DNA from: Candidatus Marinacidobacterium sp.
GTDB taxonomy: Bacteria > Acidobacteriota > Vicinamibacteria > Marinacidobacterales > Marinacidobacteraceae
Direction: 5' to 3'
NCBI GenBank assembly: GCA_965220965.1
Contig: OZ244852.1
Span: 2,779,472 to 2,843,471 of the forward strand
Length of the DNA: 64,000 nt
Part shown: positions 1 through 64,000 of the stretch, piece by piece
How the letters are laid out: every line of letters begins with the position of its first letter
How positions within the stretch are numbered: the first letter of the stretch is position 1
The notes under the pieces: generated by a model
What the model was told of the DNA's origin: nothing
The model's input: the letters and a program-made list of their open reading frames with translations, nothing else
Database searches by the model: none
Translations under genes and position numbers: made by a program

Positions 1-554
1 TCCTCTGGGACCGCGGGCCCTGGAACGCCCGCCTGCATCTGGTCGCCGGCAATGGCTTCCAGCCCGACGAAAACTCGAATCAGGACGTTCTCTTCAGCGT
101 GGGCCGCTCTTTCCCCGCCCTGGGCCGGTCGTGGGATCTGGACGTTGGCCACTACGAGGGAACCGACGGGCCGGACGACGCGCTCACCCCGGTGCGCGAG
201 ACGGCGGTTCACCTCGACGGGGACCTCGGCGACGCGCGGTACCTCCGGGCGGTGGTCTTCCGGCGCGAGGAAGAGGGGCACCAGCACCTCGGCGCTTTCG
301 TCCGGGCGCGCAAGCGCTGGCCCAATGGGCTCTGGGGCGCGGTCGAGGTCGCGGGGGAGTCGAACCACGAAGCCGGCGAGCACGGCGACCCGAAGAACCT
401 GAACTCCGTCAAGGTCGGCGCGCGCTACGAGCTTCCGTGGGTCCTGACCCACATTGCGGCGGACTACCGCTGGTACTTTGGCGCGGTGTCGGATCACGAG
501 GTGCTCGTGGTGTTCCAGTGGGTCTTCGACTTCCGGAACCCGCGCCGGAACTGA
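1..554 (+). CDS. Hypothetical protein, C-terminal fragment; the gene begins upstream of the window. Possibly an outer-membrane beta-barrel (ends ...VVFQWVFDF).
   Basis: The ORF-track frame (99..554) stays open back to position 3. The alternating hydrophobic C-terminus ending in Phe is typical of outer-membrane proteins. No family motif was recognised. Confidence 0.45.
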   Translation, partial: LWDRGPWNARLHLVAGNGFQPDENSNQDVLFSVGRSFPALGRSWDLDVGHYEGTDGPDDALTPVRETAVHLDGDLGDARYLRAVVFRREEEGHQHLGAFVRARKRWPNGLWGAVEVAGESNHEAGEHGDPKNLNSVKVGARYELPWVLTHIAADYRWYFGAVSDHEVLVVFQWVFDFRNPRRN

Positions 555-650
555 ACCTCGCGCGCCGTCAGGTCGTTTTCTGGTCCGGGTCCTGCACCCT
601 CTGACCACCGGCTCACGAACCGAGCCTCTTCCGGCGAAGGAGATCCCCCC

Positions 651-1145
651 ATGGCCAAGGCGGCCCACTACATTCCTCCCCGCGCCCACGGCGTCACTCC
701 CTACCTCGTGGTGGATGAGGGTCAGAAGGCGCTCGCCTGGTACACCGCGGTGCTCGGCGCCGAGGTGGAGTCCGTGATGGACGGTCCGGGCGGGGCGGTC
801 ATGCATGCCGAGATCAGGATCGGCGACGCCCAGGTCTACCTCTCCCAGGAGTTCCCCGGGGCGCCGGGCTTCGTCTCCCCGAAGACCCTCGGCGGGACGG
901 CGACCAGCATCCACCTCTACGTTCCCGACATCGACGCGACCCACAAGCTCGCCCTCGAGAACGGCGCGGAGGAACTCGCTCCTCCGACGGATCAATTCTG
1001 GGGAGACCGCCACTCGACGGTCGTGGATCCCTTCGGCCACCGCTGGTCCTTCGCGACCCACAAGGAAACCCTCGAGCCCGAGGAGCTCGAGCGCCGCGCC
1101 CGGGAAGCGGCCGCCGAGTTCGCCGCCTCCGGGGGAGGCTCCTGA
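651..1145 (+). CDS. VOC (glyoxalase/bleomycin-resistance, PhnB-like) family protein
   Basis: 164 aa. An RBS-like ggagatcccccc sits ahead of the ATG. The sequence (YLVVDEG...HAEIRIGDAQVYL...FWGDRHSTVVDPFGHRWSF) matches the PhnB/VOC fold pattern. Confidence 0.8.
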   Translation: MAKAAHYIPPRAHGVTPYLVVDEGQKALAWYTAVLGAEVESVMDGPGGAVMHAEIRIGDAQVYLSQEFPGAPGFVSPKTLGGTATSIHLYVPDIDATHKLALENGAEELAPPTDQFWGDRHSTVVDPFGHRWSFATHKETLEPEELERRAREAAAEFAASGGGS

Positions 1146-1150
1146 GAGCC

Positions 1151-1732
1151 ATGACGCGCTGCGCCGCCGAGCCCGCTCGGGCGCTGCGCGCTCGCCGCGC
1201 GCATCGGGTCCGTGAGTTTCTTCCGGTGGCCGCGCTGCTCGCCGCGTTGCCGGCGGCCTTCGCCTGTCAGACGGCTTCGACCCCGGACGAGCCAATGACG
1301 GATCCGGCCGCGGACGCGACCGTGGTCGCCGCCGCGGATACGACGCCTCCTCCGTCCCCCGCGATGGGGGCCGTCGTGAACGCCGGCGGTGATGCCGCCC
1401 TCGGCGATGACGCCTTCGAACTGAACTCCGCGGCCATCGTCGATGACCGGCTGGAAGTCTCGGTCTCCTACGGCGGCGGCTGCGCGGAGCACGAGTTCAC
1501 CCTCGTGCTGGCGGAGGCCTTCCGCGAAACCTTCCCCCTGCGGCTGCCGGTCGATCTGCGCCACGAAGCGAACGGCGATGCCTGCGAGGCCTGGCTGACG
1601 ACCGACTACGTATTCGACCTGACGCTGGTGCGGACGCGCTACCGGGAGGGCTACGGGTCCGGCCCCGGGAGCGTCATCCTGCAGCTCGAGGGAGTCGGGC
1701 CCGACAGCCTGCTCTACGAATTCCCCGGGTAG
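1151..1732 (+). CDS. Hypothetical lipoprotein
   Basis: It has a hydrophobic N-terminus with a lipobox-like AAFAC followed by a non-repetitive acidic domain. The true start may be internal. Confidence 0.5.
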   Translation: MTRCAAEPARALRARRAHRVREFLPVAALLAALPAAFACQTASTPDEPMTDPAADATVVAAADTTPPPSPAMGAVVNAGGDAALGDDAFELNSAAIVDDRLEVSVSYGGGCAEHEFTLVLAEAFRETFPLRLPVDLRHEANGDACEAWLTTDYVFDLTLVRTRYREGYGSGPGSVILQLEGVGPDSLLYEFPG

Positions 1733-1754
1733 GCGGACGCGCGCCGCCCGGCGG

Positions 1755-3608
1755 TCAGAGCGTTCGCAGGAACGCGATGAGGGCGGGGAGATCGCCCTCG
1801 GAGACCACGATCCCGTGTCCCGGATGGACCCGGAGCACTTCCTCCAGCGAGTGCGCGGAGCCGTCGTGGAGAAGGCGGCGGCGCGTGCGGACCCCGCGCA
1901 GCGACGGCGGATTGAAGTGCGCGTTTCCGCGCTCGTCGGTCAGGCCCACATCGTGAGCGCCGGGGGAGGTGTAGAGCGGCTCGGTGTGGCAGCGGTTGCA
2001 GGTGTAGGCCGAGAAGGCGTCCCGCCCGCGCGCCACCAGCGCGGCGTCGGTTGAGGCCTCTCCCATCTCGGGAAGTTCGAGCGTCAGCAGGTAGGCCGTC
2101 AGGTCGTCCACCTCGCGGGGGGCGAGATCCCGGCCGCGCAGCGTCGTCTCGACCGACTTGACGACCTGGTGCTCGAGTTTCCGGATCTTCCCGTTCCAGG
2201 CCCACGGGCCGGTGTCGCGGACGCCCAGCAGCGAGAGAACCCGCTTCGGAGCGCCGTAGGCCCCGTCCCCCAGCGTGTCGGAAAGCCGGTGGTTCGTGTG
2301 CCCGTTCGTGTGGCAACTGTTGCAGCTCATCCAGCCGCGGAGCGACAGGGTCGCGTCGTGGAACAGCAGTTCGCCCCGGTCCGCCGCGGTCAGCGCGGCG
2401 GGTGGGCCGAGCGGCATCCGGGCGGTCTCGGTGCGGTCGGTCAGCGAGACCACCGACACCGAGTCGGACCAGGTGTTCGCCACGAACAGCTCGTCGCCGC
2501 TGAGCGCGAGCGCCGAGGGACCGGCCCCGACCCGGACCTGACTGACCTGTCGGGCCGCCGGAGCGCCGAAGGCCAGCCGCCCGACGCCCGAGAGCGCCAC
2601 CACGAGCTGTCCGTCCCCGGCCGCCAGGATGGCCGCCGGATCGCCCGAGGGGGAGGAGACCGTCCCCAGGTCCAGGACCCGGGCGCGCCGGTGCATCCGG
2701 GGATCGCCGGCGATCAGGTCGTCCACCGGAAACAGCCGGACGCTGTTCGTCAGGAACACTCCCCAGCGAATGTCATCCGAACTGGTGTGCATCCCGGAGT
2801 GGAGCTGCTGATGGACGATGGCGACCTGCTCCCGGTCCGGAGTGAGCGCGAGTCCCCGCAGGTTGTGGCTGGGCAGTTCGAACGAGCGCTCGAGCGCGCC
2901 GGTCGCCGCATCGAGCAGGGCGAGTCCCCCGCCGAAGGCGTCCGCCACCAGCAGATGCTCCGGGTCGAGGAAGAGCAGCTCCCCGGCCTCGAACGGCAAC
3001 CGTCCGGTCCAGGCGGGCTCGAGCGTCACGCCCGCCCCGATCCCGAGCTCGTAGCCCCGCACCTCGCGCGGCCACAGGCACGAAACGGCGAGCGCCTGCT
3101 CCTCGATGACCGCGCGCCGGGGGTTGCGGCAGGTCGGGAACGCAGCGTCCACCGCAAGGACCGGTCGGCTCCGCGCCGCCGGGAAGAGATCCCCGCCCGG
3201 CGGGCCGGGCCGGACGTCGTCCTCCACCCGGAGGACCAGCAGCCGGCCCCCCCGGTGGTCCACCGCCAGCAGCCGGGGCGGGTCGCCGGCGGCGCCCGGC
3301 AGCACGGCCAGCGATGTGATGTCGCCGCCCACCGGCGTCTCCCCGAGGAGCGTGCGGTCCGAGGCCCGGATCACGCTCACCGCGCCGGTCCGGTGTCCCA
3401 CGACGACGGCGTCTCCGCCCCCGGGGAATGAAGCGACCGCGATGGCCTGCGGCCTCCGTCCGCCGCCGGCCCCCGTCCCGAAGTCTCCGTCTCGCGCTCC
3501 GGCCCGCTCTTCGGGATTCCCCGGCGCGAACGCGCTCAGCGCGAGCGCCGCAACCGCCGCCAGAGTCCGGCGAAGCGTCCGACCGGGGGGCGGGAACGAA
3601 CCGCGCAT
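1755..3608 (-). CDS. Secreted beta-propeller protein fused to a di-heme cytochrome c peroxidase-like domain
   Basis: The start was trimmed to the internal Met (MRGSF...) that begins a signal peptide (AAVAALALSAFA). The C-terminal domain has two CxxCH motifs (CNSCH, CNRCH) and the CCP/MauG-like PPSLRGV...LHDGS motif. The N-terminal part looks like a YVTN/lactonase-type propeller. Confidence 0.8.
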   Translation of the reverse strand: MRGSFPPPGRTLRRTLAAVAALALSAFAPGNPEERAGARDGDFGTGAGGGRRPQAIAVASFPGGGDAVVVGHRTGAVSVIRASDRTLLGETPVGGDITSLAVLPGAAGDPPRLLAVDHRGGRLLVLRVEDDVRPGPPGGDLFPAARSRPVLAVDAAFPTCRNPRRAVIEEQALAVSCLWPREVRGYELGIGAGVTLEPAWTGRLPFEAGELLFLDPEHLLVADAFGGGLALLDAATGALERSFELPSHNLRGLALTPDREQVAIVHQQLHSGMHTSSDDIRWGVFLTNSVRLFPVDDLIAGDPRMHRRARVLDLGTVSSPSGDPAAILAAGDGQLVVALSGVGRLAFGAPAARQVSQVRVGAGPSALALSGDELFVANTWSDSVSVVSLTDRTETARMPLGPPAALTAADRGELLFHDATLSLRGWMSCNSCHTNGHTNHRLSDTLGDGAYGAPKRVLSLLGVRDTGPWAWNGKIRKLEHQVVKSVETTLRGRDLAPREVDDLTAYLLTLELPEMGEASTDAALVARGRDAFSAYTCNRCHTEPLYTSPGAHDVGLTDERGNAHFNPPSLRGVRTRRRLLHDGSAHSLEEVLRVHPGHGIVVSEGDLPALIAFLRTL

Positions 3609-3711
3609 CCCCGCATTGTATGGCCCTTCGGGGGGCGGACGCCGGGCCCTCCCGGGGCGCCCTCCCGCTAAAATTCCCGGTTCCCCTCTCCCCGAACTTG
3701 AGGTACCTCGA

Positions 3712-4479
3712 ATGACCGAACCGATCATGATCGAGGCGCGCGATCTCAGCAAGTTCTACGGCCCCTTCGTGGCGGTCGAGCGCGTGCGCTTCGCGATTCC
3801 ACGGGGCCAGATCGTGGCCTTTCTGGGTCCGAATGGCGCCGGCAAGACGACCACGATGAAGATGTTGACCGGCTATCTGGCGCCGAGCGAGGGGTCCGCC
3901 CATATCGCCGGTCTGGATGTCCGCGAGGACCGCATCGGAGCTTCCAGGCGCCTCGGCTACCTGCCCGAGAACGGCCCGCTCTACCCCGACATGACCCCGG
4001 CGGAACTCCTTCGCTTCTTCGGCGAGGCCCGCGAGATTCCGGCCACCCGCCTCCCCGGCCGGATCCGGGAGGTCGCCTCGCTCTGCGCGCTCGAGGAAGT
4101 CCTGGAAAAGCCCATCGGGAAGCTCTCCCGGGGCCTCCGCCAGCGGGTGGGGGTCGCCCAGGCGCTCCTCCACGATCCCGACGTGCTCGTCATGGATGAA
4201 CCCACCTCCGGGCTCGACCCGAACCAGATCCGGGAGTTCCGGACGAACATCCGCCGGATCGGCGCCGAGAAGACCGTGCTCATTTCCACTCACATCCTCC
4301 GCGAGGTCGAAGCGGTCGCCGACCGGGTCCTGCTGGTGAACCGCGGCAGGCTGGTCTTCGACGGCGCGCCCGCCGACCTCGAGAAGGACGGATCGCTCGA
4401 GGAGACGTTCTACCGGCTCACCTCCGATCCGGCCGCGAGCGGCGCCGAGGCGCCGACGACAGCCAGGGAGGCCGCCTGA
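3712..4479 (+). CDS. ABC transporter ATP-binding protein (GldA-like, ABC-2 type)
   Basis: It has Walker A GPNGAGKTT, signature LSRGLRQR and Walker B VLVMDEPTSGLD. The start was trimmed from ORF 3106 to the ATG at 3712, which follows the RBS-like gaggtacc. Its stop lies 1 nt before the next gene. Confidence 0.88.
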   Translation: MTEPIMIEARDLSKFYGPFVAVERVRFAIPRGQIVAFLGPNGAGKTTTMKMLTGYLAPSEGSAHIAGLDVREDRIGASRRLGYLPENGPLYPDMTPAELLRFFGEAREIPATRLPGRIREVASLCALEEVLEKPIGKLSRGLRQRVGVAQALLHDPDVLVMDEPTSGLDPNQIREFRTNIRRIGAEKTVLISTHILREVEAVADRVLLVNRGRLVFDGAPADLEKDGSLEETFYRLTSDPAASGAEAPTTAREAA

Positions 4480-4480
4480 C

Positions 4481-7192
4481 ATGCCCGGCTTCGCAGGCCT
4501 TCCCGACGTCCGCCGCAACGTCGTCGCCGCGCTCATGCGCCGCGACCTGCGGATGTATTTCTCGAACCCGTCGGGCTACGTCTTCCTGACGCTGTTCATC
4601 CTGCTGAGCGCGGCCGCCGCCTTCTGGCAGGACCGGTTCTTCCTGAACAACCTGGCGAACCTCGACCAGTTGAACGGGCTGTTGCCCTTCATCCTCGTGT
4701 TCTTCATCCCGGCGCTCACGATGTCGGTCTGGGCGGAGGAGAAGAAGCTGGGGACCGATGAGCTGCTGCTCACCCTCCCGGCCACCGACCTCGAGATCGT
4801 GCTCGGCAAGTACGCCGCGGTGCTCGGGATCTACGGCGCCGCGCTGCTGCTCTCGCTGAGCCACGCGCTCGTCCTGATCTTCCTCGGGAGTCCCGACTGG
4901 GGTCTGCTCTTCGCCAACTACCTGGGCTACGCGCTCTTCGGCGCGGCGCTCGCCGCCGCCGGCATGACCGCGTCGCTGCTGACGTCGATCCCGACGATCG
5001 CCTTCATCCTGGGGGCGGTGTTCTCGGCGTTTCTCGTCCTGCCGGGGACCTTGCTCGGGAGCCTCAGCCCGGGCCTCGCGCGCATGATCGAGCCGATCTC
5101 GGCGACCGCCCACTTCGCCGAGTTCGGCCGGGGCGTCGTCCCGGTCACCTCGGTCCTCTACTTCGTCTCGGTCGCCGGGTTCTTCCTCTACCTGAACGTT
5201 CTGTTCGTCGGGCGCCGGCACTGGCCGGCGACCGCCGACGGCTACCGGATGTCCACGCATCACGCCGCCCGCGCGGTGGCGGTCGCGCTCATCCTGCTCA
5301 GCGGCGGCGTTCTCGTCTCCCGGCTCGGGCTGCGGATGGACACGACCGCCGAGCGCCTTCACTCGCTCTCCGGCGAGACCACGGAGCTCCTTCGCAGCCT
5401 CCCCGACGACCGGCCGGTCTTCGTCCAGGCCTACCTGAGCCAGGACGTTCCCGAGCCGCTCGTCCAGACCCGGGTGAACCTCGAGAGCATGCTCCGGGAG
5501 ATGGAGTCGGTGAGCGGGGGCCGGGTCCAGGTCCTCATCGAGGACACCGAGCCCTTCACCGAGGCGGCCCGCGAGGCGCGCGAGAAGTTCGGCATCCTGC
5601 CCCGGCAGATCCCGAGCGTGACTTCGGCGCGCACCGGGGTCAGCGATGTCTTTCTCGGCGTCGCGTTCACCTGCGCCGCCGAGGAGCAGGTCATTCCCTT
5701 CTTCGACCGCGGGCTCCCGGTCGAGTACGAGCTCGCCCGCAGCATCCGGGTGGTCGCGAACACCGCGAAGCGCCGGATCGGGGTCATCTCGAAGGAGCTC
5801 CAGATCTTCGGCGGGCTCGACTTCCAGACGATGCGTTCGAACCCCGAGTGGTCGGTCGTGGATGAGCTTCGCAAGCAGTACGAGGTCGTCCAGATCCGGC
5901 CGGACTCGGCGATCACAGAAGACGTTGACGGCCTCCTCGTTGTGCTCCCCTCGACGCTCGCCGACGACGAGATGGCGAACGTGACCGACTTCATCCGCAG
6001 CGGCGTCCCGGCTCTCCTGCTGGTGGACCCGCTCCCGGTCGTGAACATCGGCCTCGCGCCCTCCGAGCCTCCCGGCGCCTCGCAGAACCCGTTCATGCGC
6101 CAGGGCCAGCCGCCTCCGACCCCGAAGGGGAACGTGCAGTCGTTCCTCGCCGGGCTCGGGTTCTCGTGGGATCCGGGCGGCATCGTGTGGGACACCTACA
6201 ACCCGCACCCCGACCTCGGCCATCTGCCGCCGGAGGTCGTCTTCCTGGGCCCGGGCAACGGGAACCCGGAAGTCTTCTCCGCGGCCTCCCCCGCCAGCGC
6301 CGGGCTCCAGCAGGTCGTCCTGATCTACCCGGGCTACCTCGAGCCGCTCGCCGGCTCCACCGCCGAGTTCGAGCCGCTGCTCACCAGCGGCGAGGTCTCG
6401 GGCGTCCTCCCCTACTTCCAGATGGTCCAGCGGAACTTCCTCGGTTCCCAGTTGAACCCGAACCTGCCCCACCGGCCGGACCCGATGACCTACGTGGTCG
6501 CCGCCGAGGCCCGCACCTTCCGCCCCGACGAGACCGGCGAGGATGGCGAAGCCCAGGCGCCCTCGACCGGGGCCGACAGCACCCGCGTCATCGCGATCGC
6601 CGACCTCGACTTCATCTCCGAGCAGTTCTTCGAGCTTCGCCGGATCGGTCCGCCGAACCTGAACTTCGACAACGTCTCGTTCTTCCTGAACGCGATGGAC
6701 GTTCTCGTCGGGGACGAGTCCTTCGTCTCGCTGAGGAACCGCCGCGTCCGCCACCGGACGCTCGAGGCGGTCGAACAAAGGGTTCTCGCCTACACCGAGC
6801 AGCGCAGCGCCGAGGAGGACGAGGCGGAGGCCAGCGCCGACGAGGCGCTCCGGCAGGCGCAGGAGCGGCTCGACCGGCGGATCGCCGCGGTCCGGGAGCG
6901 TGACGACCTCGACGCCCAGGCGAAGGACATCATGGCCCGCAACCTGGAAGAGGTGGAGCAGCGCCGCTTCCAGGTCCTCGAGGCGAACATCAACGCGAAC
7001 AAGGAGGCCGAAGTGCGCGCCAGCGAGGAGCGCATGGAGGCCCAGATTCGCCGGATCCAGAGCGGGATCCGCACCGCCGCGGTCCTGCTGCCGCCGATTC
7101 CGGTGTTTCTCCTCGGCGTCTGGACCTTCGTCCGCCGACGCCGGGCCGAACAGGAGGGGGCGGCCGCCGCGCGCCGCCTGCGTCAGCGATGA
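4481..7192 (+). CDS. Fused ABC-2 permease (GldF-like) and GldG-like ABC-transport auxiliary component
   Basis: 903 aa. The N-terminal ~260 aa form a multi-TM ABC-2 permease. The large periplasmic GldG-like domain follows, then a C-terminal coiled-coil and a TM helix. It is tightly coupled to the upstream ATPase. Confidence 0.85.
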   Translation: MPGFAGLPDVRRNVVAALMRRDLRMYFSNPSGYVFLTLFILLSAAAAFWQDRFFLNNLANLDQLNGLLPFILVFFIPALTMSVWAEEKKLGTDELLLTLPATDLEIVLGKYAAVLGIYGAALLLSLSHALVLIFLGSPDWGLLFANYLGYALFGAALAAAGMTASLLTSIPTIAFILGAVFSAFLVLPGTLLGSLSPGLARMIEPISATAHFAEFGRGVVPVTSVLYFVSVAGFFLYLNVLFVGRRHWPATADGYRMSTHHAARAVAVALILLSGGVLVSRLGLRMDTTAERLHSLSGETTELLRSLPDDRPVFVQAYLSQDVPEPLVQTRVNLESMLREMESVSGGRVQVLIEDTEPFTEAAREAREKFGILPRQIPSVTSARTGVSDVFLGVAFTCAAEEQVIPFFDRGLPVEYELARSIRVVANTAKRRIGVISKELQIFGGLDFQTMRSNPEWSVVDELRKQYEVVQIRPDSAITEDVDGLLVVLPSTLADDEMANVTDFIRSGVPALLLVDPLPVVNIGLAPSEPPGASQNPFMRQGQPPPTPKGNVQSFLAGLGFSWDPGGIVWDTYNPHPDLGHLPPEVVFLGPGNGNPEVFSAASPASAGLQQVVLIYPGYLEPLAGSTAEFEPLLTSGEVSGVLPYFQMVQRNFLGSQLNPNLPHRPDPMTYVVAAEARTFRPDETGEDGEAQAPSTGADSTRVIAIADLDFISEQFFELRRIGPPNLNFDNVSFFLNAMDVLVGDESFVSLRNRRVRHRTLEAVEQRVLAYTEQRSAEEDEAEASADEALRQAQERLDRRIAAVRERDDLDAQAKDIMARNLEEVEQRRFQVLEANINANKEAEVRASEERMEAQIRRIQSGIRTAAVLLPPIPVFLLGVWTFVRRRRAEQEGAAAARRLRQR

Positions 7193-8625
7193 GCAACGAG
7201 CGGGAGACGAACGCGATGTCCGAGACCGGAACGAATCAGGCCGCCGCCAAGCCGCCGCCGGGCCCGGTGCTGCGGCGCACCCAGACGCTCGTCGGCGCCG
7301 CGCTGCTCCTCACCGTGCTCGCCGCGGTGAGCGCGCCGCGGAACCCCGAGCCGACCGACTTCGTCGACCTCGGCGAGCGGTTCTTCCCGGCCTTCGAGGA
7401 CCCCGCCGAAGCGATGTCGCTCGAGGTCATCGAGTTCGACGCCGACACCGCCGAGGCCATCCCCTTCCGGGTGCAGAACGAAGGCGGGATCTGGACGATC
7501 CCCAGCCATCACGACTACCCGGCCGACGGGGCGGACCGGCTGGCGCAGACCGCCGCCGGGATCCTCCTGCTCGAGAAGGACGACTTCCGTTCCGAGAACG
7601 TGGCGGACCATCCGCTGCTGGGCGTCGTGGACCCGCTCGACGAGGGCGCCGTGTCCCTCGTGGGGCGGGGCCGCCGCGTCACGGTGAAGGCCTCCGGGGA
7701 CCGGATCCTCGCCGACCTGATCATCGGCGACGCGGTCGAGGACCGCGAGGGGTCGTACTTCGTCCGCGTTCCCGGCCAGAAGCGGGTCTACGTCTCGAAC
7801 CTGGGAGTCGACATCTCCGGGCGGTTCGCCGACTGGATCGAGCGCGATCTGCTGCTGCTGGACCGGGACCGCGTCATCTCGGCCACGATCGAGGACTACT
7901 CGATCAACGAGCGCACCCTGCGGGTGGACCGCCGGGACGGGCTGTCGCTCGTGAAGGAAGACGATGCCTGGACCGCCGACGGTCTCGGTTCCGGCGAGGA
8001 GCCCGACTCGTTCGGGATCGGCGAGATGATCCGGGCCGCCGACGAGCTCGAGATCGTGGGCGTCCGTCCCAAGCCCGCCGGGATCGCCGCTTCGCTCACC
8101 GGCGAGGTGGCGGCCGTCTCCAGCGCCGACATCCTCTCACTCCAGAGCCGGGGCTATTACCTCACCCAGGACGGCAGCCTGCTCTCGAACGAGGGCGAGG
8201 TCCGTCTCGAGACCGATGAGGGCATCCGCTACACGCTTCGTTTCGGCGAAGTGGTCTACGGACGGGGCGACGAGATCACCGCCGGGACGCCGACCGAGCC
8301 GGATGACCCCTCGATGGCCACCGGTCCCGCGGAGAACCGCTACCTCTTCGTCACCGCCGAGTTCCTCGAGTCGCGCTTTCCCGAGCCGCCGCGTCCTCCG
8401 AACCGCGACTACCTCGACAAGCCGGCGGACGAGATCACCGACGAGGACCGCGCCAACCGGGACCTCGCCCGCGAGTGGGACCGCTGGGAGGAGGACGTCC
8501 GGAAGGGCCGCGAACTCCAGGACACGCTGACCCGTCGCTTCGCCAACTGGTACTACGTGATCTCCCAGGACTCCTTCGAGGACATCCGCAAGGGCCGCGA
8601 CGACCTGATCCGCGAATCCGCCTGA
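7189..8625 (+). CDS. DUF4340 domain protein (partner of GldG-type ABC systems)
   Basis: Its ATG overlaps the upstream stop (ATGA). It has an N-terminal TM anchor. The architecture and operon position are those typical of DUF4340. Confidence 0.78.
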   Translation: MSNERETNAMSETGTNQAAAKPPPGPVLRRTQTLVGAALLLTVLAAVSAPRNPEPTDFVDLGERFFPAFEDPAEAMSLEVIEFDADTAEAIPFRVQNEGGIWTIPSHHDYPADGADRLAQTAAGILLLEKDDFRSENVADHPLLGVVDPLDEGAVSLVGRGRRVTVKASGDRILADLIIGDAVEDREGSYFVRVPGQKRVYVSNLGVDISGRFADWIERDLLLLDRDRVISATIEDYSINERTLRVDRRDGLSLVKEDDAWTADGLGSGEEPDSFGIGEMIRAADELEIVGVRPKPAGIAASLTGEVAAVSSADILSLQSRGYYLTQDGSLLSNEGEVRLETDEGIRYTLRFGEVVYGRGDEITAGTPTEPDDPSMATGPAENRYLFVTAEFLESRFPEPPRPPNRDYLDKPADEITDEDRANRDLAREWDRWEEDVRKGRELQDTLTRRFANWYYVISQDSFEDIRKGRDDLIRESA

Positions 8626-8659
8626 CGCGGGAGCCGTCCCCGCTGCTGACCGGGGCGGC

Positions 8660-9802
8660 TTACGTGGGCGCCTCTCCGAGGCGTTCGAGGATCCAGCGGT
8701 CCACCGCCCACAACTGGTCCTCGCGGTTCGAGTAGGGCCCCGGGCGGTAGGCGGACGAGCCGATCCCCGCCTGCGCCAGTTCGGACACCCGCCAGTCCTG
8801 ACGGTTCGTCGTGTCCCAGAAGTCCACCGCCGGGGCGGGATCGAACCCGGGCGCCTCGACCGCTTCCGGGGAGAACAGCCACTGGCAGCGGATGACCGTC
8901 GCGCCCACGCCTCGCGGCTCGAGGATGTAGCGCACCACGTAGTCCGGATGGAGGCACAGCATGAGGTTCGGCAGCAGGATCTCGTAGCCGATACGCCGCA
9001 GCGCCTTCCCGGTGAGTCCCGGCAGCGGCCGGCCCACGAACCGGCCGTCGGGCGACAGGGTCTCCGCTCCCTCCGCCAGGTCCATGGTGGATCCGACCGC
9101 TCCCGGCGTCAGCGGGAAGTTCTCGCCGGTGAGGTAGTGGGAGAGCTGCTGAAGCTGCGGATGGATCACCGGGCAGTGGAGGCACTCCGAGAAGTTCTGC
9201 ACCACCAGCTTCCAGTTGGCCCGCAGCTCGTAGCGCGCCGACCGCGCGGTCACGAGCGCCTCCATGCCGTAGGGCCGCACCCGGTCGGCGGCGGGTCCAA
9301 GCTGTTCCGGAAGGTCGGGTCCCTCCGGCGCCACCCGGACCCAGACCACCCCGCCCCACGTCTCGCAGGCCGCCGCCGCCAGCGGCCATTCGTTGGTTGA
9401 GAACCCCGGGACCTGATCCATGTGCGGCGCGCTGCGAAGCCGGCCGTCGAGTCCGTAGGTCCACGCGTGGTACGGGCACTGAACCGCTCCCGGCAGGCGC
9501 CCCGATCCCTCGTCCACCAGCCGGGTTCCCCGGTGGCGACAGACGTTGTGGAAGGCGCGGAACTCCCCGTCCTCGCCCCGCGCCACGAGGAGCGAGTCGC
9601 CCCCCACCTCAACGACCCGATATCCCCCTTCGCCGGCGGGGATCTCGTCCACTCCGCAGGCGGCGCTCCACATCGTCCGGTGGACCCGTTCGTTCTCCCG
9701 CTCGAAGACCTCCGGGCTCACGTAGAACCGCGCCGGGAGCGTCCTCGCCCCGGTCGGCGCGGGCGGGCGCTCGCGCGCCGCCACCCGCTCCGAAGGGCTC
9801 AC
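8660..9802 (-). CDS. Rieske [2Fe-2S] non-heme iron oxygenase, alpha-subunit-like
   Basis: It has the Rieske motif CRHRG...CPYHAW and the mononuclear-iron motif E-x2-H-x4-H (ECLHCPVIH). 380 aa, which is the size class of GbcA/Stc2/CntA-type N-demethylating oxygenases. Confidence 0.85.
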   Translation of the reverse strand: MSPSERVAARERPPAPTGARTLPARFYVSPEVFERENERVHRTMWSAACGVDEIPAGEGGYRVVEVGGDSLLVARGEDGEFRAFHNVCRHRGTRLVDEGSGRLPGAVQCPYHAWTYGLDGRLRSAPHMDQVPGFSTNEWPLAAAACETWGGVVWVRVAPEGPDLPEQLGPAADRVRPYGMEALVTARSARYELRANWKLVVQNFSECLHCPVIHPQLQQLSHYLTGENFPLTPGAVGSTMDLAEGAETLSPDGRFVGRPLPGLTGKALRRIGYEILLPNLMLCLHPDYVVRYILEPRGVGATVIRCQWLFSPEAVEAPGFDPAPAVDFWDTTNRQDWRVSELAQAGIGSSAYRPGPYSNREDQLWAVDRWILERLGEAPT

Positions 9803-11001
9803 CCGGCGGGCGCCGCCCGCTTCCGCGGCGGATCGAAGAACGGCAGCGCGGCCACCACCGACCTCGCCCGGAGCCGCTCGTACTCGACGGTGAGTTCGAT
9901 CTCCACCGGAGTTCCCGGCCGCTCGAACCCCCGGTCCACCGTCGCGAGCGCAAGCTGCCGCTTCAGCAGCGGCGACCAGACGACGCTCGTCGCCCTCCCC
10001 ACCTGCTCGCCCCCGGAATAGACCGGGACGCCCCCCCGGTCGACTTCATCCGCCATTTCCGGCGACAGATCGAACCGCCCGAAGAGCCGCTCGAACTCAT
10101 CGATCCCGGTCTCGATCCCCACGAAGAACCGCTCGGTCCCCCGGTCGCGCTCCGCCCGGAGCGCGGCGTCCCCGATGAACGGCCGCTTCTTCTTCGCGCT
10201 CACCGCCCACCCGAGTCCCATTTCGTAGGGGGTCGATTTCTGGTGCTCGGCGAGCGCCCGCTCGGCGTTCCAGAAGTCCACATCGATCAGCGGGTAGCCG
10301 GCCTCCACCCGCGCCCGGTCGAGCGCCACCATCCCCGCCGGGACGAGTCCCCGGGGCGCCCCCGCCTCCATCAGCAGGTCCCAGAGGGAAAGCGCGTGAT
10401 CGCGTTCGACCCATACCTCGTACCCCAGATCCCCGGTGTATCCGGTCCGGGTCACGACCACCGGGACGCCGCCGAGGCGGGTCTCCCGCAGACGGAAGTA
10501 CCCGACGCCCCCGAGGTCCTCGTCGGCCAGCGTCTGGAGGATGGCGAACGAGGTGGGGCCCTGGAGCGCCAGCGCGCCGTAGCGCTCGGACACGTCCTCG
10601 ATCGTCACGTCCATCCCGAAGGCGACGTCCTCGAACCACGGCAGCGTCGGGTCGACCGCGGTGGCCCGCACCAGCTCCTTCGAAATCCGCTGGAAGCACC
10701 CGTCCTGCATGAGCTTGCCCGCCGGGTCGCACCACCCCGAGTAGAGCACCTGTCCCACCCGCGAGCGGGCCACGTTCCGGGTGATCAGCCGGTCCGCGAG
10801 CGCGGTCGCGTCCCGCCCCCGGAGGTCGTACTTGTAGAGCGGCGAGACATCGAACATCGCCGTCCCCGACCGCACCGCGTGGTACTCCGGGTCATGGAAC
10901 GGATCGAACGTCTCGGCGACGAAGTAACCCGACCACTCCTTCCAGCGCAGACTCCGGCTGAGCGCCTCGGTGCGGGGATGGAAGGGGGTGCCGACGGCCA
11001 A
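9799..11001 (-). CDS. Aminomethyltransferase (GcvT/DmdA/LigM family, folate-binding)
   Basis: It has the GcvT-family N-terminus (FDVSPLYKYDLRGRDA...) and the family's C-terminal barrel. Its stop overlaps the Rieske gene start (ATGA). Confidence 0.85.
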   Translation of the reverse strand: MAVGTPFHPRTEALSRSLRWKEWSGYFVAETFDPFHDPEYHAVRSGTAMFDVSPLYKYDLRGRDATALADRLITRNVARSRVGQVLYSGWCDPAGKLMQDGCFQRISKELVRATAVDPTLPWFEDVAFGMDVTIEDVSERYGALALQGPTSFAILQTLADEDLGGVGYFRLRETRLGGVPVVVTRTGYTGDLGYEVWVERDHALSLWDLLMEAGAPRGLVPAGMVALDRARVEAGYPLIDVDFWNAERALAEHQKSTPYEMGLGWAVSAKKKRPFIGDAALRAERDRGTERFFVGIETGIDEFERLFGRFDLSPEMADEVDRGGVPVYSGGEQVGRATSVVWSPLLKRQLALATVDRGFERPGTPVEIELTVEYERLRARSVVAALPFFDPPRKRAAPAG

Positions 11002-11111
11002 TCGAGAGAGCTCCCGGAGCCTCCGGGAAGACCCGCCATTATCCCCACCCCGGACGCTCCTCCCATGGAGCGTGCAGGCGGTTGGTATCCTCGGTCCGGG
11101 AGGTCAGGACG

Positions 11112-11909
11112 ATGAGACTCTCGCCAGACCCCGCCCCGAAGCGTCTCCGAGGGCTTCTTCCGATCTTTGCGGCGGCGCTCGCGCTGGCGCCCGGGATCGC
11201 CGTCAGCCAGGAGCAGGGGCAGCGGCTCTTCGAGGTCCACTGCGCGCGCTGCCACGGGCTCGACGGAGCCGGCGGCGAGGGCCCCAGCCTCTTTCGCGAG
11301 AACCTGCGCCGCGCCACCGACGAGGAGACGATGCGCGAGATCGTGGACCGTGGGATTCCCGGGACCGACATGCCTCCGGCGAGTTCGCTGAACAGCCAGG
11401 AGATCGGAGCGGTCGCCGACTACGTGCTCTCGTTCGGCGTCGTCGCCCAGGTCGATCTGCCGGGCGATGCGGCGGCGGGCGAAGAACTGTTCACCGCCGC
11501 GGCGTGCGGGGCCTGCCATCTGGTGAACGGCGTGGGGATCGCCTTCGGGCCCGACCTCTCGGACATCGGTCTGCTGCGGGGGCCCGCGTTCCTGCGCGAG
11601 TCCATCGAGGCGCCCGAGGCCGCAGTGCTGCCCCGACATCGCACCGTCCGGATCGAGGAGGCCGGGGGCGCCCAGGTCATGGGGATCCGGGTCAACGAGG
11701 ACACCTTCTCGATTCAGGTCCTCACCCCGGCGGGCGAACTGCGGTCCTACCGCAAGGGGGAGATCCGCGAGTTCGCCCTGCTGCCCGGGGAGAGCCTGAT
11801 GATGAGCTACGCCGGCCAGTTCACCGACGCGGAGCTGGACGATCTGGTGGCGTACCTGGCTTCGCTTCGAGGCCGGAATGACGAAATGACGGGAGGCCAG
11901 CCGGAATGA
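11112..11909 (+). CDS. Di-heme c-type cytochrome
   Basis: The start was trimmed to MRLSPD..., which begins a signal peptide. It has two CxxCH motifs (CARCH, CGACH). Its stop lies 1 nt before the PQQ dehydrogenase gene. Confidence 0.8.
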   Translation: MRLSPDPAPKRLRGLLPIFAAALALAPGIAVSQEQGQRLFEVHCARCHGLDGAGGEGPSLFRENLRRATDEETMREIVDRGIPGTDMPPASSLNSQEIGAVADYVLSFGVVAQVDLPGDAAAGEELFTAAACGACHLVNGVGIAFGPDLSDIGLLRGPAFLRESIEAPEAAVLPRHRTVRIEEAGGAQVMGIRVNEDTFSIQVLTPAGELRSYRKGEIREFALLPGESLMMSYAGQFTDAELDDLVAYLASLRGRNDEMTGGQPE

Positions 11910-13552
11910 ACCGTCCGAAGATGACCCGGGGTCGCGGCGCGTGGGCGGCGGCGGCCCTCGCCGGGCTGATCCTGCCCTCGGCCGGGGTGGCCCAGGTTCC
12001 GTATTCGCGCCTCACCGGCGCGGACGCCGAGCCGCACAACTGGCTCACCTACTCGGGGAACTACCGGGCGGAACGTTTCTCCCGGCTGGACTCGATCCAC
12101 CGCGACAACGTCCACCGGCTGCGCCCGGCCTGGGTCTACCAGACGGGAACCGCCGGACGGGTCGAGGTCACTCCGCTCGTGGTGGACGGGATCATGTACA
12201 TCGCCGAGCCGCCGAGCACGATCGCGGCGCTCGACGCCCGGACCGGGCGCCGGTTGTGGCGCTACGACCCCGGCGTGCCCGATGAGACGCTGAACATCGG
12301 CTTCCCGAGGGTGAACCGGGGCGTCGCGCTGCTGGACGACGGAGTGTTCTTCGGAACGCTCGACGCCTTCGTGATGGCGCTCGACCGCTCCACCGGGGAC
12401 GTCCGCTGGCGCGTCCCGCTCGGCGACAACCGGATCGGCGTCGCGATCACCGCCGCGCCTCTCGCGGTGGACGGGAAGATCATCGTGGGCATGAGCGGCG
12501 GCGAAGCCGGAGTGCGGGGCTTCCTCGACGCCTACGACCCGGCGACCGGGGAGCGCCTGTGGCGCTTCTGGGCGGTTCCCGAGCCCGGCCAGCCGGGCGG
12601 CGACACCTGGGAGGGCGACGCCTGGAAGACCGGAGGCGGCGCCACCTGGCTGACCGGCGCCTACGACCCCGAACTGAACCTGCTCTACTGGGGCCTCGGC
12701 AACCCCGCCCCCGACTGGAACGGGGACCTGCGGCCGGGGGACAACCTGTTCACCTGCTCGATCGTGGCGATCGACGCCGACACCGGCGAGCTCCGCTGGC
12801 ACTTCCAGTTCACCCCCCACGACACCCACGACTGGGACGCCAACCAGATCCCGGTCCTGGTGGACGCCGAGTGGGAGGGTTCCCCCCGGAAGCTCGTGAT
12901 CCTCGCCAACCGGAACGCCTTCTACTACGTCCTCGACCGCGAGACGGGGCAGTTCCTCCGCGCCACCCAGTATGCGACCCAGACCTGGGCGGAGCGGATC
13001 GACGAGAACGGGCGGCCGGTCCTCATCCCGGGGATGGACCCGAGCGAGGAAGGCACGCTCGTCTGGCCGAGCCTCGCCGGCGCCACCAACTGGTACAGCC
13101 CTTCGTTCGATCCCGGGCGGAACCTGCTGTTCGTGCCCACCCGCGAGATGTCCTCCTGGTACTACAAGAGCGACGCCGAGTACGAGCCCGGCCAGCCCTT
13201 CCTCGGCGGCGGCGAGCGCCGGGTCGAGGACGAAAACACCTACGGAGCGGTTCGCGCCCTCGAGCTCGGCGGCGAGCTCCGCTGGGAGTTCCGCCAGCTC
13301 ACGCCAGCGGTCTCGGGGGTGATGGCGACCGCCGGCGACCTGGTCTTCAGCGGCACCGACGAGGGCAACATCTTCGCCCTCGACGCCGATACCGGCGAGG
13401 CGCTGTGGGACTACTACGCCGGGGGCCGGGTGCGGGCCGCTCCGATGTCGTTCGCCCTCGACGGCGAGCAGTTCATCTCGGTCGCCGCCGGGCAGTCGGT
13501 GTTCACCTTCGGGCTGGCGCCCGCCGGAGCGACGACGGAGGACCCGGAATGA
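11906..13552 (+). CDS. PQQ-dependent dehydrogenase (quinoprotein alcohol dehydrogenase family)
   Basis: It has a signal peptide and an 8-bladed PQQ propeller signature with repeated W-containing motifs. The active-site region reads ...HDTHDWDANQIP. Confidence 0.9.
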   Translation: MNRPKMTRGRGAWAAAALAGLILPSAGVAQVPYSRLTGADAEPHNWLTYSGNYRAERFSRLDSIHRDNVHRLRPAWVYQTGTAGRVEVTPLVVDGIMYIAEPPSTIAALDARTGRRLWRYDPGVPDETLNIGFPRVNRGVALLDDGVFFGTLDAFVMALDRSTGDVRWRVPLGDNRIGVAITAAPLAVDGKIIVGMSGGEAGVRGFLDAYDPATGERLWRFWAVPEPGQPGGDTWEGDAWKTGGGATWLTGAYDPELNLLYWGLGNPAPDWNGDLRPGDNLFTCSIVAIDADTGELRWHFQFTPHDTHDWDANQIPVLVDAEWEGSPRKLVILANRNAFYYVLDRETGQFLRATQYATQTWAERIDENGRPVLIPGMDPSEEGTLVWPSLAGATNWYSPSFDPGRNLLFVPTREMSSWYYKSDAEYEPGQPFLGGGERRVEDENTYGAVRALELGGELRWEFRQLTPAVSGVMATAGDLVFSGTDEGNIFALDADTGEALWDYYAGGRVRAAPMSFALDGEQFISVAAGQSVFTFGLAPAGATTEDPE

Positions 13553-14622
13553 CATCGAAAGACGCCCTCTTCCGGGCGACCGTCCGGACGGTTCCGGCGG
13601 CGCTCCTGGCGGCGGCGCTCGCCGCCGGCTGCGGCGAAGCCCCACCGGCCGAGCCCCCGCCGCCCGAGCCCTCGCCGGCGCCGCTGCTGCTCGTGAGCAA
13701 CGAAGTCGGCGGCTCCATCAGCCTCGTGGACACCGCCTCGCTCGAGGTCGTCGCCGAGATCGAGGTGGGTCGGCGCCCGCGCGGCGTCCGGGTGGCGCCG
13801 GGCGGTCGGATGGCCTACGTGGCGCTCTCCGGCTCGCCCCGCTGCCCGCCGTGGATGGACGAGGACGAGTGCGGGGAGGCCGACAAGAGCTACGACGGCA
13901 TCGCCGAAGTCGACCTCGGCGAAAGGCGGCTGCTGCGCGTCCTGCCGGGCGGATCGGACCCCGAGACGTTCGACATCACCCCCGACGGCGCGCGGCTCGT
14001 CGTCTCGAACGAGGACTCCGACGAAGCCAGCCTGGTGGATGTCGCCTCCGGCGCCGTCATCCGGACCGTCCCGGTGGGGGCGGAGCCCGAGGGGGTCCGG
14101 ATCAGCCCGGACGGGGCCCTCGCCTACGTCACCGGCGAGACCGATCACGACGTCACCGTCCTCAGCACGGCGACCGGCGACGAGATCGCCCGCATCCCGG
14201 TGGGAACCCGTCCCCGCGACGCCGTGTTCACCCGCGACGGCTCGCGGGCCTACGTTTCCGCCGAGATCGCCGGGAACGTGTCCGAGATCATCGTGACCGA
14301 GAACCGCGTCGAGCGCACGTTCACCCTGCCGGAGGGCTCGCTCAGCATGGGGGTGGCGCTCTCTCCCGACGACCGGACGCTCTACGTGGCGAACGGCCGC
14401 GCCCGGACCGTTTCGGTCATCGATCTGATGGAGGGCGTGATCACCCACGAAGTCGAGGTTGGCGAGCGCCCCTGGGGGATCATCGTCTCCGCCGACGGTT
14501 CGCGCCTCTACACCGCGAACGGCCCCTCGAACGACGTCAGCGTCCTCGACACCGCGACGCTGCAGATCCTCGCCCGGATCCCGGTGGGCGAGTCGCCCTG
14601 GGGCCTGGCGCTGACTCCCTGA
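13549..14622 (+). CDS. YVTN-family beta-propeller repeat lipoprotein
   Basis: Its ATG overlaps the PQQ-dehydrogenase stop (ATGA). It has the lipobox LAAGCG. Repeated YV(A/T)N/…VSVID motifs are present (YVALSG, VVSNEDSD, YVTGETDHDVTVL, YVANGRARTVSVID, YTANGPSNDVSVLD). Confidence 0.82.
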   Translation: MTSKDALFRATVRTVPAALLAAALAAGCGEAPPAEPPPPEPSPAPLLLVSNEVGGSISLVDTASLEVVAEIEVGRRPRGVRVAPGGRMAYVALSGSPRCPPWMDEDECGEADKSYDGIAEVDLGERRLLRVLPGGSDPETFDITPDGARLVVSNEDSDEASLVDVASGAVIRTVPVGAEPEGVRISPDGALAYVTGETDHDVTVLSTATGDEIARIPVGTRPRDAVFTRDGSRAYVSAEIAGNVSEIIVTENRVERTFTLPEGSLSMGVALSPDDRTLYVANGRARTVSVIDLMEGVITHEVEVGERPWGIIVSADGSRLYTANGPSNDVSVLDTATLQILARIPVGESPWGLALTP

Positions 14623-14649
14623 AGAGTCCCGTCGGGTAGGCCGGCCGGC

Positions 14650-15372
14650 TCAGGCGGACTCTTCGGACCGCCGCCGCGCCACGAACTCCGCGAGACTCCC
14701 GAAGCGCAGGTCGGGCTCGACGACCCCGGAGGGCCGCGCCGTCGCTCCGCCTTCGCGCCCGCCGCGGCGGTCGATCCAGGCGGTGCGAAGCCCCATCGCC
14801 TTCGCCGGAACGTGGTCGTGGAAGAGGCTCTGCGCCACATGGAGGATGTCCCCCGGCCCGGCGCCGAAGTCCTTCGCCACCCGCTCGAGCAGGAACTCGA
14901 AGTTGCGGCGCGAGGGCTTCCAGTCGCCGATCTCCTCGGCGGTGAACACCGCGTCCCACGGATCCCCGAGCCGCGCCGCGCTTCTGCTGTAGCTCTTGTG
15001 GTCGCAGTTCGTGAGCGTGATCAGCCGGTGATGCCGCTTCAGGAAGGCGAGGCCCTCCGCCGCATCCGGGAACGCCGGCCAGTCGCCGACGGAGCCCCCG
15101 AAGGCCCGGCTCTCCCGGACGTCCGGCTCGGCCCCCCACCTCAGCGCCAGCCGGTCGTGGACCACCGCAAGCAGGTCGGAGTAGAGGAGTTCCGGCCGCT
15201 CCGCCTGGACCGACGACTCGGTCTCGGCGAAGGCGGCGAGCGCCGCCTCCGGCCCGACCTGCCCCTCCAGGCGCGCGAGGAGCGGGCCGAGCGCCGCCGC
15301 GATGCCGGCCTCCCAGTCGATGAGCGTGCCGTAGGTGTCGAAGGTGAGAACCTGGAAGTCGCGGATCCGCAC
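14650..15372 (-). CDS. HAD-superfamily hydrolase, L-2-haloacid dehalogenase type II-like
   Basis: It has HAD motif I (FDTYGTLIDW) and a C-terminal K...D region. The start was trimmed to the GTG (VRIRDFQ...) from a Gly/Arg-rich ORF extension. The upstream gene stop is 15 nt away. Confidence 0.72.
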   Translation of the reverse strand: MRIRDFQVLTFDTYGTLIDWEAGIAAALGPLLARLEGQVGPEAALAAFAETESSVQAERPELLYSDLLAVVHDRLALRWGAEPDVRESRAFGGSVGDWPAFPDAAEGLAFLKRHHRLITLTNCDHKSYSRSAARLGDPWDAVFTAEEIGDWKPSRRNFEFLLERVAKDFGAGPGDILHVAQSLFHDHVPAKAMGLRTAWIDRRGGREGGATARPSGVVEPDLRFGSLAEFVARRRSEESA

Positions 15373-15386
15373 GGTGGTCAGGGAGG

Positions 15387-17447
15387 CTATCGGCCCGCGT
15401 AGAGCCGGCGGACGGCGGCGGCGAGCCGCGCCGGGAATCCGGCGTCCCCGATCGTGAGGAGCGCGTCGAGCGCGTCCTCGCGGCGGCCCTCGGCCTCCGC
15501 CACCCGTCCCAGGTTGTAGCGGACCGCGGCCTCGTCGACCGGAGCGCCCGGCCCGGTCCGGGCGGCCGCCCGCCGGAACGCCTCGCCCGCGGCCCCGTAG
15601 TCCCCGGCCCGGAAGGCCTCGAGCCCCGCAAACAGCGCCGCCGCCTCCGGCGGCTCGCTCCCGCCGTCCACCCGCCGCCAGATCCACGGTCCCTCGTTGT
15701 CCGTCGAATCACCACCCGCTTCAACGAGCTGGGACACCCGGACGACCGGCATCCGGTGCGCAACGACCGCCGGGCATTCCTCCCGGAAGCCCCCGTCGCC
15801 GGAGATCCAGCCCACGCACCCGTCGCCCTCGGGCGGGCGACGCAGGAAGAGGAATCCGTCCTCTCCCGAAACGACCCCCTCGGCGCGCCCTTCGGACGCC
15901 GCCAGCGCCTCGAGCTGGCCGCCGATCCTCCCGGCGAGGACGACCCGCGTCCCGTCGCCGCGCTCGTACTCCCGCTGGAATCCGACCGTCTCCTCCTCGA
16001 CCGCGATCCGCGTCCGGGCCCCCGGCACGGCGCGGACGATCTCCGGGTCGAGCGTCTGCGCCGCGGCGAGGCCCTCCTCGCCGAACCCCGGCCAGGCGGC
16101 GGCCAGCAGTCGCACCCGGGCCGCGTCGCCCGTCCTCAGCTCCGCGGTCAGCGGGAGGAGGCGCCGGGCGTAGGCCGCCGGATCGGCGGCTTCCCGCAGT
16201 CCGCCCCGCACCCCGCGGAGCAGCAGGTCACCGAGATCCTCCAGCGGCTCGACCCCGGCCTCCAGCGCCGGGAGGGCTTCGAGCAGGCGGGCCGGGTCGT
16301 CGGCCAGATTGACGAGCGGCGTCTGGCTGTCCGGGACCGGTGAGTCTTCGAGGAACCGGAAGAGCGCGGCCAGCGGTCGCGGCGCCCCGTCGAGCGAGAG
16401 CCGCCAGACGGAGAGGCCCGACCGCGCCACCAGGAACAGTTGCTCTCCGACGCCCGGCGGAGGGTCGAGGTCGCCCGCCGGGAACGGGACGACCGCGCGG
16501 CGGACGGAATGCCCGATCGGGCGGCCCTCGAGGCCCGACCGTCCGGCGGCGGTCCCCGGCTGCGGCCGGAACAGCCCGGCGCCGGTGAGCCCGGCGATCT
16601 GCATGAGGACCGGGAGGTCCTCGTCGGCGGAGGCGGCGAGCAGGTCCACGCTCTGGCCGCGAAGCGCGGCCTGGAGTTCCGAGACGACGCCGCCACAGCC
16701 GCCGCAACCGTCGCCGGAGAAATAGAGCAGCAGCCGCCGCCCCTCGCCGAACGACTGTTCGCTGGACCAGACCCCGCCCTCGACTGCGACCGAAGCCGGC
16801 GGAAAGACCTCGTCGAAGGGCGTGACCCCATCGGGGAGCCCGGTGCGCCGACCGCTCGCCGCGCGAAACCGGGCCCGGTCGAGCGCCGCCGCGAGCCCGG
16901 CCTCGGTCCGGAAGGCCCCGGAGTCGCGCAGCTCCGACAGGACTTCGTCGCGGGTCGCGCGGTCTTCGGCGGCGTGGGTCCACGCCTCGAGCAGCCAGGC
17001 GACCCGGTCTCCCACCGGGATCCCCGGGAGCCCGGCGAGACGCCGGTAGACCGCGGCGCCCGGAGCGAGTTCCGTCGCGCGGCGGAGTTCCTGTTCCGCC
17101 CCGGGCGCATCGCCGGCCGCGGCCAGCGCCGCCCCCAGCGTGGCGCGGTAGCGCGCCCGTTCGCCCCGGTAGGCCGCCGCCGCCGCCCCGGTGAACTCGT
17201 CGAGGACGAGCCCCCCTTCAGGGGCGACCGAGCTCCACTCCGGCGGCGAGAACTCGCGCGAAGCGGTCAGCGCGCCCCAGGCGGCCTCGACCGCGCCCGG
17301 TCCGTCCCCCGCCTCGAGGAGGCGGATTGCCTCGGCGTGTTCCGCCGCGCCCGGAGGCTGGCCGGCGGCCGCGAGCGGCGCCAGCCAGGCGGCGAGTGAA
17401 GCGGCGAGGACGACCGCGGCGCGCGCCCGCCGTCTTCCGCTCAGCAA
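15387..17447 (-). CDS. Secreted hypothetical protein (Ala-rich helical / TPR-like, contains GDGCGGCGG)
   Basis: The start was trimmed to the TTG (LLSGRRRARAAVVLAASLAAWLAPLAAA, a signal peptide) 4 nt after the aminotransferase stop. The ORF-track extension to 17879 would overlap the upstream gene by ~440 nt. Confidence 0.55.
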   Translation of the reverse strand: MLSGRRRARAAVVLAASLAAWLAPLAAAGQPPGAAEHAEAIRLLEAGDGPGAVEAAWGALTASREFSPPEWSSVAPEGGLVLDEFTGAAAAAYRGERARYRATLGAALAAAGDAPGAEQELRRATELAPGAAVYRRLAGLPGIPVGDRVAWLLEAWTHAAEDRATRDEVLSELRDSGAFRTEAGLAAALDRARFRAASGRRTGLPDGVTPFDEVFPPASVAVEGGVWSSEQSFGEGRRLLLYFSGDGCGGCGGVVSELQAALRGQSVDLLAASADEDLPVLMQIAGLTGAGLFRPQPGTAAGRSGLEGRPIGHSVRRAVVPFPAGDLDPPPGVGEQLFLVARSGLSVWRLSLDGAPRPLAALFRFLEDSPVPDSQTPLVNLADDPARLLEALPALEAGVEPLEDLGDLLLRGVRGGLREAADPAAYARRLLPLTAELRTGDAARVRLLAAAWPGFGEEGLAAAQTLDPEIVRAVPGARTRIAVEEETVGFQREYERGDGTRVVLAGRIGGQLEALAASEGRAEGVVSGEDGFLFLRRPPEGDGCVGWISGDGGFREECPAVVAHRMPVVRVSQLVEAGGDSTDNEGPWIWRRVDGGSEPPEAAALFAGLEAFRAGDYGAAGEAFRRAAARTGPGAPVDEAAVRYNLGRVAEAEGRREDALDALLTIGDAGFPARLAAAVRRLYAGR

Positions 17448-18622
17448 ACGGCGGGGAGCCGCCGCAACCGTTCGACAGCCTCCTCGAGCGTCTTCCGGGT
17501 CTTGCAGAAGGTGAAGCGGAGCCGCTGCGCGCCGGCCGCCGGGTCGGCGTAGAAGCTGGATCCCGGCACCGCCGCGACGCCCACCGTCTCGACCAGGTGG
17601 CGCGCGAAGTCGGTGTCCGAGCTCCACCCGAACCCCGAGATGTCGGTCATCACGTAGTAGGCCCCCGCCGGCGGAAAGCACCGGAACCCCGCCTCGGTCA
17701 GCCCGGCGATGAGGAGATCCCGCCGCTCCTGGTAGCCGCTCCGCAGACTCTCGTAGTAGGAGTCCGGCAGCCGGAGCGCGGCGGCGCCGGCCTCCTGGAG
17801 CGGGGCCGCCGCCCCGACGGTGAGGAAGTCGTGGACCTTGCGGATCGCGCCGGTGATCGCTTCCGAAGCCATCGTCCACCCCACCCGCCAGCCGGTCACC
17901 GAGTAGGACTTGGAGAGGCCGCTGATCGTGACCGTCCGGTCCTCCATCCCCGGAAGCGAGGCGATGGGAAGGTGGACGGCCCCGTCGTAGGTGATGTATT
18001 CGTAGATCTCGTCGGTGAACACCAGCAGGTCGCGCTCCACCGCGAGCGCGGCGATCTGCTCCAGCTCGGACCGGGAGAACACCTTGCCGCTCGGGTTCTG
18101 CGGCGTGTTCACGATGATCGCCCGGGTCCGGGGACCGATCGCCGCCCGCAACTCGTCGAGGTCGAGCGAGCCGTCGGGCTCGTGGAGCCGGACGTAGCGC
18201 GGCGCGGCGCCCGAGAGCACGGTGTCCGGGCCGTAGTTCTCGTAGAACGGCTCGAAGACGATGACTTCCTCGCCCGGGTCCACGAGCGCCAGCATCGTCG
18301 CGATCATGGCTTCGGTCGAGCCGCAGGTCACCGTGATGTGCCGCTCGGGATCGAAGTCGAGGCCGTAGACCTGCCGGTAGCGGTCGGCCAGCGCCTCGCG
18401 AAGCGGTTTCGCTCCCCAGGTGATCGCGTACTGGTTGATGTCCTTGCGGATGGCCCGGACCGCGGCCTCCTTGATTTCGGGGGGCGCCGGAAAGTCCGGC
18501 ATCCCCTGCGCCAGGTTGACCCCGCCGCGCCGCATCGAGAGCCGGGTCATCTCGCGGATGACCGACTCGGTGAACTGCCGGGCCTTCGCGCTCGCCGGCT
18601 GACGCGCCGCGAGCGGGCTCAC
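17441..18622 (-). CDS. Pyridoxal-phosphate-dependent aminotransferase, class I/II
   Basis: Its GTG start overlaps the Slt stop (GTGA). The sequence ARQFTESVIREMTRL...NLAQGMPDF...SGLSKSYSVTGWRVGW (the PLP lysine region) is typical of Asp/Met/kynurenine aminotransferases. Confidence 0.85.
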   Translation of the reverse strand: MSPLAARQPASAKARQFTESVIREMTRLSMRRGGVNLAQGMPDFPAPPEIKEAAVRAIRKDINQYAITWGAKPLREALADRYRQVYGLDFDPERHITVTCGSTEAMIATMLALVDPGEEVIVFEPFYENYGPDTVLSGAAPRYVRLHEPDGSLDLDELRAAIGPRTRAIIVNTPQNPSGKVFSRSELEQIAALAVERDLLVFTDEIYEYITYDGAVHLPIASLPGMEDRTVTISGLSKSYSVTGWRVGWTMASEAITGAIRKVHDFLTVGAAAPLQEAGAAALRLPDSYYESLRSGYQERRDLLIAGLTEAGFRCFPPAGAYYVMTDISGFGWSSDTDFARHLVETVGVAAVPGSSFYADPAAGAQRLRFTFCKTRKTLEEAVERLRRLPAVC

Positions 18623-20865
18623 GGAGAGTCCGGTTCGCCGAGCTCCGGATAGAGCCGGCGGTAGAGCATCTCGTTCCGCATCACCAGCTTCACGTAGTTC
18701 CGGGTTTCGGTGAAGGGGATCTCCTCGATGAAGAGTTCTTCGGGGACGGTGTAGTCCCGCCCGGTCCAGGCGCGCACCCGGTGCGGACCGGCGTTGTAGC
18801 CGGCGAGCGCCAGTTCCGGCCGGTCGGCGAACTCGTCGAGCAGCTCGCGCAGGTAGCGGGTTCCGAACCGGATGCTCACTGCCGGGTCGTAGAGGCGCGA
18901 GGTGCGGAACGTGATGCCCTCGGCGCGGGCCAGCGCCCGCCCGGTCGCGGGCATGACCTGCATGAGGCCGCGCGCCCCGACGCTGGACCGGGTCCGGGGC
19001 ACGAACGCCGACTCCTGCCGGATCAGCCCGGCCACCAGCGGGGGGTCCAGGTTCCAGCGCTCCGACCGGGTCCGGAGTTCCTCTTCGAACCGAAGCGGGT
19101 ACTGGAGCCGGCGCCACTCGGCGGGGAGGGCTTCGCCGGCCGCCGAGGTGTGGAAGGGGGCGGCCCGACGGAGCGCCTGGATCGCGGGGACCATCTCCTC
19201 ATCGTCGGAAAGCAGCCAGCCGTGGACCGCGTGGAAGGCGGGGTCGTCCGGGAGTCCGGCGCGCGCCGCGCGGGACGCCGCCGCCTGGGCGCGGTCATTC
19301 AGTCCGGCGGCGTGGAGCTCCTCGATGCGGGCGATCGCGGTCGCGCGTTCGATCCGGAAGCGCTCCATCAGGAGTTCCGGCTCGCGAAGCGGGCTCTCCA
19401 GCGCGGAAGGCGGCCCGATCTCGGCGAGCCGCTCGGCGGCGCGCCGCCCGTAGAACGAGTTCTGGTAGCCGAGGAAGATCTCCCGGTAGAGACCGGCGGC
19501 CCCCTCCCGGTCTCCGGTCCGCTCCCGGACCCGGGCGGCGAAGTAAAGGAACTGGCCCGCCATGAAGGCGCCCGGGTTTTCGCGGGCGGTCTGTTCCAGC
19601 TCGGCCCCCAGCCCGTCGAAGTCCTCGTTCCGATAGCGGTCCCAGAGGACGTGCCAGTTCGCGAACAGGACGTGAGGGCCTCGCCGGTAGGCGTCGGCGA
19701 GCCGCTGGAGGAACGGCAGCGCCTCCTCGCGGTCGTTGTCGGCGAGGCGGCTCCGCGCCAGGCTGTAGAGCGCGCGCTGTCCGAAGGGGTGGTCCGCCTC
19801 GAGCGCGAGGAGCTCCTCGAGGATCCGCGTCTGGGTCGTGATCCGCTCCAGCCGCCGCAGCGACTCGCCCCGGTAGTAGAGCGCCTCGGGCCGCAGGTCC
19901 TCGCGCTGGATCCGCCCCAGCGTCCGGAGCGACGCGCTCAGGCGTCCCCGGTGGAACTCAGAGACGCCGATCCGCAGGCGCACCGCGTCGCGATCCACCG
20001 CCGCGCCGAAGCGGCGCAGCGCCTCGAGGTAATTCTCGTGCGCCTTCCGGTGGTTCCCGGCCCGCGCGAACCCATCCGCCCGCTCGAGCGCCCGCGGCCC
20101 TCGCTCGGCCGCGGGCGGCGTCTTCACGTCGGACCGCCGGTAGAGCCGCGACAGCCGCCGGCCGGCGTCGAGCGAGTCGTCGTGGGTCGGCATCCGGTAG
20201 TAGAGCGTCTCCAGCCGGCGCGCCGCCTCCTCGCGCCGTCCGAGCCGCTCCAGCAGGCCGGCCGCCGCGACGAGCGTCTCGCCCCGCAGCCCGAAGCCGG
20301 CCCCCGAGCCGTCGGCCAGCACCGCGTCGAAGTGCGCGAGCGCCTCGTCGCGATGCTCCCCCTGACGGCCCAGCCGCAACCCCAGATCCCGGTGCGCCTC
20401 GGCCCGCCGCGAGTACCCGGGAAAGTCCGCGAGCAAGCGCTCCAGCGTCCCGATCGCCTCGGTGTCGAGCGCCCGGGGAAGGCTCGCCCCCAGCAGATGC
20501 AGCGCATCCGCGGTGAGCGCGCTGCCGGCGAAGACCTCCGCGGTCAGCCGCGCCCGCGCTTCGGTCCACCGACCCCGCTCGAGGGCGTCCACCCCGAGAC
20601 GGAAGGAGGCCGCGGCGCGCGCCCGGTCGGAGCGCTCCGGATCGTCCGCGACCGCCTCGAGCGCCTCGGCTCGGGCGGCGCGATCCTCAAGAGCGGCGGC
20701 CCGCACTGCGGCGAGGTCCGGAGCGGGGGAGGCGAGCCCGCTCCAGGGGAGGGGCGGCGGCTCGGGCGCCCGCGCTCCGCCCCCGAACGACCCGGAGGCC
20801 GGCCGGAAGGCGAGGGTCAGGAGCCCGGCCCCCAGCAGAAGGGCGGCCCGAGAGATCCGTGGCAT
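18619..20865 (-). CDS. slt: Soluble lytic murein transglycosylase (Slt family)
   Basis: It has a signal peptide, a long superhelical TPR-like N-terminal domain and a C-terminal SLT catalytic domain (ESAFVPRTRSSVGARGLMQVMPAT...AGYNAGP). Confidence 0.85.
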   Translation of the reverse strand: MPRISRAALLLGAGLLTLAFRPASGSFGGGARAPEPPPLPWSGLASPAPDLAAVRAAALEDRAARAEALEAVADDPERSDRARAAASFRLGVDALERGRWTEARARLTAEVFAGSALTADALHLLGASLPRALDTEAIGTLERLLADFPGYSRRAEAHRDLGLRLGRQGEHRDEALAHFDAVLADGSGAGFGLRGETLVAAAGLLERLGRREEAARRLETLYYRMPTHDDSLDAGRRLSRLYRRSDVKTPPAAERGPRALERADGFARAGNHRKAHENYLEALRRFGAAVDRDAVRLRIGVSEFHRGRLSASLRTLGRIQREDLRPEALYYRGESLRRLERITTQTRILEELLALEADHPFGQRALYSLARSRLADNDREEALPFLQRLADAYRRGPHVLFANWHVLWDRYRNEDFDGLGAELEQTARENPGAFMAGQFLYFAARVRERTGDREGAAGLYREIFLGYQNSFYGRRAAERLAEIGPPSALESPLREPELLMERFRIERATAIARIEELHAAGLNDRAQAAASRAARAGLPDDPAFHAVHGWLLSDDEEMVPAIQALRRAAPFHTSAAGEALPAEWRRLQYPLRFEEELRTRSERWNLDPPLVAGLIRQESAFVPRTRSSVGARGLMQVMPATGRALARAEGITFRTSRLYDPAVSIRFGTRYLRELLDEFADRPELALAGYNAGPHRVRAWTGRDYTVPEELFIEEIPFTETRNYVKLVMRNEMLYRRLYPELGEPDSP

Positions 20866-20954
20866 CGGGTTACAATGCTAAAGCCTGTGCGCCCGCCGTG
20901 ATCGAACGGCCGCTCCAGTAGCGTAGTCGCGCACGAGGTCAATCACTTACAGGA

Positions 20955-21326
20955 GGGGGCGTACTGGGTTCGACGAAGGTACAGGAAGCAGCGACTGCAT
21001 GCCGGGGGTCCACCTTCCGCAAACGGTGGAACAAACACAAACGCCAACGATCATCAGCTGGCTCTGGCTGCTTAAGCCACGTCCTTCCCGACCGTGCCTG
21101 CCGGGACGGGAAAGGACGACGACCAGGCGGGCTCGACTGACGGCTCTCCCGAGCCGTCCGTGACACCCAGGGATAGCCGCCGCCCCCCGATTCGCCGGGT
21201 TGATGCGGGGTGGTGGCGAACGTGGCCGGGCGCCTCGGCGCGCCGGCCGAATACAACCCGGCTAAGCATGTAGAGGTCTCTGTGGAAGGCTTTCGGACGC
21301 GGGTTCGATTCCCGCCGCCTCCACCA
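20955..21326 (+). ncRNA. ssrA: tmRNA (transfer-messenger RNA)
   Basis: The 5' GGGGGCGUACUGGGUUCGACG pairs with the 3' ...GGACGCGGGUUCGAUUCCCGCCGCCUCCACCA, giving a tRNA-Ala-like acceptor and T-arm with an encoded CCA. The internal tag reading frame GCC AAC GAT CAT CAG CTG GCT CTG GCT GCT TAA gives ANDHQLALAA*. Confidence 0.92.
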
Positions 21327-21388
21327 GTTCCCCCGCGAGTTCTCGCGGCCCGGACCCCTTTCCGAGGCTCTTCCGGCCGGAATCTCCT

Positions 21389-22282
21389 GTGACTTTCGGG
21401 CGTTCGCTCGGCCGCGGCGCCAAGCAGGCTCTTGCCGGCGCGGCGCTGAACAGATTCCTGCTGCAGAAATACGGGCGAACCTGGGACGATGCTCCGATAC
21501 CGGGGGTTGGCCTCAAGGATCTGGATGGCCGCGCCTTCGAGGAGTTTCGCCAGCGCGGCGCGAAGAGTCAGCGACTGCCGACGGACATTCTGAGCGAGCC
21601 CGACGATGGGGTCATCGAGAGGCTCCAGTTGCGCGAGGCTGCGCTCCTGAAGCGGGCCGCAGTGCTGCTCTTTCATCCCGCGCCGCATCGGGTCGTGATG
21701 GAGGCCTGCGTCAAGATCGGCTATTTCCGTGGATCCGAGTTGCTGTTTCAGGACGTGGTCGAAGGCGACCTGTTCACGCAGGTCGACCGGGCCATGGACC
21801 TGCTGTTCACGAAGTACACGCGAGCGCTGGTTTCGTACGACGGCGTGTACCGCGTCGAGAATGTACCGGTGCCGCGCGCCGCCATGCGCGAGGCGATCAT
21901 CAATGCGGTCATTCATCGGGATTACGCCAGCGCAACCACGATTCAGATCCGCGTCCACGACGACCGGATCGCCATCTGGAATGCTGTGCAGTTGCCCTCC
22001 GACTGGATTGCGGATCAGCGCGCCGGGAAACTGTCGTCAAGGCCCCACAACCCCCGGATCGCCTACGCCTTTTTCCGGGCCGGGATGATCGAAGCGTGGG
22101 GACGTGGCGTCCAGCGCATCGCGGACCTGTGTCTGGAGGCTGGCAACCCGCGGCCAGAGTGGGAGCTCCAGTCCGGTGGCGACGGACTCTGGCTGCGATT
22201 TCCGTTTTCGGCGACCTACCGGTCCGCCGATCCGGCGGCGCATGGCGCGGAGGACAGCGGCGGCGCGCCGGTTCCGAACTAG
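21389..22282 (+). CDS. AlbA_2/HATPase_c_4 family protein (putative RecG-like ATPase/regulator), N-terminally truncated paralogue
   Basis: It aligns to the middle and C-terminal part of the full-length paralogue at 47178..48608 (…REAVANAICHRDY… vs …REAIINAVIHRDY…). The N-terminal AlbA_2 domain is missing. It lies directly downstream of ssrA, and it may be a pseudogene remnant. Confidence 0.6.
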   Translation: MTFGRSLGRGAKQALAGAALNRFLLQKYGRTWDDAPIPGVGLKDLDGRAFEEFRQRGAKSQRLPTDILSEPDDGVIERLQLREAALLKRAAVLLFHPAPHRVVMEACVKIGYFRGSELLFQDVVEGDLFTQVDRAMDLLFTKYTRALVSYDGVYRVENVPVPRAAMREAIINAVIHRDYASATTIQIRVHDDRIAIWNAVQLPSDWIADQRAGKLSSRPHNPRIAYAFFRAGMIEAWGRGVQRIADLCLEAGNPRPEWELQSGGDGLWLRFPFSATYRSADPAAHGAEDSGGAPVPN

Positions 22283-22336
22283 AGATCCACGAACGGCAGC
22301 GCGCTGACGCCCTCGCCGAGCGTCTCAGGTCGATTC

Positions 22337-22355
22337 TGTGCATTTGGATTGCACA
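22337..22355. promoter_or_regulatory. Inverted repeat TGTGCA-N7-TGCACA in a 620-bp non-coding region upstream of the multicopper oxidase
   Basis: A perfect 6-bp inverted repeat is seen in the sequence. Any function as an operator is speculation. Confidence 0.2.
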
Positions 22356-22905
22356 ATTTCCACTTGCGGCAGGTCGGACGGCGCCGAACCCGCCTGGAGC
22401 CCCCGCGGGGCCCCGGACGCCGATCCCCGACCGAGGATCAGCGGCGGAGAACCGCCAGCGGACTACCCGGAGCGCCAGTTCTGCAGCGCCGCGTCCAGCC
22501 CCTCGACCAGCGGCTGGATGTCGCTGTCTTCGCGCTCGAACTCCAGTCGGCCGACCAGGCGACAGATCTCCGATGGCTCCCGGCCGACCCCCTGCGACAA
22601 GGCAGGCAGCTCCTCCCGCTCCGTCCGGCGCCGGCCTCGGGGGGCTGGTAGACTGCGGAACCGGTGGCGACCGATCGTCTGGACGGAACCCGGGTTCTTA
22701 CCCGTTCCTCCAACCCTCCCTGTGTTCCGCGGCTTGCCCCCCCGCGCCACCGTCACGAGGCCGCCGCCGTCCTCGCCGCTGAGGACAACAGCGACGCCCG
22801 GAGGCCAGCCGGCCTCGACGGCGTCCTGATCCCACCCCCTTTCCTACGCCCTTCCTGACCGGCGTTCCGCAGGTCAATTCCTTTTCAATACGGGAGATCG
22901 TCCCC

Positions 22906-24105
22906 ATGAAGAACAACCGCAGAAGCTTCTTCGGGTCCCTGGCGGGGCTCGGAGCGGCGGCGGCGGCGCCTCGCTCGCTGTTCGCCCAGTCCGGCGGAGG
23001 GGGCAGCGAACCCGTCCCCGTCGTCCACCCCGACCTGAACACGCTCAAGCCGCGGCGGGTCAACGAAGACGGGGTCAACAAGGAGTTCCACATCATCTGC
23101 GAGCCGGTCAAGCGCGAATTCGTGCCCGGCCGCACGATCGACTGCTGGGGCTTCAACGGGACCTGCCCCGGTCCGACGATCGAGGTCACCCAGGGAGACC
23201 GGGTGCGGCTCGTCGTCGAAAACCGGCTGCCGGAAGCCTTCTCGATGCACTGGCACGGCTTCGAGATCCCGATCGACATGGACGGCGTGCCCGGAGTCAC
23301 CCAGGACCCGATCCCGCCGGGCGGGACGTTCGTCTACGAGTTCGACCTCCATCAGCACGGCACGTTCTTCTACCACTCCCACTTCCCGATGCAGGAGCTG
23401 ATGGGCATGATCGGCCTGTTCATCATGCATCCCAAGGAGGCCTACCGGCCGACCGTGGACCGGGACTACGGGATGATCCTCCAGACGTGGGACCTCAAGC
23501 CGAACGCCACGATCCCGGCCACCCTCGGGATGAACTTCAACTGGCTCACGATCAACGGGCGGGCCGGACCGCATACGACCCCGCTGCTCGCCAAGCTGGG
23601 TGAGCGCGTGCGGTTGCGGATGGTCAACCTCAGCTCGATGCACCATCCGATCCACCTCCACGGCTTCACCTTCCAGACGGTGGGCACCGAGGGTGGACGG
23701 ATGCCGGAGTCCACCTGGGAACCGGGCAACACCGTCCTCGTGGGCGTCGCGCAGGCGCGGGACGTCGAGTTCAAGGCGGAGTACCCCGGCGACTGGATGA
23801 TCCACTGCCACCTGCCGCACCACATGATGAACCAGATGGTCGCGCTCGTGGGGCCGCGTCACATGGCCCACATGGAGCACGGTGGCGGCCAGATGGATGC
23901 CGCTGCGGCCATGGAGGTGCCCGGGTTCCGTCAGGACATGTTCATGCCCATGGACGAAGCGGTTGCGAAGCCCGAGACCCGCGGCATGCGGCCGACCTGG
24001 TCGGCGGGCATCATGGGCATGATGAGCGTGGTTCGGGTTCTGGACGAGGCGACCTTCGACTCGATCCAGGCCGAGATCGCCGCCGGCGGCGGAGGAGACG
24101 CGTGA
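22906..24105 (+). CDS. Multicopper oxidase (CopA/CueO-like), Tat-secreted
   Basis: It has a Tat motif (NRRSFFGSLAGLGAAAAAP). Copper ligand motifs HWHG, HSH, HPIHLHG and HCHLPHHMMNQM are present, and there is a Met-rich C-terminal segment (MAHMEHGGGQMD...MFMPMD). An RBS gggaga precedes the start. Confidence 0.9.
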   Translation: MKNNRRSFFGSLAGLGAAAAAPRSLFAQSGGGGSEPVPVVHPDLNTLKPRRVNEDGVNKEFHIICEPVKREFVPGRTIDCWGFNGTCPGPTIEVTQGDRVRLVVENRLPEAFSMHWHGFEIPIDMDGVPGVTQDPIPPGGTFVYEFDLHQHGTFFYHSHFPMQELMGMIGLFIMHPKEAYRPTVDRDYGMILQTWDLKPNATIPATLGMNFNWLTINGRAGPHTTPLLAKLGERVRLRMVNLSSMHHPIHLHGFTFQTVGTEGGRMPESTWEPGNTVLVGVAQARDVEFKAEYPGDWMIHCHLPHHMMNQMVALVGPRHMAHMEHGGGQMDAAAAMEVPGFRQDMFMPMDEAVAKPETRGMRPTWSAGIMGMMSVVRVLDEATFDSIQAEIAAGGGGDA

Positions 24106-25421
24106 TGGTTCGCCTTCCAATGACCCTGGGAGCCGCCGCGCTGGCGGTCGGGCTGGCCGCGCCCGCGGCGCTCGCCCAGGAAATGACCCTCGAAGACCTC
24201 CAGCGGATCGCGCTGGAGCGCAACCCGACCCTCGTCCAGGTCGATGGGCGGCTGCGCGCCGCGATGGCCGACTCGGACCAGGCCGGACTCTGGCCCAACG
24301 TCCACGTCGCCTACGCAACGGAGACGGTGAACGGCCACGAGTCCCACGGCGTCTTCTTCCGGCAGACGCTTCCCATCAGCGGCATCATCGGAGCTTCCCG
24401 CAGGGTGCACGACCGCGACGCCGATCTCGCCCGGGCCCTCGTCCAGGAGCAGCAGATGAAGGTGGCGACTTCGGTCCGGCTGCTCTATCGCGAGGCGCTC
24501 ATGGCCGAGCACCACATTGCGCTCCAGGAAGAAGTCGTCGAGCATCTCGAGGAAGTCCTGGTGACGATCAAGCAGCTCATGAACGTCGGGCTCGAGGACC
24601 CGACCGATGTGCTCGAGACCGAGATCAAGATCCAGCATGCGCGCCTCGACCTCAGCGAGGAGCGCCTCGAGCAGCGGCACATCTGGACCGAGCTGGCGCA
24701 GATGGTGGGCGACCCCTCGCTCACGATGCAGCCGCTGGCGGGGGACGCGCTCGAGCTGCCGCCCGAGCTCGATTACGACACGGAGCTCGACCGGATGCTG
24801 ACGAACAGTCCGGAACTCGAGAAGGTGCGGATGGACATCGCGCGTGGCGAGGCCGCCGTCGGGTTCGAGCGCACCGAGACGCGGCCCGACCTCGGAGTCA
24901 CGCTCGGTCGCCGCTACAACCGCGGACTCATCGGGTTCGGTCACGAAACCGAGGTTCTTCCGTCCTGGGAGCTGGCGCTGGAGCTTGATCTTTCCGCACC
25001 GATCTGGAACCGGAACCAGCACGGGATCCGGGCCGCCGAAGAAGATGTTCGCATGGCGCGGGCGGATCTCGACCGCGAAATCCTCCACCTTCGGTCCAAG
25101 TTCGCGGACGAGTTCCACGAGTACCAGATCGAACGGGATGAGGCCCGGGTCTACCGCGAGGAGATCCTGCCCCGGGCCGAGCAGGTCCACGAACTGGCGC
25201 TCGGTCGGTACATGGATTTCGGCGAGGACTACGGCGAAGTGCTCGAGGCGAAGGGGCACATCCTCGAGGTGCGCGGCGAGATCCTCCATTCGCTGTCCGA
25301 GGCCTGGCATCACACCGTGATGATTGAGGGGATGCTGCTCCACGGCGGCCTCCTGGTTCCGGAGTTCGAGATCCTCGAGAACACCGGGATGGGCAGCGCC
25401 GACACGCCGTACACCAGGTAG
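24102..25421 (+). CDS. TolC-like outer-membrane efflux protein (OMF family)
   Basis: Its start overlaps the multicopper oxidase stop (ATGA). It has a signal peptide and the two coiled-coil/beta-barrel repeats typical of CusC/TolC. Confidence 0.82.
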   Translation: MMVRLPMTLGAAALAVGLAAPAALAQEMTLEDLQRIALERNPTLVQVDGRLRAAMADSDQAGLWPNVHVAYATETVNGHESHGVFFRQTLPISGIIGASRRVHDRDADLARALVQEQQMKVATSVRLLYREALMAEHHIALQEEVVEHLEEVLVTIKQLMNVGLEDPTDVLETEIKIQHARLDLSEERLEQRHIWTELAQMVGDPSLTMQPLAGDALELPPELDYDTELDRMLTNSPELEKVRMDIARGEAAVGFERTETRPDLGVTLGRRYNRGLIGFGHETEVLPSWELALELDLSAPIWNRNQHGIRAAEEDVRMARADLDREILHLRSKFADEFHEYQIERDEARVYREEILPRAEQVHELALGRYMDFGEDYGEVLEAKGHILEVRGEILHSLSEAWHHTVMIEGMLLHGGLLVPEFEILENTGMGSADTPYTR

Positions 25422-25548
25422 TAGCCCGACTGTCGGGGGCGCGGGCTCGCTCGCCCGCGCTCCCCCGTTACCTTCTCAATCCGGGGTGCGGGGCCGAAAC
25501 CTTCGGCCCCCGGGCCGGCTGGCGTTTGCCACGCCCCCGCGCTGATCC

Positions 25549-25737
25549 CTTAACAGTCTGTTGATGAAGTCCCGTGCAGCGCCGAGAGCGGTGAGGCGCC
25601 CGGCCGGCAAGGCGCGTGAGCGAGGAATATCGGCAATATTCCGAGCGAAACGGAACGATGAGCGCCCCACAGGGGCGCGGTTCGGCCGGGATGGATCGCC
25701 GCTCGAACGCCGCGTGACTTTGTCAACAGGCTGTTAG
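25549..25737 (-). repeat. ~190 bp MITE-like element, copy 1 (inverted relative to copy 2)
   Basis: It is ~90% identical to the reverse complement of 48593..48782. Its termini form an imperfect 22-bp inverted repeat (CTTAACAGTCTGTTGATGAAGTC ... GACTTTGTCAACAGGCTGTTAG). It has internal hairpins GGAATATCGGCAATATTCC and GCGCCCCACAGGGGCGC. Confidence 0.6.
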
Positions 25738-25789
25738 CATGCGGCAAGCCGCGTCCGACGCGGCTCACCAGCGAAGAAGGAGGTGGCGT

Positions 25790-28109
25790 ATGCGCCGTTT
25801 CTTCGGGATGGTCTTTCGGACGGCGTTTGTCGTCCTGATGCCGGCGACGGTCCTTGCGGGGGGGCGTTGCGGCCCAGGCGCCTGGCGTTTCGGGCTCGGT
25901 GGTCGACCAGCAGAGCCTCGCGCTGCCCGGCGTCCGGATCGAGCTTCACACCGAAGACGGGGCCCGGGTCGAGGTCGCCATCACCCGCGGTGACGGCTCG
26001 TTCGCCATCGACGTCGCCCCCGGGACCTATTCGCTGACGGCGCACCTCGATGGCTTCGAGCCGGTCGAGCGCGCCGTGACCGTCACGTCGGAAGGGGTCG
26101 TCGTCGACCTGCTCATGGCGATCCGTCCGTTCGAGCAGACGCTCCCCGTGACCGCCGCGCTCCCGGAGATGGCGACGGAGCAGGTCGTCCCTTCGCGTCA
26201 GGTCGAGCAGCGGGTCGCCCAGGACCTCGCGCTCTCGCTCCGGGAGCAGGCCGGGGTGACGGCCCTGCGGCGAGGCCAGGTGAACCTCGACCCTTCGGTG
26301 CGCGGCCTCTACGCCGAACAGATCGGCGTCTTCGTGGACGGCACGCGCACCTTTGCGGCGGGACCGGCGCGGATGGACTCCGAACTGAGCCATGTCAGCC
26401 CCCACGCGCTCCAGTCGATGCGGGTCGTTCGCGGACCGTTCGCGCTGACCTGGGGCGCCGGAACGCTCAGCGCCATCCGCGTCGAGACCTTCAAGCCCGA
26501 CTTTCGCGCGGACGGGTTCCGCTTCGGCGGGCGGGCCGGCTTCAACTACGGGAGCAACGGGGCCACCAAGGACGGCTACGGCAGCTTCTGGGGCAGCAGT
26601 GAGCGGTTCCGGTTCACCCTCCAGCACAACACCCGCGCCGGCGACGACTACACCGACGGCAACGGAGAGGCGGTGCCCGGCGGCTACGAGTCGTTCGACA
26701 CCCAGTGGAGCGTCGGAGGCCACCTGACCGAAGACACCCTCCTTGAGTACAGCGGCGGCCACCAGCAGCAGAACGACCTCGAGTATCCGGGCCGGATCCT
26801 CGACGCCACCTTCTTCACCACGAATTCCCATGCGGTGGAGCTGACGCACGCTCCGGACGAGGGCCTCGTCCGCGAAGTTGTGGCGCAGGCCTACCGGAAC
26901 GCGAAAGACCACCGGATGAACAACGACGACAAGCCGACGGCGATGGACATGCCGGGGCGCAGGCCTCCCTTCGCCCTCGACGTGGACCTTCCCGCCGAGG
27001 CGACCACCACCGGCGGCCGGTTCCACGTCGCCATGGGCCGGGGCGCCCTCCGCTCCCGGATCGGCGGCGACATCTACCGGTTGGATCAGACGGCGACCCG
27101 GACGATCTCCCGGCGCAGCAACGACATGGTCCTGTTCAGCGACCGGGTCTGGCCTGACGCCCGGGTGAGCAACGCCGGCGCCTACGCGCAGCTCGTGCGT
27201 CGGTTCGCCTCGGCGACGCTCGGCGGGACCGTGCGCCTCGACCATGAGCGCGCCGATGTTGGCGAGGTCTCTCCGTACTTCCGGGACAACGCCAGCCCCG
27301 ACCTGTCACAGCGCAACACGAACCTGAGCGCCGCCGCCAGCCTGAGCTGGAACGTGCGGCCCGGCGTGGTCGTGAACCTCGGCGCCGGCCGCGCCGTGCG
27401 CAACCCGTCGGCGCTCGAGCGCTACTCCGACCGCTTCCCCGCAGTGAAGTTCCAGACCGCCGCCGAGTTCATGGGGTCTCCGGAGCTCACGCCCGAGAAG
27501 AGCCGGGAGCTCAACGCCGGCGCCGTCATCGTGTACCGCGACCTGGTGGTCGAGGCCGACGTGTTTCACCGGGTCATCGACGACTACATCACCGTGGCGC
27601 CCGATCCGACGCTGACGAAGCGGCTCCCGCTCAGCCCGCCGGTGGTCTTCCGCTACGTGCAAGGGGGGCAGGCGCGCTACATCGGGGGCGACCTGCGCGT
27701 CCAGATCTTCGTGAACTCCTGGCTGACCGCCCACAACACCGTCTCGTATGTCCAGGGAGACGACACCCGTTTCGATGAACCCCTGTTCGGCCTTCCCGGC
27801 CTCGAAAACCGGTTCGGGCTGCGGGCCGATGCGCCAGGCCGGAACGTCTGGGCCGAGTTGGTCGTTGCGTCGCAGGCGGAGCAGGACCGGGTCGCGGCCC
27901 AGCGGTTCGAGGTTTCCACCAAGGGATGGACCACGATCGATCTGAACGCCGGCTTCGCCCTCCGGGATGGGATGGAGATCCGGGCGGGCGTCCAGAACCT
28001 GACGAACGCGTTCTACGCCAACCACCTCAACTCGTTCAACCCGTTCACGAGGCTGCGCATCGCCGAGGTGGGACGCAGCGTTTACGCCGGCGTGACGGTC
28101 GGTTTCTGA
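25790..28109 (+). CDS. TonB-dependent receptor with N-terminal carboxypeptidase-regulatory-like domain; reading frame interrupted at a G7 tract (25858..25864)
   Basis: A strong RBS aaggagg sits 8 nt before the ATG at 25790. The signal peptide (MRRFFGMVFRTAFVVLMPATVLAGG) is in frame A. The rest of the protein (AAQAPGVSGSVVDQ...TBDR barrel ending ...AGVTVGF) is in frame B, as ORF 25854..28109. Deleting one G from the homopolymer joins the two frames seamlessly. Confidence 0.75.
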
Positions 28110-28245
28110 ACGGGTTGCGGCCCGCCCCGCGCCCTCGGGGAGAGCCCTCCCCCCTTGATTCGCGGGGGGGAGACTCCTACCCTTGCGCGCAGGAAGCGGC
28201 GGCGACGCGCGCTTCGCGTCGCCCGCCGCAGGAGGAGGAGCGCTG

Positions 28246-29568
28246 ATGTTCAGGCGAAACCACGGAATCGCCCTTGCCCTGCTCCTCCTCGCGGAGCCGG
28301 CGCTCGCGCAGGAATCGGGGGGTCCCCTCGCCAGCGTCGCCGGGCTGGACACGATGTTCGTCCTCTTCTCGGCGTTCCTCGTGTTCCTCATGCAGGCGGG
28401 GTTCGGGATGCTCGAGGCGGGGTTCATCCGCGCCAAGAACACCTGCAACATCCTCACGAAGAACTTCCTCGACTACTGCATGGCGTCGCTCGGGTTCTTC
28501 GTGTTCGGCTACGCCATCATGTTCTCGGATGGGAACCCCTTCTTCGGGACGAGCGGTTTCCTGCTGGTTGGCGCGGAATCGGGGGCCGATGTTCCGCTGT
28601 GGGCCTTCTGGCTCTTCCAGGCGGCGTTCTGCGGCGCGGCCGCGACGATCGTGGCCGGAGGCATGGCGGAGCGGATGCGGTTCCCCGCCTACCTCGCCTA
28701 CTCGTTCGTCATCTCGTCGTTCGTCTACCCGGTCGTCGGCCACTGGACCTGGGGGGGCGGCTGGCTCGCCCAGCTCGGTTTCTTCGACTTCGCCGGCTCC
28801 ACGGTGGTGCATCTGACGGGAGGGGCCACCGCGCTCGTGGGCGCCTGGATGCTCGGTCCCCGGCTGGGCCGCTACAACGCCGACGGCTCCCTGAACGCGA
28901 TCCCCGGACACTCGGTGCCGCTCGCCTCGCTCGGGGTCTTCATCCTCTGGTTCGGGTGGTTCGGGTTCAACCCGGGTTCGGCGCTCTCGATGGGCGACGG
29001 AGAGCTCGTCTCGCTGATCGCGATCAACACGAACCTGGCCGCCGCCGCGGCGGCGGTGACGACCACGTTCATCTCGTGGACGCTCTACCACAAGCCCGAT
29101 CTCTTCTTCACGATGAACGGGGCGCTCGCCGGACTCGTCGCGATCACCGCCCCCTGCGCGGTCGTGAGCCCGGCGGCGGCGGTCTGGATCGGCATCGCCG
29201 CCGGGTTCGTGGTGGTCGCCGGCGAGAAACTGCTGAAGATCATCCGGGTGGACGATCCCTGCGGAGCATTCCCGGTCCACGGCCTCTGCGGCATCTGGGG
29301 AACGCTCGCGGTGGGGCTGTGGGGACGCGAGGGGCTGGGGCTCGGCCAGGAGGGACTGTTCTACGGCGGTGGTTTCGAACAGGTCGGGATCCAGGCCCTC
29401 GGGGCGATGGCGTCCGGGCTGTTCGTCATGCTGTCCATGGGTCTGGTGTTCCTCACGATCAAGTCGGTCATCGGGCTCCGCGTTTCCCGTTCCGAGGAGA
29501 TTTCGGGCCTCGACGCCCACGAACACGGCATGGAGTCCTACCGGGGCTTCCAGATCCTGGGGTCGTGA
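28246..29568 (+). CDS. amtB: Ammonium transporter
   Basis: An RBS ggaggaggag precedes the start. It has a signal peptide followed by the 11-TM Amt signature (…FGYAIMF…GAVAERM-like, …HGLCGIWGTLAVGL…). Confidence 0.9.
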   Translation: MFRRNHGIALALLLLAEPALAQESGGPLASVAGLDTMFVLFSAFLVFLMQAGFGMLEAGFIRAKNTCNILTKNFLDYCMASLGFFVFGYAIMFSDGNPFFGTSGFLLVGAESGADVPLWAFWLFQAAFCGAAATIVAGGMAERMRFPAYLAYSFVISSFVYPVVGHWTWGGGWLAQLGFFDFAGSTVVHLTGGATALVGAWMLGPRLGRYNADGSLNAIPGHSVPLASLGVFILWFGWFGFNPGSALSMGDGELVSLIAINTNLAAAAAAVTTTFISWTLYHKPDLFFTMNGALAGLVAITAPCAVVSPAAAVWIGIAAGFVVVAGEKLLKIIRVDDPCGAFPVHGLCGIWGTLAVGLWGREGLGLGQEGLFYGGGFEQVGIQALGAMASGLFVMLSMGLVFLTIKSVIGLRVSRSEEISGLDAHEHGMESYRGFQILGS

Positions 29569-29596
29569 CGAAGCCGGTCCGGCGAGGGTTCACTGC

Positions 29597-29938
29597 ATGA
29601 AGCTCATCACTGCTCTCATCCAGCCCGATGTGCTCCCTCTGGTCCAGGAGGAGCTCTTCGGGGCGCAGGTCCGCAAGTTCTCGATCACCGCCGGCGTGGG
29701 CCACGGAACCCAGAAGGGCTACGAGGCCACCTTCCGCGGCGTGACGTCGCAGGTGAATATCCTCAAGCGGGTGCGGGTGGACGTCGCCGTGAACGAGGAC
29801 TACGTGGACCGCACGATCGCCGCGATCCTGCGGGGCGCCCAGACCGGGGAGGCCGGTGACGGGAAGATCTTCGTGACCGATCTCCACGACTGCATCCGGA
29901 TCCGCACCGGCGAGCGCGGCTCGCAGGCGATCGGCTGA
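29597..29938 (+). CDS. glnK: Nitrogen regulatory protein P-II
   Basis: 113 aa. MKLITALIQP…T-loop GYEATFRGV…GDGKIFVTDL is a canonical PII sequence. It lies between amtB and glnA. Confidence 0.9.
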   Translation: MKLITALIQPDVLPLVQEELFGAQVRKFSITAGVGHGTQKGYEATFRGVTSQVNILKRVRVDVAVNEDYVDRTIAAILRGAQTGEAGDGKIFVTDLHDCIRIRTGERGSQAIG

Positions 29939-29947
29939 GGGGGCGTC

Positions 29948-31363
29948 GTGTCGCTGCGCAATGTCCGCCGGCTGATCGCCGACCGCGACATCCGGTTCGT
30001 GGACTTCCGGTTCACCGACCTCCTCGGCGGCTGGCGGCACATCAGCTACGCCATCAGCGCCTTCGAGGAAGAGATGTTCGTCGACGGCATCGGGTTCGAC
30101 GGGTCCTCGGTGCGGGGCTTTCAGGGCCTCGAGAACAGCGACATGCTGCTCCGGCCCGACCCCGAGACCGCGTTCGTGGACCCGTTCTGCGCCGAGCCCA
30201 CCCTCGCCTTCATCTGCAACGTGAAGGACCCGGTGGACCTGAGCCTCTACTCGCGGGACCCCCGGAACATCGTCGAAAAGGCCACGCGCTACCTCGAGGC
30301 GTCGGCGCTCGCCGACACCTGCTATTTCGGACCCGAGGCCGAGTTCTACATCTTCGACGACGTGCGGTTCGACCAGACCGTGAACGAGGCCTTCTACCGG
30401 GTGGACGCCGCGTCGGGCGCCTGGAACAGCGGGCGTGTCGAGGAGCCGAACCTCGGCCACAAGCCCGGCCTGAAGCAGGCCTACTTCCGGATGCCGCCGA
30501 CGGATCCTTACCAGGACGTGCGGTCCACGATGGTCACGAACCTGCTCGATTGCGGCGTGGAGGCCGAACTCCACCACCTCGAGGTGGGAAGCGGCGGCCA
30601 GTGCGAGATCGGCATCAAGTACGGGCGCATGCTCCACATGGCCGATGCGCTCATGAAGTTCAAGTACATCGTGCGGAACACCGCGTTCAAGCACGGCCGG
30701 ACCGCGACCTTCATGCCGAAGCCGCTGTTCGGCGACAACGGCTCCGGGATGCACTGCCACGTCAGCCTGTGGAAGAAGGGCGAGAACCTCTTCTACGACG
30801 CGAACGGCTACGCCGGGCTGAGCGACATGGGTCGCTGGTTCATCGGCGGGATCCTCCACCACGCCGGGTCGCTGCTCGCCTTCACCTGTCCCACCGCGAA
30901 CTCCTACCGCCGGCTGGTGCCCGGGTTCGAGGCCCCGGTGAAGCTCGTCTACTCCGAGCGGAACCGCTCCGCCGCGGTGCGCATCCCGATGTACTCGGCG
31001 AGCCCGGCGGCGAAGCGCGTCGAGTTCCGCTGTCCCGATCCGAGCGCCAACCCCTATCTCGCCTTTGCGGCGATCCTGATGGCGGGCCTCGACGGGGTCC
31101 GGCGGCAGACCGAACCGCCTCCGCCAGTCAATGTCGACATCTATGAGATGCCCGAGGAGGAGCAGCGGAAGATCGGGGACACCCCCCCGACGCTGAAGGC
31201 CGCGCTCATCGCCCTCGAGGAGGACCACGACTACCTGATGGAGGGAGGGGTGTTCACCCCCGATGTCGTGGAGATGTGGGTGCGGTACAAGCGGGCCAAC
31301 GAACTCGCCTATATGGACCAGCGCCCCCACCCGGCGGAGTTCGCCCTTTACTACGACTGCTGA
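29948..31363 (+). CDS. glnA: Glutamine synthetase type I
   Basis: It starts with GTG. GSI motifs are present (…FDGSS…, MPKPLFGDNGSGMHCHVSLW, NPYLAFAAIL), and the length of 471 aa fits. Confidence 0.9.
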   Translation: MSLRNVRRLIADRDIRFVDFRFTDLLGGWRHISYAISAFEEEMFVDGIGFDGSSVRGFQGLENSDMLLRPDPETAFVDPFCAEPTLAFICNVKDPVDLSLYSRDPRNIVEKATRYLEASALADTCYFGPEAEFYIFDDVRFDQTVNEAFYRVDAASGAWNSGRVEEPNLGHKPGLKQAYFRMPPTDPYQDVRSTMVTNLLDCGVEAELHHLEVGSGGQCEIGIKYGRMLHMADALMKFKYIVRNTAFKHGRTATFMPKPLFGDNGSGMHCHVSLWKKGENLFYDANGYAGLSDMGRWFIGGILHHAGSLLAFTCPTANSYRRLVPGFEAPVKLVYSERNRSAAVRIPMYSASPAAKRVEFRCPDPSANPYLAFAAILMAGLDGVRRQTEPPPPVNVDIYEMPEEEQRKIGDTPPTLKAALIALEEDHDYLMEGGVFTPDVVEMWVRYKRANELAYMDQRPHPAEFALYYDC

Positions 31364-31375
31364 GGAGATCGCTCG

Positions 31376-32626
31376 ATGACTCCAGGAACCATCGGAATCG
31401 GCATCGCTCTGGGAGCGGTCGCCATCATGGCGATCCTCGTCTTCATCCGGACCCACGTGGTCGTCTGCGCTCCGAACGAGGCGGTGATTTTCTCCGGACG
31501 CAAGGGCCGGTTCCGCATCATGCGAGGCGGCCGCGGCTTCCGGCGTCCGCTCATCGAGACCGTCTCCCGGATCTCGCTCAACACGATCCCGATCGAGGTG
31601 AAGGTCGGCAAGGCCCTGTCGAAGGGCATGATCACCATGAGCGTCGAGGCGATGGCGACGGTCAAGATCTCCGGCGACGAGGAAGGCGGGCTCCAGAACG
31701 CCGTCGAGCGGTTCCTCGGCAAGAGCCCCCACGAGATCCAGACGGTGGCGCGCCAGACGCTCGAGGGAAGCCTGCGCGGCGTCCTCGCCACCCGGACCCC
31801 CGAGGAGGCGAACGCCCAGCGGCTCCAGCTCGCGCAGGACGCTTCCGGCTCCGCCCGCGACGACTTCGAGCGGCTGGGCCTGGTCCTGGACACGCTCCAG
31901 ATCCAGCACCTCTCCGACTCCGAGGGCTACCTCGAAGCGATCGGGCGGAAGCAGAGCGCCCTCGTCCGTCGCGACGCCAAGATGACCGAGGCGCGGGCCG
32001 AGGCCGAGGCCCGTGACGTGGCGGCCCAGGCGAAGCAGGCCGCCGTCGTGGCGGAGACCAGCGCCGAGCAGGAGATCGTGGACGCCGAGCACGGCGTGCG
32101 GATGCGCCGCGCCGAACGCGCCGCCGTCGCGAACCGGGCGGAGGAAGTGGCCGAGGTCTCGCGGGCGATCTCCCGCGCCGAGCAGGAGCGCGCGCTCGAA
32201 GAGATCCGGGTGGAGCGGAACCGCCTCCGCGAGCAGGCGGACACCGTGGTTCCGGCGGAGGCCGCCCGCGAGGCGGCGGGCCTCACCGCCGCCGGCAAGG
32301 CCGCCAAGATCCGCGAGAACGGCAAGGCGACCGCCGCCGCGCTCGCCGAGATCAAGGGCCAGTGGACCGACGAGGAGACCCGGGAGATCATGCTCATGCA
32401 GATGCTCCCCCACCTGGTCGACAAGGTGACCCAGGTGCTCCAGGGCAACCTGCACGTCGAGCGCCTCACCGTCGTGGACTCGGGAGATGGCGGCGCGCTG
32501 CCGAACCACGTGCGCGGCCTCACCGGATCCATCGCCGCGTTCTTCGAGCAGCTCAAGACGTCGACCGGCGTGGACGTCCCCGCCCTCCTCAGCGGCCAGC
32601 AGAAGAAGGACGGCGCCGACAACTGA
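31376..32626 (+). CDS. SPFH/Band-7 (flotillin-like) membrane protein
   Basis: It has an N-terminal TM helix and an SPFH domain, followed by a long Ala/Glu/Arg-rich coiled-coil with flotillin-like repeats. Confidence 0.8.
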   Translation: MTPGTIGIGIALGAVAIMAILVFIRTHVVVCAPNEAVIFSGRKGRFRIMRGGRGFRRPLIETVSRISLNTIPIEVKVGKALSKGMITMSVEAMATVKISGDEEGGLQNAVERFLGKSPHEIQTVARQTLEGSLRGVLATRTPEEANAQRLQLAQDASGSARDDFERLGLVLDTLQIQHLSDSEGYLEAIGRKQSALVRRDAKMTEARAEAEARDVAAQAKQAAVVAETSAEQEIVDAEHGVRMRRAERAAVANRAEEVAEVSRAISRAEQERALEEIRVERNRLREQADTVVPAEAAREAAGLTAAGKAAKIRENGKATAAALAEIKGQWTDEETREIMLMQMLPHLVDKVTQVLQGNLHVERLTVVDSGDGGALPNHVRGLTGSIAAFFEQLKTSTGVDVPALLSGQQKKDGADN

Positions 32627-32665
32627 CGCGCCGCCGGGCGCGACGCCGACCGTCAGGACCGCCGA

Positions 32666-33409
32666 CTAAGGCCGGTGGGCCGCCTTCTTCAGGCCTGAAC
32701 GGAGTTCTTCCTCGTCAGCGAGGAACGCCGAGGACAGCACCGCGTTCGCCGGGTCCAGCCGGTAGAGCAGCGGGATCCCGGTGGGGAGGTTCCGCTGGCG
32801 GATCGCTTCCGGCGTCAGGCCCTCGAGGTGCATGACGAGCGCCCGGAGGCTGTTCCCGTGCGCCGCGACCAGCACCGGTCCGGCGGCGAGGTCCGGCGCG
32901 ATGGACGCGGTCCAGTAGGGGACGACGCGCTCCAGCGTGTCGGCCAGCGATTCGCCCCGGGGCAGGCGTTCCGGGGGCGCGTTCGCGTAACGGGGATCGC
33001 GCTTCGGGTTCCTCGGGTCGTCCTCGGGGACGAGGGGGGGCCGGTCGTTGAAGCCGCGCCGCCAGGCGAGCGTCTGTTCCGCCCCGAACTCCCGCTCGGC
33101 CTCCGCCTTGTCGCGGCCCTGGAGCGCCCCGTAGTGGCGTTCGTTGAGCTCCCAGGCGCGTCGCGCCGGGACGCCCTCCCAACCGGCCGCGGCCGCCGCC
33201 TCGGTCAGGGTGTCCTGGGCCCGGGCGAGCATCGAGGTGTGCGCGACCCCCGGTCGGAAGCCGGCCTCCAGCAGTGCGAGGCCGGCGCGCTTCGCCTGCT
33301 GGCGCCCGGTGTCCGTCAGGGGAACGTCGGTCCAGCCGGTGAACCGGTTCTGGAGGTTCCACAGGCTCTCGCCGTGGCGCAGCAGCGCGAGCAGCCGCGG
33401 GGACGGCAT
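32666..33409 (-). CDS. gpmA: 2,3-bisphosphoglycerate-dependent phosphoglycerate mutase
   Basis: The start was trimmed to MPSPRLLALLRHGESLWN (the catalytic RHGES motif). …AAHGNSLRAL… is also present. 248 aa. Confidence 0.9.
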   Translation of the reverse strand: MPSPRLLALLRHGESLWNLQNRFTGWTDVPLTDTGRQQAKRAGLALLEAGFRPGVAHTSMLARAQDTLTEAAAAAGWEGVPARRAWELNERHYGALQGRDKAEAEREFGAEQTLAWRRGFNDRPPLVPEDDPRNPKRDPRYANAPPERLPRGESLADTLERVVPYWTASIAPDLAAGPVLVAAHGNSLRALVMHLEGLTPEAIRQRNLPTGIPLLYRLDPANAVLSSAFLADEEELRSGLKKAAHRP

Positions 33410-33432
33410 GAGCGTCGTAGCCGACCTGGCGG

Positions 33433-35094
<1,662 letters not shown>

Positions 35095-35292
35095 CTCGCG
35101 CGCCCGCTCCGGGCGCGGAGCGCGGACGCGGCGACGGAACGTCCCACCGCTCGGGGCTCGCTCCGCCGCGATGCGGGGGTGTGCTGCTGGGAGCCCCGAG
35201 GGCCCCGGAAGGACCTGCTCCGGTCCCTCCGGCGCGATTCTAGCTAGCGATCGCGCGCCCGCAAGCCGCTCTCCGGCGGTCCCGTCCCGGCC

Positions 35293-36093
35293 TCAGTCCG
35301 TTGGCCCGGAAGCCGCTTCCGCCGGCAGCCCGGAGGCCACGGCGCCGCGCACCTCGTCGATGAGCCGCCGGATGGCGACGCGGTCCCGCTCCTCCACCCC
35401 GGCGGTCTCGACCTGGTCGTGGTAGCGGACGCGCACCCGGCCCGGGTAGACGAGGCGGCTCCCCGGCGGAAGGATCTCGCGCGCTCCCCGGACGCTGATC
35501 GGGACCACCGGGACCCCGGCGCGGGCCGCGATGCGGAAGCCCCCGGAACGGAAGCGCCCCAGCCTTCCGGTGCGGCTCCGGGTGCCTTCGGGGGCGATCA
35601 CCAGCGAGTGCCCGTCCCGGATGCGCGTCGTCAGCGCATCGAGGCTCCGGCGCGCTGACCGGGCGCTGCCCCGGTCCACCGCGGTGAAGCCCACCGCCCG
35701 GAACCCCCAGCCGACGAGCGGCCAGCGGAACGCCTCCGCCTTGATCAGCGTGCCGTTCGCGCCGGGAAGCACATAGAGCACGACCGGCATGTCGACCAGC
35801 GACTCGTGGTTCGGCATGTAGATCCGCGTCGCCACCGGTTCGATCCGTCGCCGGTCCTCTTCCTCCACCCGGATCCCGCCGATGCGGAAGCACGCCCCGC
35901 AGATGGCGCGTCCGATCTCGTAGCCGAACTGGCGACGTCCGCTCGCTAGGTTCGCCAGCGGAATCAGCGCCAGCCCCACCAGGAGCATCGGGGGCAGCGC
36001 GAAGGCGATGCCCAGTGTTCCGAGGACCGCCCGCGCGTGCTGCGGCCAGCCGCGCCGCCGTCCGGGCGCCGGGGGATCCGCTGCGGATTCCAA
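35293..36093 (-). CDS. plsC: 1-acyl-sn-glycerol-3-phosphate acyltransferase
   Basis: It has acyltransferase motifs NHESLVD (HX4D) and …VIAPEGTRS…. The start is uncertain; an internal Met (MLLVGL…, ~35991) is an alternative. Confidence 0.72.
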   Translation of the reverse strand: MESAADPPAPGRRRGWPQHARAVLGTLGIAFALPPMLLVGLALIPLANLASGRRQFGYEIGRAICGACFRIGGIRVEEEDRRRIEPVATRIYMPNHESLVDMPVVLYVLPGANGTLIKAEAFRWPLVGWGFRAVGFTAVDRGSARSARRSLDALTTRIRDGHSLVIAPEGTRSRTGRLGRFRSGGFRIAARAGVPVVPISVRGAREILPPGSRLVYPGRVRVRYHDQVETAGVEERDRVAIRRLIDEVRGAVASGLPAEAASGPTD

Positions 36094-36129
36094 CGGTGGG
36101 ATGTCAGCCGGACGAACGCCCGGCGCGCG

Positions 36130-36759
36130 TCAGTAGCGCTGGATCGAGATCGTCACCGGCCGACGCTGCCGGTCGCCGCGGATCGCCCGCCGCCGCTTGA
36201 TCGGCCGCGACGGGGTGACCGAGGTGGCGGGGGAGTGGTTCGCATCGGCCGTCTCGCGCACCTCGCCGTCGATGCCGTTCCGGCTGCGGCGGAGCGCCTC
36301 CACGACCTTGCGCTCCACGTCTTCGGGGAGCTCGTCGGCGACCTCGGCGAGTTCGGTCACGGTCAACTGGTGGGCCCGGTCGAGCATGCGCTTCTCGCGG
36401 AAGGACAGCGTCTTGCGCTCGCTGAGATAGAAGAGCCCCTTCAGCACGCCCGCGACCTCGACCGGCGAACCGCTCTTCATCCGGTCGGAGTTGTCCTTGT
36501 AGCGGGCCTTCCAGTTGAGGTTCTCGTTGACCTCGCCGTGCTCGAGGACCTCGAGGACGGACTCGACCTCGGTCTCGGTCATGATGGGCCGAAGGCCGAC
36601 TTCCTCCACCTTCTCCACCGGCACCAGAACCAGGGTGGACTTCGACAGCAGGCGGAGCCGGTAGAAGCTCGGCCGGTCCTTGGCGGATTCCTCGAGCGCC
36701 TCGATCACGGCGATCCCCTGGTTGGGGTAGATCACCTTGTCACCCACCTCGAACCGCAT
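36130..36759 (-). CDS. carD: CarD/CdnL-family RNA-polymerase-binding transcription factor
   Basis: It has the CarD_CdnL_TRCF N-terminal domain (MRFEVGDKVIYPNQGIAVIE). The start was trimmed to this ATG from the GTG-extended ORF. Confidence 0.85.
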   Translation of the reverse strand: MRFEVGDKVIYPNQGIAVIEALEESAKDRPSFYRLRLLSKSTLVLVPVEKVEEVGLRPIMTETEVESVLEVLEHGEVNENLNWKARYKDNSDRMKSGSPVEVAGVLKGLFYLSERKTLSFREKRMLDRAHQLTVTELAEVADELPEDVERKVVEALRRSRNGIDGEVRETADANHSPATSVTPSRPIKRRRAIRGDRQRRPVTISIQRY

Positions 36760-36904
36760 GGGCTCCGACGCCTCCCCGTTCACTGGACCACAGACCTAAG
36801 CCGTTCGCAAAACGTCAATTCTAGCACGCCACCGGGCGCCCAAACCCGCGCCGGGCGGACCGCCGGGACCAGTGGGTACACTGCCCGGGCGGTGGCTCCG
36901 GGCT

Positions 36905-36989
36905 GCCGGAGTGGCGGAACTGGTAGACGCACGGGACTCAAAATCCCGCGATCCTTGCGATCATGAGGGTTCGAACCCCTCCTTCGGCA
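36905..36989 (+). tRNA. tRNA-Leu (anticodon CAA)
   Basis: It has the acceptor pair GCCGGAG/CTTCGGC, the D-arm GGAACTGGTAG, the anticodon loop CTCAAAA, a long variable arm and the T-arm GGGTTCGAACCCC. CCA is encoded at 36990..36992. Confidence 0.9.
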
Positions 36990-37038
36990 CCAGGCGCCGC
37001 GCCGCACCGCGTCGGAGCCGTCCTCTCCCGTCGTCGCC

Positions 37039-37377
37039 ATGATCCATCCCGAACTCCTCGAGATCCTCTGCTGCCCCGAGACGAAGCAGCCGGTGCGCCT
37101 GGCTTCGGGCGCGGTGCTGGATCGTCTCAACCGGCTGCAGCAGGACGGCGAACTCGCCAGCGAGGGCGGGGCCCCGGTGAAGGCGCCGATCCAGGCGGGT
37201 CTGGTCCGGGAGGACGGGCGTTTTCTCTACCCCGTCCAGGACGACATCCCGATCATGCTGATCGAGGAGCGGATCCCGATTCCCGAGGAATCCGGGGCCG
37301 CGTCCGGTTCAGAGGACCAGATTGAACAGGACCGCGATCCCCAGCATCATGAAGTGGATGCCGACTCCGGGACCTGA
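37039..37377 (+). CDS. Trm112-family protein (UPF0434/YcaR-like)
   Basis: …LEILCCPETKQPV…DGRFLYPVQDDIPIMLIEE is typical of Trm112p-like proteins. The C-terminal ~30 aa look unstructured and overlap the convergent gene. Confidence 0.65.
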   Translation: MIHPELLEILCCPETKQPVRLASGAVLDRLNRLQQDGELASEGGAPVKAPIQAGLVREDGRFLYPVQDDIPIMLIEERIPIPEESGAASGSEDQIEQDRDPQHHEVDADSGT

Positions 37378-37782
37378 GAGGAGCGCGCGGCGGAGGACCT
37401 GATCGTCCTCCTTCATCTCGGCGGCCGCCGCGGTCACCTCCCCGAACTCGGGGGGCGACACATTGCCCTGGAAGACGCCGTTGTAGAGGAGGTCCAGCTT
37501 CCACTCCTCGCGGGTCAACTGGGCGTCGAGCCACCACATCGCAAGCCCCACCGGAAAGGCGAGCCAGCCCAGAAGCACGGAGTCCTGAAGGGCCCCCACC
37601 CCGAGCAGCGCGCTCACTCCGAGGACCGCGCCGCGCTTGATCCACTGGGAACGTCCGGCGATGACGACCCGGGCCTCCTGGATCCGGTCGAGCGCCGTCT
37701 CGCGGAGCGTCGGTCGCCGCCCGGCGCCAGGCTCCTGGCCACCCAGCGGAGACGTCGATGGCGGCATGCGTCCGGGCTGCAT
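37309..37782 (-). CDS. Hypothetical small membrane protein
   Basis: Its ATG overlaps the DUF3467 stop (TGATG). Two or three predicted TM segments are present (…VLGVSALLGVGAL…LLGWLAFPVGLAMWW…GIHFMMLGIAVLF). The ORF-track N-terminal extension was rejected. Confidence 0.5.
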   Translation of the reverse strand: MQPGRMPPSTSPLGGQEPGAGRRPTLRETALDRIQEARVVIAGRSQWIKRGAVLGVSALLGVGALQDSVLLGWLAFPVGLAMWWLDAQLTREEWKLDLLYNGVFQGNVSPPEFGEVTAAAAEMKEDDQVLRRALLSGPGVGIHFMMLGIAVLFNLVL

Positions 37783-38105
37783 CAGTGCACCGTCGAGAAC
37801 TGCGAACCCTTCGCGCCCGGGGGCTCGGCGTCGGACTCCTCGACCGCCTGCATCTGCGCCTCGAGCATCTTGATGAGCGCCGGCACGATGCGGAACGGGA
37901 CCGTGACCTGGGTTCGCGGTTCCGCGTACACGACCGCCTCCCCGCTGTCGTCCGCCGCCAGGTCTTCCGGCTGGACGCCGATCAGGTTGCAGAACGTGAG
38001 GGTGAGGTCGAACGGGGAGTGCGTCGCCTCGCAGAAGTTGGAGTAGATCTGCGGGCACGTGGCGTCCCGGCGGGCCTTGATCCGGAAGGTCTGCTTCGTG
38101 GTCAT
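37782..38105 (-). CDS. DUF3467 domain protein
   Basis: The start was trimmed to MTTKQTFRIKAR… after the RBS ccgaaggagag. The core …PQIYSNFCEATHSPFDLTLTFC… matches the DUF3467 pattern. Confidence 0.75.
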   Translation of the reverse strand: MTTKQTFRIKARRDATCPQIYSNFCEATHSPFDLTLTFCNLIGVQPEDLAADDSGEAVVYAEPRTQVTVPFRIVPALIKMLEAQMQAVEESDAEPPGAKGSQFSTVH

Positions 38106-38206
38106 CGACTCTCCTTCGGGGTTGCGGCGCCGGGCCCGGATTCCGGCGCGGTGGTGGGGGCCGTCCACGGAGGGACGGGTGTCGGGCGCGGCCGGGGAAG
38201 CGCCGG

Positions 38207-38280
38207 TAGCGGGGGGCGGACTTGAACCGCCGACCTAAGGGTTATGAGTCCTTCGCTCTCACCATCTGAGCTACCCCGCC
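38207..38280 (-). tRNA. tRNA-Met (anticodon CAT), elongator-type
   Basis: The reverse complement reads GGCGGGGTAGCTCAGATGGTGAGAGCGAAGGACTCATAACCCTTAGGTCGGCGGTTCAAGTCCGCCCCCCGCT. The D-, anticodon- and T-arms are canonical. The 1-72 pair appears to be G·U, which is unusual and may indicate a ±1 boundary error. Confidence 0.75.
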
Positions 38281-38404
38281 GTCCGGACTCGCCGCAACCG
38301 ACCGATATTAGCAGCCCGCTGATGAAGTCGCGCGGCGATGGCGCCCGCCTTGCGTCTTCTCCGGTGCAGAGCCGCCCGCGATGGGTGGCGAGGGGACAAC
38401 ATTC

Positions 38405-39082
38405 ATGAAGAACAACCTGACGGCGCGGGGCGCGACCCCGCGGAGGTCCCGCTGGACCCGCATCGCGCTGGCCAGCGTCCTTTTCGGCGCGCTCGGGCTC
38501 GCGAGCGCGGCGGTGGCGGTCGCGGCGACCCGCGGCCCGTCTTCGGAGACGGTGGCGGCGGCGTGGCTCGCCGGGGACGAGGGGCTCGCGGTCGAGTCTC
38601 AGCAGGCCTTCCGTGACCGCCGCCGCGCGGCGTTCGCCCGCGGCGCCGGGTCGGGGCGCTTCCAGGGTGGTGGCGAGCGCCGGGGTCCGGCGATGGGCCG
38701 CGACGGCGGCGAGGCCATGATGCGGCTCGGATGGCTCATGAGGGAGCTCGAGCTGACGGACGAGCAGCGCGACGCGATCCGGGAGGCCGCTCGGGACGCC
38801 GCCGACGCGCGTCGCGACGGCCGGCGCGCCGTGCAGGACGCCCGCCGGGAGTTCCGCGAGGCGGCTGCCGATCCGGAGCGGGCCGCCGATGAAGTTCGCG
38901 CGCTCGGAGAAGCCGCGGGGCGCGCCGAAGCCGACGCCGCGCTTTCGCGCCGCGGCGAGTGGGACCGCATCGCCGCCGTGCTCACCGAGGAGCAGCGCGC
39001 CCGGGCGGAGGAACTCCGCGATCAGGCGCGCGACCGCGACGACCGCGGGTTCCGCGGTCGCCGCGGCTTCCGCGCTCGCTGA
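38405..39082 (+). CDS. Periplasmic LTXXQ-motif protein (Spy/CpxP family)
   Basis: It has a signal peptide and two LTxxQ motifs (LELTDEQRDAI, VLTEEQRARAEEL), and is basic and Arg-rich. Confidence 0.72.
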   Translation: MKNNLTARGATPRRSRWTRIALASVLFGALGLASAAVAVAATRGPSSETVAAAWLAGDEGLAVESQQAFRDRRRAAFARGAGSGRFQGGGERRGPAMGRDGGEAMMRLGWLMRELELTDEQRDAIREAARDAADARRDGRRAVQDARREFREAAADPERAADEVRALGEAAGRAEADAALSRRGEWDRIAAVLTEEQRARAEELRDQARDRDDRGFRGRRGFRAR

Positions 39083-39144
39083 GTCGGGCCCGACCCGCAT
39101 CGCCCCACCGGGGCTTCGGCTCCGGTGGGGTTCTTCGTTTCCGG

Positions 39145-42291
<3,147 letters not shown>

Positions 42292-42397
42292 GGAAGACCT
42301 CCGGGGAGAAGAGCGGCGGGGGCGCCACGGCGCGGCCGGGAAATCCGGCGACGCCGAACCCCGTAGCATACGGGCGGCGAGCGCCGCCCCGGCTGAC

Positions 42398-42515
42398 TCA
42401 GGGCCTGAACGGCGAGGGATCCACGCTCGGCGGGGTCCCGTCGGCGAGTTCCTGGACGTGTAGTCCGGTCCCGAGCGACTGGGTGAAGCCGAGCATGCCG
42501 TGCCCGGCGGCGACG
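42398..42515 (+). repeat. 118-bp direct-repeat copy A (duplicate of the 3' end of the FAD-oxidoreductase gene)
   Basis: It is ~96% identical to 42831..42948, with 5 mismatches, and includes an in-frame stop on the minus strand. Confidence 0.85.
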
Positions 42516-42516
42516 C

Positions 42517-42834
42517 GTGTGGCAAGCTAGGGAATCGGCGGGCGGCTTTCGCCCGAGCCAGACAATGGAACCGTTGCCCGAAGTAGCCCCGATGACGAGT
42601 GCGGAAAAGGCCCGCCGCGAGGCGGAAGTCGCGGCCTTCTGGGACGCCGTCGCTCGGCGGCTGCGACGCCGACCTCCTCCGGACCCGCTGCTCGAGGGCT
42701 TCCGTTCCGCGTTCGACCTGAGTCCGCGCTGGCGCCGGACGTGGCTCTCGGAAAGCGAGGGAGCCTGGGCGGACTGGGTTGGGCTTGGCTGCGACCTGCG
42801 GCGGGCGATCCGGAAGGCGCCTCCTCGGTCCTAA
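42517..42834 (+). CDS. Hypothetical small protein lying between the two 118-bp direct repeats
   Basis: The ORF runs exactly from repeat A to repeat B. There are no recognisable motifs. Its status as coding is uncertain. Confidence 0.3.
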   Translation: MWQARESAGGFRPSQTMEPLPEVAPMTSAEKARREAEVAAFWDAVARRLRRRPPPDPLLEGFRSAFDLSPRWRRTWLSESEGAWADWVGLGCDLRRAIRKAPPRS

Positions 42835-42948
42835 GGCCTGAACGGCGAGGGATCCACGCTCGGCGGGGTCCCGTCGGCGAGTTCCTGGATGACCAGTCCG
42901 GTCCCGAGCGACTGGGTGAAGCCGAGCATGCCGTGTCCGGCGGCGACG
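42831..42948 (+). repeat. 118-bp direct-repeat copy B (native 3' end of the FAD-oxidoreductase gene)
   Basis: See copy A. Confidence 0.85.
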
Positions 42949-44072
42949 AGCAGCCCCTGCCGCCCCCGGGGGCGTCCGATCCTCGGAAGGCTGTCGGGCG
43001 TCAGCGGCCGGAAGCCGGCCCACGGCTCTTCCTCGTCCAGCGGGATGTCGGCGTTCAGGACCTGGCGCGCTCCCTCGATCACCGCGCGGTAGCGCACCGG
43101 GTTGAGCGCCGGATCGAACCCGGCGAGCTCGAGCGTCCCGGCGAACCGCACCCGGTCCAGGAACGGCGTGATGATGACCTTCTTCTCGGCGACCGTCGCC
43201 GGGACGGCGGGGCTGCCGGGAAAGGCGCGCACCGTGGCGCTGTAGCCCTTGGCGGGCTGGATCGGTAGCCGCACGCCGGCGGTCCGGGCGATGGCCGGCG
43301 AGTGCGCGCCGAGCGCGAGCACGGTCTCGTCGGCGGTTCGCTCGCTCGAGGCGCTGCTCTCATCCTCGACCGCGGCCCCGAGCACCCGGTCGCCGTCCCG
43401 GAGCAGCCGGGTCACGTTGAGTCCGGTCTCGATCCGGACCCCGTTGCGCTTCAGGGCCGCGGCGAGCGACTCCGCGAACCCGAGGCTGTAGCCGTGGGCG
43501 TCGGAGCCCAGGAAGAGCGCCCCGCGCACCGCGCCCGAGAACACGGGTTCGCGCTCCCGGACTTCGTCCCCGGTAAGCGTCTCGATGGGGAAGCCCCGCC
43601 GCTCCAGCCACGCCGCCTGTTCTCCCGCTCCGGCGAAGCCGGCGTCGGTGACGAAGACCCACCAGCCGCCCTGGCGCTCGAAAACGAACTCGAGATCGCC
43701 CTCGTCGAGCAGCTCTCCGAAGAGGCGCAGGCTCAGGTGGGAGAGCGCGGCGATGGCCTCGAATCCGGCCTCGGACCGCGCCCGGGTCGCGGCCCGCGCG
43801 AAACCGAGGAGCCATGCGGCGAGCGCGGGGTCGGCCCGCCAGCGGATATGGAACGGGCTGTCCTCGCGGAGCATCCAGCGGAGCGCCTTCCAGACGACGC
43901 CGGGGGCGGGCAGCGGGTGCGAATGCGCCGGACAGAGGAGCCCCGCCGTTCCCCGGGTCGCGCCGTGTCCGGGAAGTCCGCGGTCGATGACGCGGACGTC
44001 CCAGCCCGCCCTGCGCAGGAACCAGGCGCAGGAGAGCCCGATCGCCCCCGCCCCCAGGACGAGGGCGGTGCG
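42831..44072 (-). CDS. FAD-dependent oxidoreductase (D-amino-acid dehydrogenase/DadA-like); the start codon is unresolved
   Basis: The open frame continues upstream of the ORF-track ATG (43874) through a Rossmann motif, TALVLGAGAIGLSCAWFLRRAGWDVRVIDR. No ATG, GTG or TTG precedes the motif before the dinB-like stop at 44074. The end coordinate is therefore approximate. Confidence 0.65.
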   Translation of the reverse strand, partial: RTALVLGAGAIGLSCAWFLRRAGWDVRVIDRGLPGHGATRGTAGLLCPAHSHPLPAPGVVWKALRWMLREDSPFHIRWRADPALAAWLLGFARAATRARSEAGFEAIAALSHLSLRLFGELLDEGDLEFVFERQGGWWVFVTDAGFAGAGEQAAWLERRGFPIETLTGDEVREREPVFSGAVRGALFLGSDAHGYSLGFAESLAAALKRNGVRIETGLNVTRLLRDGDRVLGAAVEDESSASSERTADETVLALGAHSPAIARTAGVRLPIQPAKGYSATVRAFPGSPAVPATVAEKKVIITPFLDRVRFAGTLELAGFDPALNPVRYRAVIEGARQVLNADIPLDEEEPWAGFRPLTPDSLPRIGRPRGRQGLLVAAGHGMLGFTQSLGTGLVIQELADGTPPSVDPSPFRP

Positions 44073-44073
44073 C

Positions 44074-44574
44074 TTAGGGCGCGTTTTCGTCGGCCGAGGG
44101 CCCGTAGGCGCCCGGCACCGGGATGCCGAGGAGCCGGTAGGAGACGCTGAGCTGTCCCCGGTGGTGGATGATGTGGCTCACGATGAACCGCCGGAGCGCG
44201 AGGTCGCGGGGATGCTGCTCGAGCACCTTCCCCGACAGGAGCATGCGCCAGGTCTTGCGCATGTGCTCGTCGGTCTTGCCGTCGAGGCTCCGAAGAAACC
44301 GCGCGGTGTTCGCATCGTGCGCCTCGATCAGTTCGGCGCGGGTCCGCCAGTCGGGGAGCTTGTAGTCCGACGTGGCGAAGTCGAAGTCATCGGCGTCCAG
44401 AAGCGTCGTCGCCCAGTTGGGCATGTCCACCACGTGGGTGGCGAGCTTGGCGAGGGTCATCGACTTCTCGTGCGGCTTCCAGTCGGCATGGGCGTCATCG
44501 AAACGCTCGAGGAACCTCCGGGTGCAGGTGGCCTCAAGAATGAACTCGGCGATGAAACTCTCGGCGATCGTCAC
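44074..44574 (-). CDS. DinB/YfiT-like (DinB_2) metal-dependent hydrolase-fold protein
   Basis: 166 aa. It has a conserved His triad (…HEKSMTLAKLATHVVD…HIIHHRGQL). Confidence 0.78.
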   Translation of the reverse strand: MTIAESFIAEFILEATCTRRFLERFDDAHADWKPHEKSMTLAKLATHVVDMPNWATTLLDADDFDFATSDYKLPDWRTRAELIEAHDANTARFLRSLDGKTDEHMRKTWRMLLSGKVLEQHPRDLALRRFIVSHIIHHRGQLSVSYRLLGIPVPGAYGPSADENAP

Positions 44575-44698
44575 GGCGGCGGCCTCCTTGCGGGCTCACG
44601 GAGAGCGAGTCTAGATCAGCCATGGCGCCGGCGGAGGCGGCTTCCTCGCCTTGTTCCTATACTGCGTCCGGACTCGCCGTCGCGCGTCCATCCGCCCC

Positions 44699-45586
44699 AT
44701 GACTCATCCCGAAAAAAGCGATCCCACGCCCGTTGACGCGCCTTCTTCCGGCGCCAACCCCGGCCCCACCGAGGCGACCGATTCCGCGTACGCGATGGGC
44801 TACACCGAGGAGTTCCTCGGCATGCTGACGCGACGCAACGCGCCCCGGGTCGCCGGCCACCTCCTGCCCCGCCTGAAGCCGGGCATGAGAGTCCTCGACA
44901 TCGGCTGCGGGCCGGGCACGATCTCGGTGGGGTTGGCGGACGCCGTCGCTCCTGGCGGCGAGCTGCACGGCGTCGATATCGAGGATGGCCAGATCGGAAT
45001 CGCCACCGCCGCAGCCCGCGCCGGAGGTCACCACAACGCGCACTTCCGCGTCGCGAGCGCGACCGACCTTCCCTTTGATGCCGGTACGTTCGACGCGGCG
45101 CACGGCCACGCCGTGCTCATGCATGTCCCGGAACTCGGGAAGGCGCTGTCGGAGGTCCGCCGGGTCCTGAAGCCGGGGGGGATCCTCGCGTCCCGCGAGC
45201 TGATCGCATCCAGCAACTGGTTCGACCCGGATCCCGGGGGGAACCTGGACCAGGCCACGAAGCTCTTCGCCGATCTGCTCGCGGCCAATGGAGGAAGCCC
45301 CGACCTTGGGAAGCAGCTCAAGCGGCATCTTCGTGAGGCGGGATTTGTGGATCCTGTGGCGACTGCAAGCTTCGAGGTCTTCGCCGACGAGAGTGATCGC
45401 ACGTTCTTCGAGGGCTTCGTGCGAGGCTGGTTCCTCTCGCCGGGGATGAAAGGGCCGGCGATCAGGCTGGGGCTGGCCACGGAGGCCGACTTCGAGGCCT
45501 GGGAGGGGGCGCTCGGCGAGTGGCGCAGTCACCCGGGGGGCGCTGCGGCCTTCGCCTGGGGAGAGTGCGTCGCGTTGAGTCCCTGA
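44699..45586 (+). CDS. Class I SAM-dependent methyltransferase
   Basis: It has motif I (VLDIGCGPGT) and post-I (ELHGVDIED). The start was trimmed to MTHPEK. Confidence 0.8.
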   Translation: MTHPEKSDPTPVDAPSSGANPGPTEATDSAYAMGYTEEFLGMLTRRNAPRVAGHLLPRLKPGMRVLDIGCGPGTISVGLADAVAPGGELHGVDIEDGQIGIATAAARAGGHHNAHFRVASATDLPFDAGTFDAAHGHAVLMHVPELGKALSEVRRVLKPGGILASRELIASSNWFDPDPGGNLDQATKLFADLLAANGGSPDLGKQLKRHLREAGFVDPVATASFEVFADESDRTFFEGFVRGWFLSPGMKGPAIRLGLATEADFEAWEGALGEWRSHPGGAAAFAWGECVALSP

Positions 45587-45652
45587 GTCGGAGTCCAAGG
45601 GAAGTCGAGGCCGCGGGGCGCGCCGGAATTGGCGGGGTAGCATCCGCCCCCC

Positions 45653-46444
45653 ATGCGCTCCGTTTCGTCCGTCCTGCTTCCCGGTCTGCTGACCGCTTCG
45701 CTCGCGACCGCAGCCGACGGAGAGTTCCTCGCGCGGACCTCTTCCGTCAGAGGACAGGAGTACCGGTGGCAGGTGTTCGCCCCCGCCGCCGTGCTCTCCG
45801 GTGAAGACCCGAATCCGCCGGTCATCCTCTTCCTTCACGGCGCGGGCGAACGCGGGTCCGACGGCGAGCGTCAGCTCGAGATCGGGCTTCCCGCCGTGCT
45901 TCGCGAGCGGCCCGATTTTCCGGCGCTGGTGGTGATGCCGCAGGCGCCGCAGAGCGCCTGGTGGGGCACCCCCGGGATCGAGGAGATGGCGCTCGGCGCG
46001 CTGGATGCGGCGATGGCCGAGTTCGGCGGCGATCCGGACCGCGTCTACCTCACCGGGCTCTCGCTCGGGGGCTACGGGACCTGGGCGTTCGCCTACCGGG
46101 ACCCGGAGCGGTTCGCGGCGCTCATCCCGGTCTGCGGCGGGGTCGCCGCCGCCCGCTCCCGGCTGCCGACGCCCGACTGGCACCCGTCCGCGGTCCGCCC
46201 GGACGATCCGTGGGCCGAGACCGCCGCCGCCATCGCCGACATCCCGATCTGGATCTTCCACGGCGCGCTCGACCGCCGGGTTCCGGTGGACGAGTCCCGC
46301 CGGATGGTGGCCGCGCTCGAAGCGGCCGGCGGCGCTCCCCGCTACACCGAATACCCCGACGTGGCGCACCGCGCCTGGACGCCGGCGTACCGCGAGGAGG
46401 GCCTCTACGAGTGGCTCTTCGCGCAGCGCCGGACCGACCGCTGA
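45653..46444 (+). CDS. Secreted alpha/beta-hydrolase esterase (phospholipase/carboxylesterase-PHB-depolymerase-like)
   Basis: It has a signal peptide, the nucleophile elbow GLSLGG, and …FHGALDRRVP…H (an Asp/His triad). Confidence 0.8.
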   Translation: MRSVSSVLLPGLLTASLATAADGEFLARTSSVRGQEYRWQVFAPAAVLSGEDPNPPVILFLHGAGERGSDGERQLEIGLPAVLRERPDFPALVVMPQAPQSAWWGTPGIEEMALGALDAAMAEFGGDPDRVYLTGLSLGGYGTWAFAYRDPERFAALIPVCGGVAAARSRLPTPDWHPSAVRPDDPWAETAAAIADIPIWIFHGALDRRVPVDESRRMVAALEAAGGAPRYTEYPDVAHRAWTPAYREEGLYEWLFAQRRTDR

Positions 46445-46463
46445 GACGGTCGCGGCGAAAGCC

Positions 46464-47153
46464 ATGGGGCGCAGCCACATCCGGAGCCGGAGGAACGCCG
46501 ATCCCTCGGGCTACGGCTTCGCTCCCGCGGAGGTCCCGAATCCGCTGGACCCGACTCACCTCTTCGGGGATCCGGCGAAGACGGCGCCGCTCGAGATTGA
46601 GGTGGGTTCCGGCAAGGGGACGTTCCTCGTCGCCGAGGGCGAGGCCCGCCCCGAGACGCTCTTCCTCGGCATCGAGCGGGCGCGCCGCTACTGGCTCTTC
46701 GCCGCCGACCGGCTCCGCCGCCGCGAGCGGGACAACGCCCGCATCCTCCGCGCCGACGCAAACGAGGCGCTGGCCGCCCTCCCTCCGGCCTCGGCCGCCG
46801 GCGTCCACGTCTACTTCCCCGACCCCTGGCCCAAGCGGCGCCATGCGCACCGCCGCCTCCTGGTGAACGCCGACTTCCTGGCGGCCGTCGAACGGGTGCT
46901 GCGCCCGGGCGGGCTCCTCCGGGTGGTCTCGGACGCCCCCGACTACTTCGCGGCCATCCGGGAGACGCTCGCGACCCGTCGCAACCTGGTCCCCTGTCCC
47001 TACGAGCCGCCGGCGTCCGCCGGCGACGGAGAGCTGGCGGGCTCGAACTTCGAGCGGAAGTACCTCGTCGAGGGCCGCCCCATCCAGGCGCTCGCCGCGC
47101 GGCGCGTGGAGTCGCCGCCGGAGGCGCTGGGGGATACGCCGGAGCGCGACTGA
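46464..47153 (+). CDS. trmB: tRNA (guanine46-N7)-methyltransferase
   Basis: …LEIEVGSGKGTFL…VHVYFPDPWPKRRH… gives the TrmB motifs. The start was trimmed to MGRSHI. Confidence 0.85.
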   Translation: MGRSHIRSRRNADPSGYGFAPAEVPNPLDPTHLFGDPAKTAPLEIEVGSGKGTFLVAEGEARPETLFLGIERARRYWLFAADRLRRRERDNARILRADANEALAALPPASAAGVHVYFPDPWPKRRHAHRRLLVNADFLAAVERVLRPGGLLRVVSDAPDYFAAIRETLATRRNLVPCPYEPPASAGDGELAGSNFERKYLVEGRPIQALAARRVESPPEALGDTPERD

Positions 47154-47177
47154 CGCGGCGGGAAGGGACAGCGAGGG

Positions 47178-48608
47178 ATGTCCGGTACCGTTAGGGCTCC
47201 GATGACGCGCGGACAGATCGCCGAATGGGTGGCCGCAGGAGAGTCAGAGACCCAGGAGTTCAAGCGCACAACCGGCCAGCGGCGAGCGGCGGCCAAGGCT
47301 GTCTGCGGGATGCTGAACCATCGCGGCGGGCGGGTTCTGTTCGGCGTGACTCCTGCGGGCGAAGTCGCCGGGCAGCGAACTGGAAGGGACACGCAGGAGG
47401 ACATTTCCCAGGAGCTGCAGCAGATCGACCCGCCGGTCTTCCCCGACATCGACCAGGTCGACGTCGGGGACTCGCTGGTCGTGATCGTCGTGACCGTTCC
47501 CACCGGGACGAATCGTCCGTACAGCTATCGGGGCCAGGCGTACCGGCGCGTGGGCAGGACGACGCTGTCCCTCTCCGGGGACGAGTACAACCGGATGTTG
47601 CTGGAGCGGCTCCACGGTGACTCGCGCTGGGAGACCGAGGAGGCCGCCGGGTGGGACATCGCCGATCTCGATCACGATCAGATCGCCGCAACGGCCGAAG
47701 AGGCGGTGCGGCGCGGGCGCTTGGAAGAACCCGGTACGCGGGCGGCGGAGCCGCTGCTGCGCGGCCTCGGCCTGCTGCGTGGGCGAACGGTTCTGCGGGC
47801 GGCGGTCGCGCTCTTCGGCCGCCGACAACGGCTCGCCACGGAGTACCCGCAGTGTCTCCTGAGGGTCGCCAGGTTTCGGGGGACGACTCGGACGGCGTTC
47901 CTCGACAACCGACAGGTCCACGGCAACGCCTTCGATCTGCTCCACGCCGCGCAGCGCTTCCTGGTGGAGAGCTTGCCGATCGCTGGCCGTGTTGTCCCGC
48001 ACCTCTTCGAGCGGGTCGATGATCCGCTGTATCCGCCGGAGGCCCTGCGGGAGGCCGTGGCGAATGCGATCTGTCATCGCGACTATGCGGCGGGAGGCGG
48101 ATCGATCGGGATCGGCATCTACGACGACCGCCTCGAAGTTACGTCAACCGGCGGACTTCCCTTCGGACTGACGCCGGAGATGCTGTTCGAGCCGCACGAG
48201 TCCCGGCCCTGGAATCCCCTGATCGCCGGCGTCTTCTTCCGTCGGGGGATCATCGAAAACTGGGGTCGCGGAACGCTCCGGATGGCGGAGCTCACCGAGA
48301 GCGCCGGACTTCCTCGCCCGGAGATCGAGGACCAGGCGGGCGCCGTTACGGTGCGCTTCCGACCAGGCCGCTACATCGCCCCCCAGCGGATCGGACGCGA
48401 TCTGACCGAACGACAACGGGCGATCCTGACGATCCTCGGCGAGGCGCCGGAGGGGGTCGCCGTGCGGGACCTCCGGGCTCGTCTGGTGAATGGCTCCACG
48501 GCGCGGCAGGTCGGCAAGGACCTCCAGACACTCCGGGCCCTCGGACTGGCTCTCCCCGCCGGACGGGGACGGGGCGCGCGCTGGCGCCGAGCTCAAGCAG
48601 CCCGTTGA
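47178..48608 (+). CDS. AlbA_2 (divergent-AAA) + HATPase_c_4 + C-terminal wHTH protein (RecG-C-terminal-like putative ATPase/transcriptional regulator; Schlafen-like)
   Basis: The N-terminus (…ESETQEFKR…LNHRGGRVLFGV…) matches AlbA_2. The middle region (…ALREAVANAICHRDY…) matches HATPase_c_4. The C-terminal …LTERQRAILTILGEAPEGVAVRDL… looks like a wHTH. It is full-length relative to the truncated paralogue at 21389. Confidence 0.8.
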   Translation: MSGTVRAPMTRGQIAEWVAAGESETQEFKRTTGQRRAAAKAVCGMLNHRGGRVLFGVTPAGEVAGQRTGRDTQEDISQELQQIDPPVFPDIDQVDVGDSLVVIVVTVPTGTNRPYSYRGQAYRRVGRTTLSLSGDEYNRMLLERLHGDSRWETEEAAGWDIADLDHDQIAATAEEAVRRGRLEEPGTRAAEPLLRGLGLLRGRTVLRAAVALFGRRQRLATEYPQCLLRVARFRGTTRTAFLDNRQVHGNAFDLLHAAQRFLVESLPIAGRVVPHLFERVDDPLYPPEALREAVANAICHRDYAAGGGSIGIGIYDDRLEVTSTGGLPFGLTPEMLFEPHESRPWNPLIAGVFFRRGIIENWGRGTLRMAELTESAGLPRPEIEDQAGAVTVRFRPGRYIAPQRIGRDLTERQRAILTILGEAPEGVAVRDLRARLVNGSTARQVGKDLQTLRALGLALPAGRGRGARWRRAQAAR

Positions 48609-48782
48609 CAAAGTCCCGCGGCGTTCGAGCGGCGATGCATCCCGCCCGAACCACGCCCCTTCGGGGCGCTCATCGTTGCGTTTCGCTCGGAATATTCCCG
48701 ATATTCCTCGCTCACGCGCCTTGTCGGCCGGGCGCCTCACCGCTCTCGGCGCTGCACGCGACCTTATCAACGGACTGCTAGG
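48593..48782 (+). repeat. ~190 bp MITE-like element, copy 2; its left end overlaps the last codons of the AlbA_2 gene
   Basis: See copy 1. It begins …AGCAGCCCGTTGACAAAGTC and ends GACCTTATCAACGGACTGCTAGG. Confidence 0.6.
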
Positions 48783-48822
48783 CGGCGCTGGGTGTGGGAC
48801 GACGCCACGGAGGTTGGTGAGG

Positions 48823-48938
48823 CCATTGGGAAACCATTCGGGCCAATTCCGGAACAATTCGGAACAATTCGGGGCCAATTCGGAACCATTCGCGGAACCA
48901 TTCGGAACAATTCCGGGACAATTCGGAACCATTCGAGG
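48823..48938. repeat. Tandem array of ~11 degenerate 10-11-bp units (consensus ~AAC(A/C)ATTCGG), i.e. ~10.5-bp phasing
   Basis: ccattgggaaa|ccattcggg|ccaattccgg|aacaattcgg|aacaattcgggg|ccaattcgg|aaccattcgcgg|aaccattcgg|aacaattccggg|acaattcgg|aaccattcgagg is seen directly. The antisense ORFs across it are repeat artefacts. Confidence 0.8.
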
Positions 48939-48943
48939 CGATC

Positions 48944-49213
48944 ATGCCCATCACGCCCGGTTCGACCGCCAAGCGAAAGATCAGGCTGCGCCAGGAGGCG
49001 CGGCGGACGCCGGTAGCCCCGCCTGACGACACGGTGGATCAGGAACTCCAGCGTGACGGCGAGGACCACGTCGAGGCCGGACCGGCCACGGCGGTGTCCG
49101 CGGCCTTCGGGCTGCTCGCTCGGCCGGGCGCGGCGCCACAGTCCATCGAGGCGCTGAACGAAGCGATCAGCGCCGGATGGGCCGGTGAGACGCCTCCATC
49201 AGGAAAGCGCTGA
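48944..49213 (+). CDS. Hypothetical small protein (weak ParD/RHH-antitoxin-like C-terminus: …SIEALNEAISAGWAGE…)
   Basis: The ORF begins immediately after the tandem array. The similarity is only to the eye, so both its coding status and its family are uncertain. Confidence 0.25.
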   Translation: MPITPGSTAKRKIRLRQEARRTPVAPPDDTVDQELQRDGEDHVEAGPATAVSAAFGLLARPGAAPQSIEALNEAISAGWAGETPPSGKR

Positions 49214-49336
49214 ACGCGATCTGGCGCGTCAATCAGGGTCAGACGCGCGCGGCAATCAGGATGAGACGCTGAACGCCGGTCGCGAGGGCGGGTGGGCGAG
49301 CCTTCACTGGGGCGCGGTGTGATGTCTCGCTCAAGT

Positions 49337-49379
49337 CATTGGTGCACATCACACGTGACATGGGCAATATGCACCAATG
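49337..49379. promoter_or_regulatory. Inverted repeat CATTGGTGCACAT-N17-ATATGCACCAATG (12/13 match) enclosing CACGTG; the right arm contains the start codon of the COG1373 ATPase
   Basis: Seen directly in the sequence. An operator or translational-control function is inference. Confidence 0.35.
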
Positions 49380-50573
49380 GTCCCTCGTCGAGCGCGAACT
49401 CTCGTCGACCGGATGCTCCGCCTGGAGGCCGCTGTTGGTCTGCTTGGGCCGCGCCAGGCGGGGAAGACGACGCTCGCGCTCGCGATCGCAGCCTCCCGGG
49501 ACGCCGTCTACCTGGACCTCGAGCGGCGCGAGGACCGCGCCGCCCTCGCCGACCCGGCGCGGTTCTTGGCCTCGCAGGAGGACCGGCTGGTCATCCTCGA
49601 TGAAGTGGGCCACGTTCCCGAGCTCTTTGGGGAGCTCCGGGGCCTGATCGACGACGGCCGCCGCCGCGACCGTGGCCTGAGCCGCTTTCTCATCCTCGGA
49701 TCGGCCGCCGTTCCTCTCCTGCGCCAGTCGGAGAGTCTCGCCGGCCGCATCGGCTGGGTGGAGCTTGGACCCCTCGACGTTCTCGAGGTCGACGACGCGG
49801 AACCGGTGGAGCGGCTCTGGGTTCGAGGGGGCCTGCCGCGCAGCTACCTCGCCGAGACCGACGCCGACAGCCTCACGATCCGGACGAACCTGATCGGAAC
49901 GGTGCTGGGGCGCGACCTCCCGCACTTCGCCCCACGCCTCCCCATCGAGACCGTGGACCGGCTATGGGCGATGCTGGCCCATGGCCAGGGAACGCAGCTC
50001 AACCTCTCGCAATTGGCTGGAAGCCTTGGCGTGAGCACTCCCACCGTTGGCCGGTACGTGGATCTGCTCGTGGACCTTCTCCTCGTGCGTCGCCTTCCGC
50101 CCTGTCTCCCGAACCTCCGGAAGCGTCTCGTCAGGTCTCCCCGGCTCTACCTGCGGGATCCGGGGCTGCTCCACGCGCTGCTCGGCATCGGGGACCTGAA
50201 CGCCCTCCTTCGCCACCCCGTCGTCGGCGCAAGCTGGGAGGGCTTCGTGATCGAGACCCTCCTCGCCGCCGCTCCGCCGCGCACCCAGGCGTCCTTCTAC
50301 CGGACGGCGCGCGGCGCCGAAGTTGATCTGGTCCTCCACCTGCCCGGGCGCGCCACCCCCTGGGTGGTCGAGGTCCGCCACGGCGCGGCGCCGAAGCTCA
50401 CCCGCGGATTCCACTCCGCGTGTCACGATCTGGCGCCGGAGCGGGCGTTCGTGGTCCACGCGGGGTCCCGTCGCTTTCCGCTCCCAGGTGGCGCCGAGGC
50501 GATCCCCCTCCGGGCGATGGCGCGCCTGCTCGCTGGGAGCGCGGCCCCCGCCGGCGAGGCTCTCAAGGGTTGA
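49377..50573 (+). CDS. AAA+ ATPase of the COG1373 / DUF4143 family
   Basis: It has Walker A LLGPRQAGKTTLA and Walker B …LVILDEVGHVPELF. The C-terminal DUF4143-like region is rich in conserved Arg/Asp. Confidence 0.8.
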   Translation: MVPRRARTLVDRMLRLEAAVGLLGPRQAGKTTLALAIAASRDAVYLDLERREDRAALADPARFLASQEDRLVILDEVGHVPELFGELRGLIDDGRRRDRGLSRFLILGSAAVPLLRQSESLAGRIGWVELGPLDVLEVDDAEPVERLWVRGGLPRSYLAETDADSLTIRTNLIGTVLGRDLPHFAPRLPIETVDRLWAMLAHGQGTQLNLSQLAGSLGVSTPTVGRYVDLLVDLLLVRRLPPCLPNLRKRLVRSPRLYLRDPGLLHALLGIGDLNALLRHPVVGASWEGFVIETLLAAAPPRTQASFYRTARGAEVDLVLHLPGRATPWVVEVRHGAAPKLTRGFHSACHDLAPERAFVVHAGSRRFPLPGGAEAIPLRAMARLLAGSAAPAGEALKG

Positions 50574-50645
50574 ACGGGGTGTGGCGCGAACCGCCATCAG
50601 TCTCGCCGGGTCTTCTGACGCCGACGCCCCCCTGCGCTCCCTAAG

Positions 50646-51329
50646 TCAACCGCAGAGCGCGTCCAGAATCGGACCGACGACCGACTTTGCGCGACAGGTC
50701 TCCGCGGCGCGCCAGATCTCTGCTGGGCTCGCCTTCCGGTCCCACAGCGCGTCCCGCATCGCTTCGAGCGCCACATCCTTCCCCACGAGCCGACGGAAGC
50801 GAAAGCAGTCCACGACCGTCCGGGCCGGGTTTGTGATCCAGGCGGGCGCGCCCTCGAACTCGATGCGCTCGACGCCATAGCGGAGCGACGCCCCGGAGAA
50901 GCGGATGACCCGTACGGGAAGCTCGGGGATCCGGGGCGCGCGGGCCTTGTGCGGGATCGCGATCCACACGCGTCGCGGGAGCTGGGTCCCAAGCTCGTGA
51001 ACGCTCAGCGCGGTCAGCAGGCAGACGATGCCGCTCGGGACGCGCGCGCAGACCGCCGCTTCGGTGTGGTGCTCAGTCACCTCCGCGTCACGCCAGCGAT
51101 ACAGCCCTCTCGCCACCCGCTCAACCGAGCCGTCTTCCCTGAGTCGCCGGAGAGTGCGCGCACTCATGCCGGCGGCGAACGCGTCCCTACGCCGGAAGAA
51201 GGCGGCTCGGCGCAGGTTCGGTTCCGGTTGCTGTGGACGTTCGGAAACGTCGGCAACAAGAGCTGGGCGCCGACTTTTTGGGCGGAGTTCCCGGTCGACC
51301 TCGCGTTGCTCCGGCGACGGGACGGGCAC
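50646..51329 (-). CDS. AbiEi-family (type IV toxin-antitoxin antitoxin / transcriptional regulator) domain protein, without an adjacent AbiEii
   Basis: …AAFFRRRDAFAAGMSARTLRRLREDGSVERVARGLYRW… matches the AbiEi_4 N-terminal wHTH. The C-terminal domain is conserved. The start was trimmed to an in-frame GTG, which is uncertain; the ORF extends to 51476 but that stretch is Pro/Arg-rich. Confidence 0.68.
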   Translation of the reverse strand: MPVPSPEQREVDRELRPKSRRPALVADVSERPQQPEPNLRRAAFFRRRDAFAAGMSARTLRRLREDGSVERVARGLYRWRDAEVTEHHTEAAVCARVPSGIVCLLTALSVHELGTQLPRRVWIAIPHKARAPRIPELPVRVIRFSGASLRYGVERIEFEGAPAWITNPARTVVDCFRFRRLVGKDVALEAMRDALWDRKASPAEIWRAAETCRAKSVVGPILDALCG

Positions 51330-51728
51330 GGGACTCACGGTGGGGCGCCAGCCGGTGAACGGAGCCAGCGAGAGCCAGCCGAGTGGCTCGGCGCGGTTCG
51401 GAGGAAATTGCTCTCTCCCGCTGCGGTCGGACCGAACGGCGCCGCGAACGGTGACGCGAATCGCTACGCGCCGCAAACGGGATGGTGGCGCGCCCGCAGG
51501 GCCGTGGCCCTCGCGTGACCCTCCGCCTGGAACGGCCGCTCACGAAGTCGAATCACGTTCAGCCCGGGGGCGTCGCGGAGGAGCCCCGCTTCCTGGGAGG
51601 TGGCGCGGGCGGTGGCTTCGGCTTCCGAATGCGACCTGGATGGGGCGTCACCGCCCTCCCCGGTCGCTCGCGGCCCTGTCGACCCGGCGGAGGCACTGGT
51701 TCCCTTGCCACGGTAACTCCCTTACTCC

Positions 51729-52229
51729 TCAGGCAGGCTTCGGGCCTTCTGTGACGTCGGTCGCTGGGTCCGAAGCTCTTCGCAGCCACCCGATGATCTC
51801 GTCGCGCCCCTGGTCCAGGGGTCTCGACGTGGCGCTCTCGCCTCCAGCATGGTCTGCGCACCACGAGGCCGCTCCGGTCGGTTCGAATTCGACTTCGATA
51901 TCCACGCCGCGTCGCTGCCACTCGAGTTGCACGCCACCCGGCGCCGTCGGTACGACGGCTGGCGCGGCCAGGTTCGGGACCAGGGCGACCATCGAAACCA
52001 GGAAGGCGATGGCCTCCTCGATGGCCTCCTCTTTGGGAGTCGCTGCGTTGTAGGAGTTCCAGCCCTTCGGAAGACCCTTCAGCCGTACGGCTGAACGAAT
52101 GGAGTCCAGAATCGGGACCGGCAGGTTGAGGCGACCGACACGGATTCGCGCTTCCGCATCCGGGCGCAACGAAGTATCCGCAGCGTTGTGCGGACGCCGG
52201 CCCCCCGGTTCTTCGGTCACCGCGCCCAC
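51729..52229 (-). CDS. Hypothetical protein
   Basis: 166 aa with non-repetitive, balanced composition (…LPKGWNSYNAATPKEEAIEEAIAFLVSMVAL…). No family was recognised. Confidence 0.45.
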   Translation of the reverse strand: MGAVTEEPGGRRPHNAADTSLRPDAEARIRVGRLNLPVPILDSIRSAVRLKGLPKGWNSYNAATPKEEAIEEAIAFLVSMVALVPNLAAPAVVPTAPGGVQLEWQRRGVDIEVEFEPTGAASWCADHAGGESATSRPLDQGRDEIIGWLRRASDPATDVTEGPKPA

Positions 52230-52340
52230 GATATCGCTCGGGCGCCATTCACGGCGTTCCGTTACGCCGCCTGTTCAAGGTTGCGCAACGTGAGCCCCGC
52301 AGGCCGGGGCTCGTGGTGAGCCCCGGCCCGGGGTTGTGGG

Positions 52341-55271
52341 TCAGAAGGAGTAGCGCAGGGCCAGCTCGAACTGACGCGAGGGGGCGTTGATGTTCGGGGT
52401 CAGCGAGGTGTCGTTGTTCCCGAAGCTCAGCGACCGCAGGTTGCCGTTCGCGTTGCCGAAGTTGGCGCGGTCGAAGAGGTTCAGCACCTGGAACACCGCT
52501 TCGATGCCGTGCGTCCCGCCCACATAGAAGTTCCGCGAAGCGCGGAAGTCCACGTTCAGGAAGTTGGAGCAGGCGAAGTCCTGGACAGCAGACCGATCGA
52601 CGGTCGACCGGTAGGCGTTCGCGAGGCCGAGGTCCAGATTCCGGCAGCCGTAGGTGTTCGCCGCGCTGAATCCGGGCGCCAGGTCGCCGTTGTAGCCGTC
52701 GCCGTTGAGGTTCGTGCCCGAGGTCACGAGCACCGGCAGCGGCGAGCGGTAGTCGAAGATCGCGGAGATCCGGATGTCGCCCGGCAGCACCGCGATGGCG
52801 CTGCTCACCAGCCGGTGGCGGCGGTCGGTGTCCCCCGGACGGGTGATCTGCGTGTAGCCGGGGAAGCGGCTGTCCCAGCCCGAGGACTCCGTGTTCCGCG
52901 TCCAGAACTCGTGGGTCTCGGTCTTCGACAGCGTGTAGCTGACCAGGAACTGCCAGCCGTCGGCGTAGCGCTTCTCGAACTTGGCGTAGAACGCCTGGTA
53001 GTCGTGGTCGAGCAGCGAGTAAGTCGTGTTCACCCGGTTGAACTGGGGCCAGGGGCGGGCGCCGTCGACCGGGTAGTTGATGTTCACGTTCCGCATCGCG
53101 TCGGCGCGGGTCGCGACCCGGGTCAGGTCGAGCGAGAGCGCCATGTCATCCCGCAACTGGTGCGCGAGGCCCAGGTTGAAGTGGTGCGCGTAAGGCTGCT
53201 CGTAGTCGTTGTCGAGGAGCGTGATGTTCGGGGGAGCGCCCGAGACGTACTCCTCTCTCGACCTGCCGCCCAGCGGATCGAGGAAGTCCGGGTTGTTGAT
53301 GATGATCGTCTGGGCCTGGTGCCACCAGCGCTCGCCGAAGTTGGTCAGCGTGCGGATGTTCTCGAAGAACTTGCCGTAGCCGCCCTTGACCGTCGTGCGG
53401 CCGGTGTTGTCGCCCGAGAGGTCATAGACGAACCCGATGCGGGGTCCCCAGTTGTCCGTATCGCCCCGCGAGCCGGCGCCGTCGTGCCACGGGACGGCCA
53501 GGGGGAACTGGATGTCCCGGATGTCCTCGTTGAAGGTGCCGACCTGGAGGTCGTAGCGGAGGCCGAGGTTCAACGTGAGGCGATCGCTCGACCAGTCGTC
53601 CTGGACGTACGCCGAGTAGTGGTAGACCGGCACGTCGTCGAACCGGGGGTTGCTCTGGGTGTACTGGATCGGATGGGTGTCCGGGTCGTTCGGGTCGAAG
53701 GGAGCGTTCGTGTCGAAGGTGAACGTCCCGGAGTAGTTGTTCAGGATGTCCGCCTTGAACTCGATGTAGTTGACGTCCACGCCGAACTTGACCTGGTTGT
53801 CGCCGCCGAGTCCCTGGGTGAACCAGGTGAAGTCGTCCTTGAACTGCCAGCGGGTCTCGGGGCCCATCTGGTCGTTGCAGGAGCCGGTGCGCAGGTCGGG
53901 TCGACGAATCGCCTGGTCGCAGAGCGCGAGGCGCTCCGGGCTGAAGTCGCCGGCGTCATAGGACCCCGCGCTGAACGCCGGGCTCACCTCGTACTTGGAG
54001 AATGCCCGCTGGAAGCGGAACTCGTTCAGCGAGTTGGCGCCGGTCACCGAGGTTACGCCGAAGACTTCGGCGTTCCGCGGCACTGCGAAGTCGAACCCCT
54101 CGGTCGTGATCCCGGAGGCGTTCAGGTTGGGCCGGTACTCGTTCTCCCAGGCGACTCGCAGCCAGACCTGGTGGTCGTCGTTCAACTGGTGGGTCATCCG
54201 GGCGAGCCACATGTAGCGCCACTCGTCCTTGGGGAAGGTCCCCTCGAACTCGGGGAAGGCGCCGTTCGTGTCGATGTCGTAGAACAGCTCCTCGTCGGTC
54301 CGCTCGTAGGCGAAGAAGAAATGGGTCCGGTCCTCCACGATCGGCCCGCCGAACGAACCGCCCAACTGGTGGCGCCGGTACTCCGGCTTCTCGAAGCTGG
54401 CGTTGTTCGCGGCGAATTCCTTCTGCTGGTAGGTCAGTTCGGTCAGCGCCTTGTCGCGGAAGAACCAGAACGCGCTCCCGGAGAAGTCGTTCGTGCCCGA
54501 CTTGGTGACGACCGTCATCAGCCCGCCGGTGGCGAGCCCGTACTCCGCCTTGAAGTTGCTCGTCGTGACCTGGAACTCGCCGATGGCGTCCATCGGGAAG
54601 TTCTGGCGCGCCTCGCCCATTTCGGCCCAGGTGTTGTTCACCCCGTCCACGATGAAGGCGTTCGCGTAGTAGCGGCCTCCGGCCCCCATGTTCACGTTGC
54701 CCCGGTAGTAGAAGCCGCGGATCGCGTCCTGGCTCGTGCCGGGGGTGAGGAGGGCGAGGTCCACCCAGCGGCGCGAGGCCACCGGGAGGTCCTGGATCTG
54801 GAGATCCGAGACCGAGGTCGAGATGTCCGAGCGTCGGGTGTCGAGCAGGGGGGCGGCGCCGGTGACGGTCACCGTCTCCTCGACCTGCGCAAGCGCGAGC
54901 TCCTGGTTCAGGATGATCGTCTGCTGGATCGTCAGGATGACGCCGGTGGTCTCAACCGTCTGGAACCCGCTGAGCTCCGCGCGCACCGTGTAGGGGCCCG
55001 GGACCAGCGCCGGCAGGCGGTAGTTCCCGGCGGAGTCGCTGACCGCGGAGCGGGAGACGCCGGTGTCCTCATTTGTTGCGGTCACCGTCGCGCCGGGAAG
55101 GACGGCGCCGGTGGCGTCGGCGACCGCGCCCTCGATCTGCCCGTACTGGGCGAAGGCGGGGGTGGCGAGGAGGAGAAGGGCGGCCGCCAGCGCGACCGCC
55201 CCCCGACAGGCCGGACCGGCCGGATTCCTGCAGGTCCGCTGCTGCTGGCTGGGGTTCGGCTGTCTGGCCAT
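52341..55271 (-). CDS. TonB-dependent receptor (SusC/RagA-like size, with N-terminal carboxypeptidase-regulatory-like domain)
   Basis: It has a signal peptide (…LLLLATPAFAQ) and a CarbopepD_reg domain (GAVADATGAVLPGATVTATNEDTGVSRSAVSDSAGNYRLPALVPGPYTV). The plug and 22-strand barrel signatures are present, and the C-terminus ends …LRYSF. Confidence 0.85.
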   Translation of the reverse strand: MARQPNPSQQQRTCRNPAGPACRGAVALAAALLLLATPAFAQYGQIEGAVADATGAVLPGATVTATNEDTGVSRSAVSDSAGNYRLPALVPGPYTVRAELSGFQTVETTGVILTIQQTIILNQELALAQVEETVTVTGAAPLLDTRRSDISTSVSDLQIQDLPVASRRWVDLALLTPGTSQDAIRGFYYRGNVNMGAGGRYYANAFIVDGVNNTWAEMGEARQNFPMDAIGEFQVTTSNFKAEYGLATGGLMTVVTKSGTNDFSGSAFWFFRDKALTELTYQQKEFAANNASFEKPEYRRHQLGGSFGGPIVEDRTHFFFAYERTDEELFYDIDTNGAFPEFEGTFPKDEWRYMWLARMTHQLNDDHQVWLRVAWENEYRPNLNASGITTEGFDFAVPRNAEVFGVTSVTGANSLNEFRFQRAFSKYEVSPAFSAGSYDAGDFSPERLALCDQAIRRPDLRTGSCNDQMGPETRWQFKDDFTWFTQGLGGDNQVKFGVDVNYIEFKADILNNYSGTFTFDTNAPFDPNDPDTHPIQYTQSNPRFDDVPVYHYSAYVQDDWSSDRLTLNLGLRYDLQVGTFNEDIRDIQFPLAVPWHDGAGSRGDTDNWGPRIGFVYDLSGDNTGRTTVKGGYGKFFENIRTLTNFGERWWHQAQTIIINNPDFLDPLGGRSREEYVSGAPPNITLLDNDYEQPYAHHFNLGLAHQLRDDMALSLDLTRVATRADAMRNVNINYPVDGARPWPQFNRVNTTYSLLDHDYQAFYAKFEKRYADGWQFLVSYTLSKTETHEFWTRNTESSGWDSRFPGYTQITRPGDTDRRHRLVSSAIAVLPGDIRISAIFDYRSPLPVLVTSGTNLNGDGYNGDLAPGFSAANTYGCRNLDLGLANAYRSTVDRSAVQDFACSNFLNVDFRASRNFYVGGTHGIEAVFQVLNLFDRANFGNANGNLRSLSFGNNDTSLTPNINAPSRQFELALRYSF

Positions 55272-55346
55272 GGGTCGGTCTCCTCGGGAGGGACTCCGGG
55301 GTTGGCCCGACCGTCGGCCGGACCGGTTGACGGATGCCGTGGACGG

Positions 55347-55850
55347 TTATTCCACGGTGAAACTGGCGCTCATGGTGGTCTCGCCCCACTGGAAGTGGAG
55401 CTCACCTCCGCTCCCGTCGCCGCTGACGGTGGCGGTGAACATCTCGGCGGACGGGCCGCTTCCGAGCGTCATCGGGATCTCGGCGACGTCATTGGCGGCG
55501 TCCCGCTCCGTGCCCCACTGTCCCGTCTGCGAGTTCACGAGAAGCGTCCAGCCGTCGGCGGTCTTCTCGGCGAACAGGCTGTAGGACCCGGCGGCGACGC
55601 TGACTCCGCTGAAGTCGAGGTCGGCGCTCGTCGTCAGGGTCGTGGAGGTGTCGGCTCCGAGCCGCCAGACGGTTCCTTCTCCGGCCATCCCCAGCATGTC
55701 CCGACCCTGCAGGCTGGGACGCCCGTACTCGATGGAGATGTCGGCGCCGCCGACGGTGGCCTCCGCCGTGCCCCGGGGGTTGGCGTGCTGCGCGAACGCG
55801 AACGATGCCGCGAGCGCGGCGGCGAGGACGAGAGTTGCCGTGGACTTCAT
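55347..55850 (-). CDS. DUF2911 domain protein (secreted)
   Basis: The start was trimmed to MKSTATLVLAAALAASFAFAQ (a signal peptide) after an RBS ggagg. The core …IEYGRPSLQGRDMLG…GTVWRLGADTSTTL…SYSLFAEK… matches the DUF2911 pattern. Confidence 0.75.
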   Translation of the reverse strand: MKSTATLVLAAALAASFAFAQHANPRGTAEATVGGADISIEYGRPSLQGRDMLGMAGEGTVWRLGADTSTTLTTSADLDFSGVSVAAGSYSLFAEKTADGWTLLVNSQTGQWGTERDAANDVAEIPMTLGSGPSAEMFTATVSGDGSGGELHFQWGETTMSASFTVE

Positions 55851-55911
55851 GAAGGACCTCCAGGTCACTTGCGGGAAATGGGCGCCGGCACCCCCTGAAG
55901 GGTCCGGGACG

Positions 55912-56475
55912 TCAGGCCGTCGAGCCGACAGGCTCGGCGGCGGGGGAAGAACGGGGGGCGCGCCGGCGGATCCCGATGACCCGGCCCCGCTCCGGCGGGT
56001 CGGGCATCCCCGTCTGGCGCCGGGTGATCTCTTCGAGGAGCGCCCGGTAGTCGGGCGGGATCGGCGCCGAGCGCCGGGTGCGCATGTCCACGTGGATCCC
56101 GATGTGCTCGCAGGTCGCGGCGAGCACCGGACCGGTCCCCGAACCCGATTCCGGTTCGGCGAACAGGCGCAGGAAGGCGTGGATCAGCTTGTCGCTGAAA
56201 TCGAGGAGCTGCCAGGTCACGAAGAACGGCCGCCCCGGATGCAGCTCGTGCTGGTAGGTCACGTGATCCTCCAGCGCGAAGCTCGAGCGGTCCTCCTCGT
56301 CCCATAACCCGATGCCGGCGAGCATCGTCTGCGTCGCCTGATCGAAAGCCTTCCGATAGTACACGACGTTCATGTGCCCGTTGAGGTCGGTCCAGTCGCG
56401 CGAAACCACCCCGTCGTAGATGCGGAAACCGCGTTCCGGATCGAAGCTCAGGTCGGGTGGAAGGCGGAAGGACAA
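55912..56475 (-). CDS. Hotdog-fold acyl-CoA thioesterase (4-hydroxybenzoyl-CoA thioesterase-like)
   Basis: …RDWTDLNGHMNVVYYRKAFDQAT… gives a catalytic Asp/His region typical of 4HBT-like thioesterases. Confidence 0.72.
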   Translation of the reverse strand: MSFRLPPDLSFDPERGFRIYDGVVSRDWTDLNGHMNVVYYRKAFDQATQTMLAGIGLWDEEDRSSFALEDHVTYQHELHPGRPFFVTWQLLDFSDKLIHAFLRLFAEPESGSGTGPVLAATCEHIGIHVDMRTRRSAPIPPDYRALLEEITRRQTGMPDPPERGRVIGIRRRAPRSSPAAEPVGSTA

Positions 56476-56560
56476 GGGACTCCCGGAAGCCTATCCGCGC
56501 CGCCTCCGGAGGGCGGGCGTACCCTTGTCCGCCGCGTCCAGCGGCGCGAGGAGGTCTGCG

Positions 56561-58735
<2,175 letters not shown>

Positions 58736-58754
58736 GCCGCGCGACCTGAGCTGA

Positions 58755-60380
58755 CTACCCGAGCGTCGCCTCGAAGGACGGCGCCCGGCGGTGCTGCGTC
58801 GCCTGCTCGAAGGCGTAGGCGATGCGGATCAGCGTCGGCTCGCTCCAGGCGCGGCCGAAGAAGGAGACCCCCACCGGCAGCCCCGAGACGAACCCCATCG
58901 GGACGCTGATGTCCGGGTACCCGGCGATCGCGGCCGGCCCGGCGCTGCTGCCGCCGTCCAGCCGGTCGCCCTTGATGTGGTCGGTGATCCAGGGAAGGTC
59001 CCGGGTGGGCGCCACGATGGCGTCGAGCTCGTGCTCGTCCATCAGCGCGTCGATGCCGTCCTCGCGGTTGCCGCGCTGGATCGTGCGGACCGCATCCAGA
59101 TAGGCCTGGTCGGTGAGCGGGCCGCGCGCCTGCGCCGCGATCATCCGCTGCTGGCCGAAGTGCGGCATCTCCAGCTCCGCGTTCTCCTCGTTGAAGGCGA
59201 TGATCTCCTCGAGCGTGCGCACCGGCGCGGCGTCCCCGAGCGTCGCGAGGTAGGCGTTCAGGTCCGCCTTGAACTCGTACTCGAGGACGAGCAGCGGCAG
59301 CTCGTCGTTCCACGCCGACTGGGCGAGGTTCGCGGGGTCCACGACGACCGCGCCCGCGTCCCGCATGGCGAGAATCGCGTCCTCGAAGAGCGCGGTGATC
59401 CGCGGATCGAACCCGGTGAAGCTGCGCGCCACGCCGATGCGCGCTCCCTCGAGGCCGGCCGGATCGAGGAACTGCGCATAGTCGGAATGGAAGTTCCCGT
59501 CGCTGCGCGCCGTCGCTTCGTCGCGGGGATCCACCCCCACCGCGCCCCCGAGCAAGATCGCGGCGTCGGCGACCGTGCGGGTCATCGGCCCGGCGGTGTC
59601 CTGCGAGTGCGAGATCGGGATGATCCCGGAGCGGCTCCAGAGCCCGACGGTGGGCTTGATGCCCACCACGCCGTTGCTGGATGACGGACACATGATCGAA
59701 CCGCCGGTCTCGGTGCCGACGGTGAGCGCGCACAGGTTCGCCGAGGCCGCGACCCCCGACCCCGAACTCGAGCCGCAGGGGTTGCGGTCGAGCGCGTAGG
59801 GGTTCCGGCACTGACCGCCCCGCGCGCTCCAGCCGCTCGTCGCCCGCTCCCCCCGGAAGTAGGCCCACTCGCTCATGTTGAGCTTGCCGAGGAGGATGGC
59901 CCCGGCGGCGCGCAGGCGCTCGGCCACGAAGGAGTCCTGCGGCGGGATCGACCCCTCGAGAGCGAGCGATCCCGCGGTCGTGGTCATGCGGTCGTGGGTG
60001 TCGAGGTTGTCCTTGAGCGCGACCGGGATGCCGTGGAGCGGTCCGCGGACTTCGCCCGCCTGGCGCTCCGCATCGAGCCCGTCGGCGATCTCCAGCGCGT
60101 CCGGGTTGATCTCGATCATCGAGCGCAGTTCCGGTCCCTGCCGGTCCAGCGCCTCGATGCGCGCGAGGTAGGCCTCGGTGATCGAGCGGGCCGAGTGTTC
60201 GCCCGACTCCATCATCCGCTGGAGGTCGGCGACGGTGACCTCATCGAATTCGAAGGGCGGGATCGCCTGCTGCCCGCTTCCCGCCTCCGGCGCCCCGCCC
60301 GGGGTCGGCGCACAGGCGAAGCCGGTGCTCAGGGCGGCGCCGCCGGCCGCCGTCGTCTTCAGAAAGTCTCGTCGGTCCAT
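58755..60380 (-). CDS. Amidase (amidase-signature family), Tat-secreted
   Basis: It has a Tat motif (MDRRDFLKTTAAGGAALS). The AS signature is …GGSSSGSGVAVAASA-like (GSSSGSGVAASANLCALTVGTETGGS), with the catalytic Ser/Lys. Confidence 0.85.
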   Translation of the reverse strand: MDRRDFLKTTAAGGAALSTGFACAPTPGGAPEAGSGQQAIPPFEFDEVTVADLQRMMESGEHSARSITEAYLARIEALDRQGPELRSMIEINPDALEIADGLDAERQAGEVRGPLHGIPVALKDNLDTHDRMTTTAGSLALEGSIPPQDSFVAERLRAAGAILLGKLNMSEWAYFRGERATSGWSARGGQCRNPYALDRNPCGSSSGSGVAASANLCALTVGTETGGSIMCPSSSNGVVGIKPTVGLWSRSGIIPISHSQDTAGPMTRTVADAAILLGGAVGVDPRDEATARSDGNFHSDYAQFLDPAGLEGARIGVARSFTGFDPRITALFEDAILAMRDAGAVVVDPANLAQSAWNDELPLLVLEYEFKADLNAYLATLGDAAPVRTLEEIIAFNEENAELEMPHFGQQRMIAAQARGPLTDQAYLDAVRTIQRGNREDGIDALMDEHELDAIVAPTRDLPWITDHIKGDRLDGGSSAGPAAIAGYPDISVPMGFVSGLPVGVSFFGRAWSEPTLIRIAYAFEQATQHRRAPSFEATLG

Positions 60381-60474
60381 GGATGCTCTCCCGGCTGGCG
60401 AGCATACCGGTCGCCCGGCGCGACCGCGCTGCCGCCCCGGACGCCGGCGCGTAGGTCGCCGCGGACGCGCGCGG

Positions 60475-61356
60475 TCAGGACGCGCGCGCGGTCCAGCCCT
60501 TCTTCGGCTGGTCGAACCAGACGTGGACCTGACCCGTCCCGATCGCGTTCTCGTAGTCGGAGAACTTCCGCCCGGGCGCGGCGCAGGCCGAGCCTCCCAC
60601 CGCCGCCACCGCCATCAGGTAGTGGCCGAAACGGCCCTCGGGCGCGAACCGCGCGTAACGGTCCATCGTCTCGATGACCCGCCGGTGGTCGCCCGCCGCG
60701 AACCAGCGGAGCCGCTCTTCGTCGGCGGCGCGGGCTTCGGCGGTGCGGATGTGTCTGGGGTCCGAGGCTTCCCGTCGCGGGATCTCGGAGAGCGGCCAGA
60801 ACCGGTGGCTCATCCCCCCCGACGCGAGGAGCACGACGCGGCGGCCGGTCGCCGCGACCGCGTTGCCGATCGCCCGGCCCATCGCGAGGAAGTCGGGCGG
60901 TTCTCCGGTCTGGACGCAGCTCACCGAGACGACCCGCTCGCCCTGGTGGAGGTAGTGGAGCAGATTCGTGGTGGGGTAATGGATCGGGAGATAGGGGTCA
61001 TCCGAGGCGTGCGCCGGCTGGCCCTTCTTGCGCGCCGCCGCCGCGGCGGCGTGCGCGAGTTCCGGGTCCCCCGGGAAGTCGTAGGGAAGGCCGCTCATCC
61101 CCCGCGGCAGCTCGTCCGAGGTGTAGCGCCCGCGCCGCCGCTCGTGGGCCGTGAGCAGGTGCTCCACCGTGCTCGCCCAGTGGGTGTCGAAGATGACCAG
61201 CGTCTCCGGCTTCAGGCGGTCCAGCACCTCGGAACGAAGGCGGCGCAGGCCGGGGACCAGGCTGATCTCCTTCCCGGAGTTCAGCGCCTTCCGTTCGGCC
61301 TCCGGCAGCATGATCGTGGGCACATGCGAGACCAGCCCGAATCCGACAACGGCCAC
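60475..61356 (-). CDS. Class III extradiol ring-cleavage dioxygenase (LigB family)
   Basis: The start was trimmed to GTG (VAVVGFGLVSHVPTIMLP…), which abuts the upstream gene stop. …HWASTVEHLL…, …GGMSHRFWP… and …GHYLMAV… are LigB/DODA-like motifs. Confidence 0.72.
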   Translation of the reverse strand: MAVVGFGLVSHVPTIMLPEAERKALNSGKEISLVPGLRRLRSEVLDRLKPETLVIFDTHWASTVEHLLTAHERRRGRYTSDELPRGMSGLPYDFPGDPELAHAAAAAARKKGQPAHASDDPYLPIHYPTTNLLHYLHQGERVVSVSCVQTGEPPDFLAMGRAIGNAVAATGRRVVLLASGGMSHRFWPLSEIPRREASDPRHIRTAEARAADEERLRWFAAGDHRRVIETMDRYARFAPEGRFGHYLMAVAAVGGSACAAPGRKFSDYENAIGTGQVHVWFDQPKKGWTARAS

Positions 61357-61360
61357 GGGG

Positions 61361-62158
61361 TCAGGCTCTCGGCTGGCTGGTGAGCGTGTGACCGCCGCGG
61401 AACGTGAACCCCACCCGCCGCCAGAAGGCCCCGAGCATCCGCTGCGGCGCCAGCGTCTCCAGCTCCTCGGTCGGCGAGCCGAACACGCGCAGTTCGGCGT
61501 CACCGGTGAACGCCGTTCCCAGCTCCACGTCGGAGGAGGCCGCGGAGATGAGCTCGTGGAGCGCGTCTTCCCCGTCCGCCTCGATGCGGGGCAGGAGTCG
61601 GTGGTGGAGCATGGGATGGGCGTTGACGAAGCCGGGCCCCTCCGCTTCCCCCGTCACCGTGAAGCGCGCCTCCATGAGCCGCCGGGACCCCGCCGCCACT
61701 GTAGCGCCGAAGACCCCGCCGGGGGCCAGCCGCGGCCCCGCCCGTCCGATGAGCGCCGGGCGGGTCATCCAGATCTCCCCGAGCTTCTTGGGGTAGCCCT
61801 GGAAGTGGCCCCGCGTGAGCGAGGCGTCGCTGTCCACCCAGATGAAGACGCACCGCGACCAGTCGCGCCCCTGGTAGCGGCAGCGCGCCACCAGCAGGCA
61901 CTCCTTGTACTGCGCCCGCACCGGGTCGAGCAGCTCCTCGCCCGAGCCGCTGCAGCACTGCCACTCGGCCCAGATCGCCGCCACCGCGTCCGGGCGGTCC
62001 CCGACCGGTTCGAGCGGAGCGGGCAGAAGGCTCGCCACCGCCCCCGGCGCCGCCTCGTACTCGATCGTCAGCATCTCCCCCGAGTAGTGCCAGGGAGGCG
62101 ACGTCAGCAGCGAGGCCCTGCCGGAAGGCGTGCGGGGGAACAGGAAACCGGCGGTCAT
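61361..62158 (-). CDS. Acetoacetate-decarboxylase (ADC) family protein
   Basis: The start was trimmed to MTAGFLFPRTPSGRASLLTSPPWHYSGEMLTIEYEA, which is an ADC-fold N-terminal pattern. Confidence 0.7.
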   Translation of the reverse strand: MTAGFLFPRTPSGRASLLTSPPWHYSGEMLTIEYEAAPGAVASLLPAPLEPVGDRPDAVAAIWAEWQCCSGSGEELLDPVRAQYKECLLVARCRYQGRDWSRCVFIWVDSDASLTRGHFQGYPKKLGEIWMTRPALIGRAGPRLAPGGVFGATVAAGSRRLMEARFTVTGEAEGPGFVNAHPMLHHRLLPRIEADGEDALHELISAASSDVELGTAFTGDAELRVFGSPTEELETLAPQRMLGAFWRRVGFTFRGGHTLTSQPRA

Positions 62159-62237
62159 GGCGTGGCTATGCCCGAGCCGCACGCCTTGGTCCGCCTCGCC
62201 CAAGTCACTTCCGGACCCTCCACGTGGATGAGAAGCC

Positions 62238-63353
62238 TCAGCGGGGCCATCGCTCGGGCTGTGGTCGACCGCCGATTTCGTTCTTCTCCCAGAGCTCGCC
62301 GAGGCTGAACTCTTCCAGCCACGGAGCAAGCGACTCCGGAGACTTCCGATCCAGAGTCGTGCTTCCGTTCCGCCGTTCCACGACGACCGCGTCTTCCGGG
62401 TCGAAGTGATCGAGCAGGGTCGGTGACTGGGTGGCGACGATCACCTGCGAGCCCGCCGAGGCGTGCCGGATCAGGTCGGCGAGCAGCGTCACCGCCGCGG
62501 GATGGAGTCCAAGTTCCGGTTCGTCAACCAGGATGACCGCCGGTCGCAGTTCCGTCGGCGACAGGAACAGGGTCGTGAGTGCGATGAATCGAAGCGCGCC
62601 GTCCGAGAGCGCCGCGCCGTCGAACTCATCGTCGGCCTTCTGATGCCGCCAGCGGAGCCGGACCATCTCCTCGTTCTCCGGGAGGGGGCTCAGGTCGAAA
62701 TCGTCGAAGAAAGGGGCCGCGAGACGGATCGTGTCCCGGATCAGCGTGTACGTGGCGCTGTAGCGCTCCCTGAGACGGAGGAGGAAGGGCGCCAGATTCG
62801 CTCCGTCTTCGTCGAGATCCCGGTTGTCGGTAATCCCGCCGTGCTTCAGCATCGGTGAGCCCCGGCCAGTGTGATGGAAGTGGTAGCGCCGGAAGCGGTC
62901 CAGGCGACCCTGGAGCGAGCGCACCGGGCCGGAGCGGACGTCCTCGCTGATGCCCGGCTCCCCCCGGACGCCGTGGAGCTGGACTTCCGTCGTCTGCCCG
63001 GACCCGCGCGTCTCCTCGAAGCGAATGAACTCTTCGAGCGGGTACAACGTGTCGTCGTCCCGAATCCCCAGCACAATCGAGTATTCGTTGGTCCCGTTGG
63101 CGAATCCGATCTGGAGGCGGATCCGTTCCGTGCGCTCCGTTCCCACATGGAGCAGCCGGGCCGCGCCTCCCCTCTCGAGGACATAGAGCCGCAAGCGGCC
63201 GCGCCGGATCGCCCGGAGCAGCGAGAAAGCCTCAAGGATGTTCGACTTGCCTGCGCCGTTGGCTCCCACCAGGACGTTCACCGGGCGCAGATCCAGGGTG
63301 AGTTTCCGGATGCTCCGGAAGCCCTCGATCCGGATCGAGTCGATTCCTGTCAT
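62238..63353 (-). CDS. AAA_21/OLD-like ABC-type ATPase (N-terminal ATPase domain only, ~371 aa)
   Basis: The start was trimmed to MTGIDSIRIEGFRSIRKLTL… (the RecF/OLD-like opening). It has Walker A GANGAGKSN, an ABC signature-like LSDGALRFIAL and Walker B ILVDEPELGLHP. No TOPRIM or nuclease domain is present. Confidence 0.75.
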   Translation of the reverse strand: MTGIDSIRIEGFRSIRKLTLDLRPVNVLVGANGAGKSNILEAFSLLRAIRRGRLRLYVLERGGAARLLHVGTERTERIRLQIGFANGTNEYSIVLGIRDDDTLYPLEEFIRFEETRGSGQTTEVQLHGVRGEPGISEDVRSGPVRSLQGRLDRFRRYHFHHTGRGSPMLKHGGITDNRDLDEDGANLAPFLLRLRERYSATYTLIRDTIRLAAPFFDDFDLSPLPENEEMVRLRWRHQKADDEFDGAALSDGALRFIALTTLFLSPTELRPAVILVDEPELGLHPAAVTLLADLIRHASAGSQVIVATQSPTLLDHFDPEDAVVVERRNGSTTLDRKSPESLAPWLEEFSLGELWEKNEIGGRPQPERWPR

Positions 63354-63373
63354 GTCGCGTCCGGCGTCGTCCC

Positions 63374-64000
63374 TCAGGCGTCCCATCGCACCCGCACTTC
63401 CTTCGGGCCGCGGAACTCGAAGCCGCGGAGTTCTACCTCGCTCTCCGGGTCGAGGCGGAGGTTGGGAAGCCGCCGGAACAGGCGCTCCGCGCCCACCCGG
63501 ATCTCCTGGCGGCCGAGCCACTCGCCGATGCACCGGTGCGCGCCGAGCGCGAACGCGGCGTTGCCGCCCTCGGTCCGCGCGAGGTCGATCCGCTCCGGGT
63601 CTTGGAACCGGGCGGGGTCGAGGTTCGCCGAGCGCAGCACGCCCGCCACCAGCGCTCCCTCGGGCAGCGGCGTCCCTCCCAGCTCCGTGGGCTCGGTGGT
63701 CTGCCTGGTGATCGTGCCCACCGGCGTGTAGCGCCGCAGCACCTCGTCCACCAGCCGCCGCATCGCCGCCGGGCTCGAGAGCGCCTGCTCCCGCAGGTCG
63801 TCGCGGGTGAGCAGCGTCCAGACCACGAGCCCGATCCCGTCGCGGGGTTCGTTGATGCCCCCGGAGATCATGAGCCGGACGTTGTTCACGATCTCGGCCG
63901 CGGAGAGCTTCTCCTCGGCGCGCAGGAAGTGAAGCAGTCCCGACGCCTCGGGGCGGGCGCGAAGCTCCTCGAGCCGCCCGAGCACCGCGGTCTCGACCGC
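63374..64000 (-). CDS. Cytochrome P450, C-terminal portion; the gene continues beyond the window end
   Basis: It has the heme-binding loop FALGAHRCIGEWLGRQE and the ExxR region (…DEVLRRYTP…). Confidence 0.8.
   Translation of the reverse strand, partial: AVETAVLGRLEELRARPEASGLLHFLRAEEKLSAAEIVNNVRLMISGGINEPRDGIGLVVWTLLTRDDLREQALSSPAAMRRLVDEVLRRYTPVGTITRQTTEPTELGGTPLPEGALVAGVLRSANLDPARFQDPERIDLARTEGGNAAFALGAHRCIGEWLGRQEIRVGAERLFRRLPNLRLDPESEVELRGFEFRGPKEVRVRWDA

What the first reader, a model, noticed from the sequence alone, without database searches (positions are those of the whole stretch)
25549..25737. MITE-like ~190-bp element with 22-bp terminal inverted repeats, two copies in inverted orientation
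Copy 1 (25549..25737) and copy 2 (48593..48782, on the opposite strand) share ~90% identity. Each copy is bounded by imperfect terminal inverted repeats (TAACAG(T/C)CTGTTGA(T/C)(G/A)AAGTC), and each has an internal perfect hairpin GGAATAT-N3-5-ATATTCC plus a GC hairpin. Both copies are intergenic: copy 1 between the TolC-like gene and the TonB-dependent receptor, copy 2 abutting or overlapping the AlbA_2 gene stop. The structure fits a miniature inverted-repeat transposable element. Alternatively it could be a structured small RNA with two gene copies.
Basis: seen in the sequence. Interest (0 to 1): 0.58.

Follow-up and report, generated by a model that had tools for sequence, protein, structure and literature searches.

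The report
Hairpin-shaped miniature transposon, two copies
The two 182-base repeats are copies of a small non-coding jumping-gene remnant (a MITE), an ordinary kind of element, but its family has not been described and keeps an unusually conserved folded centre across distant bacteria.

Summary
Window 25553-25734 (+) and 48597-48778 (-) are two 182-nt copies, 92% identical. Each has 19-21-bp imperfect terminal inverted repeats, TA-containing flanks and a whole-length hairpin. A third, about 30-nt solo end lies at 38309-38337. No Rfam family matches, and no transposase gene was found among about 34 window ORFs scanned.

The elements are not private to this genome. A search with the central hairpin pattern found about 25 relatives in a Deltaproteobacteria MAG, Desulfospira, Desulfosarcina (including an isolate's plasmid) and several metagenomes. 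These relatives are 157-165 nt long, sit at unrelated intergenic sites in either orientation relative to neighbouring genes, and often lie at contig ends.

One subfamily has direct TTA/TTA or TAA/TAA flanks in 3 of 3 complete copies. An orthologous gene spacer is 285 nt with the element and 85 nt without it in a relative. This supports the MITE reading, probably mobilised in trans by an IS5- or IS630-type transposase that was not found.

The unusual feature is a 64-nt apical module (AAGGC-stem-GA-GGAATAT-loop-ATATTCC-GA-stem-AACGCA). It is shared by subfamilies whose terminal repeats differ, its stems covary, and it folds better on one strand. Its function is unknown. Verdict: a new MITE family of a known kind, of moderate interest.

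The parts
25553..25734 (+). Copy 1 of the element, 182 nt between its flanks. It lies in the 368-nt spacer between the OEP/TolC-like gene and the TonB-receptor gene, in the same orientation as both.
   Evidence: (I1)
25550..25552 (.). Left flank TTA (TA at 25551-25552). It matches TTA at 25734-25736 (TA at 25735-25736) and is a candidate target-site duplication.
   Evidence: Read directly from the sequence. Ambiguous between a 2-bp TA and a 3-bp TTA duplication.
25553..25571 (+). Copy 1, 5' terminal inverted repeat ACAGTCTGTTGATGAAGTC.
25602..25666 (+). Copy 1, conserved 64-65-nt apical module (AAGGC / stems / tandem GA / GGAATAT hairpin / AACGA).
   Evidence: Covariance model R1: 72.1 bits, E 1e-15.
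25624..25642 (+). Apical hairpin GGAATAT-CGGCA-ATATTCC, flanked by GA and GA (a tandem G.A motif).
25662..25678 (+). GC hairpin GCGCCCC-ACA-GGGGCGC. It is part of a 21-nt insertion found only in the window's subfamily.
   Evidence: Alignment of full-length elements.
25716..25734 (-). Copy 1, 3' terminal inverted repeat (ACAGCCTGTTGACAAAGTC on the minus strand).
48597..48778 (-). Copy 2 of the element, 182 nt, antisense to both neighbouring genes. Its 3' end supplies the last three codons and the stop codon of the AlbA_2 gene (47178-48608).
48665..48729 (-). Copy 2, conserved apical module.
   Evidence: R1: 77.7 bits, E 3.6e-17.
38309..38337 (+). Solo end, TAGCAGCCCGCTGATGAAGTCGCGCGGCG, about 83% identical to the 3' arm of copy 2. 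It is a truncated third copy next to tRNA-Met (38205-38280).
   Evidence: The alignment with the syntenic relative L050 breaks exactly here.

Best explanation
The two repeats, plus one truncated remnant, are copies of a non-autonomous DNA transposon (a MITE). Each is 182 bp and non-coding, with 19-21-bp imperfect terminal inverted repeats. They are inserted at TA-containing sites (TTAA/TTAG/CTAG type).

They belong to a superfamily of 157-186-nt elements for which I found no published description or annotation. In single-stranded form each element is one long hairpin. The most likely mobiliser is a DDE transposase acting in trans that duplicates TA or TWA. That points to an IS5-family (IS1031/IS427-like) or IS630-like enzyme encoded elsewhere in the genome.

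Shown here:
- The repeat itself, its terminal repeats and its flanks.
- Lack of coding capacity.
- Membership of a multi-copy family that is dispersed and independent of gene orientation.
- Direct-repeat flanks in one subfamily.
- One filled-versus-empty orthologous gene spacer.

Inferred, not shown:
- The type of transposase.
- That the window copies themselves moved.
- The role of the centre.

The 64-nt apical module is conserved across subfamilies whose terminal repeats differ, and its stems covary. It is therefore probably selected as a folded single strand. It may be needed in cis for the element's propagation, or it may act on read-through transcripts by forming a very stable hairpin that affects RNA processing or stability, as described for ERIC and Correia elements.

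In this window, copy 1 would place a hairpin of about -104 kcal/mol some 55 nt upstream of the TonB-receptor ribosome-binding site if the spacer is transcribed. Copy 2 has replaced the last codons of the AlbA_2 gene.
For: In the window:
- Repeat and terminal repeats.
- Both copies are exactly 182 nt, with TTA...TTA (or TA...TA) around copy 1.
- Solo-end remnant.
- No transposase or integrase among about 34 window ORFs scanned.
- Another assembly of the same organism ends inside copy 1.

The wider family:
- The central-hairpin pattern found 4 copies at contig ends of MAG WY2.bin34, plus Desulfospira and Desulfosarcina genomes.
- It found about 17 real copies among 25 metagenome loci, many at contig ends.
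- A full copy lies on the Desulfosarcina sp. BuS5 plasmid and is not annotated.
- A decayed copy occurs in a relative of the window organism.
- Near-identical copies have different flanks, for example L001 versus L002, and L028, L032 and L035.

Flanks and insertion evidence:
- Flanks are direct, not inverted, in the BuS5 subfamily: TTA/TTA (L021), TTA/TTA (L042) and TAA/TAA (L036 plus L022, read as two halves of one copy).
- The orthologous GT2-rfbF spacer is about 285 nt with the 164-nt element (L045/L002) and about 85 nt without it (L049).
- An older, divergent copy downstream of rfbF is shared by both relatives.

Other MITE-like properties:
- Either orientation relative to neighbouring genes, and unrelated neighbours.
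- No conserved reading frame; indels are not multiples of three.
Against: - No cognate insertion sequence with matching ends was found in the window, in about 0.5 Mb of fetched loci, or in the plasmid collection.
- TA, CTAG and TTAA are palindromic, so in most subfamilies the flanks could be part of the inverted repeat rather than duplications.
- Copy 2 has TA...TT flanks. The MAG copy has TTA...TAA.
- There is no base-level empty site for either window copy, because the closest available relatives are not syntenic at copy 1.
- A centre that is more conserved than the ends is atypical for a MITE.
- The sense strand folds better in 9 of 9 full elements, which hints at a single-strand function.
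Confidence: 0.8

Rival explanations
1. A structured small-RNA gene family. On this reading the long hairpin with its conserved apical module is the product, transcribed as a discrete RNA, and the inverted ends are simply its closing stem.
For: - The apical module is conserved across subfamilies. 13 of 20 modelled pairs change on both sides, and 91.8% of cells are paired against 74.5% in shuffles.
- Purine-rich asymmetric loops (AAGGC/AACGCA, tandem GA) are conserved.
- In the core helices, G.U outnumbers A.C by 10 to 2.
- The sense strand is more stable in 9 of 9 elements, with 45 G.U pairs against 28.
- The window's terminal-repeat mismatches are all G.U on the sense strand.
Against: - No Rfam family matches.
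- No promoter-like or terminator-like sites were found.
- Copies occur in either orientation next to unrelated genes, sometimes 3-37 nt from coding regions or overlapping a stop codon.
- Multi-copy, assembly-breaking behaviour, a solo end and direct-repeat flanks are transposon traits.
- A cruder count of arm mismatches shows no strand bias, 58 versus 51.
- Covariation would also arise in any element selected as a palindrome.
Confidence: 0.07
2. A hairpin element mobilised as single-stranded DNA by an HUH-type enzyme (REPIN/RAYT-like or IS200/IS605-derived), or recombined like an integron attC site, rather than by a DDE transposase.
For: - The whole element is a hairpin with a conserved, asymmetric, strand-specific apical structure.
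- No DDE partner was found.
Against: - The ends lack the GTAG head of REP sequences. They begin YTA-G....
- In REPINs the ends are the conserved part and the centre varies; here it is the reverse.
- The ends do not fit the attC R''/R' consensus (RYYYAAC / GTTRRRY), and the copies are not in cassette arrays.
- IS200/IS605 elements make no target duplication, yet direct TTA/TAA flanks occur in 3 of 3 complete copies of one subfamily.
- No Y1/HUH or integrase gene was found among the window ORFs scanned.
Confidence: 0.08
3. A shared cis-regulatory region (operator or leader) duplicated upstream of two genes, not a mobile element.
For: Copy 1 lies 55 nt upstream of the TonB-receptor ribosome-binding site, in sense orientation.
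Against: - Copy 2 is antisense and overlaps the 3' end of a gene.
- Neighbouring genes across the family are unrelated: rfbF, GNAT, ParA-region plasmid genes and others.
- The family occurs in distant taxa.
Confidence: 0.02

Closest known systems
ERIC / IRU elements of Enterobacteriaceae (about 127 bp; Sharples & Lloyd 1990, Hulton et al. 1991; classed as MITEs in PMC3184786)
   Same: - Small, non-coding and intergenic.
- The whole length is an imperfect palindrome that folds as one hairpin.
- Flanked by 5'-TA-3' (PMC3184786).
- Found in either orientation.
- From my own knowledge, ERIC also has a conserved central inverted repeat and orientation-dependent effects on mRNA.
   Different: - No sequence similarity.
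- Longer here (157-186 nt).
- Different hosts.
- Here the conserved centre is shared by subfamilies with clearly different ends.
Correia elements (CREE/NEMIS) of Neisseria
   Same: - A MITE with terminal inverted repeats.
- TA target duplication (my own knowledge).
- A functional internal site: an IHF site and promoters (PMC3184786).
- The transcribed hairpin is processed by RNase III (my own knowledge).
   Different: - No sequence similarity.
- The centre shows no match to the IHF-site consensus as I recall it.
- No promoter consensus was found.
Chunjie MITE of Geobacter uraniireducens Rf4 (Chen et al. 2008; summarised in PMC3184786)
   Same: - Delta-proteobacterial host.
- 178-235 bp with 21-bp terminal repeats.
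- Very stable predicted RNA hairpin, about -98 to -130 kcal/mol.
- Can sit inside operons.
   Different: - Chunjie is A+T-rich.
- Chunjie has 9-bp direct repeats; the present elements have 2-3-bp TA/TWA flanks, which points to a different transposase family.
IS5-family (IS1031/IS427 groups) and IS630-family insertion sequences, and Tourist-type MITEs of the related PIF/Harbinger superfamily
   Same: - Target and flank types: TA (IS630), TNA/TWA or YTAR (IS5 groups, Tourist).
- Ends beginning with G after the flank.
- These properties are recalled from the ISfinder classification and were not tested here.
   Different: No transposase or full-length insertion sequence with these ends was found, so the link rests on the flank pattern only.
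REPINs (REP doublets mobilised by RAYT)
   Same: Multi-copy intergenic hairpins that form in single-stranded DNA or RNA.
   Different: - No GTAG head.
- Longer than REPINs.
- The centre is conserved rather than the ends.
- Direct-repeat flanks are present.

Membership tests
MITE (non-autonomous DNA transposon) | Small size and no coding capacity. | tested here: met
   - Elements are 182 nt in the window and 157-165 nt in relatives.
- No conserved reading frame; indels of 1 nt and stems of variable length.
MITE (non-autonomous DNA transposon) | Terminal inverted repeats. | tested here: met
   - The 19-nt pattern occurs at both ends of both copies, with 0 matches expected by chance.
- Every subfamily has its own terminal repeats.
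MITE (non-autonomous DNA transposon) | Target-site duplication flanking each copy. | tested here: inconclusive
   - Window copy 1: TTA/TTA or TA/TA. Copy 2: TA/TT.
- BuS5 subfamily: direct TTA/TTA, TTA/TTA and TAA/TAA in 3 of 3 complete copies.
- In the other subfamilies the flanks are palindromic (CTAG, TTA..TAA) and could belong to the inverted repeat.
MITE (non-autonomous DNA transposon) | Multiple dispersed copies at unrelated sites. | tested here: met
   - Two copies plus a solo end in 64 kb.
- At least 5 copies in MAG WY2.bin34, 4-5 contig-end copies in Ga0163144/52, 4 copies in JACXTT01, and others.
MITE (non-autonomous DNA transposon) | Presence/absence polymorphism (filled versus empty site). 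| tested here: inconclusive
   - The orthologous GT2-rfbF spacer is 285 nt with the element and 85 nt without it in a relative with 83% identical rfbF protein. The flanks are too diverged for a base-level empty site.
- No comparison was possible for the window copies.
MITE (non-autonomous DNA transposon) | A cognate autonomous insertion sequence sharing the terminal repeats. | tested here: not met
   - None in the window, in the fetched loci or in the plasmid collection.
- The only insertion sequence met, in relative L052, has unrelated ends.
- The complete host genome could not be searched.
Rfam RNA families | A covariance-model match at the gathering score. | tested here: not met
   Only sub-threshold generic long-hairpin (plant microRNA precursor) matches were returned.
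Stand-alone small RNA gene | Its own promoter and terminator, and a fixed orientation or context. | tested here: not met
   - No promoter or terminator consensus.
- Either orientation and unrelated neighbours.
- Transcription itself is not testable with these tools.
REPIN / REP-RAYT | A conserved GTAG head with ends that are more conserved than the centre, and an associated RAYT gene. | tested here: not met
   - Ends begin YTA-G... and differ between subfamilies, while the centre is conserved.
- No RAYT among the window ORFs scanned.
Integron attC site | R'' RYYYAAC and R' GTTRRRY boxes, in cassette arrays next to intI. | tested here: not met
   - Copy 1 has CCTTAAC and GTTAGCA, which are imperfect. 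Copy 2 lacks both boxes.
- The copies are 23 kb apart with housekeeping genes between them and no integrase.

The most novel reading that the evidence does not exclude
The conserved 64-nt apical module may be a functional single-stranded (RNA or ssDNA) device that is itself the unit under selection. It is a paired stem interrupted by the asymmetric loops AAGGC/AACGCA and by tandem G.A pairs, capped by a 7-bp AT-rich hairpin.

It could be a protein-binding or processing signal required in cis for mobilisation. Alternatively it could be a portable RNA module that has moved between, or been kept in, miniature transposons with different ends in several bacterial lineages. If so, these elements would be carriers of a new structured nucleic-acid motif rather than inert transposon debris.
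Probability: 0.3. Interest if true: 0.6.

Novelty: new member of a known kind. Interest (0 to 1): 0.38.

Why it matters
For genome annotation, these hairpins explain several things: contig breaks in assemblies of this lineage and of sulfate-reducer MAGs, an altered 3' end of the AlbA_2 gene, and a very stable structure just upstream of a TonB-receptor gene.

More broadly, the family gives a defined, searchable model (a 64-nt core) for a set of miniature transposons in Desulfobacterota and an unnamed high-GC lineage.

The centre is conserved, covaries and is strand-biased across subfamilies with different ends. That raises a testable question: do some bacterial MITEs carry a functional structured module needed for their own spread, or one used by the host?

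Tried and rejected
- **Rfam.** Searches at gathering and at permissive thresholds, on three family members, gave nothing but generic hairpin noise.
- **Hammerhead-like reading.** The strings CGAAAC and GAUGAG in the window copies suggested it. They are in the wrong order and context, and are absent from the other subfamilies.
- **Small ORF or SD-ATG reading.** The MAG subfamily has AGGAGG-N5-ATG. It is not conserved in frame or length.
- **Core as the leader of a transposase gene.** The one case with a gene directly downstream (L011) encodes a GNAT acetyltransferase.
- **Composite transposon.** The solo end (38.3 kb) and copy 2 (48.8 kb) could bound a larger unit, but the genes between them are housekeeping-like (BNR protein, DinB, methyltransferases) and partly syntenic in relative L050.
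- **Search for the autonomous partner.**
  - Terminal-repeat searches in all fetched loci found only the elements themselves.
  - 38-40-nt end queries against plasmids gave chance hits only.
  - The DDE transposase found in relative L052 has unrelated ends.
- **Strand bias.** A crude alignment of the arms gave no G.U versus A.C bias, 58 to 51. Only the core helices (10 to 2) and the MFE comparison (45 to 28) lean towards the sense strand.
- **Viral contigs.** No match to the core pattern.
- **The window's own genome.** The 2.88-Mb contig could not be read, and it is not among the GTDB representative genomes.
- **The organism.** It could not be named.

Full report
**1. Checking the observation**

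The two stretches are a genuine repeat. The repeat finder reports arms 25551-25733 and 48598-48780, 183 nt and 92% complementary. This is far longer than any other repeat in the window. The pairwise alignment shows identity stopping abruptly at both ends.

The terminal repeat pattern ACAGYCTGTTGAYRAAGTC occurs at both ends of both copies, and shuffles expect none. Taking the terminal repeats as boundaries, each copy is exactly 182 nt: 25553-25734 on the plus strand and 48597-48778 on the minus strand.

Each copy folds end to end into a single hairpin, at -106.9 kcal/mol (z -7.6) and -114 kcal/mol (z -8.5).

The gene context is as described:
- Multicopper oxidase (22906-24105), then OEP/TolC-like (24102-25421), then copy 1, then a TonB-dependent receptor (25854-28109).
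- AlbA_2/HATPase_c_4 (47178-48608), then copy 2, then AAA_14/DUF4143 (49377-50573).

Copy 2 overlaps the last 12 nt of the AlbA_2 reading frame.

A fifth terminal-repeat match at 38311-38329 extends to a 29-nt solo end (38309-38337) beside tRNA-Met. It is a truncated third copy. The alignment with a syntenic relative breaks exactly at that point.

**2. What it is not**

- Rfam has no family for it, at gathering or at permissive thresholds, on the window copy or on two relatives. Only sub-threshold matches to generic long-hairpin microRNA precursors appear.
- Neither copy has a sigma-70-like promoter or an intrinsic-terminator-like site.
- About 34 ORFs across the window were scanned against Pfam. 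None is a transposase, integrase or HUH enzyme.
- The ends do not fit the integron attC boxes, and the copies are 23 kb apart with housekeeping genes between them.

**3. The wider family**

I scanned the species-representative genomes for the central hairpin with its flanking bases (GAGGAATAT-N5-ATATTCCGAG). This gave 12 loci.
- Four are in one Deltaproteobacteria MAG (WY2.bin34), all within 65 nt of a contig end. That is the signature of a repeat that breaks short-read assemblies.
- Two more are in Desulfospira joergensenii and a Desulfosarcina genome.
- The remaining six lack the conserved flanking motifs and look like chance matches.

The same pattern in the metagenome collection gave 25 loci. 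About 17 show the same architecture, again often at contig ends. No viral contig matched.

A blastn search of the plasmid collection found a complete, unannotated copy on the plasmid of the isolate Desulfosarcina sp. BuS5. Only one copy lies on that 108-kb plasmid.

A second assembly of the window's own organism ends inside copy 1. A relative of the window organism, with OEP protein 64% identical, carries a decayed copy.

**4. Anatomy across the family**

Full-length members fall into subfamilies:
- the window's own;
- the BuS5/Ga0164 group;
- the MAG WY2.bin34 group;
- JACXTT01;
- Ga0163144;
- AT-rich singletons.

Members are 157-165 nt long. The window's 182 nt is explained by a 21-nt insertion carrying the GC hairpin.

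Each subfamily has its own terminal repeats, for example TAGGGGCTGTTTCCAAAAAAA, TAGTGTACCGTCTCCGAAAT and TAGGGTTCGCGCAAAAATAAG. All, however, share a central module:

outer stem, AAGGC, inner stem, one or two pairs, GA, GGAATAT, 5-nt loop, ATATTCC, GA(G), inner stem, AACGCA (AACGA in the window), outer stem.

A covariance model of this 64-nt core (R1) recovers all members at 71-91 bits. It also finds divergent ones:
- AT-rich copies with inner stems of 12-14 bp.
- A copy in L002 whose apical stem is GCGUAU/AUACGU but keeps the tandem GA.
- The BuS5 copy, in which the tandem GA is replaced by U-A/A-U pairs.

On the model-derived alignment, 91.8% of cells pair, against 74.5% in shuffles. 13 of 20 pairs show changes on both sides, against 5-9 when partners are slid.

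Three caveats apply:
- The apical 7-bp stem is invariant largely because I searched with it.
- The alignment is fitted to the model.
- Any element selected as a palindrome would covary.

**5. Evidence for mobility**

(a) Near-identical copies lie in unrelated contexts within one genome or sample. L001 and L002 share 126 identical bases and then diverge. L028, L032 and L035 are another such set, as are four Ga0163144 contigs.

(b) Copies lie in either orientation relative to neighbours that are functionally unrelated. They are sometimes 3-37 nt from coding regions.

(c) Flanks always contain TA (TTA, TAA, CTA-G).
- In the BuS5 subfamily the flanking trinucleotides are direct repeats in 3 of 3 complete copies: TTA/TTA in L021, TTA/TTA in L042, and TAA/TAA in L036 plus L022. 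I read L036 and L022 as two halves of one copy because they share a private variant. An extension of the inverted repeat would instead give TTA..TAA.
- Window copy 1 has TTA..TTA, equally readable as TA..TA. Copy 2 has TA..TT.
- The MAG copy has TTA..TAA, which fits TA only.
- CTAG flanks are uninformative.

(d) There is one filled-versus-empty comparison. In the MAG's species the spacer between a GT2 glycosyltransferase and rfbF is about 285 nt and holds the 164-nt element, in three independent assemblies. In a relative with 83% identical rfbF the two genes are about 85 nt apart and the element is absent. The flanks are too diverged for a base-level junction. A divergent family member downstream of rfbF is present in both relatives, internally deleted in one of them, so insertions of different ages coexist.

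(e) The window holds a solo end, which is the usual decay product.

**6. Mechanism**

The simplest account is a MITE mobilised in trans by a DDE transposase that duplicates TA or TWA at YTAR-like targets. From my recollection of the ISfinder classification, this matches the IS5 family (IS1031 and IS427 groups, 2-4-bp duplications, ends beginning with G) or the IS630 family (TA). The eukaryotic relatives of IS5 (PIF/Harbinger) mobilise Tourist MITEs with TWA duplications.

The partner was not found. It is not in the window, not in the fetched loci, and not among plasmids. The one DDE element met in a relative has unrelated ends. This step is therefore inferred.

**7. The conserved centre**

In a typical MITE the ends are conserved and the interior drifts. 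Here the interior is shared by subfamilies with different ends, and it keeps asymmetric purine-rich loops between covarying stems.

The sense strand (the one reading GAGGAATAT...) is more stable in 9 of 9 full elements, by 3.5-27 kcal/mol, and has 45 G.U pairs against 28. In the core helices G.U outnumbers A.C by 10 to 2. All terminal-repeat mismatches in the window copies are G.U on that strand. Between the two copies, two terminal-repeat positions changed on both sides (A-U to G-C and U-A to C-G).

A cruder arm-alignment count shows no bias, 58 to 51, and the nine elements represent only four subfamilies. The strand signal is therefore suggestive, not proven.

I read it as selection on a folded single strand. 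The module is either a cis requirement for propagation, or it acts on read-through RNA, as reported for ERIC and Correia elements (PMC3184786). I put this at about 0.3.

**8. Consequences in the window**

Copy 1 sits in sense orientation in the 368-nt spacer between the OEP gene and the TonB-receptor gene, with its 3' end 55 nt from the ATG at 25790. If the spacer is transcribed, a hairpin of about -104 kcal/mol precedes the ribosome-binding site. Copy 2 is antisense to its neighbours and supplies the last three codons and the stop codon of the AlbA_2 gene.

**9. Comparison with known elements, and novelty**

- **ERIC/IRU** is the closest analogue. It is a whole-length palindrome with TA flanks and, from my own knowledge, a conserved central repeat.
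- **Correia** elements are similar in kind.
- **Chunjie**, the delta-proteobacterial MITE, resembles these elements in size and hairpin stability. It is A+T-rich and has 9-bp duplications, so it depends on a different transposase family.
- **REPINs** differ in having conserved ends with a GTAG head.

I found no published description or database annotation of this family. I classify it as a new member (a new family or superfamily) of a known kind.

**10. Limits**

- The complete genome of the window's organism could not be read, and it is not among the GTDB representative genomes. Its copy number and its transposases are therefore unknown.
- The organism belongs to an unnamed lineage.
- Transcription could not be tested.

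Noticed in passing
window 48832-48949: About 11 tandem copies of a 10-11-nt unit, GAAT(T/G)GTTCC(G). The spacing matches the DNA helical repeat and looks like iterons or an array of protein-binding sites. It lies 50 nt from copy 2, between the AlbA_2 gene and the AAA_14/DUF4143 gene (D1, 71). Copy 1 has no such array, so it is probably unrelated to the element.
   Followed up: partly
window 25776-25870: The TonB-dependent receptor appears frameshifted. GAAGGAGG plus ATG at 25790 encodes a signal-peptide-like MRRFFGMVFRTAFVVLMPATVLAGG in one frame. The receptor continues as GGVAAQAPGVSGSVVD in the next frame, after a run of G. This is either a homopolymer sequencing error or a pseudogene or phase-variable gene.
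   Followed up: partly
window 38309-38337: A solo terminal-repeat remnant of the element lies directly beside tRNA-Met (38205-38280). In the syntenic TARA relative L050 the 95%-identical alignment stops at this point and resumes about 25 nt later.
   Followed up: yes
window 47178-51476: Copy 2 sits in a defence-like neighbourhood: an AlbA_2/HATPase_c_4 protein, an AAA_14/DUF4143 ATPase and an AbiEi_4-domain protein (50646-51476, minus strand). A second HATPase_c_4 gene follows the tmRNA gene at 21389-22282.
   Followed up: no
L002 2195-2305 (= L045 2221-2306) and L049 4855-4930: A divergent family member has a covarying apical stem (GCGUAU/AUACGU) and AAAAACG-type ends. It lies downstream of rfbF in the MAG and, internally deleted, at the orthologous place in a relative with 83% identical rfbF protein. 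This is an old, shared insertion.
   Followed up: partly
L018 1630-1655 and 1770-1793; L033 831 and 4884: Some contigs carry two family members within 0.15-4 kb. In L018 a degenerate second core lies immediately upstream of the main one.
   Followed up: no
L001-L004, L002 1171-1334: In the MAG subfamily the core is followed by AGGAGG-N5-ATG, opening a short frame that reads out through the 3' end of the element. Insertions could therefore supply a ribosome-binding site and start codon to downstream sequence. This is not conserved in other subfamilies.
   Followed up: partly

Follow-up and report, generated by a model that had tools for sequence, protein, structure and literature searches.

A probable recent one-base slip in a poly-G tract separates the signal peptide from the body of an OprC-like TonB-dependent receptor in Candidatus Marinacidobacterium sp.

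The gene of an OprC-like TonB-dependent receptor in Candidatus Marinacidobacterium sp. is broken at a run of seven G residues, and the best reading of this break, with a probability of about 0.65, is a recent and real slippage mutation from G6 to G7 that inactivated the receptor. A lesion of this kind, in which a mononucleotide run slips by one base, is commonplace, and here it concerns a metagenome-assembled genome. All coordinates below refer to the window, that is, the whole 64,000-nucleotide stretch of DNA that was analyzed.

The receptor gene lies on the plus strand and is preceded by a Shine-Dalgarno sequence (AAGGAGG, 25777-25783) placed 6 bases 5' of the start codon, ATG 25790; direct reading of the sequence confirms both, as given in the initial annotation. 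From this start, frame A encodes the n- and h-regions of a signal peptide (MRRFFGMVFRTAFVVLMPATVLA…, 25790-25857), which align with the signal peptides of orthologues. The frame reads MRRFFGMVFRTAFVVLMPATVLAGG and, past the break at the G7 homopolymer (25858-25864), continues as nonsense (…VLAGGRCGPGAWRF…) up to a premature TGA (25991-25993), the product being 67 aa of junk. Frame B, open from 25839 to the stop codon at 28107-28109, holds a receptor body of 751 codons, located at 25865-28109 (stop codon included) on the basis of Pfam matches and orthologues. The N-terminal Sec signal peptide is out of frame with the mature receptor as sequenced and comes into frame only after one G is removed. 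This removal yields a continuous ORF of 772 aa, reading …VLMPATVLAGGVAAQAPGVSGSVVDQ… and with the junction stretch …VLAGGVAAQAPGV…, that aligns end to end with intact orthologues of 761-776 aa. The split of signal peptide and mature domain between the two frames and the read-through at G6 had both been proposed from the sequence beforehand, and both are borne out.

Tract lengths of G6 or G9 would fuse frame A to the receptor frame, and at G6 the tract encodes Gly-Gly just 5' of the likely cleavage site. The repaired N-terminus is colinear with each orthologue tested. In the alignment its signal peptide is as long as theirs, and the likely cleavage site, VAA↓QAPG, falls at the corresponding position, opposite ARA↓Q, AEA↓Q and VLA↓Q of the relatives. 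A proline at position +1 is unfavorable for signal peptidase, so VAA↓Q is a better fit than AQA↓P; the latter had been proposed in the initial annotation. The location of the tract at the exact junction between signal peptide and mature receptor is beyond chance. A G7 run is by itself unremarkable, since the window (70.4% GC) contains ten G or C runs of this length (five G7 and five C7, none longer) against 42.6 ± 8.2 expected from dinucleotide shuffles, a depletion of about four-fold.

The identity of the product as a TonB-dependent receptor, assigned previously from the sequence, is upheld by Pfam. In the repaired 772-aa ORF a CarboxypepD_reg domain covers residues 33-102 (approximately 25887-26096), a Plug domain residues 129-227 (PF07715, E = 3e-12; approximately 26175-26471) and a TonB beta-barrel residues 285-737 (PF00593, E = 2e-27; approximately 26643-28001). 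The last two, which make up the plug and 22-strand barrel of a TonB-dependent receptor, exceed the gathering score. The C-terminus (…GVTVGF) ends in Phe, the aromatic end residue of outer-membrane barrels. The deposited gene call (P0001), on record for two contigs of 2.88 Mb and 32 kb, is a 736-aa product without signal peptide that starts inside the first domain, at GTG 25899 (MVDQQ…); the annotation needs either correction or a label that marks the gene as a frameshifted pseudogene. Its nearest relatives are 62-68% identical to it across 96-99% of the length, measure 761-776 aa and carry the signal peptide in frame in all cases; their genomes belong to the Vicinamibacterales and Thermoanaerobaculia (Acidobacteriota). 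The orthologues examined (P0002-P0008 and P0011) each consist of one ORF, 761-787 aa long, that includes a signal peptide. Protein-guided scans recovered relatives at no more than 67% identity from one-genome-per-species contigs and at no more than 50% from JGI metagenomes.

Among solved structures the best relative is OprC of P. aeruginosa (PDB 6z8y/6fok), matched with E = 3e-33 over plug and barrel. The copper site of OprC is CxxxM-HxM (C143, M147, H323, M325), of which the Cys has been reported to be essential for Cu(II) binding (PMC8610252). In the alignment, the plug Met (…GPARMD…) and the barrel-wall HxM (…KDHRMNN…) match this site, while the Cys is replaced by Gly in the receptor and in the close orthologues retrieved (G-P-A-R-M, H-R-M). 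Resemblance to the OprC/NosA copper transporters thus consists of the plug and barrel match, the Met and HxM residues and the copper-type neighbors found here. In contrast to those transporters (PMC8610252), the receptor has GxxxM-HxM, an additional N-terminal CarboxypepD_reg domain, and a score of 212.9 bits with its best NCBIfam model (TIGR01778, 'TonB-dependent copper receptor'), far under the cut-off of 472.45. Because of these three differences a copper substrate is unproven; the gene is best described as an OprC-like TonB-dependent receptor with a putatively copper-related substrate. The receptor and its close acidobacterial orthologues share both the GxxxM-HxM site and the extra CarboxypepD_reg domain, and they may constitute a separate subfamily that differs in metal specificity.

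The receptor is the last member of a copper-type cluster (22906-28109, plus strand), preceded by a two-domain-sized multicopper oxidase of 399 aa (22906-24105) and a TolC/OEP-family outer-membrane gene (24102-25421), and is followed 3' by amtB, glnK and glnA. In a synteny check the relatives of the receptor were found neither beside amtB-glnK-glnA nor beside copper genes, and gene context therefore places no constraint on function. Speculatively, with a multicopper oxidase and a TolC-like protein encoded next door, losing an OprC-like importer could be an adaptation to copper excess. A further G7 run (28164-28170) lies past the receptor stop at 28109, in the 136 bases that separate this stop from the amtB ATG at 28246; the run is unchanged in the second assembly considered below and could belong to the leader of amtB-glnK-glnA.

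Whether the seventh G exists in the DNA was assessed by comparison with a second assembly, a 32-kb ENA contig (ERZ26695579 ctg112522_4.45x_l, labelled 4.45x) that overlaps the window from position 24568. Over 13,542 bp, a stretch that includes 45 homopolymers of at least 5 bases, a single substitution (25384) and not one indel separates the two sequences, which have the same G7 tract. All of the nine Pfam-matched gene calls in this stretch look complete. In addition, a codon-usage Viterbi map of coding frames was built for the whole 64-kb window, in which every same-strand change of frame falls at the stop codon of an upstream gene; the receptor is the only frameshifted gene found in the window. 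Unbroken coding frames contain 145 runs of G or C (seven of 7 bases, at 3247, 10031, 28751, 31182, 33034, 45175 and 60814, 19 of 6 and 119 of 5), and since these remain in frame and no other frameshift is present, the assembly is not prone to homopolymer errors. The G7 is therefore probably real in the DNA and common to the populations behind the two assemblies, its length being that of consensus sequences. Independence of the assemblies is assumed from the single SNP, the very different contig sizes and the low-coverage label, and the two could share a systematic, platform-specific error.

The competing interpretation, in which the true genome carries G6, the gene is intact and the extra G was introduced by long-read consensus or polishing, is unlikely on these data. 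Indels in homopolymers are the commonest error of long-read consensus, and contig names of the form ctgN_cov-x_l suggest that long-read metagenome assemblies are involved; the second contig is labelled just 4.45x, and the receptor body is perfectly intact, as an assembly error would leave it. However, a random error would need to strike one run twice to produce the same G7 in two assemblies that are a SNP apart and show no indel across 13.5 kb. A systematic error would be expected also at the other seven coding G7/C7 runs, yet the 26 further G/C runs of 6-7 bases and the 119 of 5 stay in frame and no second frameshift occurs in 64 kb. An indel artefact had been put forward at first as one of two causes of the split frames; it has become the less likely for the recurrence of G7 in the second assembly and for the 145 runs in frame. 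A real and recent frameshift mutation, which the initial annotation had named solely as an outcome that would refute its proposals, is now the most likely cause.

The condition of the receptor body bears on the age of the lesion. At the 220 alignment columns that are invariant in 39 homologues the body differs at five, within the range of 0-10 seen in intact proteins. The remaining 2.2 kb of the gene thus shows no decay, which argues for a recent lesion and not an old pseudogene, and the undecayed body fits a recent mutation, an artefact and an ON/OFF switch equally. A real slippage mutation would have arisen in an ancestral GCG GGG GGC (Ala-Gly-Gly) towards the C-terminal end of the signal peptide, where replication slippage would have lengthened the tract by one G, from G6 to G7. 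Translation from ATG 25790 would now run through 67 nonsense codons and stop at 25993, and the receptor body would be left without any start that gives a signal peptide. In consequence no exportable receptor would be made and the gene would be functionally OFF. Reversion by slippage could occur, at the low rate usual for a run of 7 bases, and the tract would as such not be an evolved switch.

A different account of the same tract is that of a contingency locus, in which slipped-strand mispairing reversibly sets the receptor ON (G6 or G9) or OFF (G7 or G8), as for hmbR and hpuA of Neisseria. Such loci classically have a poly-G tract near the 5' end of the coding sequence of a surface-exposed TonB-dependent receptor (PMC3786947), and the undecayed body is compatible with continued selection. 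In the criteria used for phase variation, a G/C tract of at least 7 nominates a candidate, while efficient switching has been shown for at least 8 (PMC6321876). The receptor tract reaches the lower cut-off and is exactly at it, but is shorter than the lengths with demonstrated switching (PMC6321876). In the hmbR/hpuAB system of Neisseria meningitidis, to which the present gene is alike in that the length of an in-ORF G homopolymer of a TonB-dependent receptor system decides protein production, the tracts are mostly of 9-13 G, vary between isolates and have been demonstrated to switch, the common lengths of the hmbR and hpuA poly-G tracts being 9-13 (PMC3786947). Here, in contrast, the tract has 7 G, is no longer than the other long runs of the window, is identical in both assemblies and is absent from orthologues. 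Also, such tracts are over-represented in phase-variable genomes and vary between strains (PMC6321876), whereas in the window runs of this length are depleted as described above and none is longer.

Comparative evidence points in the same direction. Across ten related loci, the signal-peptide region contains no G/C run of at least 5, a result that goes against the genuine ON/OFF switching suggested in the initial annotation, as do the lack of tract enrichment and the shared G7 length. G7 is the length in both available assemblies (n = 2), an OFF length in each case, and the records contain no other. JGI metagenomes were scanned for exact matches to the tract at G5-G10 together with both flanks, and none was found; the product of the G6 (ON) length is absent from approximately 15 billion public proteins. 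Reversible switching at this locus is, accordingly, improbable, and it is equally doubtful that a working contingency switch of a metal-uptake receptor has been caught in the OFF state in both populations of a free-living or symbiotic member of the Acidobacteriota. Heterogeneity of tract length in the population is possible, the comparison comprising two assemblies. Were such a switch true, it would operate with a tract of merely 6-7 G in a 70% GC genome, and, to our knowledge, repeat-mediated phase variation of a surface receptor would be seen for the first time outside the classic host-adapted pathogens. The frameshift would gain interest only if reads showed a mixture of G6 and G7.

Full-length receptor could also be made from the G7 sequence by recoding, either through +1 slippage of tRNA-Gly on GGG GGG or through slippage of RNA polymerase. 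If the tRNA moved by +1 from one GGG to the GGG that overlaps it, exactly the G6 product would result, and low-level spontaneous slippage does occur on homopolymers. Against such a mechanism, no stop or obviously slow codon follows the slip site, no conserved stimulator is present, and the frameshift is not conserved, the orthologues all being single ORFs. The features of a prfB-type +1 frameshift are likewise missing, as the next stop of frame A does not come until 25991 and the shift is unconserved. Transcriptional slippage sites known in bacteria are long A/T runs, and a leak of a percent or so is the most that could be expected here. Recoding as the source of full-length receptor is thus very improbable, although a small spontaneous leak is possible. 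In this respect the probably recently mutated gene resembles ordinary homopolymer frameshift pseudogenes, which lose their function through the gain or loss of one base in a mononucleotide run while the rest of the gene stays intact, and from which low-level slippage could leak some product. In endosymbionts, pseudogenes of this type are partly rescued by polymerase infidelity; that rescue is documented in long poly(A) tracts, and nothing here shows rescue.

Between the TolC-like gene and the receptor lies a MITE-like element of 186 bp (25551-25736) with 24-nt terminal inverted repeats (TAACAGTCTGTTGATGAAGTCCCG / CGTGACTTTGTCAACAGGCTGTTA), which ends 54 bases 5' of the receptor start. A second copy, 92% identical and in opposite orientation, is found at 48598-48780. 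The RNA of the element would form a long hairpin (-107 kcal/mol, z = -6) and matches no Rfam family; the element could insulate the receptor from upstream transcription. Rfam searches 5' of the receptor returned no riboswitch or sRNA, the sole match being weak and sub-threshold (CC3552, E = 0.05), and a consensus scan for promoters and terminators over 25300-26000 found none. A tmRNA gene (20955-21326, 150 bits) is located directly 5' of a gene with a HATPase_c_4 domain and of the copper cluster, and two tRNA genes occur in the window (36905-36989 and 38207-38280). As no sequence of at least 12 bases from the tmRNA 3' end recurs downstream, there is no sign that the cluster is an ssrA-integrated island.

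A separate lead, which may be more interesting than the receptor frameshift, comes from a FAD-dependent oxidoreductase gene of the DAO family (PF01266) on the minus strand (44076 to 42831, within the region 42831-44110), 3' of a DinB gene. Its N-terminus is a conserved Rossmann region (RTALVLGAGAIG…) in which no ATG, GTG or TTG occurs in frame before codon 67; the gene as deposited is truncated to 347 aa. The oxidoreductase follows the same DinB gene in five related genomes (L030, 2254-2520; L033, 1068-1210; L034, 1092-1210; L031, 1256-1510; L032, 1194-1510). In L034, L031 and L032 an ATG is embedded within the Tyr-Gly codons of DinB (TAT GG). The embedded ATG of L034 is in frame with the oxidoreductase, and that of L032 is followed, after a spacer of 274 nt, by a separate ATG that belongs to the oxidoreductase. 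In L031, from a 2.9-Mb relative, the embedded ATG is in the +1 frame and the Rossmann region in the +2 frame (1256-1330), one base off; either the short junction carries an indel or the gene starts in yet another way. In the window and in L030 and L033 the Tyr codon of DinB is TAC, and the homologous codon of the oxidoreductase frame is ACG.

Two other interpretations of this gene were considered and rejected. It is not a second decayed gene, the arrangement being conserved under purifying selection in other lineages, nor is it a +1 frameshift fusion with DinB at CCC_TAA_G, as offsets and shift sites are not conserved. Between lineages, the N-terminal 76 codons of the oxidoreductase show 26-32 synonymous-only differences against 5-14 amino-acid changes, and because the former outnumber the latter this region must be translated. 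The pattern suggests ACG initiation, another non-canonical start or coupled re-initiation, conserved in three lineages.

Follow-up and report, generated by a model that had tools for sequence, protein, structure and literature searches.

A Schlafen-GHKL-winged-helix gene and its helically phased repeat array in a probable mosaic of defence-associated genes of Candidatus Marinacidobacterium sp.

Roughly one in five prokaryotic Schlafen proteins is of the HisKinase-HTH type (10.1101/2025.07.24.666596), and in at least 1017 taxa such proteins accompany BREX-type systems (PMC12839542); their mode of activation was stated to be unknown (PMC13462974). In RzAgo, ATP drives the formation of a tetramer, and a nucleic-acid-bound filament holds the tRNase off (10.64898/2026.05.29.728809). 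RptR binds three direct repeats within the promoter of a type I restriction-modification (R-M) system (PMC12255303).

In this work, a segment of about 5 kb was analyzed within the window, which is the whole stretch of 64,000 nucleotides. The following features were recorded, including a paralogue outside the segment:

21389-22282: paralogue adjacent to ssrA, with HATPase_c_4 only
47178-48608, plus strand: gene of a protein with a Schlafen (AlbA_2) RNase-like domain, a GHKL ATPase (HATPase_c_4) and a C-terminal winged helix, assigned from Pfam, alignment and model
48598-48782, no strand: MITE-like repeat of 183 nt (48598-48780), recognized by an inverted copy elsewhere in the window and by the pairing of its ends
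48821-48937, plus strand: 11 tandem units GGAAC(A/C)ATTCG, repeated every 10.6 bp on average
48944-49213, plus strand: orf89, an 89-aa ORF taken from the public gene call
49337-49379, no strand: inverted repeat CATTGGTGCAcAT / ATaTGCACCAATG, the right arm of which holds the ATG of the ATPase gene
49377-50573, plus strand: AAA_14 and DUF4143 ATPase (COG1373), the PADLOC candidate PDC-S01
50646-51338, minus strand: AbiEi-family antitoxin or regulator without AbiEii (PADLOC AbiEi, 6.6e-69)
51729-52229, minus strand: orf166, a 166-aa protein related to the C-terminal domain of PDC-M32A, from a large family without a Pfam entry

Most of these elements had been named in an earlier note on this DNA, and those descriptions held: the AlbA_2, HATPase_c_4 and wHTH protein, the MITE-like element overlapping its last codons, the array of about 11 units with ~10.5 bp phasing, the COG1373/DUF4143 ATPase, the convergent AbiEi without AbiEii, the truncated paralogue 3' of ssrA, and the 166-aa ORF, which was a real gene.

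The start of the Schlafen gene was probably located at 47202, matching the public 468-aa call (P0001, match of 100%), which begins at the second Met of the 476-aa ORF. The Pfam E-values were 4.6e-20 for SLFN_AlbA_2 and 4e-21 for HATPase_c_4 (PF13749). The E-x4-E-x-K motif, the CAMLN box and the GHKL N-box were invariant in the family alignment; E14, E19 and K21, which constitute the E-x4-(E/D)-x-K signature, were kept in 12 homologues, and the N-box read E..NA.CHRDY, as in a GHKL ATPase. The C-terminal 65 residues (400-465) were modeled by AlphaFold as three helices and a beta hairpin with the loop GRGRGA (pLDDT 76-87), hence a helix-turn-helix was predicted there; the Pfam HTH_11 match reached E=0.063 only, and the full-length model was poor outside this domain (pLDDT 53).

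The gene was 60-77% identical across phyla and was found in many differing contexts. The commonest neighbors of its orthologues were ResIII, Eco57I, HSDR_N and Methylase_S, and single loci showed the arrangements hsdS-gene-hsdM, SNF2-gene-methylase and Kiwa-gene-hsdR. The suggestion that the family travels with mobile DNA was not borne out for plasmids and phages, where it was rare, with 3 matches in 72,556 plasmid records and 2 in 50,697 phage records. No repeat of the ssrA 3' end that could serve as an island boundary was found near the second paralogue.

The 183-nt element had the properties of a MITE, being short, non-coding, present in several copies and bounded by terminal inverted repeats of 11 nt (CAGCCCGTTGA...TCAACGGACTG), the ends of which paired on folding. 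An inverted copy, 92% identical, was located at 25551-25733, giving two copies in 64 kb; neither had a clear target-site duplication. Scans with Rfam and for promoters and terminators across the MITE and the array returned nothing. The element covers the last Schlafen codons and provides the stop codon, with the native tail, RWRR(S/R) in the homologues, replaced by AQAAR and a stop, and the DNA homology of the window to the Schlafen orthologues ends at 48589. The MITE was inserted at the Schlafen stop, and the array now lies ~210 nt from the gene.

The array consisted of 10 ATTC-centered units and a degenerate one, with spacings of 10, 11, 10, 11, 10, 12, 10, 11 and 10. Its motif was counted 8 times where 0.5 occurrences were expected, and the rest of the window lacked it. 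The earlier note had listed both the array and the Schlafen gene, and both were real, but it treated them as separate elements. In fact, the Schlafen-GHKL-wHTH gene and the array form one conserved two-part unit that is split by the MITE in the window. Arrays with a period of 10-12 adjoined the Schlafen orthologue in most loci analyzed with Tandem Repeats Finder. When at least 3 exactly phased 5-mers were required within 150 nt 3' of the stop, a phased array was recorded in 17 of 23 non-redundant loci versus 2.0% of 5000 random control segments, the background rate being 11 such arrays in 1.18 Mb. The other 6 of the 23 fell under this strict test, and most of those showed 2-3 units by eye. The array was also present in all three further genomes (Verrucomicrobiota, Chloroflexota and Betaproteobacteria), and the evidence beyond the window covered 26 other loci. 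In orthologues of many phyla the array begins 0-40 nt past the stop codon, and it is built of 2 to 15 units that share the core (A/C/T)ATTC and all point the same way, spaced by 10-12 bp with a mean period near 10.5. This gene-array linkage is the new result, and no description of it was found in the searchable literature.

Further, the presence of the array follows the type of the C-terminal HTH and not the Schlafen/GHKL part. Four loci whose proteins were 57-66% identical to the window Schlafen protein carried another C-terminal HTH (KTP...GPDKGGxW), had no array and abutted hsdR; in three of the four, homology to the window protein ended near residue 395. A member of 30% identity with yet another HTH carried an 11-bp array built from another unit, beginning right at the stop codon. 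Two distant homologues from plasmid and phage collections showed no clear array.

The ATPase was matched by AAA_14 (2.4e-19) and DUF4143 (1.5e-39) in Pfam and by the PADLOC model of PDC-S01 over residues 1-382, that is, at full length (9.6e-73), and it is an ordinary stand-alone candidate of PDC-S01, which PADLOC lists as an AAA ATPase with PD-(D/E)XK. In the only published test, PDC-S01 failed to protect against T4, T5 or T7 (10.1101/2024.09.26.614923). The ATG of the ATPase gene does lie in a 13-nt inverted repeat, as had been noted, with one mismatch between the arms at 49337 and 49367; yet 8 such repeats were counted in the window versus 2-19 in Markov-chain controls, and a significant operator at this start was rejected, because the count was no higher than chance. 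The neighboring orf89 had been taken for a possible RHH/ParD-like ORF. An RHH/ParD antitoxin was rejected as well, since no match was obtained in Pfam, NCBIfam, PHROG or PADLOC and the only match among 5.8 billion proteins was orf89 itself. Its coding-like GC pattern was confined to the first half, and it is probably not a conserved gene.

The AbiEi gene is convergent with that of the ATPase, 72 bp from stop to stop. Its protein was identified as the antitoxin or regulator of AbiE, a type IV toxin-antitoxin, with Pfam AbiEi_4 at 2.8e-11 in addition to the PADLOC match, and no AbiE toxin was found in the window by tblastn with an AbiEii. Judged from the sequence, a GTG at 51338 or 51329 was probably the start, because the public ATG at 51167 would truncate the N-terminal HTH. 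The protein was 68% identical over 212 aa to an AbiEi of another locus, L133, which is itself accompanied by AbiEii.

The family of orf166 comprised 2556 cluster representatives at E<=1e-3. The protein retained every invariant residue, and the pLDDT of its model core was above 90. The PADLOC match to PDC-M32A (1.8e-9) covered only model positions 266-338 of 375; a PDC-M32 system consists of a PDC-M32A of about 375 aa and a PDC-M32B, and a B-like gene was absent here. The relatives always stood behind an overlapping gene of 220-255 aa and adjoined type I R-M, and orf166 is without the partner genes X and Z that they possess. In L133 the order is X-Y-Z-HTH-hsdM-abiEi-abiEii-hsdS, and the gene after the orf166 homologue matched PDC-M32B weakly (4e-4). 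AbiEi and orf166 are probably remnants of an R-M-centered island resembling that of L133. No trace of hsdM, hsdR, hsdS, AbiEii, X or Z turned up on searching the window and its gaps, so this origin rests on one related locus.

The segment as a whole was assessed by composition and synteny. A comparison of 47.1-52.3 kb with the flanks, recommended in the earlier note, gave a divided answer: total GC was homogeneous with the flanks, whereas GC at third codon positions (GC3) was lower (0.73-0.84 in the genes of the segment versus a median of 0.91; Mann-Whitney p=0.0012). Because of this lower GC3 the genes look acquired, and because of the low GC3 and of relatives in many differing contexts they are regarded as accessory, in line with the earlier view. 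Among the classical signs of a genomic island, deviating composition was present through GC3; no integrase or recombinase was found among the ORFs of the segment, no tRNA within 8 kb of it and no flanking direct repeats around it, so that the integrase, tRNA/tmRNA and direct-repeat signs were lacking. A synteny scan of the genome collection based on trmB returned relatives of at most 52% identity, mainly Planctomycetota, and no island or flank gene in any of them. Judging by the contexts of their relatives, all four gene families of the segment are typically placed inside or beside R-M (including type I), DISARM(-like) or BREX loci (10.1101/2024.01.29.577857).

On balance, it is rather likely that four defence-associated genes, each acquired horizontally and on its own, make up the segment as a mosaic; one of them, the Schlafen gene, forms a unit with the array, which the winged helix would bind. 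The genes would have a role in defence. It could also be argued that they are ordinary cellular regulators and ATPases without such a role, clustered incidentally. About 30% of prokaryotic Schlafen genes are indeed located away from known defence genes (10.1101/2025.07.24.666596), the window lacks an R-M system, the Schlafen gene begins 24-48 bp past trmB on the same strand, and PDC-S01 is an unvalidated candidate. This explanation is unlikely in view of the strong enrichment of R-M, DISARM and Kiwa genes around the Schlafen orthologues, the low GC3, and the membership of two of the genes in toxin-antitoxin or defence-candidate families.

As for the function of the array, we proposed that it may provide head-to-tail binding sites for the C-terminal winged helix of the protein itself, one per helical turn, where the invariant GRGARW wing would read the minor groove of AATT/ATTC. 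Several protein copies could thereby be aligned along one face of the DNA, and the aligned copies might control transcription near the gene or keep the RNase-ATPase inactive and DNA-bound. An operator 3' of its own gene is an unusual placement, which counts against the binding-site reading. A bolder version, in which the protein is stored as a head-to-tail filament on its private array, is doubtful. In that case the tRNase would be silenced by the array, which would serve as its docking platform or as an "antitoxin" made of DNA; on loss of binding, the freed protein with ATP would form an active tRNA-cleaving oligomer and the infection would be aborted. Release might be triggered by phage-induced degradation or remodeling of host DNA, by R-M cleavage products or by competing phage DNA.

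Two other explanations of the array were weighed against protein binding. The array could act as RNA: it would form the 3'-terminal part of the Schlafen transcript, and the repeat RNA would inhibit or occupy the RNase as ToxI does. Type III toxin-antitoxin systems do combine an RNase with a tandem-repeat RNA, the RNase motif is kept in the Schlafen domain, and the array follows the stop by 0-40 nt with no terminator-like site between. We consider this quite improbable, as the array tracks the C-terminal HTH type and is missing from the members with the KTP...GPDKGGxW HTH despite 57-66% identity; besides, a period of 10.5 nt fits the DNA helix and is meaningless for RNA, units of 10-12 nt are far below the repeat lengths of known RNA antitoxins, and no Rfam match was obtained. 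It is still harder to regard the array as a slippage-prone or recombination site, either a phase-variation switch or a cassette boundary for entry into R-M operons. The variable number of units (2 to 15), the position at the gene boundary and the spread of a 60-77% identical gene over phyla and contexts would suit such a site, but near-identical loci from different samples (L092, L096 and L098) share identical arrays, and the gene travels without a recombinase. Moreover, the conservation of the ATTC core and the helical period across phyla points to sequence-specific recognition.

The earlier note had also raised a single new multi-gene module and had advised a check of AlbA_2 and COG1373 co-occurrence. 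The Schlafen and PDC-S01 genes were adjacent in only one other lineage (L083/L084), with an array between them as in the window but with PDC-S01 upstream; homologues of AbiEi, orf166 or orf89 were absent from 48 Schlafen loci, and the gene combination of the window was repeated at no other locus. Hence, one new multi-gene abortive-infection or regulatory system is most improbable and already largely refuted: tight packing and the array-spaced pair in both lineages speak for it, against which the combination does not recur, the order of its only repeated pair is reversed, the genes lie on both strands and include a convergent pair, every family is found alone in many contexts, and two members lack their usual partners. 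The decayed island of the earlier note is the better-fitting of its two readings, given AbiEi without AbiEii and the 166-aa protein without X and Z.

For annotation, the "island" would then be a set of orphaned defence-linked genes rather than a new system, and the widespread 166-aa family without a Pfam entry would be recorded as one member of a module of three genes that adjoins type I R-M loci. An array that follows the type of the C-terminal DNA-binding domain is a concrete and cheaply testable handle: it yields a prediction of which DNA the sensor domain binds, and defence assays may require that the array be cloned along with the Schlafen gene.

Compared with known systems, the HMM matches to PDC-S01 and AbiEi were strong and that to PDC-M32A was at the domain level; here, PDC-S01 is embedded in no system, AbiEii is absent and PDC-M32A is represented by its C-terminal domain alone. 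The organization differs from ToxIN-like type III toxin-antitoxins, where the repeat array precedes the RNase gene, whereas the array of the window is downstream and has 10-12-nt units. Phased direct repeats are bound by winged-helix or small regulators, as at the PhoB/OmpR boxes and by ParR in plasmid R1, whose parC has ten repeats of 11 bp. These sites and those of RptR, itself an R-M-proximal regulator, resemble the array in being head-to-tail repeats one helical turn apart, but they are promoters or centromeres upstream of the controlled genes, while the window array is 3' of its gene, its binding is putative, and the protein has additional RNase and ATPase domains.

The closest likeness is to pSlfn HisKinase-HTH or Schlatpase-HTH proteins, which have the three domains and the E-x4-(E/D)-x-K motif in common with the window protein and also tend to lie in or beside R-M and BREX-type loci; a repeat array beside the gene is unmentioned in these papers as far as they were searched, the only "repeats" being a CRISPR array (10.1101/2025.07.24.666596; 10.64898/2026.05.29.728809; PMC12839542; PMC13462974). 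The window gene differs by its locus without an R-M system and by the MITE between gene and array. The Schlafen and GHKL module is also shared with SLFN-pAgo (RzAgo) of Runella zeae, which explains a weak PADLOC pAgo match of the window protein. RzAgo senses through an Argonaute core and RNA guides, whereas in the window protein a winged helix of 65 residues takes this place, possibly with a DNA array for a scaffold; storage as a filament, if true, would mirror the inactive, RNA-guided SLFN-pAgo filament, with DNA as the scaffold.

As the island that had been proposed, the stretch at 47178-52229 is ordinary: defence-linked genes that look acquired, some of them orphans, form a mosaic and not one system. 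The four genes named in the earlier note (Schlafen-type, AAA_14/DUF4143, AbiEi and a 166-aa protein) were all found by ORF listing and HMM scans. The stretch and its flanks are composed as follows:

47178-48608, plus strand: SLFN_AlbA_2 + HATPase_c_4 (Schlafen) gene, from the ORF listing and HMM scans
49377-50573, plus strand: AAA_14 + DUF4143 ATPase gene, PADLOC candidate PDC-S01 (PADLOC 9.6e-73)
ORF end at 50646, minus strand: AbiEi (6.6e-69)
51729-52229, minus strand: orf166, without a Pfam match; the C-terminal third of PADLOC PDC-M32A was matched (1.8e-9)
Left flank: esterase and trmB
Right flank: TonB-dependent receptor with its own terminator hairpin

The public call of the Schlafen gene is 468 aa long with the start at 47202, and two contigs of identical gene order carry it, one of 2.88 Mb and a second of 32 kb. 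In the second contig (L081, same organism, 4.45x coverage) the TonB-dependent receptor at 15139-18071 is split into several ORFs, probably by assembly frameshifts. The AbiEi homology begins well upstream of the public-call ATG, which favours a GTG at 51338 or 51329 as the predicted start. A small RHH/ParD-like ORF had been suspected at 48944-49213 (orf89, 89 aa); this was abandoned, since Pfam, NCBIfam, PHROGs and PADLOC gave zero matches and the sole match among 5.8 billion proteins was the ORF itself. Around the start codon of the ATPase gene there is indeed a 13-nt inverted repeat, with one mismatch, but the window count of such repeats (8) was within the range of Markov-chain controls (2-19). 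A 23-bp direct repeat, GCGCGGCAATCAGGATCAGACGC, is present in two copies at 49224-49269, ~110 bp before the PDC-S01 gene starts, and may be a regulatory site.

The GC content of the window is ~70% throughout and that of the 47-52 kb stretch is the same. The four genes differ in GC3, which was 0.73-0.84 versus a median of 0.91 in 35 other window genes (Mann-Whitney p=0.0012). Low values were shared by the ssrA-adjacent paralogue (0.80) and by an AAA_21/AAA_15 ABC-type ATPase gene at 62238-63533, minus strand (0.79), of a kind found in several defence systems and probably another acquired gene. No integrase, tRNA or flanking direct repeat was found in the stretch. The four genes thus look acquired, but the stretch is not a classical island. 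Elsewhere in the window, a small Trm112-like ORF (37039-37377, plus strand) directly follows tRNA-Leu (36905-36992) and has a GC3 of 0.81, below most window genes. Close to where a large BNR/sortilin-like gene starts, and to the adjacent DAO gene, a 131-nt direct repeat occurs at 42385-42515 and 42818-42948; its copies are 90% identical and 433 nt apart.

The proposal of a single multi-gene module did not hold. An AbiEi, orf166 or orf89 homologue was present in none of the Schlafen loci (45 from a metagenome scan with the Schlafen protein, and further loci from look-ups). As to the co-occurrence check suggested for the AlbA_2 and COG1373 proteins, a PDC-S01 gene of 53-60% identity adjoins the Schlafen gene, but in one other lineage only (loci L083/L084) and upstream of it, whereas in the window it lies downstream. 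A 31%-identical PDC-S01 gene was located 7 kb from the Schlafen gene in L114, and in L082 the Schlafen gene stands alone among amidases.

The 166-aa protein had been called unclassifiable; it has indeed no Pfam match, but it belongs to a large family (2556 cluster representatives at E<=1e-3), all invariant residues of which are kept in the window copy. In both of the two independent contexts fetched the orf166 homologue (Y) was preceded by an overlapping 220-255-aa gene without a Pfam match (X) and followed by a small gene (Z), which in L133 matches PDC-M32B weakly. This conserved three-gene module adjoins type I R-M genes in both contexts (L130 5241-6955; L133 5355-6958). Type I HsdR subunits with a C-terminal SLFN_AlbA_2 fusion also adjoin the module in L130 (7028-10564), L131 and L132. 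The gene order in L133 is X-Y-Z-HTH-hsdM-abiEi-abiEii-hsdS, and its AbiEi is 68% identical to that of the window over 212 residues. In the window, Y is followed after ~390 bp by AbiEi on the same strand; X, Z, hsd genes and AbiEii are absent, and a search for their remnants in the window found none. The lack of an AbiEii partner had been noted. On the basis of this one related locus, orf166 and AbiEi were read as putative leftovers of an L133-like island.

A defence association of the Schlafen family is indicated by its neighbourhoods. Among 105 neighbours of Schlafen orthologues, the commonest Pfam families were ResIII, DEAD, Helicase_C, Eco57I methylase, HSDR_N and Methylase_S. The arrangements included SNF2 helicase - Schlafen gene - large Eco57I-type methylase, an order resembling DISARM; hsdS - Schlafen gene - hsdM; hsdM...Schlafen gene-hsdR; an adjoining type IIG enzyme; Kiwa - Schlafen gene - hsdR in a Chloroflexota MAG; and SIR2 and DUF87 genes, then the Schlafen gene and hsdR in a Betaproteobacterium. 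These neighbourhoods are in line with the recent literature, in which BREX-type systems were linked to Schlafen-histidine-kinase-wHTH proteins in 1017 taxa or more (PMC12839542), more than half of defence-enriched Schlafens were linked to R-M or other nuclease systems (PMC13462974), and 19% of prokaryotic Schlafens had the HisKinase-HTH architecture (10.1101/2025.07.24.666596). 'Schlatpase' is the name given to the Schlafen+GHKL pair (10.64898/2026.05.29.728809). The PADLOC PDC candidates, PDC-S01 and PDC-M32 included, were defined by embedding in BREX, DISARM or type I R-M (10.1101/2024.01.29.577857), and a PDC-S01 representative did not protect against T4, T5 or T7 (10.1101/2024.09.26.614923). 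The gene families of the stretch have all been described as candidates already.

The tandem array at 48821-48937, reported earlier as ~11 units with helical phasing, was confirmed: 10 ATTC-centred units follow a degenerate first one, the spacing being 10.6 bp on average, and the array motif occurs nowhere else in the window. Arrays of period 10-12 were detected by Tandem Repeats Finder directly beside the Schlafen orthologue in most fetched loci. Reading of the DNA after each stop codon revealed that they begin 0-40 nt 3' of it, in one orientation and with a core in common. The units were GGCCAATTC(C/G), GTCGAATTCC, CCCATTCCGG/CTCATTCCCGG (15 units, L082), GGCTTATTCC, GCGTCCAATTC, TGGTCTTATTC and ACTCC(A/C)ATTCC. 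A strict test (at least 3 exactly phased copies of a 5-mer, no more than 150 nt from the stop) was passed by 17 of 23 non-redundant loci versus 2.0% of 5000 segments of 150 nt drawn at random from 80 unrelated loci; the control background was 11 such arrays per 1.18 Mb. The array was also present in all three further genomes picked by name, from Verrucomicrobiota (CGTCCAATTG, 9 units), Chloroflexota (TGCCTATTCG, ~10 units) and Betaproteobacteria (CTGCTCATTCC-type units). L083/L084 carry arrays on both sides of the Schlafen gene. In the closest relatives (L083 9700-9925, L084 same, L086 2570-2740, L114 11430-11600) decamer blocks alternate with a ~40-nt spacer containing AAGTCATTGA(A/C), resulting in a higher-order repeat of array blocks. 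In L137 the full Schlafen gene and array are directly followed by a 340-aa HATPase_c_4-only gene (5808-6830), equal in its truncated architecture to the ssrA-adjacent paralogue of the window (21389-22282).

The window array lies ~210 nt from the Schlafen stop, and 183 nt of this distance is the MITE-like element (48598-48780). The element shares 92% identity with an inverted copy at 25551-25733, and its 11-nt terminal inverted repeats pair on folding. The reported overlap with the last Schlafen codons was borne out: homologues end ...GRGARWRR(S/R), whereas the window protein runs on with AQAAR and stops at a TGA inside the terminal repeat, and DNA similarity to orthologues ends at 48589. These two observations indicate insertion of the element at the extreme end of the gene. 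The other copy is intergenic, with a TolC-like gene (24102-25421) on one side; GTTGACA, with which the element begins, resembles a -35 promoter box.

The Schlafen gene and array are a conserved two-part unit, which appears to be undescribed: no mention of the repeats was found in papers on Schlafen-GHKL-HTH genes or by unit sequence, within incomplete literature coverage. The unit gives direct experimental access to a Schlafen class that is both abundant and uncharacterised.

Most likely, the array is a DNA site recognised by the C-terminal domain of the Schlafen protein itself, because of its helical period, its association with this domain and the modelled winged helix. The period equals the DNA helical repeat, with 10/11 alternation in the window and L082. 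It is the type of C-terminal domain that array presence tracks, rather than the Schlafen/GHKL part: four array-less loci encode proteins 57-66% identical to that of the window, yet homology to it ends near residue 395 in three, and all four have a different HTH (KTP...GPDKGGxW) and abut hsdR. Yet another HTH occurs in a 30%-identical member, where four 11-bp units of different sequence start at the stop codon. In the array-less group a 12-nt repeat, GGGAAAACGACA, of ~4.5 copies is part of the coding region (L105 2405-2460; L111 4783-4832), where it falls in the linker preceding the alternative HTH. A winged helix was modelled for residues 400-465, and its hairpin loop is the invariant GRGRGA/GRGARW. 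It is unlikely that the array acts as RNA, as repeats do in the antitoxins of type III TA systems; its position just after the stop codon and the lack of a terminator would fit, but neither the link to HTH type nor the helical period would be explained. A slippage or recombination site, suggested by the variable unit number, is less probable still, as the core is conserved across phyla and near-identical loci from different samples have identical arrays.

The predicted binding by the C-terminal domain would be comparable with known systems. Judging from minor-groove contacts of AT-hooks and wings, the Arg-Gly-Arg motif of the wing would suit the narrow minor groove of AATT. PhoB/OmpR winged helices bind head-to-tail to direct repeats one turn apart, and ParR binds an array of ten 11-bp repeats on plasmid R1. 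The site of RptR in a type I R-M promoter consists of three direct repeats (PMC12255303). The predicted binding might control neighbouring transcription or, alternatively, store an otherwise harmful RNase-ATPase in inactive form. An active enzyme is plausible, since both the E-x4-E-x-K nuclease motif and the GHKL N-box are retained in the family. The idea of storage is prompted by SLFN-pAgo, in which the Schlafen nuclease is kept off by a nucleic-acid-bound filament and turned on by ATP-driven tetramers (10.64898/2026.05.29.728809).

What the first reader, a model, noticed from the sequence alone, without database searches (positions are those of the whole stretch)
48823..48938. Iteron-like tandem array with ~10.5-bp phasing between the MITE-like element and a small ORF
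Eleven degenerate repeats of AAC(A/C)ATTCGG occur with unit lengths of 9-12 bp. Every copy of the core ATTCGG therefore lands on roughly the same face of the helix. Such phased arrays are typical of plasmid or phage iterons (Rep/partition-protein binding) or of cooperative repressor sites, not of ordinary chromosomal intergenic DNA. The array lies directly downstream of a winged-helix-containing AlbA_2 regulator. It also generates mirror-image spurious ORFs on the minus strand.
Basis: seen in the sequence. Interest (0 to 1): 0.62.

Follow-up and report, generated by a model that had tools for sequence, protein, structure and literature searches.

The report
Phased repeat array tied to Schlafen gene
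The 11-unit, one-repeat-per-DNA-turn array is real, but it is not a plasmid or phage origin: it is one example of an apparently undescribed repeat array that sits just after the stop codon of a widespread family of bacterial and archaeal Schlafen-ATPase-HTH defence genes, and it is probably the DNA that the protein's own winged-helix domain binds.

Summary
Window 48823-48938 holds 11 direct units of C(A/C)ATTC(+0-2 nt)GGAA. The ten ATTC cores are spaced 10,11,10,11,10,12,10,11,10 bp, against a longest chain of 2 in 200 simulations.

The array belongs to the upstream gene (47202-48608), a Schlafen/AlbA_2 + GHKL ATPase + C-terminal winged-helix protein ("Schlatpase-HTH"). It does not belong to the orphan small ORF. 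A 180-bp MITE, with a second copy at 25554-25733, has inserted between the gene and the array.

Arrays of 3-18 units begin within about -25 to +100 bp of the stop codon in:
- 22 of 23 independent contexts of close homologues (53-84% identity, several phyla);
- 7 of 8 distant homologues, including an archaeon.

The unit sequence differs between protein clades, but the period is always 9-12 bp (mean 10.44, n=86). A sub-clade that carries a different C-terminal HTH has no array. Downstream genes vary, and homology between unrelated contexts ends at the far edge of the array.

Best explanation (0.55): the units are phased binding sites for the protein's own wHTH and scaffold an oligomer in cis. 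There is no Rep or Par gene, no DnaA box, no AT-rich unwinding element and no plasmid or phage match, so the iteron/origin reading fails. I found no paper that describes these arrays.

The parts
47202..48608 (+). Schlafen(AlbA_2)-GHKL ATPase(HATPase_c_4)-wHTH gene ('Schlatpase-HTH', 468 aa; an alternative upstream ATG lies at 47178). This is the gene the array belongs to.
   Evidence: Pfam PF04326 scores 4.6e-20 and PF13749 scores 4e-21. There are more than 3800 homologues, the best 120 at 61-77% identity across phyla. The AF2 model matches 3LMM, histidine-kinase CA domains, SLFN12/14 and the SAMD9 DNA-binding domain. Conserved E14/E16/E19/K21 and the N288, D308 ATPase motifs are invariant in 20 homologues.
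48399..48596 (+). Coding segment for the C-terminal winged helix-turn-helix (residues ~400-465), the proposed reader of the array.
   Evidence: The AF2 model shows H403-414, H421-427, H434-446 and wing strands 450-453/460-463, with pLDDT about 80-88. The motif is conserved as LTERQ..IL...RQVR.DL..LR.LGL...GRGRGARW in array-bearing homologues.
48598..48779 (.). A 180-bp MITE with terminal inverted repeats. It inserted at the last three codons of the gene, supplies the present stop codon, and pushes the array about 180 bp away from the gene.
   Evidence: Inverted arms lie at 48596-48618 and 48757-48779. A second copy at 25554-25733 is 92% identical over 180 bp.
48823..48938 (+). The array: 11 direct units C(A/C)ATTC(+0-2 nt)GGAA of 10-12 bp each, all in one orientation.
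   Evidence: The homologous position in relatives carries arrays with the same CMATTC core.
48944..49213 (+). Orphan 89-aa ORF with GAGG 5 nt before its ATG. Probably not part of the system; possibly not a real gene.
   Evidence: It hits only itself among 5.8 billion proteins and has no Pfam, PADLOC or NCBIfam hit. Its GC3 of 0.80 is gene-like, so it cannot be dismissed outright.

Best explanation
The array is the cognate cis-acting DNA element of the gene immediately upstream, a Schlafen nuclease-GHKL ATPase-winged-helix ('Schlatpase-HTH') defence-island protein. Each 10-11 bp unit is a binding site for one C-terminal wHTH. Because there is one unit per helical turn, all sites lie on one face of the DNA, so protomers can line up head-to-tail and contact each other. 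The usual array size is four units. That would fit the ATP-driven, GHKL-mediated tetramer known for a related Schlatpase protein. The window's 11 units look like an expansion that includes a recent 43-bp (4-unit) duplication. Because the array starts at the stop codon, the protein can load on it in cis as it is made. Shown here: the physical and evolutionary linkage of the array to the gene, the helical period, the dependence on HTH type, and independence from the downstream gene. Inferred: that the wHTH is what binds the units. More speculative (about 0.25): that the DNA-bound oligomer is a parked, inactive form of the tRNase. This would parallel the guide-RNA filament that keeps the Schlafen domains of SLFN-pAgo switched off. 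A transcriptional role is the alternative.
For: (1) Linkage. Arrays of at least 3 units with a 9-12 bp period start within about -25 to +100 bp of the stop codon in 22 of 23 non-redundant contexts of homologues at 53-84% identity. They are also present in 7 of 8 distant homologues: Balneolaceae L065, L135, L136, Atribacter L150, a methanogen archaeon L151/153, L154 and L155-158. Elsewhere in 194 kb of the clade-A loci, the window segment and L065, TRF finds only 5 weak GC-rich arrays and 3 in-gene ones. (2) Period. The unit sequence is clade-specific: GGCCAATTCC, GTCGAATTCC, TGGTCTTATTC, TCCATTCGG, TCCAATTRCG, TGCGTCAGATT, AATGTGCAAAA, ATTTGCACAT, AAACCCTTC. The core-to-core spacing, however, is 10 (x40), 11 (x36), 9 (x6) or 12 (x4), mean 10.44 bp, which is the B-DNA helical repeat. 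L096 alternates 11/10 fourteen times, and the window alternates 10/11. (3) HTH dependence. L120, L123 and L126 have a different C-terminal HTH behind a (GKTT)n linker, and they have no such array. Units co-vary with recognition-helix clades. (4) The array belongs to the gene and not to what follows. Downstream genes are type I R-M hsdM or hsdR, an unrelated conserved protein, a tRNA, or convergent amidase, TetR or integrase genes. L109 and L110 share only the gene plus the array. (5) In the window, removing the MITE brings the array to about 45 bp from the gene end, which is the family norm. (6) Literature. Schlatpase proteins number 60,692, and more than 90% of their C-terminal tails are HTH. 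The GHKL domain drives tetramerisation, and a nucleic-acid-templated filament holds the SLFN nuclease inactive (bioRxiv 10.64898/2026.05.29.728809). The commonest array size is 4 units.
Against: No binding experiment exists. The co-variation of unit and HTH could simply reflect joint inheritance. A binding array at the 3' end of a gene is an unusual place for a regulator's operator. Some arrays with the same unit are not next to a Schlatpase gene: L071, L067, and L059/L094 at contig ends. One array-type homologue (L159) and four homologues of other architecture on viral contigs lack arrays. Exact 10-bp or 11-bp arrays drift out of perfect phase over many units. The orientation is always the same as the gene's, and the array is probably co-transcribed, which also fits an RNA-level role.
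Confidence: 0.55

Rival explanations
1. RNA-level element. The array is transcribed as the 3' UTR of the Schlafen mRNA. It acts as a repeated RNA ligand, for example a type III toxin-antitoxin-like inhibitor or decoy for the Schlafen RNase, or as an mRNA-stability element.
For: The neighbouring protein carries an RNase (Schlafen) domain, and NCBI names relatives 'RNA-binding domain-containing protein'. Arrays start 0-25 bp after the stop with no terminator between them, and they always lie on the coding strand. Type III TA systems pair an endoRNase with tandem RNA repeats (my own knowledge).
Against: A period of 9-12 nt with mean 10.44 across unrelated unit sequences is the DNA helical repeat and has no RNA rationale. 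The array has no RNA structure beyond shuffles, z = -0.6, and no Rfam match. Its presence tracks the type of DNA-binding HTH. ToxI-type repeats are 34-45 nt and lie upstream of the toxin gene. L097/L098 also carry arrays upstream of the gene.
Confidence: 0.15
2. Operator or promoter for the downstream gene. The Schlatpase-HTH is an ordinary transcription factor, and the array controls whatever lies after it: here the small ORF and the DUF4143 ATPase, elsewhere R-M genes.
For: In the window the last unit ends 5 bp before the SD/ATG of ORF 48944. In several loci the array sits 15-100 bp before hsdM or another co-oriented gene. OmpR/PhoB-type winged-helix regulators bind 10-11 bp direct repeats (my own knowledge).
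Against: The array persists where the next gene is convergent (L096, L099, L065, L155, L151) or is a tRNA (L097). Downstream genes are unrelated to one another, and homology between contexts stops at the array. No sigma-70-like promoter was found in or near the array, and there is too little room between the array and the start codons. The window's ORF is an orphan.
Confidence: 0.12
3. Neutral slippage-prone minisatellite that merely hitch-hikes at the 3' end of a horizontally mobile gene.
For: Copy number varies from 3 to 18, and a recent 43-bp duplication is visible in the window. Similar 10-mer arrays exist at unrelated places in other genomes.
Against: Arrays with unrelated unit sequences sit at the same position and with the same period in clades down to 28% protein identity, including archaea. 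They are lost together with an HTH swap. Background frequency of such arrays is very low.
Confidence: 0.05
4. Iterons of a plasmid/phage origin, or a centromere-like partition site.
For: The array consists of phased direct repeats. TRF also finds a 21-bp period, which is iteron-sized. R1 parC has 11-bp repeats bound by ParR (my own knowledge).
Against: No Rep, ParA/ParM or small RHH gene is nearby. No DnaA box occurs in 64 kb, and there is no AT-rich DUE. The region has no plasmid or phage similarity, and protein homologues are almost absent from plasmids, in 3 of 72,556 records. The source is a 2.9-Mb chromosome.
Confidence: 0.03
5. Arm-type binding sites of a tyrosine integrase, or another recombination site that mobilises the gene as a cassette.
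For: A tyrosine integrase gene lies convergent, just beyond the array, in three divergent loci: L065, L155-158 and L151. The gene is clearly horizontally mobile, at 61-77% identity across phyla.
Against: No integrase is adjacent to the array in the window or in most other loci whose genes were called. In L065 the gene lies between int and an Xis-like HTH_17 gene, so it is cargo inside the element and not at its end.
Confidence: 0.03

Closest known systems
Type II / Ib partition centromeres (R1 parC bound by ParR; pSM19035 omega sites; TP228 parH)
   Same: These are short (7-11 bp) direct repeats in helical phase. They are coated cooperatively by a small DNA-binding domain to form a one-sided nucleoprotein filament, and the array lies next to the gene of the binding protein.
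   Different: Here the binder would be a wHTH at the end of a 468-aa Schlafen-GHKL enzyme, not an RHH adaptor. There is no ParA or ParM motor. The context is a chromosomal defence island, and the array is at the 3' end of the gene rather than around its promoter.
OmpR/PhoB-family and SARP direct-repeat operators (pho boxes, ArcA and TorR boxes)
   Same: Winged-helix domains bind head-to-tail to 10-11 bp direct repeats, sometimes in runs of 4-10 units.
   Different: There is no receiver domain. The arrays are not upstream of regulated promoters, and they travel with the regulator gene itself.
Plasmid iterons with a cis-acting initiator (e.g. IncFII repA-CIS-oriR)
   Same: A DNA-binding protein gene is followed directly by the repeats it binds, which favours action in cis.
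   Different: Here there is no initiator family, no DUE or DnaA boxes and no replicon, and the units are half the usual iteron length.
SLFN-pAgo (RzAgo) guide-RNA filament; Schlatpase supradomain (bioRxiv 10.64898/2026.05.29.728809)
   Same: It has the same Schlafen+GHKL module. Oligomeric state, templated by a nucleic acid, sets nuclease activity, and the GHKL domain drives tetramers.
   Different: There the template is a bound guide RNA on an Argonaute core. Here the proposed template is a genomic dsDNA array read by a wHTH, and nothing has been tested.
Type III toxin-antitoxin repeats (ToxI/ToxN)
   Same: A tandem repeat array sits beside an endoribonuclease defence gene.
   Different: ToxI units are 34-45 nt, form structured RNA and lie upstream of the toxin. 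Here the units are 10-11 bp, show no structure and lie downstream.

Membership tests
Plasmid/phage iteron origin | Adjacent gene for a replication initiator (Rep_3, RepA, etc.) | tested here: not met
   Pfam scan of all neighbours finds trmB, AlbA_2/HATPase_c_4, AAA_14/DUF4143 and AbiEi. No Rep family is present.
Plasmid/phage iteron origin | AT-rich unwinding element and DnaA boxes next to the repeats | tested here: not met
   TTWTNCACA has 0 matches in the window. GC never drops below 0.58, and that minimum is the array itself.
Plasmid/phage iteron origin | Located on a plasmid, phage or integrated replicon | tested here: not met
   The array has no similarity in 72,556 plasmids or 50,697 phages. 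The source contig is 2.88 Mb.
Plasmid/phage iteron origin | Direct repeats, typically 17-22 bp | tested here: inconclusive
   The basic unit is 10-12 bp, with a secondary 21-bp period at 79% match.
Partition centromere (parC/parS-like) | Neighbouring ParA/ParM NTPase plus a centromere-binding adaptor | tested here: not met
   None found among the neighbours.
Partition centromere (parC/parS-like) | Helically phased short direct repeats | tested here: met
   Spacing is 10-12 bp, mean 10.56 in the window and 10.44 family-wide.
Schlatpase-HTH 3' array (class proposed here) | Lies just 3' of a Schlafen(AlbA_2)+HATPase_c_4+wHTH gene, on the same strand | tested here: met
   The gene is at 47202-48608 and the array at 48823-48938, separated only by a 180-bp MITE.
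Schlatpase-HTH 3' array (class proposed here) | At least 3 direct units with a 9-12 bp period and a clade-specific unit sharing the CMATTC core of close relatives | tested here: met
   The window has 11 units of CMATTC..GGAA. Relatives have GGCCAATTC and GGCYCATTCC.
Schlatpase-HTH 3' array (class proposed here) | Units are bound by the protein's wHTH | not testable with these tools
   Needs EMSA, footprinting or ChIP. There is only indirect support, from the HTH swap and from clade co-variation.
Type III TA RNA repeat (ToxI-like) | 34-45 nt repeats upstream of the toxin gene that form structured RNA | tested here: not met
   Units are 10-12 nt and lie downstream. Fold z = -0.6, and there is no Rfam hit.
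REP/BIME/MITE-type dispersed repeat | Many dispersed copies in the genome | tested here: not met
   The unit occurs at chance frequency outside the array. The adjacent 180-bp element is a MITE, but the array is not part of it.
CRISPR array | Repeats of 24-48 bp separated by unique spacers | tested here: not met
   Units are contiguous, 10-12 bp, with no spacers.

The most novel reading that the evidence does not exclude
The array is a cis-encoded DNA 'parking site' for a toxic defence nuclease. Newly made Schlafen-GHKL-HTH protomers load onto the phased units beside their own gene and form a DNA-templated oligomer or filament that keeps the tRNase silent. A phage cue would then release or re-arrange the oligomer into the active ATP-bound tetramer; candidate cues are host-DNA damage, competition by phage DNA, ATP status or array occupancy. 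On this reading the repeat array, not a second protein, would act as the antitoxin or sensor partner of the commonest class of prokaryotic Schlafens. That could explain why HisKinase-type Schlafens cloned with only 100-150 bp of upstream sequence gave no defence (PMC13056530).
Probability: 0.25. Interest if true: 0.85.

Novelty: new variant of a known kind. Interest (0 to 1): 0.72.

Why it matters
Schlafen+GHKL ("Schlatpase") proteins with a C-terminal HTH are the largest class of prokaryotic Schlafens: about 60,000 proteins, and 19-34% of pSlfn architectures in PMC13056530. Their trigger, their regulation and the purpose of the HTH are unknown, and the HisKinase-type members tested so far gave no phage defence.

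A conserved, clade-specific, helically phased DNA array welded to the 3' end of the gene provides a concrete candidate ligand for the HTH. It also yields directly testable predictions:
- the protein binds the units;
- a four-unit array matches a tetramer;
- defence or toxicity depends on the array.

There are two practical consequences. Constructs for functional tests should include the 3' flank. Genome annotators can use the array as a marker for the system. For this window specifically, it removes a false lead: there is no hidden replicon.

Tried and rejected
- Rfam on 46500-51500 at E<=10: only two chance-level hits, neither at the array.
- Promoter and terminator scan of 48400-49500: nothing.
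- Small ORF as partner: its only hit is itself, so it was dropped.
- Plasmid and phage DNA similarity: none for the array. The only plasmid hits were to the 23-bp repeat at 49224-49269, which proved to be IS21-end-like.
- Pattern scan of viral contigs: 53 single chance matches and no real array.
- Pattern scan of GTDB genomes: the source genome is not a representative. There were 41 hits, about 11 of them real arrays. Most are not next to a Schlatpase gene, so the motif alone is not diagnostic.
- I first thought the palindrome GGAATATTCC at 48688 was a 'head' unit like those in L096/L097. It is present in both MITE copies, so it is MITE-intrinsic and unrelated.
- DUF4143/AAA_14 (PADLOC PDC-S01) as the array's partner: it is adjacent to the Schlafen gene in the window and in L097/98, and an ATTC array precedes a DUF4143 gene at a contig end in L070. 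Most array loci have no DUF4143 gene, and a viral-contig scan found no relatives. I treat it as a frequent neighbour, not a component.
- The motif CATAAGTCATTGA, which punctuates arrays in L097, L101 and L129: it gave no convincing promoter geometry.
- Look-up of the Petrotoga homologue P0172 failed because it is not on record.
- Taxonomy of the source organism could not be obtained.

Full report
OBSERVATION

The stretch 48823-48938 consists of eleven contiguous direct units: CCATTGGGAAA, CCATTCGGGC, CAATTCCGGAA, CAATTCGGAA, CAATTCGGGGC, CAATTCGGAA, CCATTCGCGGAA, CCATTCGGAA, CAATTCCGGGA, CAATTCGGAA, CCATTCGAGG. The consensus is a 10-mer, C(A/C)ATTCGGAA, with 0-2 extra bases after TTC.

The ten ATTC cores are spaced 10,11,10,11,10,12,10,11,10 bp, mean 10.56. 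TRF reports periods of 10, 21 and 43 bp. The 43-bp period (2.1 copies, 91% match) shows a recent duplication of a four-unit block.

This is far beyond chance:
- A phased ATTC chain of 10 compares with a maximum of 2 in 200 Markov-1 simulations, and with 6 for the next-best 4-mer in the real window.
- All six ATTCGG on the + strand of the window are in the array.
- Outside the array the unit occurs at chance frequency.
- An independently assembled metagenome contig of the same organism is identical.

WHAT SURROUNDS IT

Reading left to right:
- trmB;
- a 468-aa AlbA_2 (Schlafen) + HATPase_c_4 (GHKL) protein, 47202-48608;
- a 180-bp inverted-repeat element;
- the array;
- an 89-aa ORF, 48944-49213;
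- a 23-bp x2 repeat;
- a palindrome overlapping the start of an AAA_14/DUF4143 ATPase (PADLOC candidate system PDC-S01);
- AbiEi;
- a 166-aa ORF;
- a TonB-dependent receptor.

This is a small defence island on a 2.9-Mb chromosomal contig. Several things are absent: tRNA genes nearby, Rfam hits, promoter-like or terminator-like sites, DnaA boxes and AT-rich stretches.

The 89-aa ORF has a plausible GAGG 5 nt before its ATG and gene-like GC3. However, among 5.8 billion proteins it matches only itself.

The 180-bp element is a genuine MITE. A second copy, 92% identical, lies at 25554-25733. It begins three codons before the stop of the Schlafen gene and supplies the present stop codon. Without it, the array would lie about 45 bp from the end of the gene.

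THE DECISIVE EVIDENCE IS COMPARATIVE

A pattern scan of 185,579 species-representative genomes for four phased units returned 41 hits, about eleven of them real arrays. One of these, in a Balneolaceae chromosome (L065), lies 2 bp after the stop codon of a 28%-identical AlbA_2/HATPase_c_4 gene on the same strand.

I therefore sampled homologues of the window protein directly. The protein belongs to a family with more than 3800 hits. The top 120 are 61-77% identical although they come from Planctomycetota, Chloroflexota, Verrucomicrobiota, Proteobacteria and Thermoanaerobaculia, which indicates horizontal mobility.

Every context I fetched by exact protein look-up had an array directly after the stop:
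- L096 has about 18 units of GGCYCATTCC(C), alternating 11/10 bp.
- L097/98 have arrays on both sides of the gene.
- L099 has 9 exact 10-mers, TCCAATTRCG.

A metagenome scan added 45 loci. After collapsing duplicates, 22 of 23 independent contexts of array-type homologues (53-84% identity) carry at least 3 units with a 9-12 bp period starting between -16 and about +100 bp of the stop. The one exception (L102) has two units within the 125 bp available. In the remaining ~180 kb of these loci, TRF with the same criteria finds only five weak GC-rich arrays and three in-gene ones.

A second, very divergent clade was sampled through the L065 protein. It shows the same arrangement with entirely different units:
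- Atribacter (ATTTGCACAT x4, inside a type I R-M locus);
- a methanogenic archaeon (AAACCCTTC-type, 6-8 units);
- L154 (15 units);
- L155-158;
- L135 and L136.

L159 has none. Four homologues of other architecture on viral contigs also have none.

FOUR FEATURES POINT TO PROTEIN-DNA RECOGNITION BY THE PROTEIN'S OWN C-TERMINAL DOMAIN

First, the unit sequence differs between clades, but the period does not. Over all arrays the spacings are 10 (x40), 11 (x36), 9 (x6) and 12 (x4), mean 10.44 bp. This is the helical repeat of B-DNA. Several arrays alternate 10 and 11, which keeps every unit on one face of the helix.

Second, the AF2 model of the window protein shows a canonical winged helix-turn-helix at residues ~400-465. 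The rest of the model matches 3LMM, histidine-kinase ATP-binding domains, SLFN12/14 and the SAMD9 DNA-binding domain. Units group with recognition-helix sequence classes.

Third, three homologues (L120, L123, L126) have replaced this wHTH by a different one behind a (GKTT)n linker. These lack the array, and hsdR abuts their stop codon.

Fourth, the array goes with the Schlafen gene and not with what follows. Downstream genes are hsdM, hsdR, an unrelated conserved ORF, a tRNA, or convergent amidase, TetR or integrase genes. Between two unrelated contexts (L109 and L110), homology runs from about 7 bp before the start codon to the last unit and then stops.

MECHANISM

The literature I could search calls the Schlafen+GHKL pair the "Schlatpase" supradomain. 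It covers 60,692 proteins, and more than 90% of their C-terminal tails are HTH. In a Schlatpase-Argonaute fusion, the GHKL domain drives ATP-dependent tetramerisation, and a nucleic-acid-templated filament locks the Schlafen tRNase off (bioRxiv 10.64898/2026.05.29.728809).

A Nature Microbiology paper shows that prokaryotic Schlafens are antiphage tRNases, with HisKinase and HisKinase-HTH fusions as the commonest architectures. The HisKinase-type constructs, cloned with only 100-150 bp of upstream DNA, gave no defence (PMC13056530).

Neither these papers nor two others on prokaryotic Schlafens mention flanking repeats.

My best-supported model has three parts:
- Each unit binds one wHTH.
- The one-turn spacing lets protomers align on one face and touch each other. 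The modal array of four units would fit a tetramer.
- The position at the stop codon favours loading in cis.

Whether the DNA-bound oligomer is a silent store of a toxic nuclease, a sensor or a transcriptional device is inference. I favour the first, by analogy with the RzAgo filament, but give it only about 0.25.

RIVALS

- An RNA role (3' UTR decoy, type III TA-like) fits the conserved strand and the likely co-transcription. It does not fit the DNA-helical period, the lack of RNA structure (z = -0.6) or the HTH dependence.
- An operator for the downstream gene fails on the convergent and unrelated downstream genes.
- A neutral minisatellite fails on independent recurrence with unrelated units.
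- The iteron/origin/partition reading fails every test except 'phased repeats'.
- Integrase arm sites are suggested by three loci with a convergent integrase. However, no integrase is adjacent to the array in the window or in most other loci with called genes, and in L065 the gene is cargo between int and an Xis-like gene.

CAVEATS

- Nothing has been tested biochemically.
- Co-variation of unit and helix is confounded by common descent.
- Arrays with the window's own unit (AATTCGGAAC)n also occur away from any Schlatpase gene (L071; L059 and L094 at contig ends). They may be trans sites, remnants or coincidences.
- My literature search covers open-access papers and bioRxiv only.

VERDICT

The replicon reading and the small-ORF reading are wrong.

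The array is one member, expanded and displaced by a MITE, of a widespread and apparently undescribed class of helically phased 3' arrays attached to Schlafen-GHKL-HTH defence genes in bacteria and archaea.

Noticed in passing
window 48598-48779 and 25554-25733: Two copies (92% identical) of a 180-bp MITE with ~18-bp terminal inverted repeats (CAGCCCGTTGACAAAGTC...). One copy has inserted into the last three codons of the Schlafen gene and provides its stop codon. The apparent 2-bp target duplications are AG and AA.
   Followed up: partly
window 49224-49269: A 23-bp tandem duplication (GCGCGKCAATCAGGRTSAGACGC) matches, at 84-87% identity, intergenic DNA on many rhizobial plasmids. In Mesorhizobium pM0123d the match lies ~85 bp outside istB of an IS21-family element. 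This looks like a stranded IS21 terminal-repeat remnant between the orphan ORF and the DUF4143 gene.
   Followed up: partly
window 49337-49379: A 13-bp inverted repeat, CATTGGTGCACAT-N17-ATATGCACCAATG, overlaps the ATG of the AAA_14/DUF4143 (PADLOC PDC-S01) gene and looks like an operator. L097/98 have a different palindrome (CCTTGTAATCAAGG...CGTGATTACAAG) in front of their DUF4143 gene.
   Followed up: no
window 49377-50573; L097/L098 3374-4580; L070: An AAA_14/DUF4143 ATPase is the immediate neighbour of the Schlafen-GHKL-HTH gene, both in the window (downstream) and in L097/98 (upstream, 66% DNA identity). In a Thermoplasmata contig (L070) an AATTC array at the contig end lies 27 bp upstream of a DUF4143 gene. 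This may be a recurrent gene pair.
   Followed up: partly
L120 2405-2460, L126 4172-4221, L123: A sub-clade of the Schlafen-GHKL proteins, embedded in type I R-M operons, has an in-frame 12-bp tandem array encoding (GKTT)n as a linker to a different C-terminal wHTH. It has no downstream 10-11 bp array.
   Followed up: partly
L078 4547-4598 and L093 6748-6791 (Flavobacterium): Phased ATTCC arrays (5-6 units) lie directly upstream of homologous 289- and 303-aa ORFs of unknown function (34% identity, E = 2e-47, no Pfam family). This may be a second, unrelated protein family with its own phased array.
   Followed up: partly
L097 4690-4930, L101 2600-2740, L129 4460-4610: In the closest relatives, the arrays are broken into modules of 3-5 units. 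Each module is preceded by a conserved ~45-bp spacer containing CATAAGTCATTGA(A/C). The window has a single CAAGTCATTGG at 49332, upstream of the DUF4143 gene. The meaning is unknown.
   Followed up: partly
window 50646-51476 (-) and 51729-52229 (-): An AbiEi antitoxin-like gene (PADLOC E = 7e-69) has no recognisable AbiEii toxin partner. The adjacent 166-aa ORF has only weak hits to the C-terminal part of PADLOC candidate PDC-M32A.
   Followed up: no
L096 6415-6435; L097 4650-4675 and 6420-6445; L155 2880-2925: Some arrays begin with one inverted unit, forming a palindrome (for example GGAATGGAATTCCCATTCC) ahead of the direct units. This may be a symmetric nucleation site. The window's array has no such head.
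   Followed up: no
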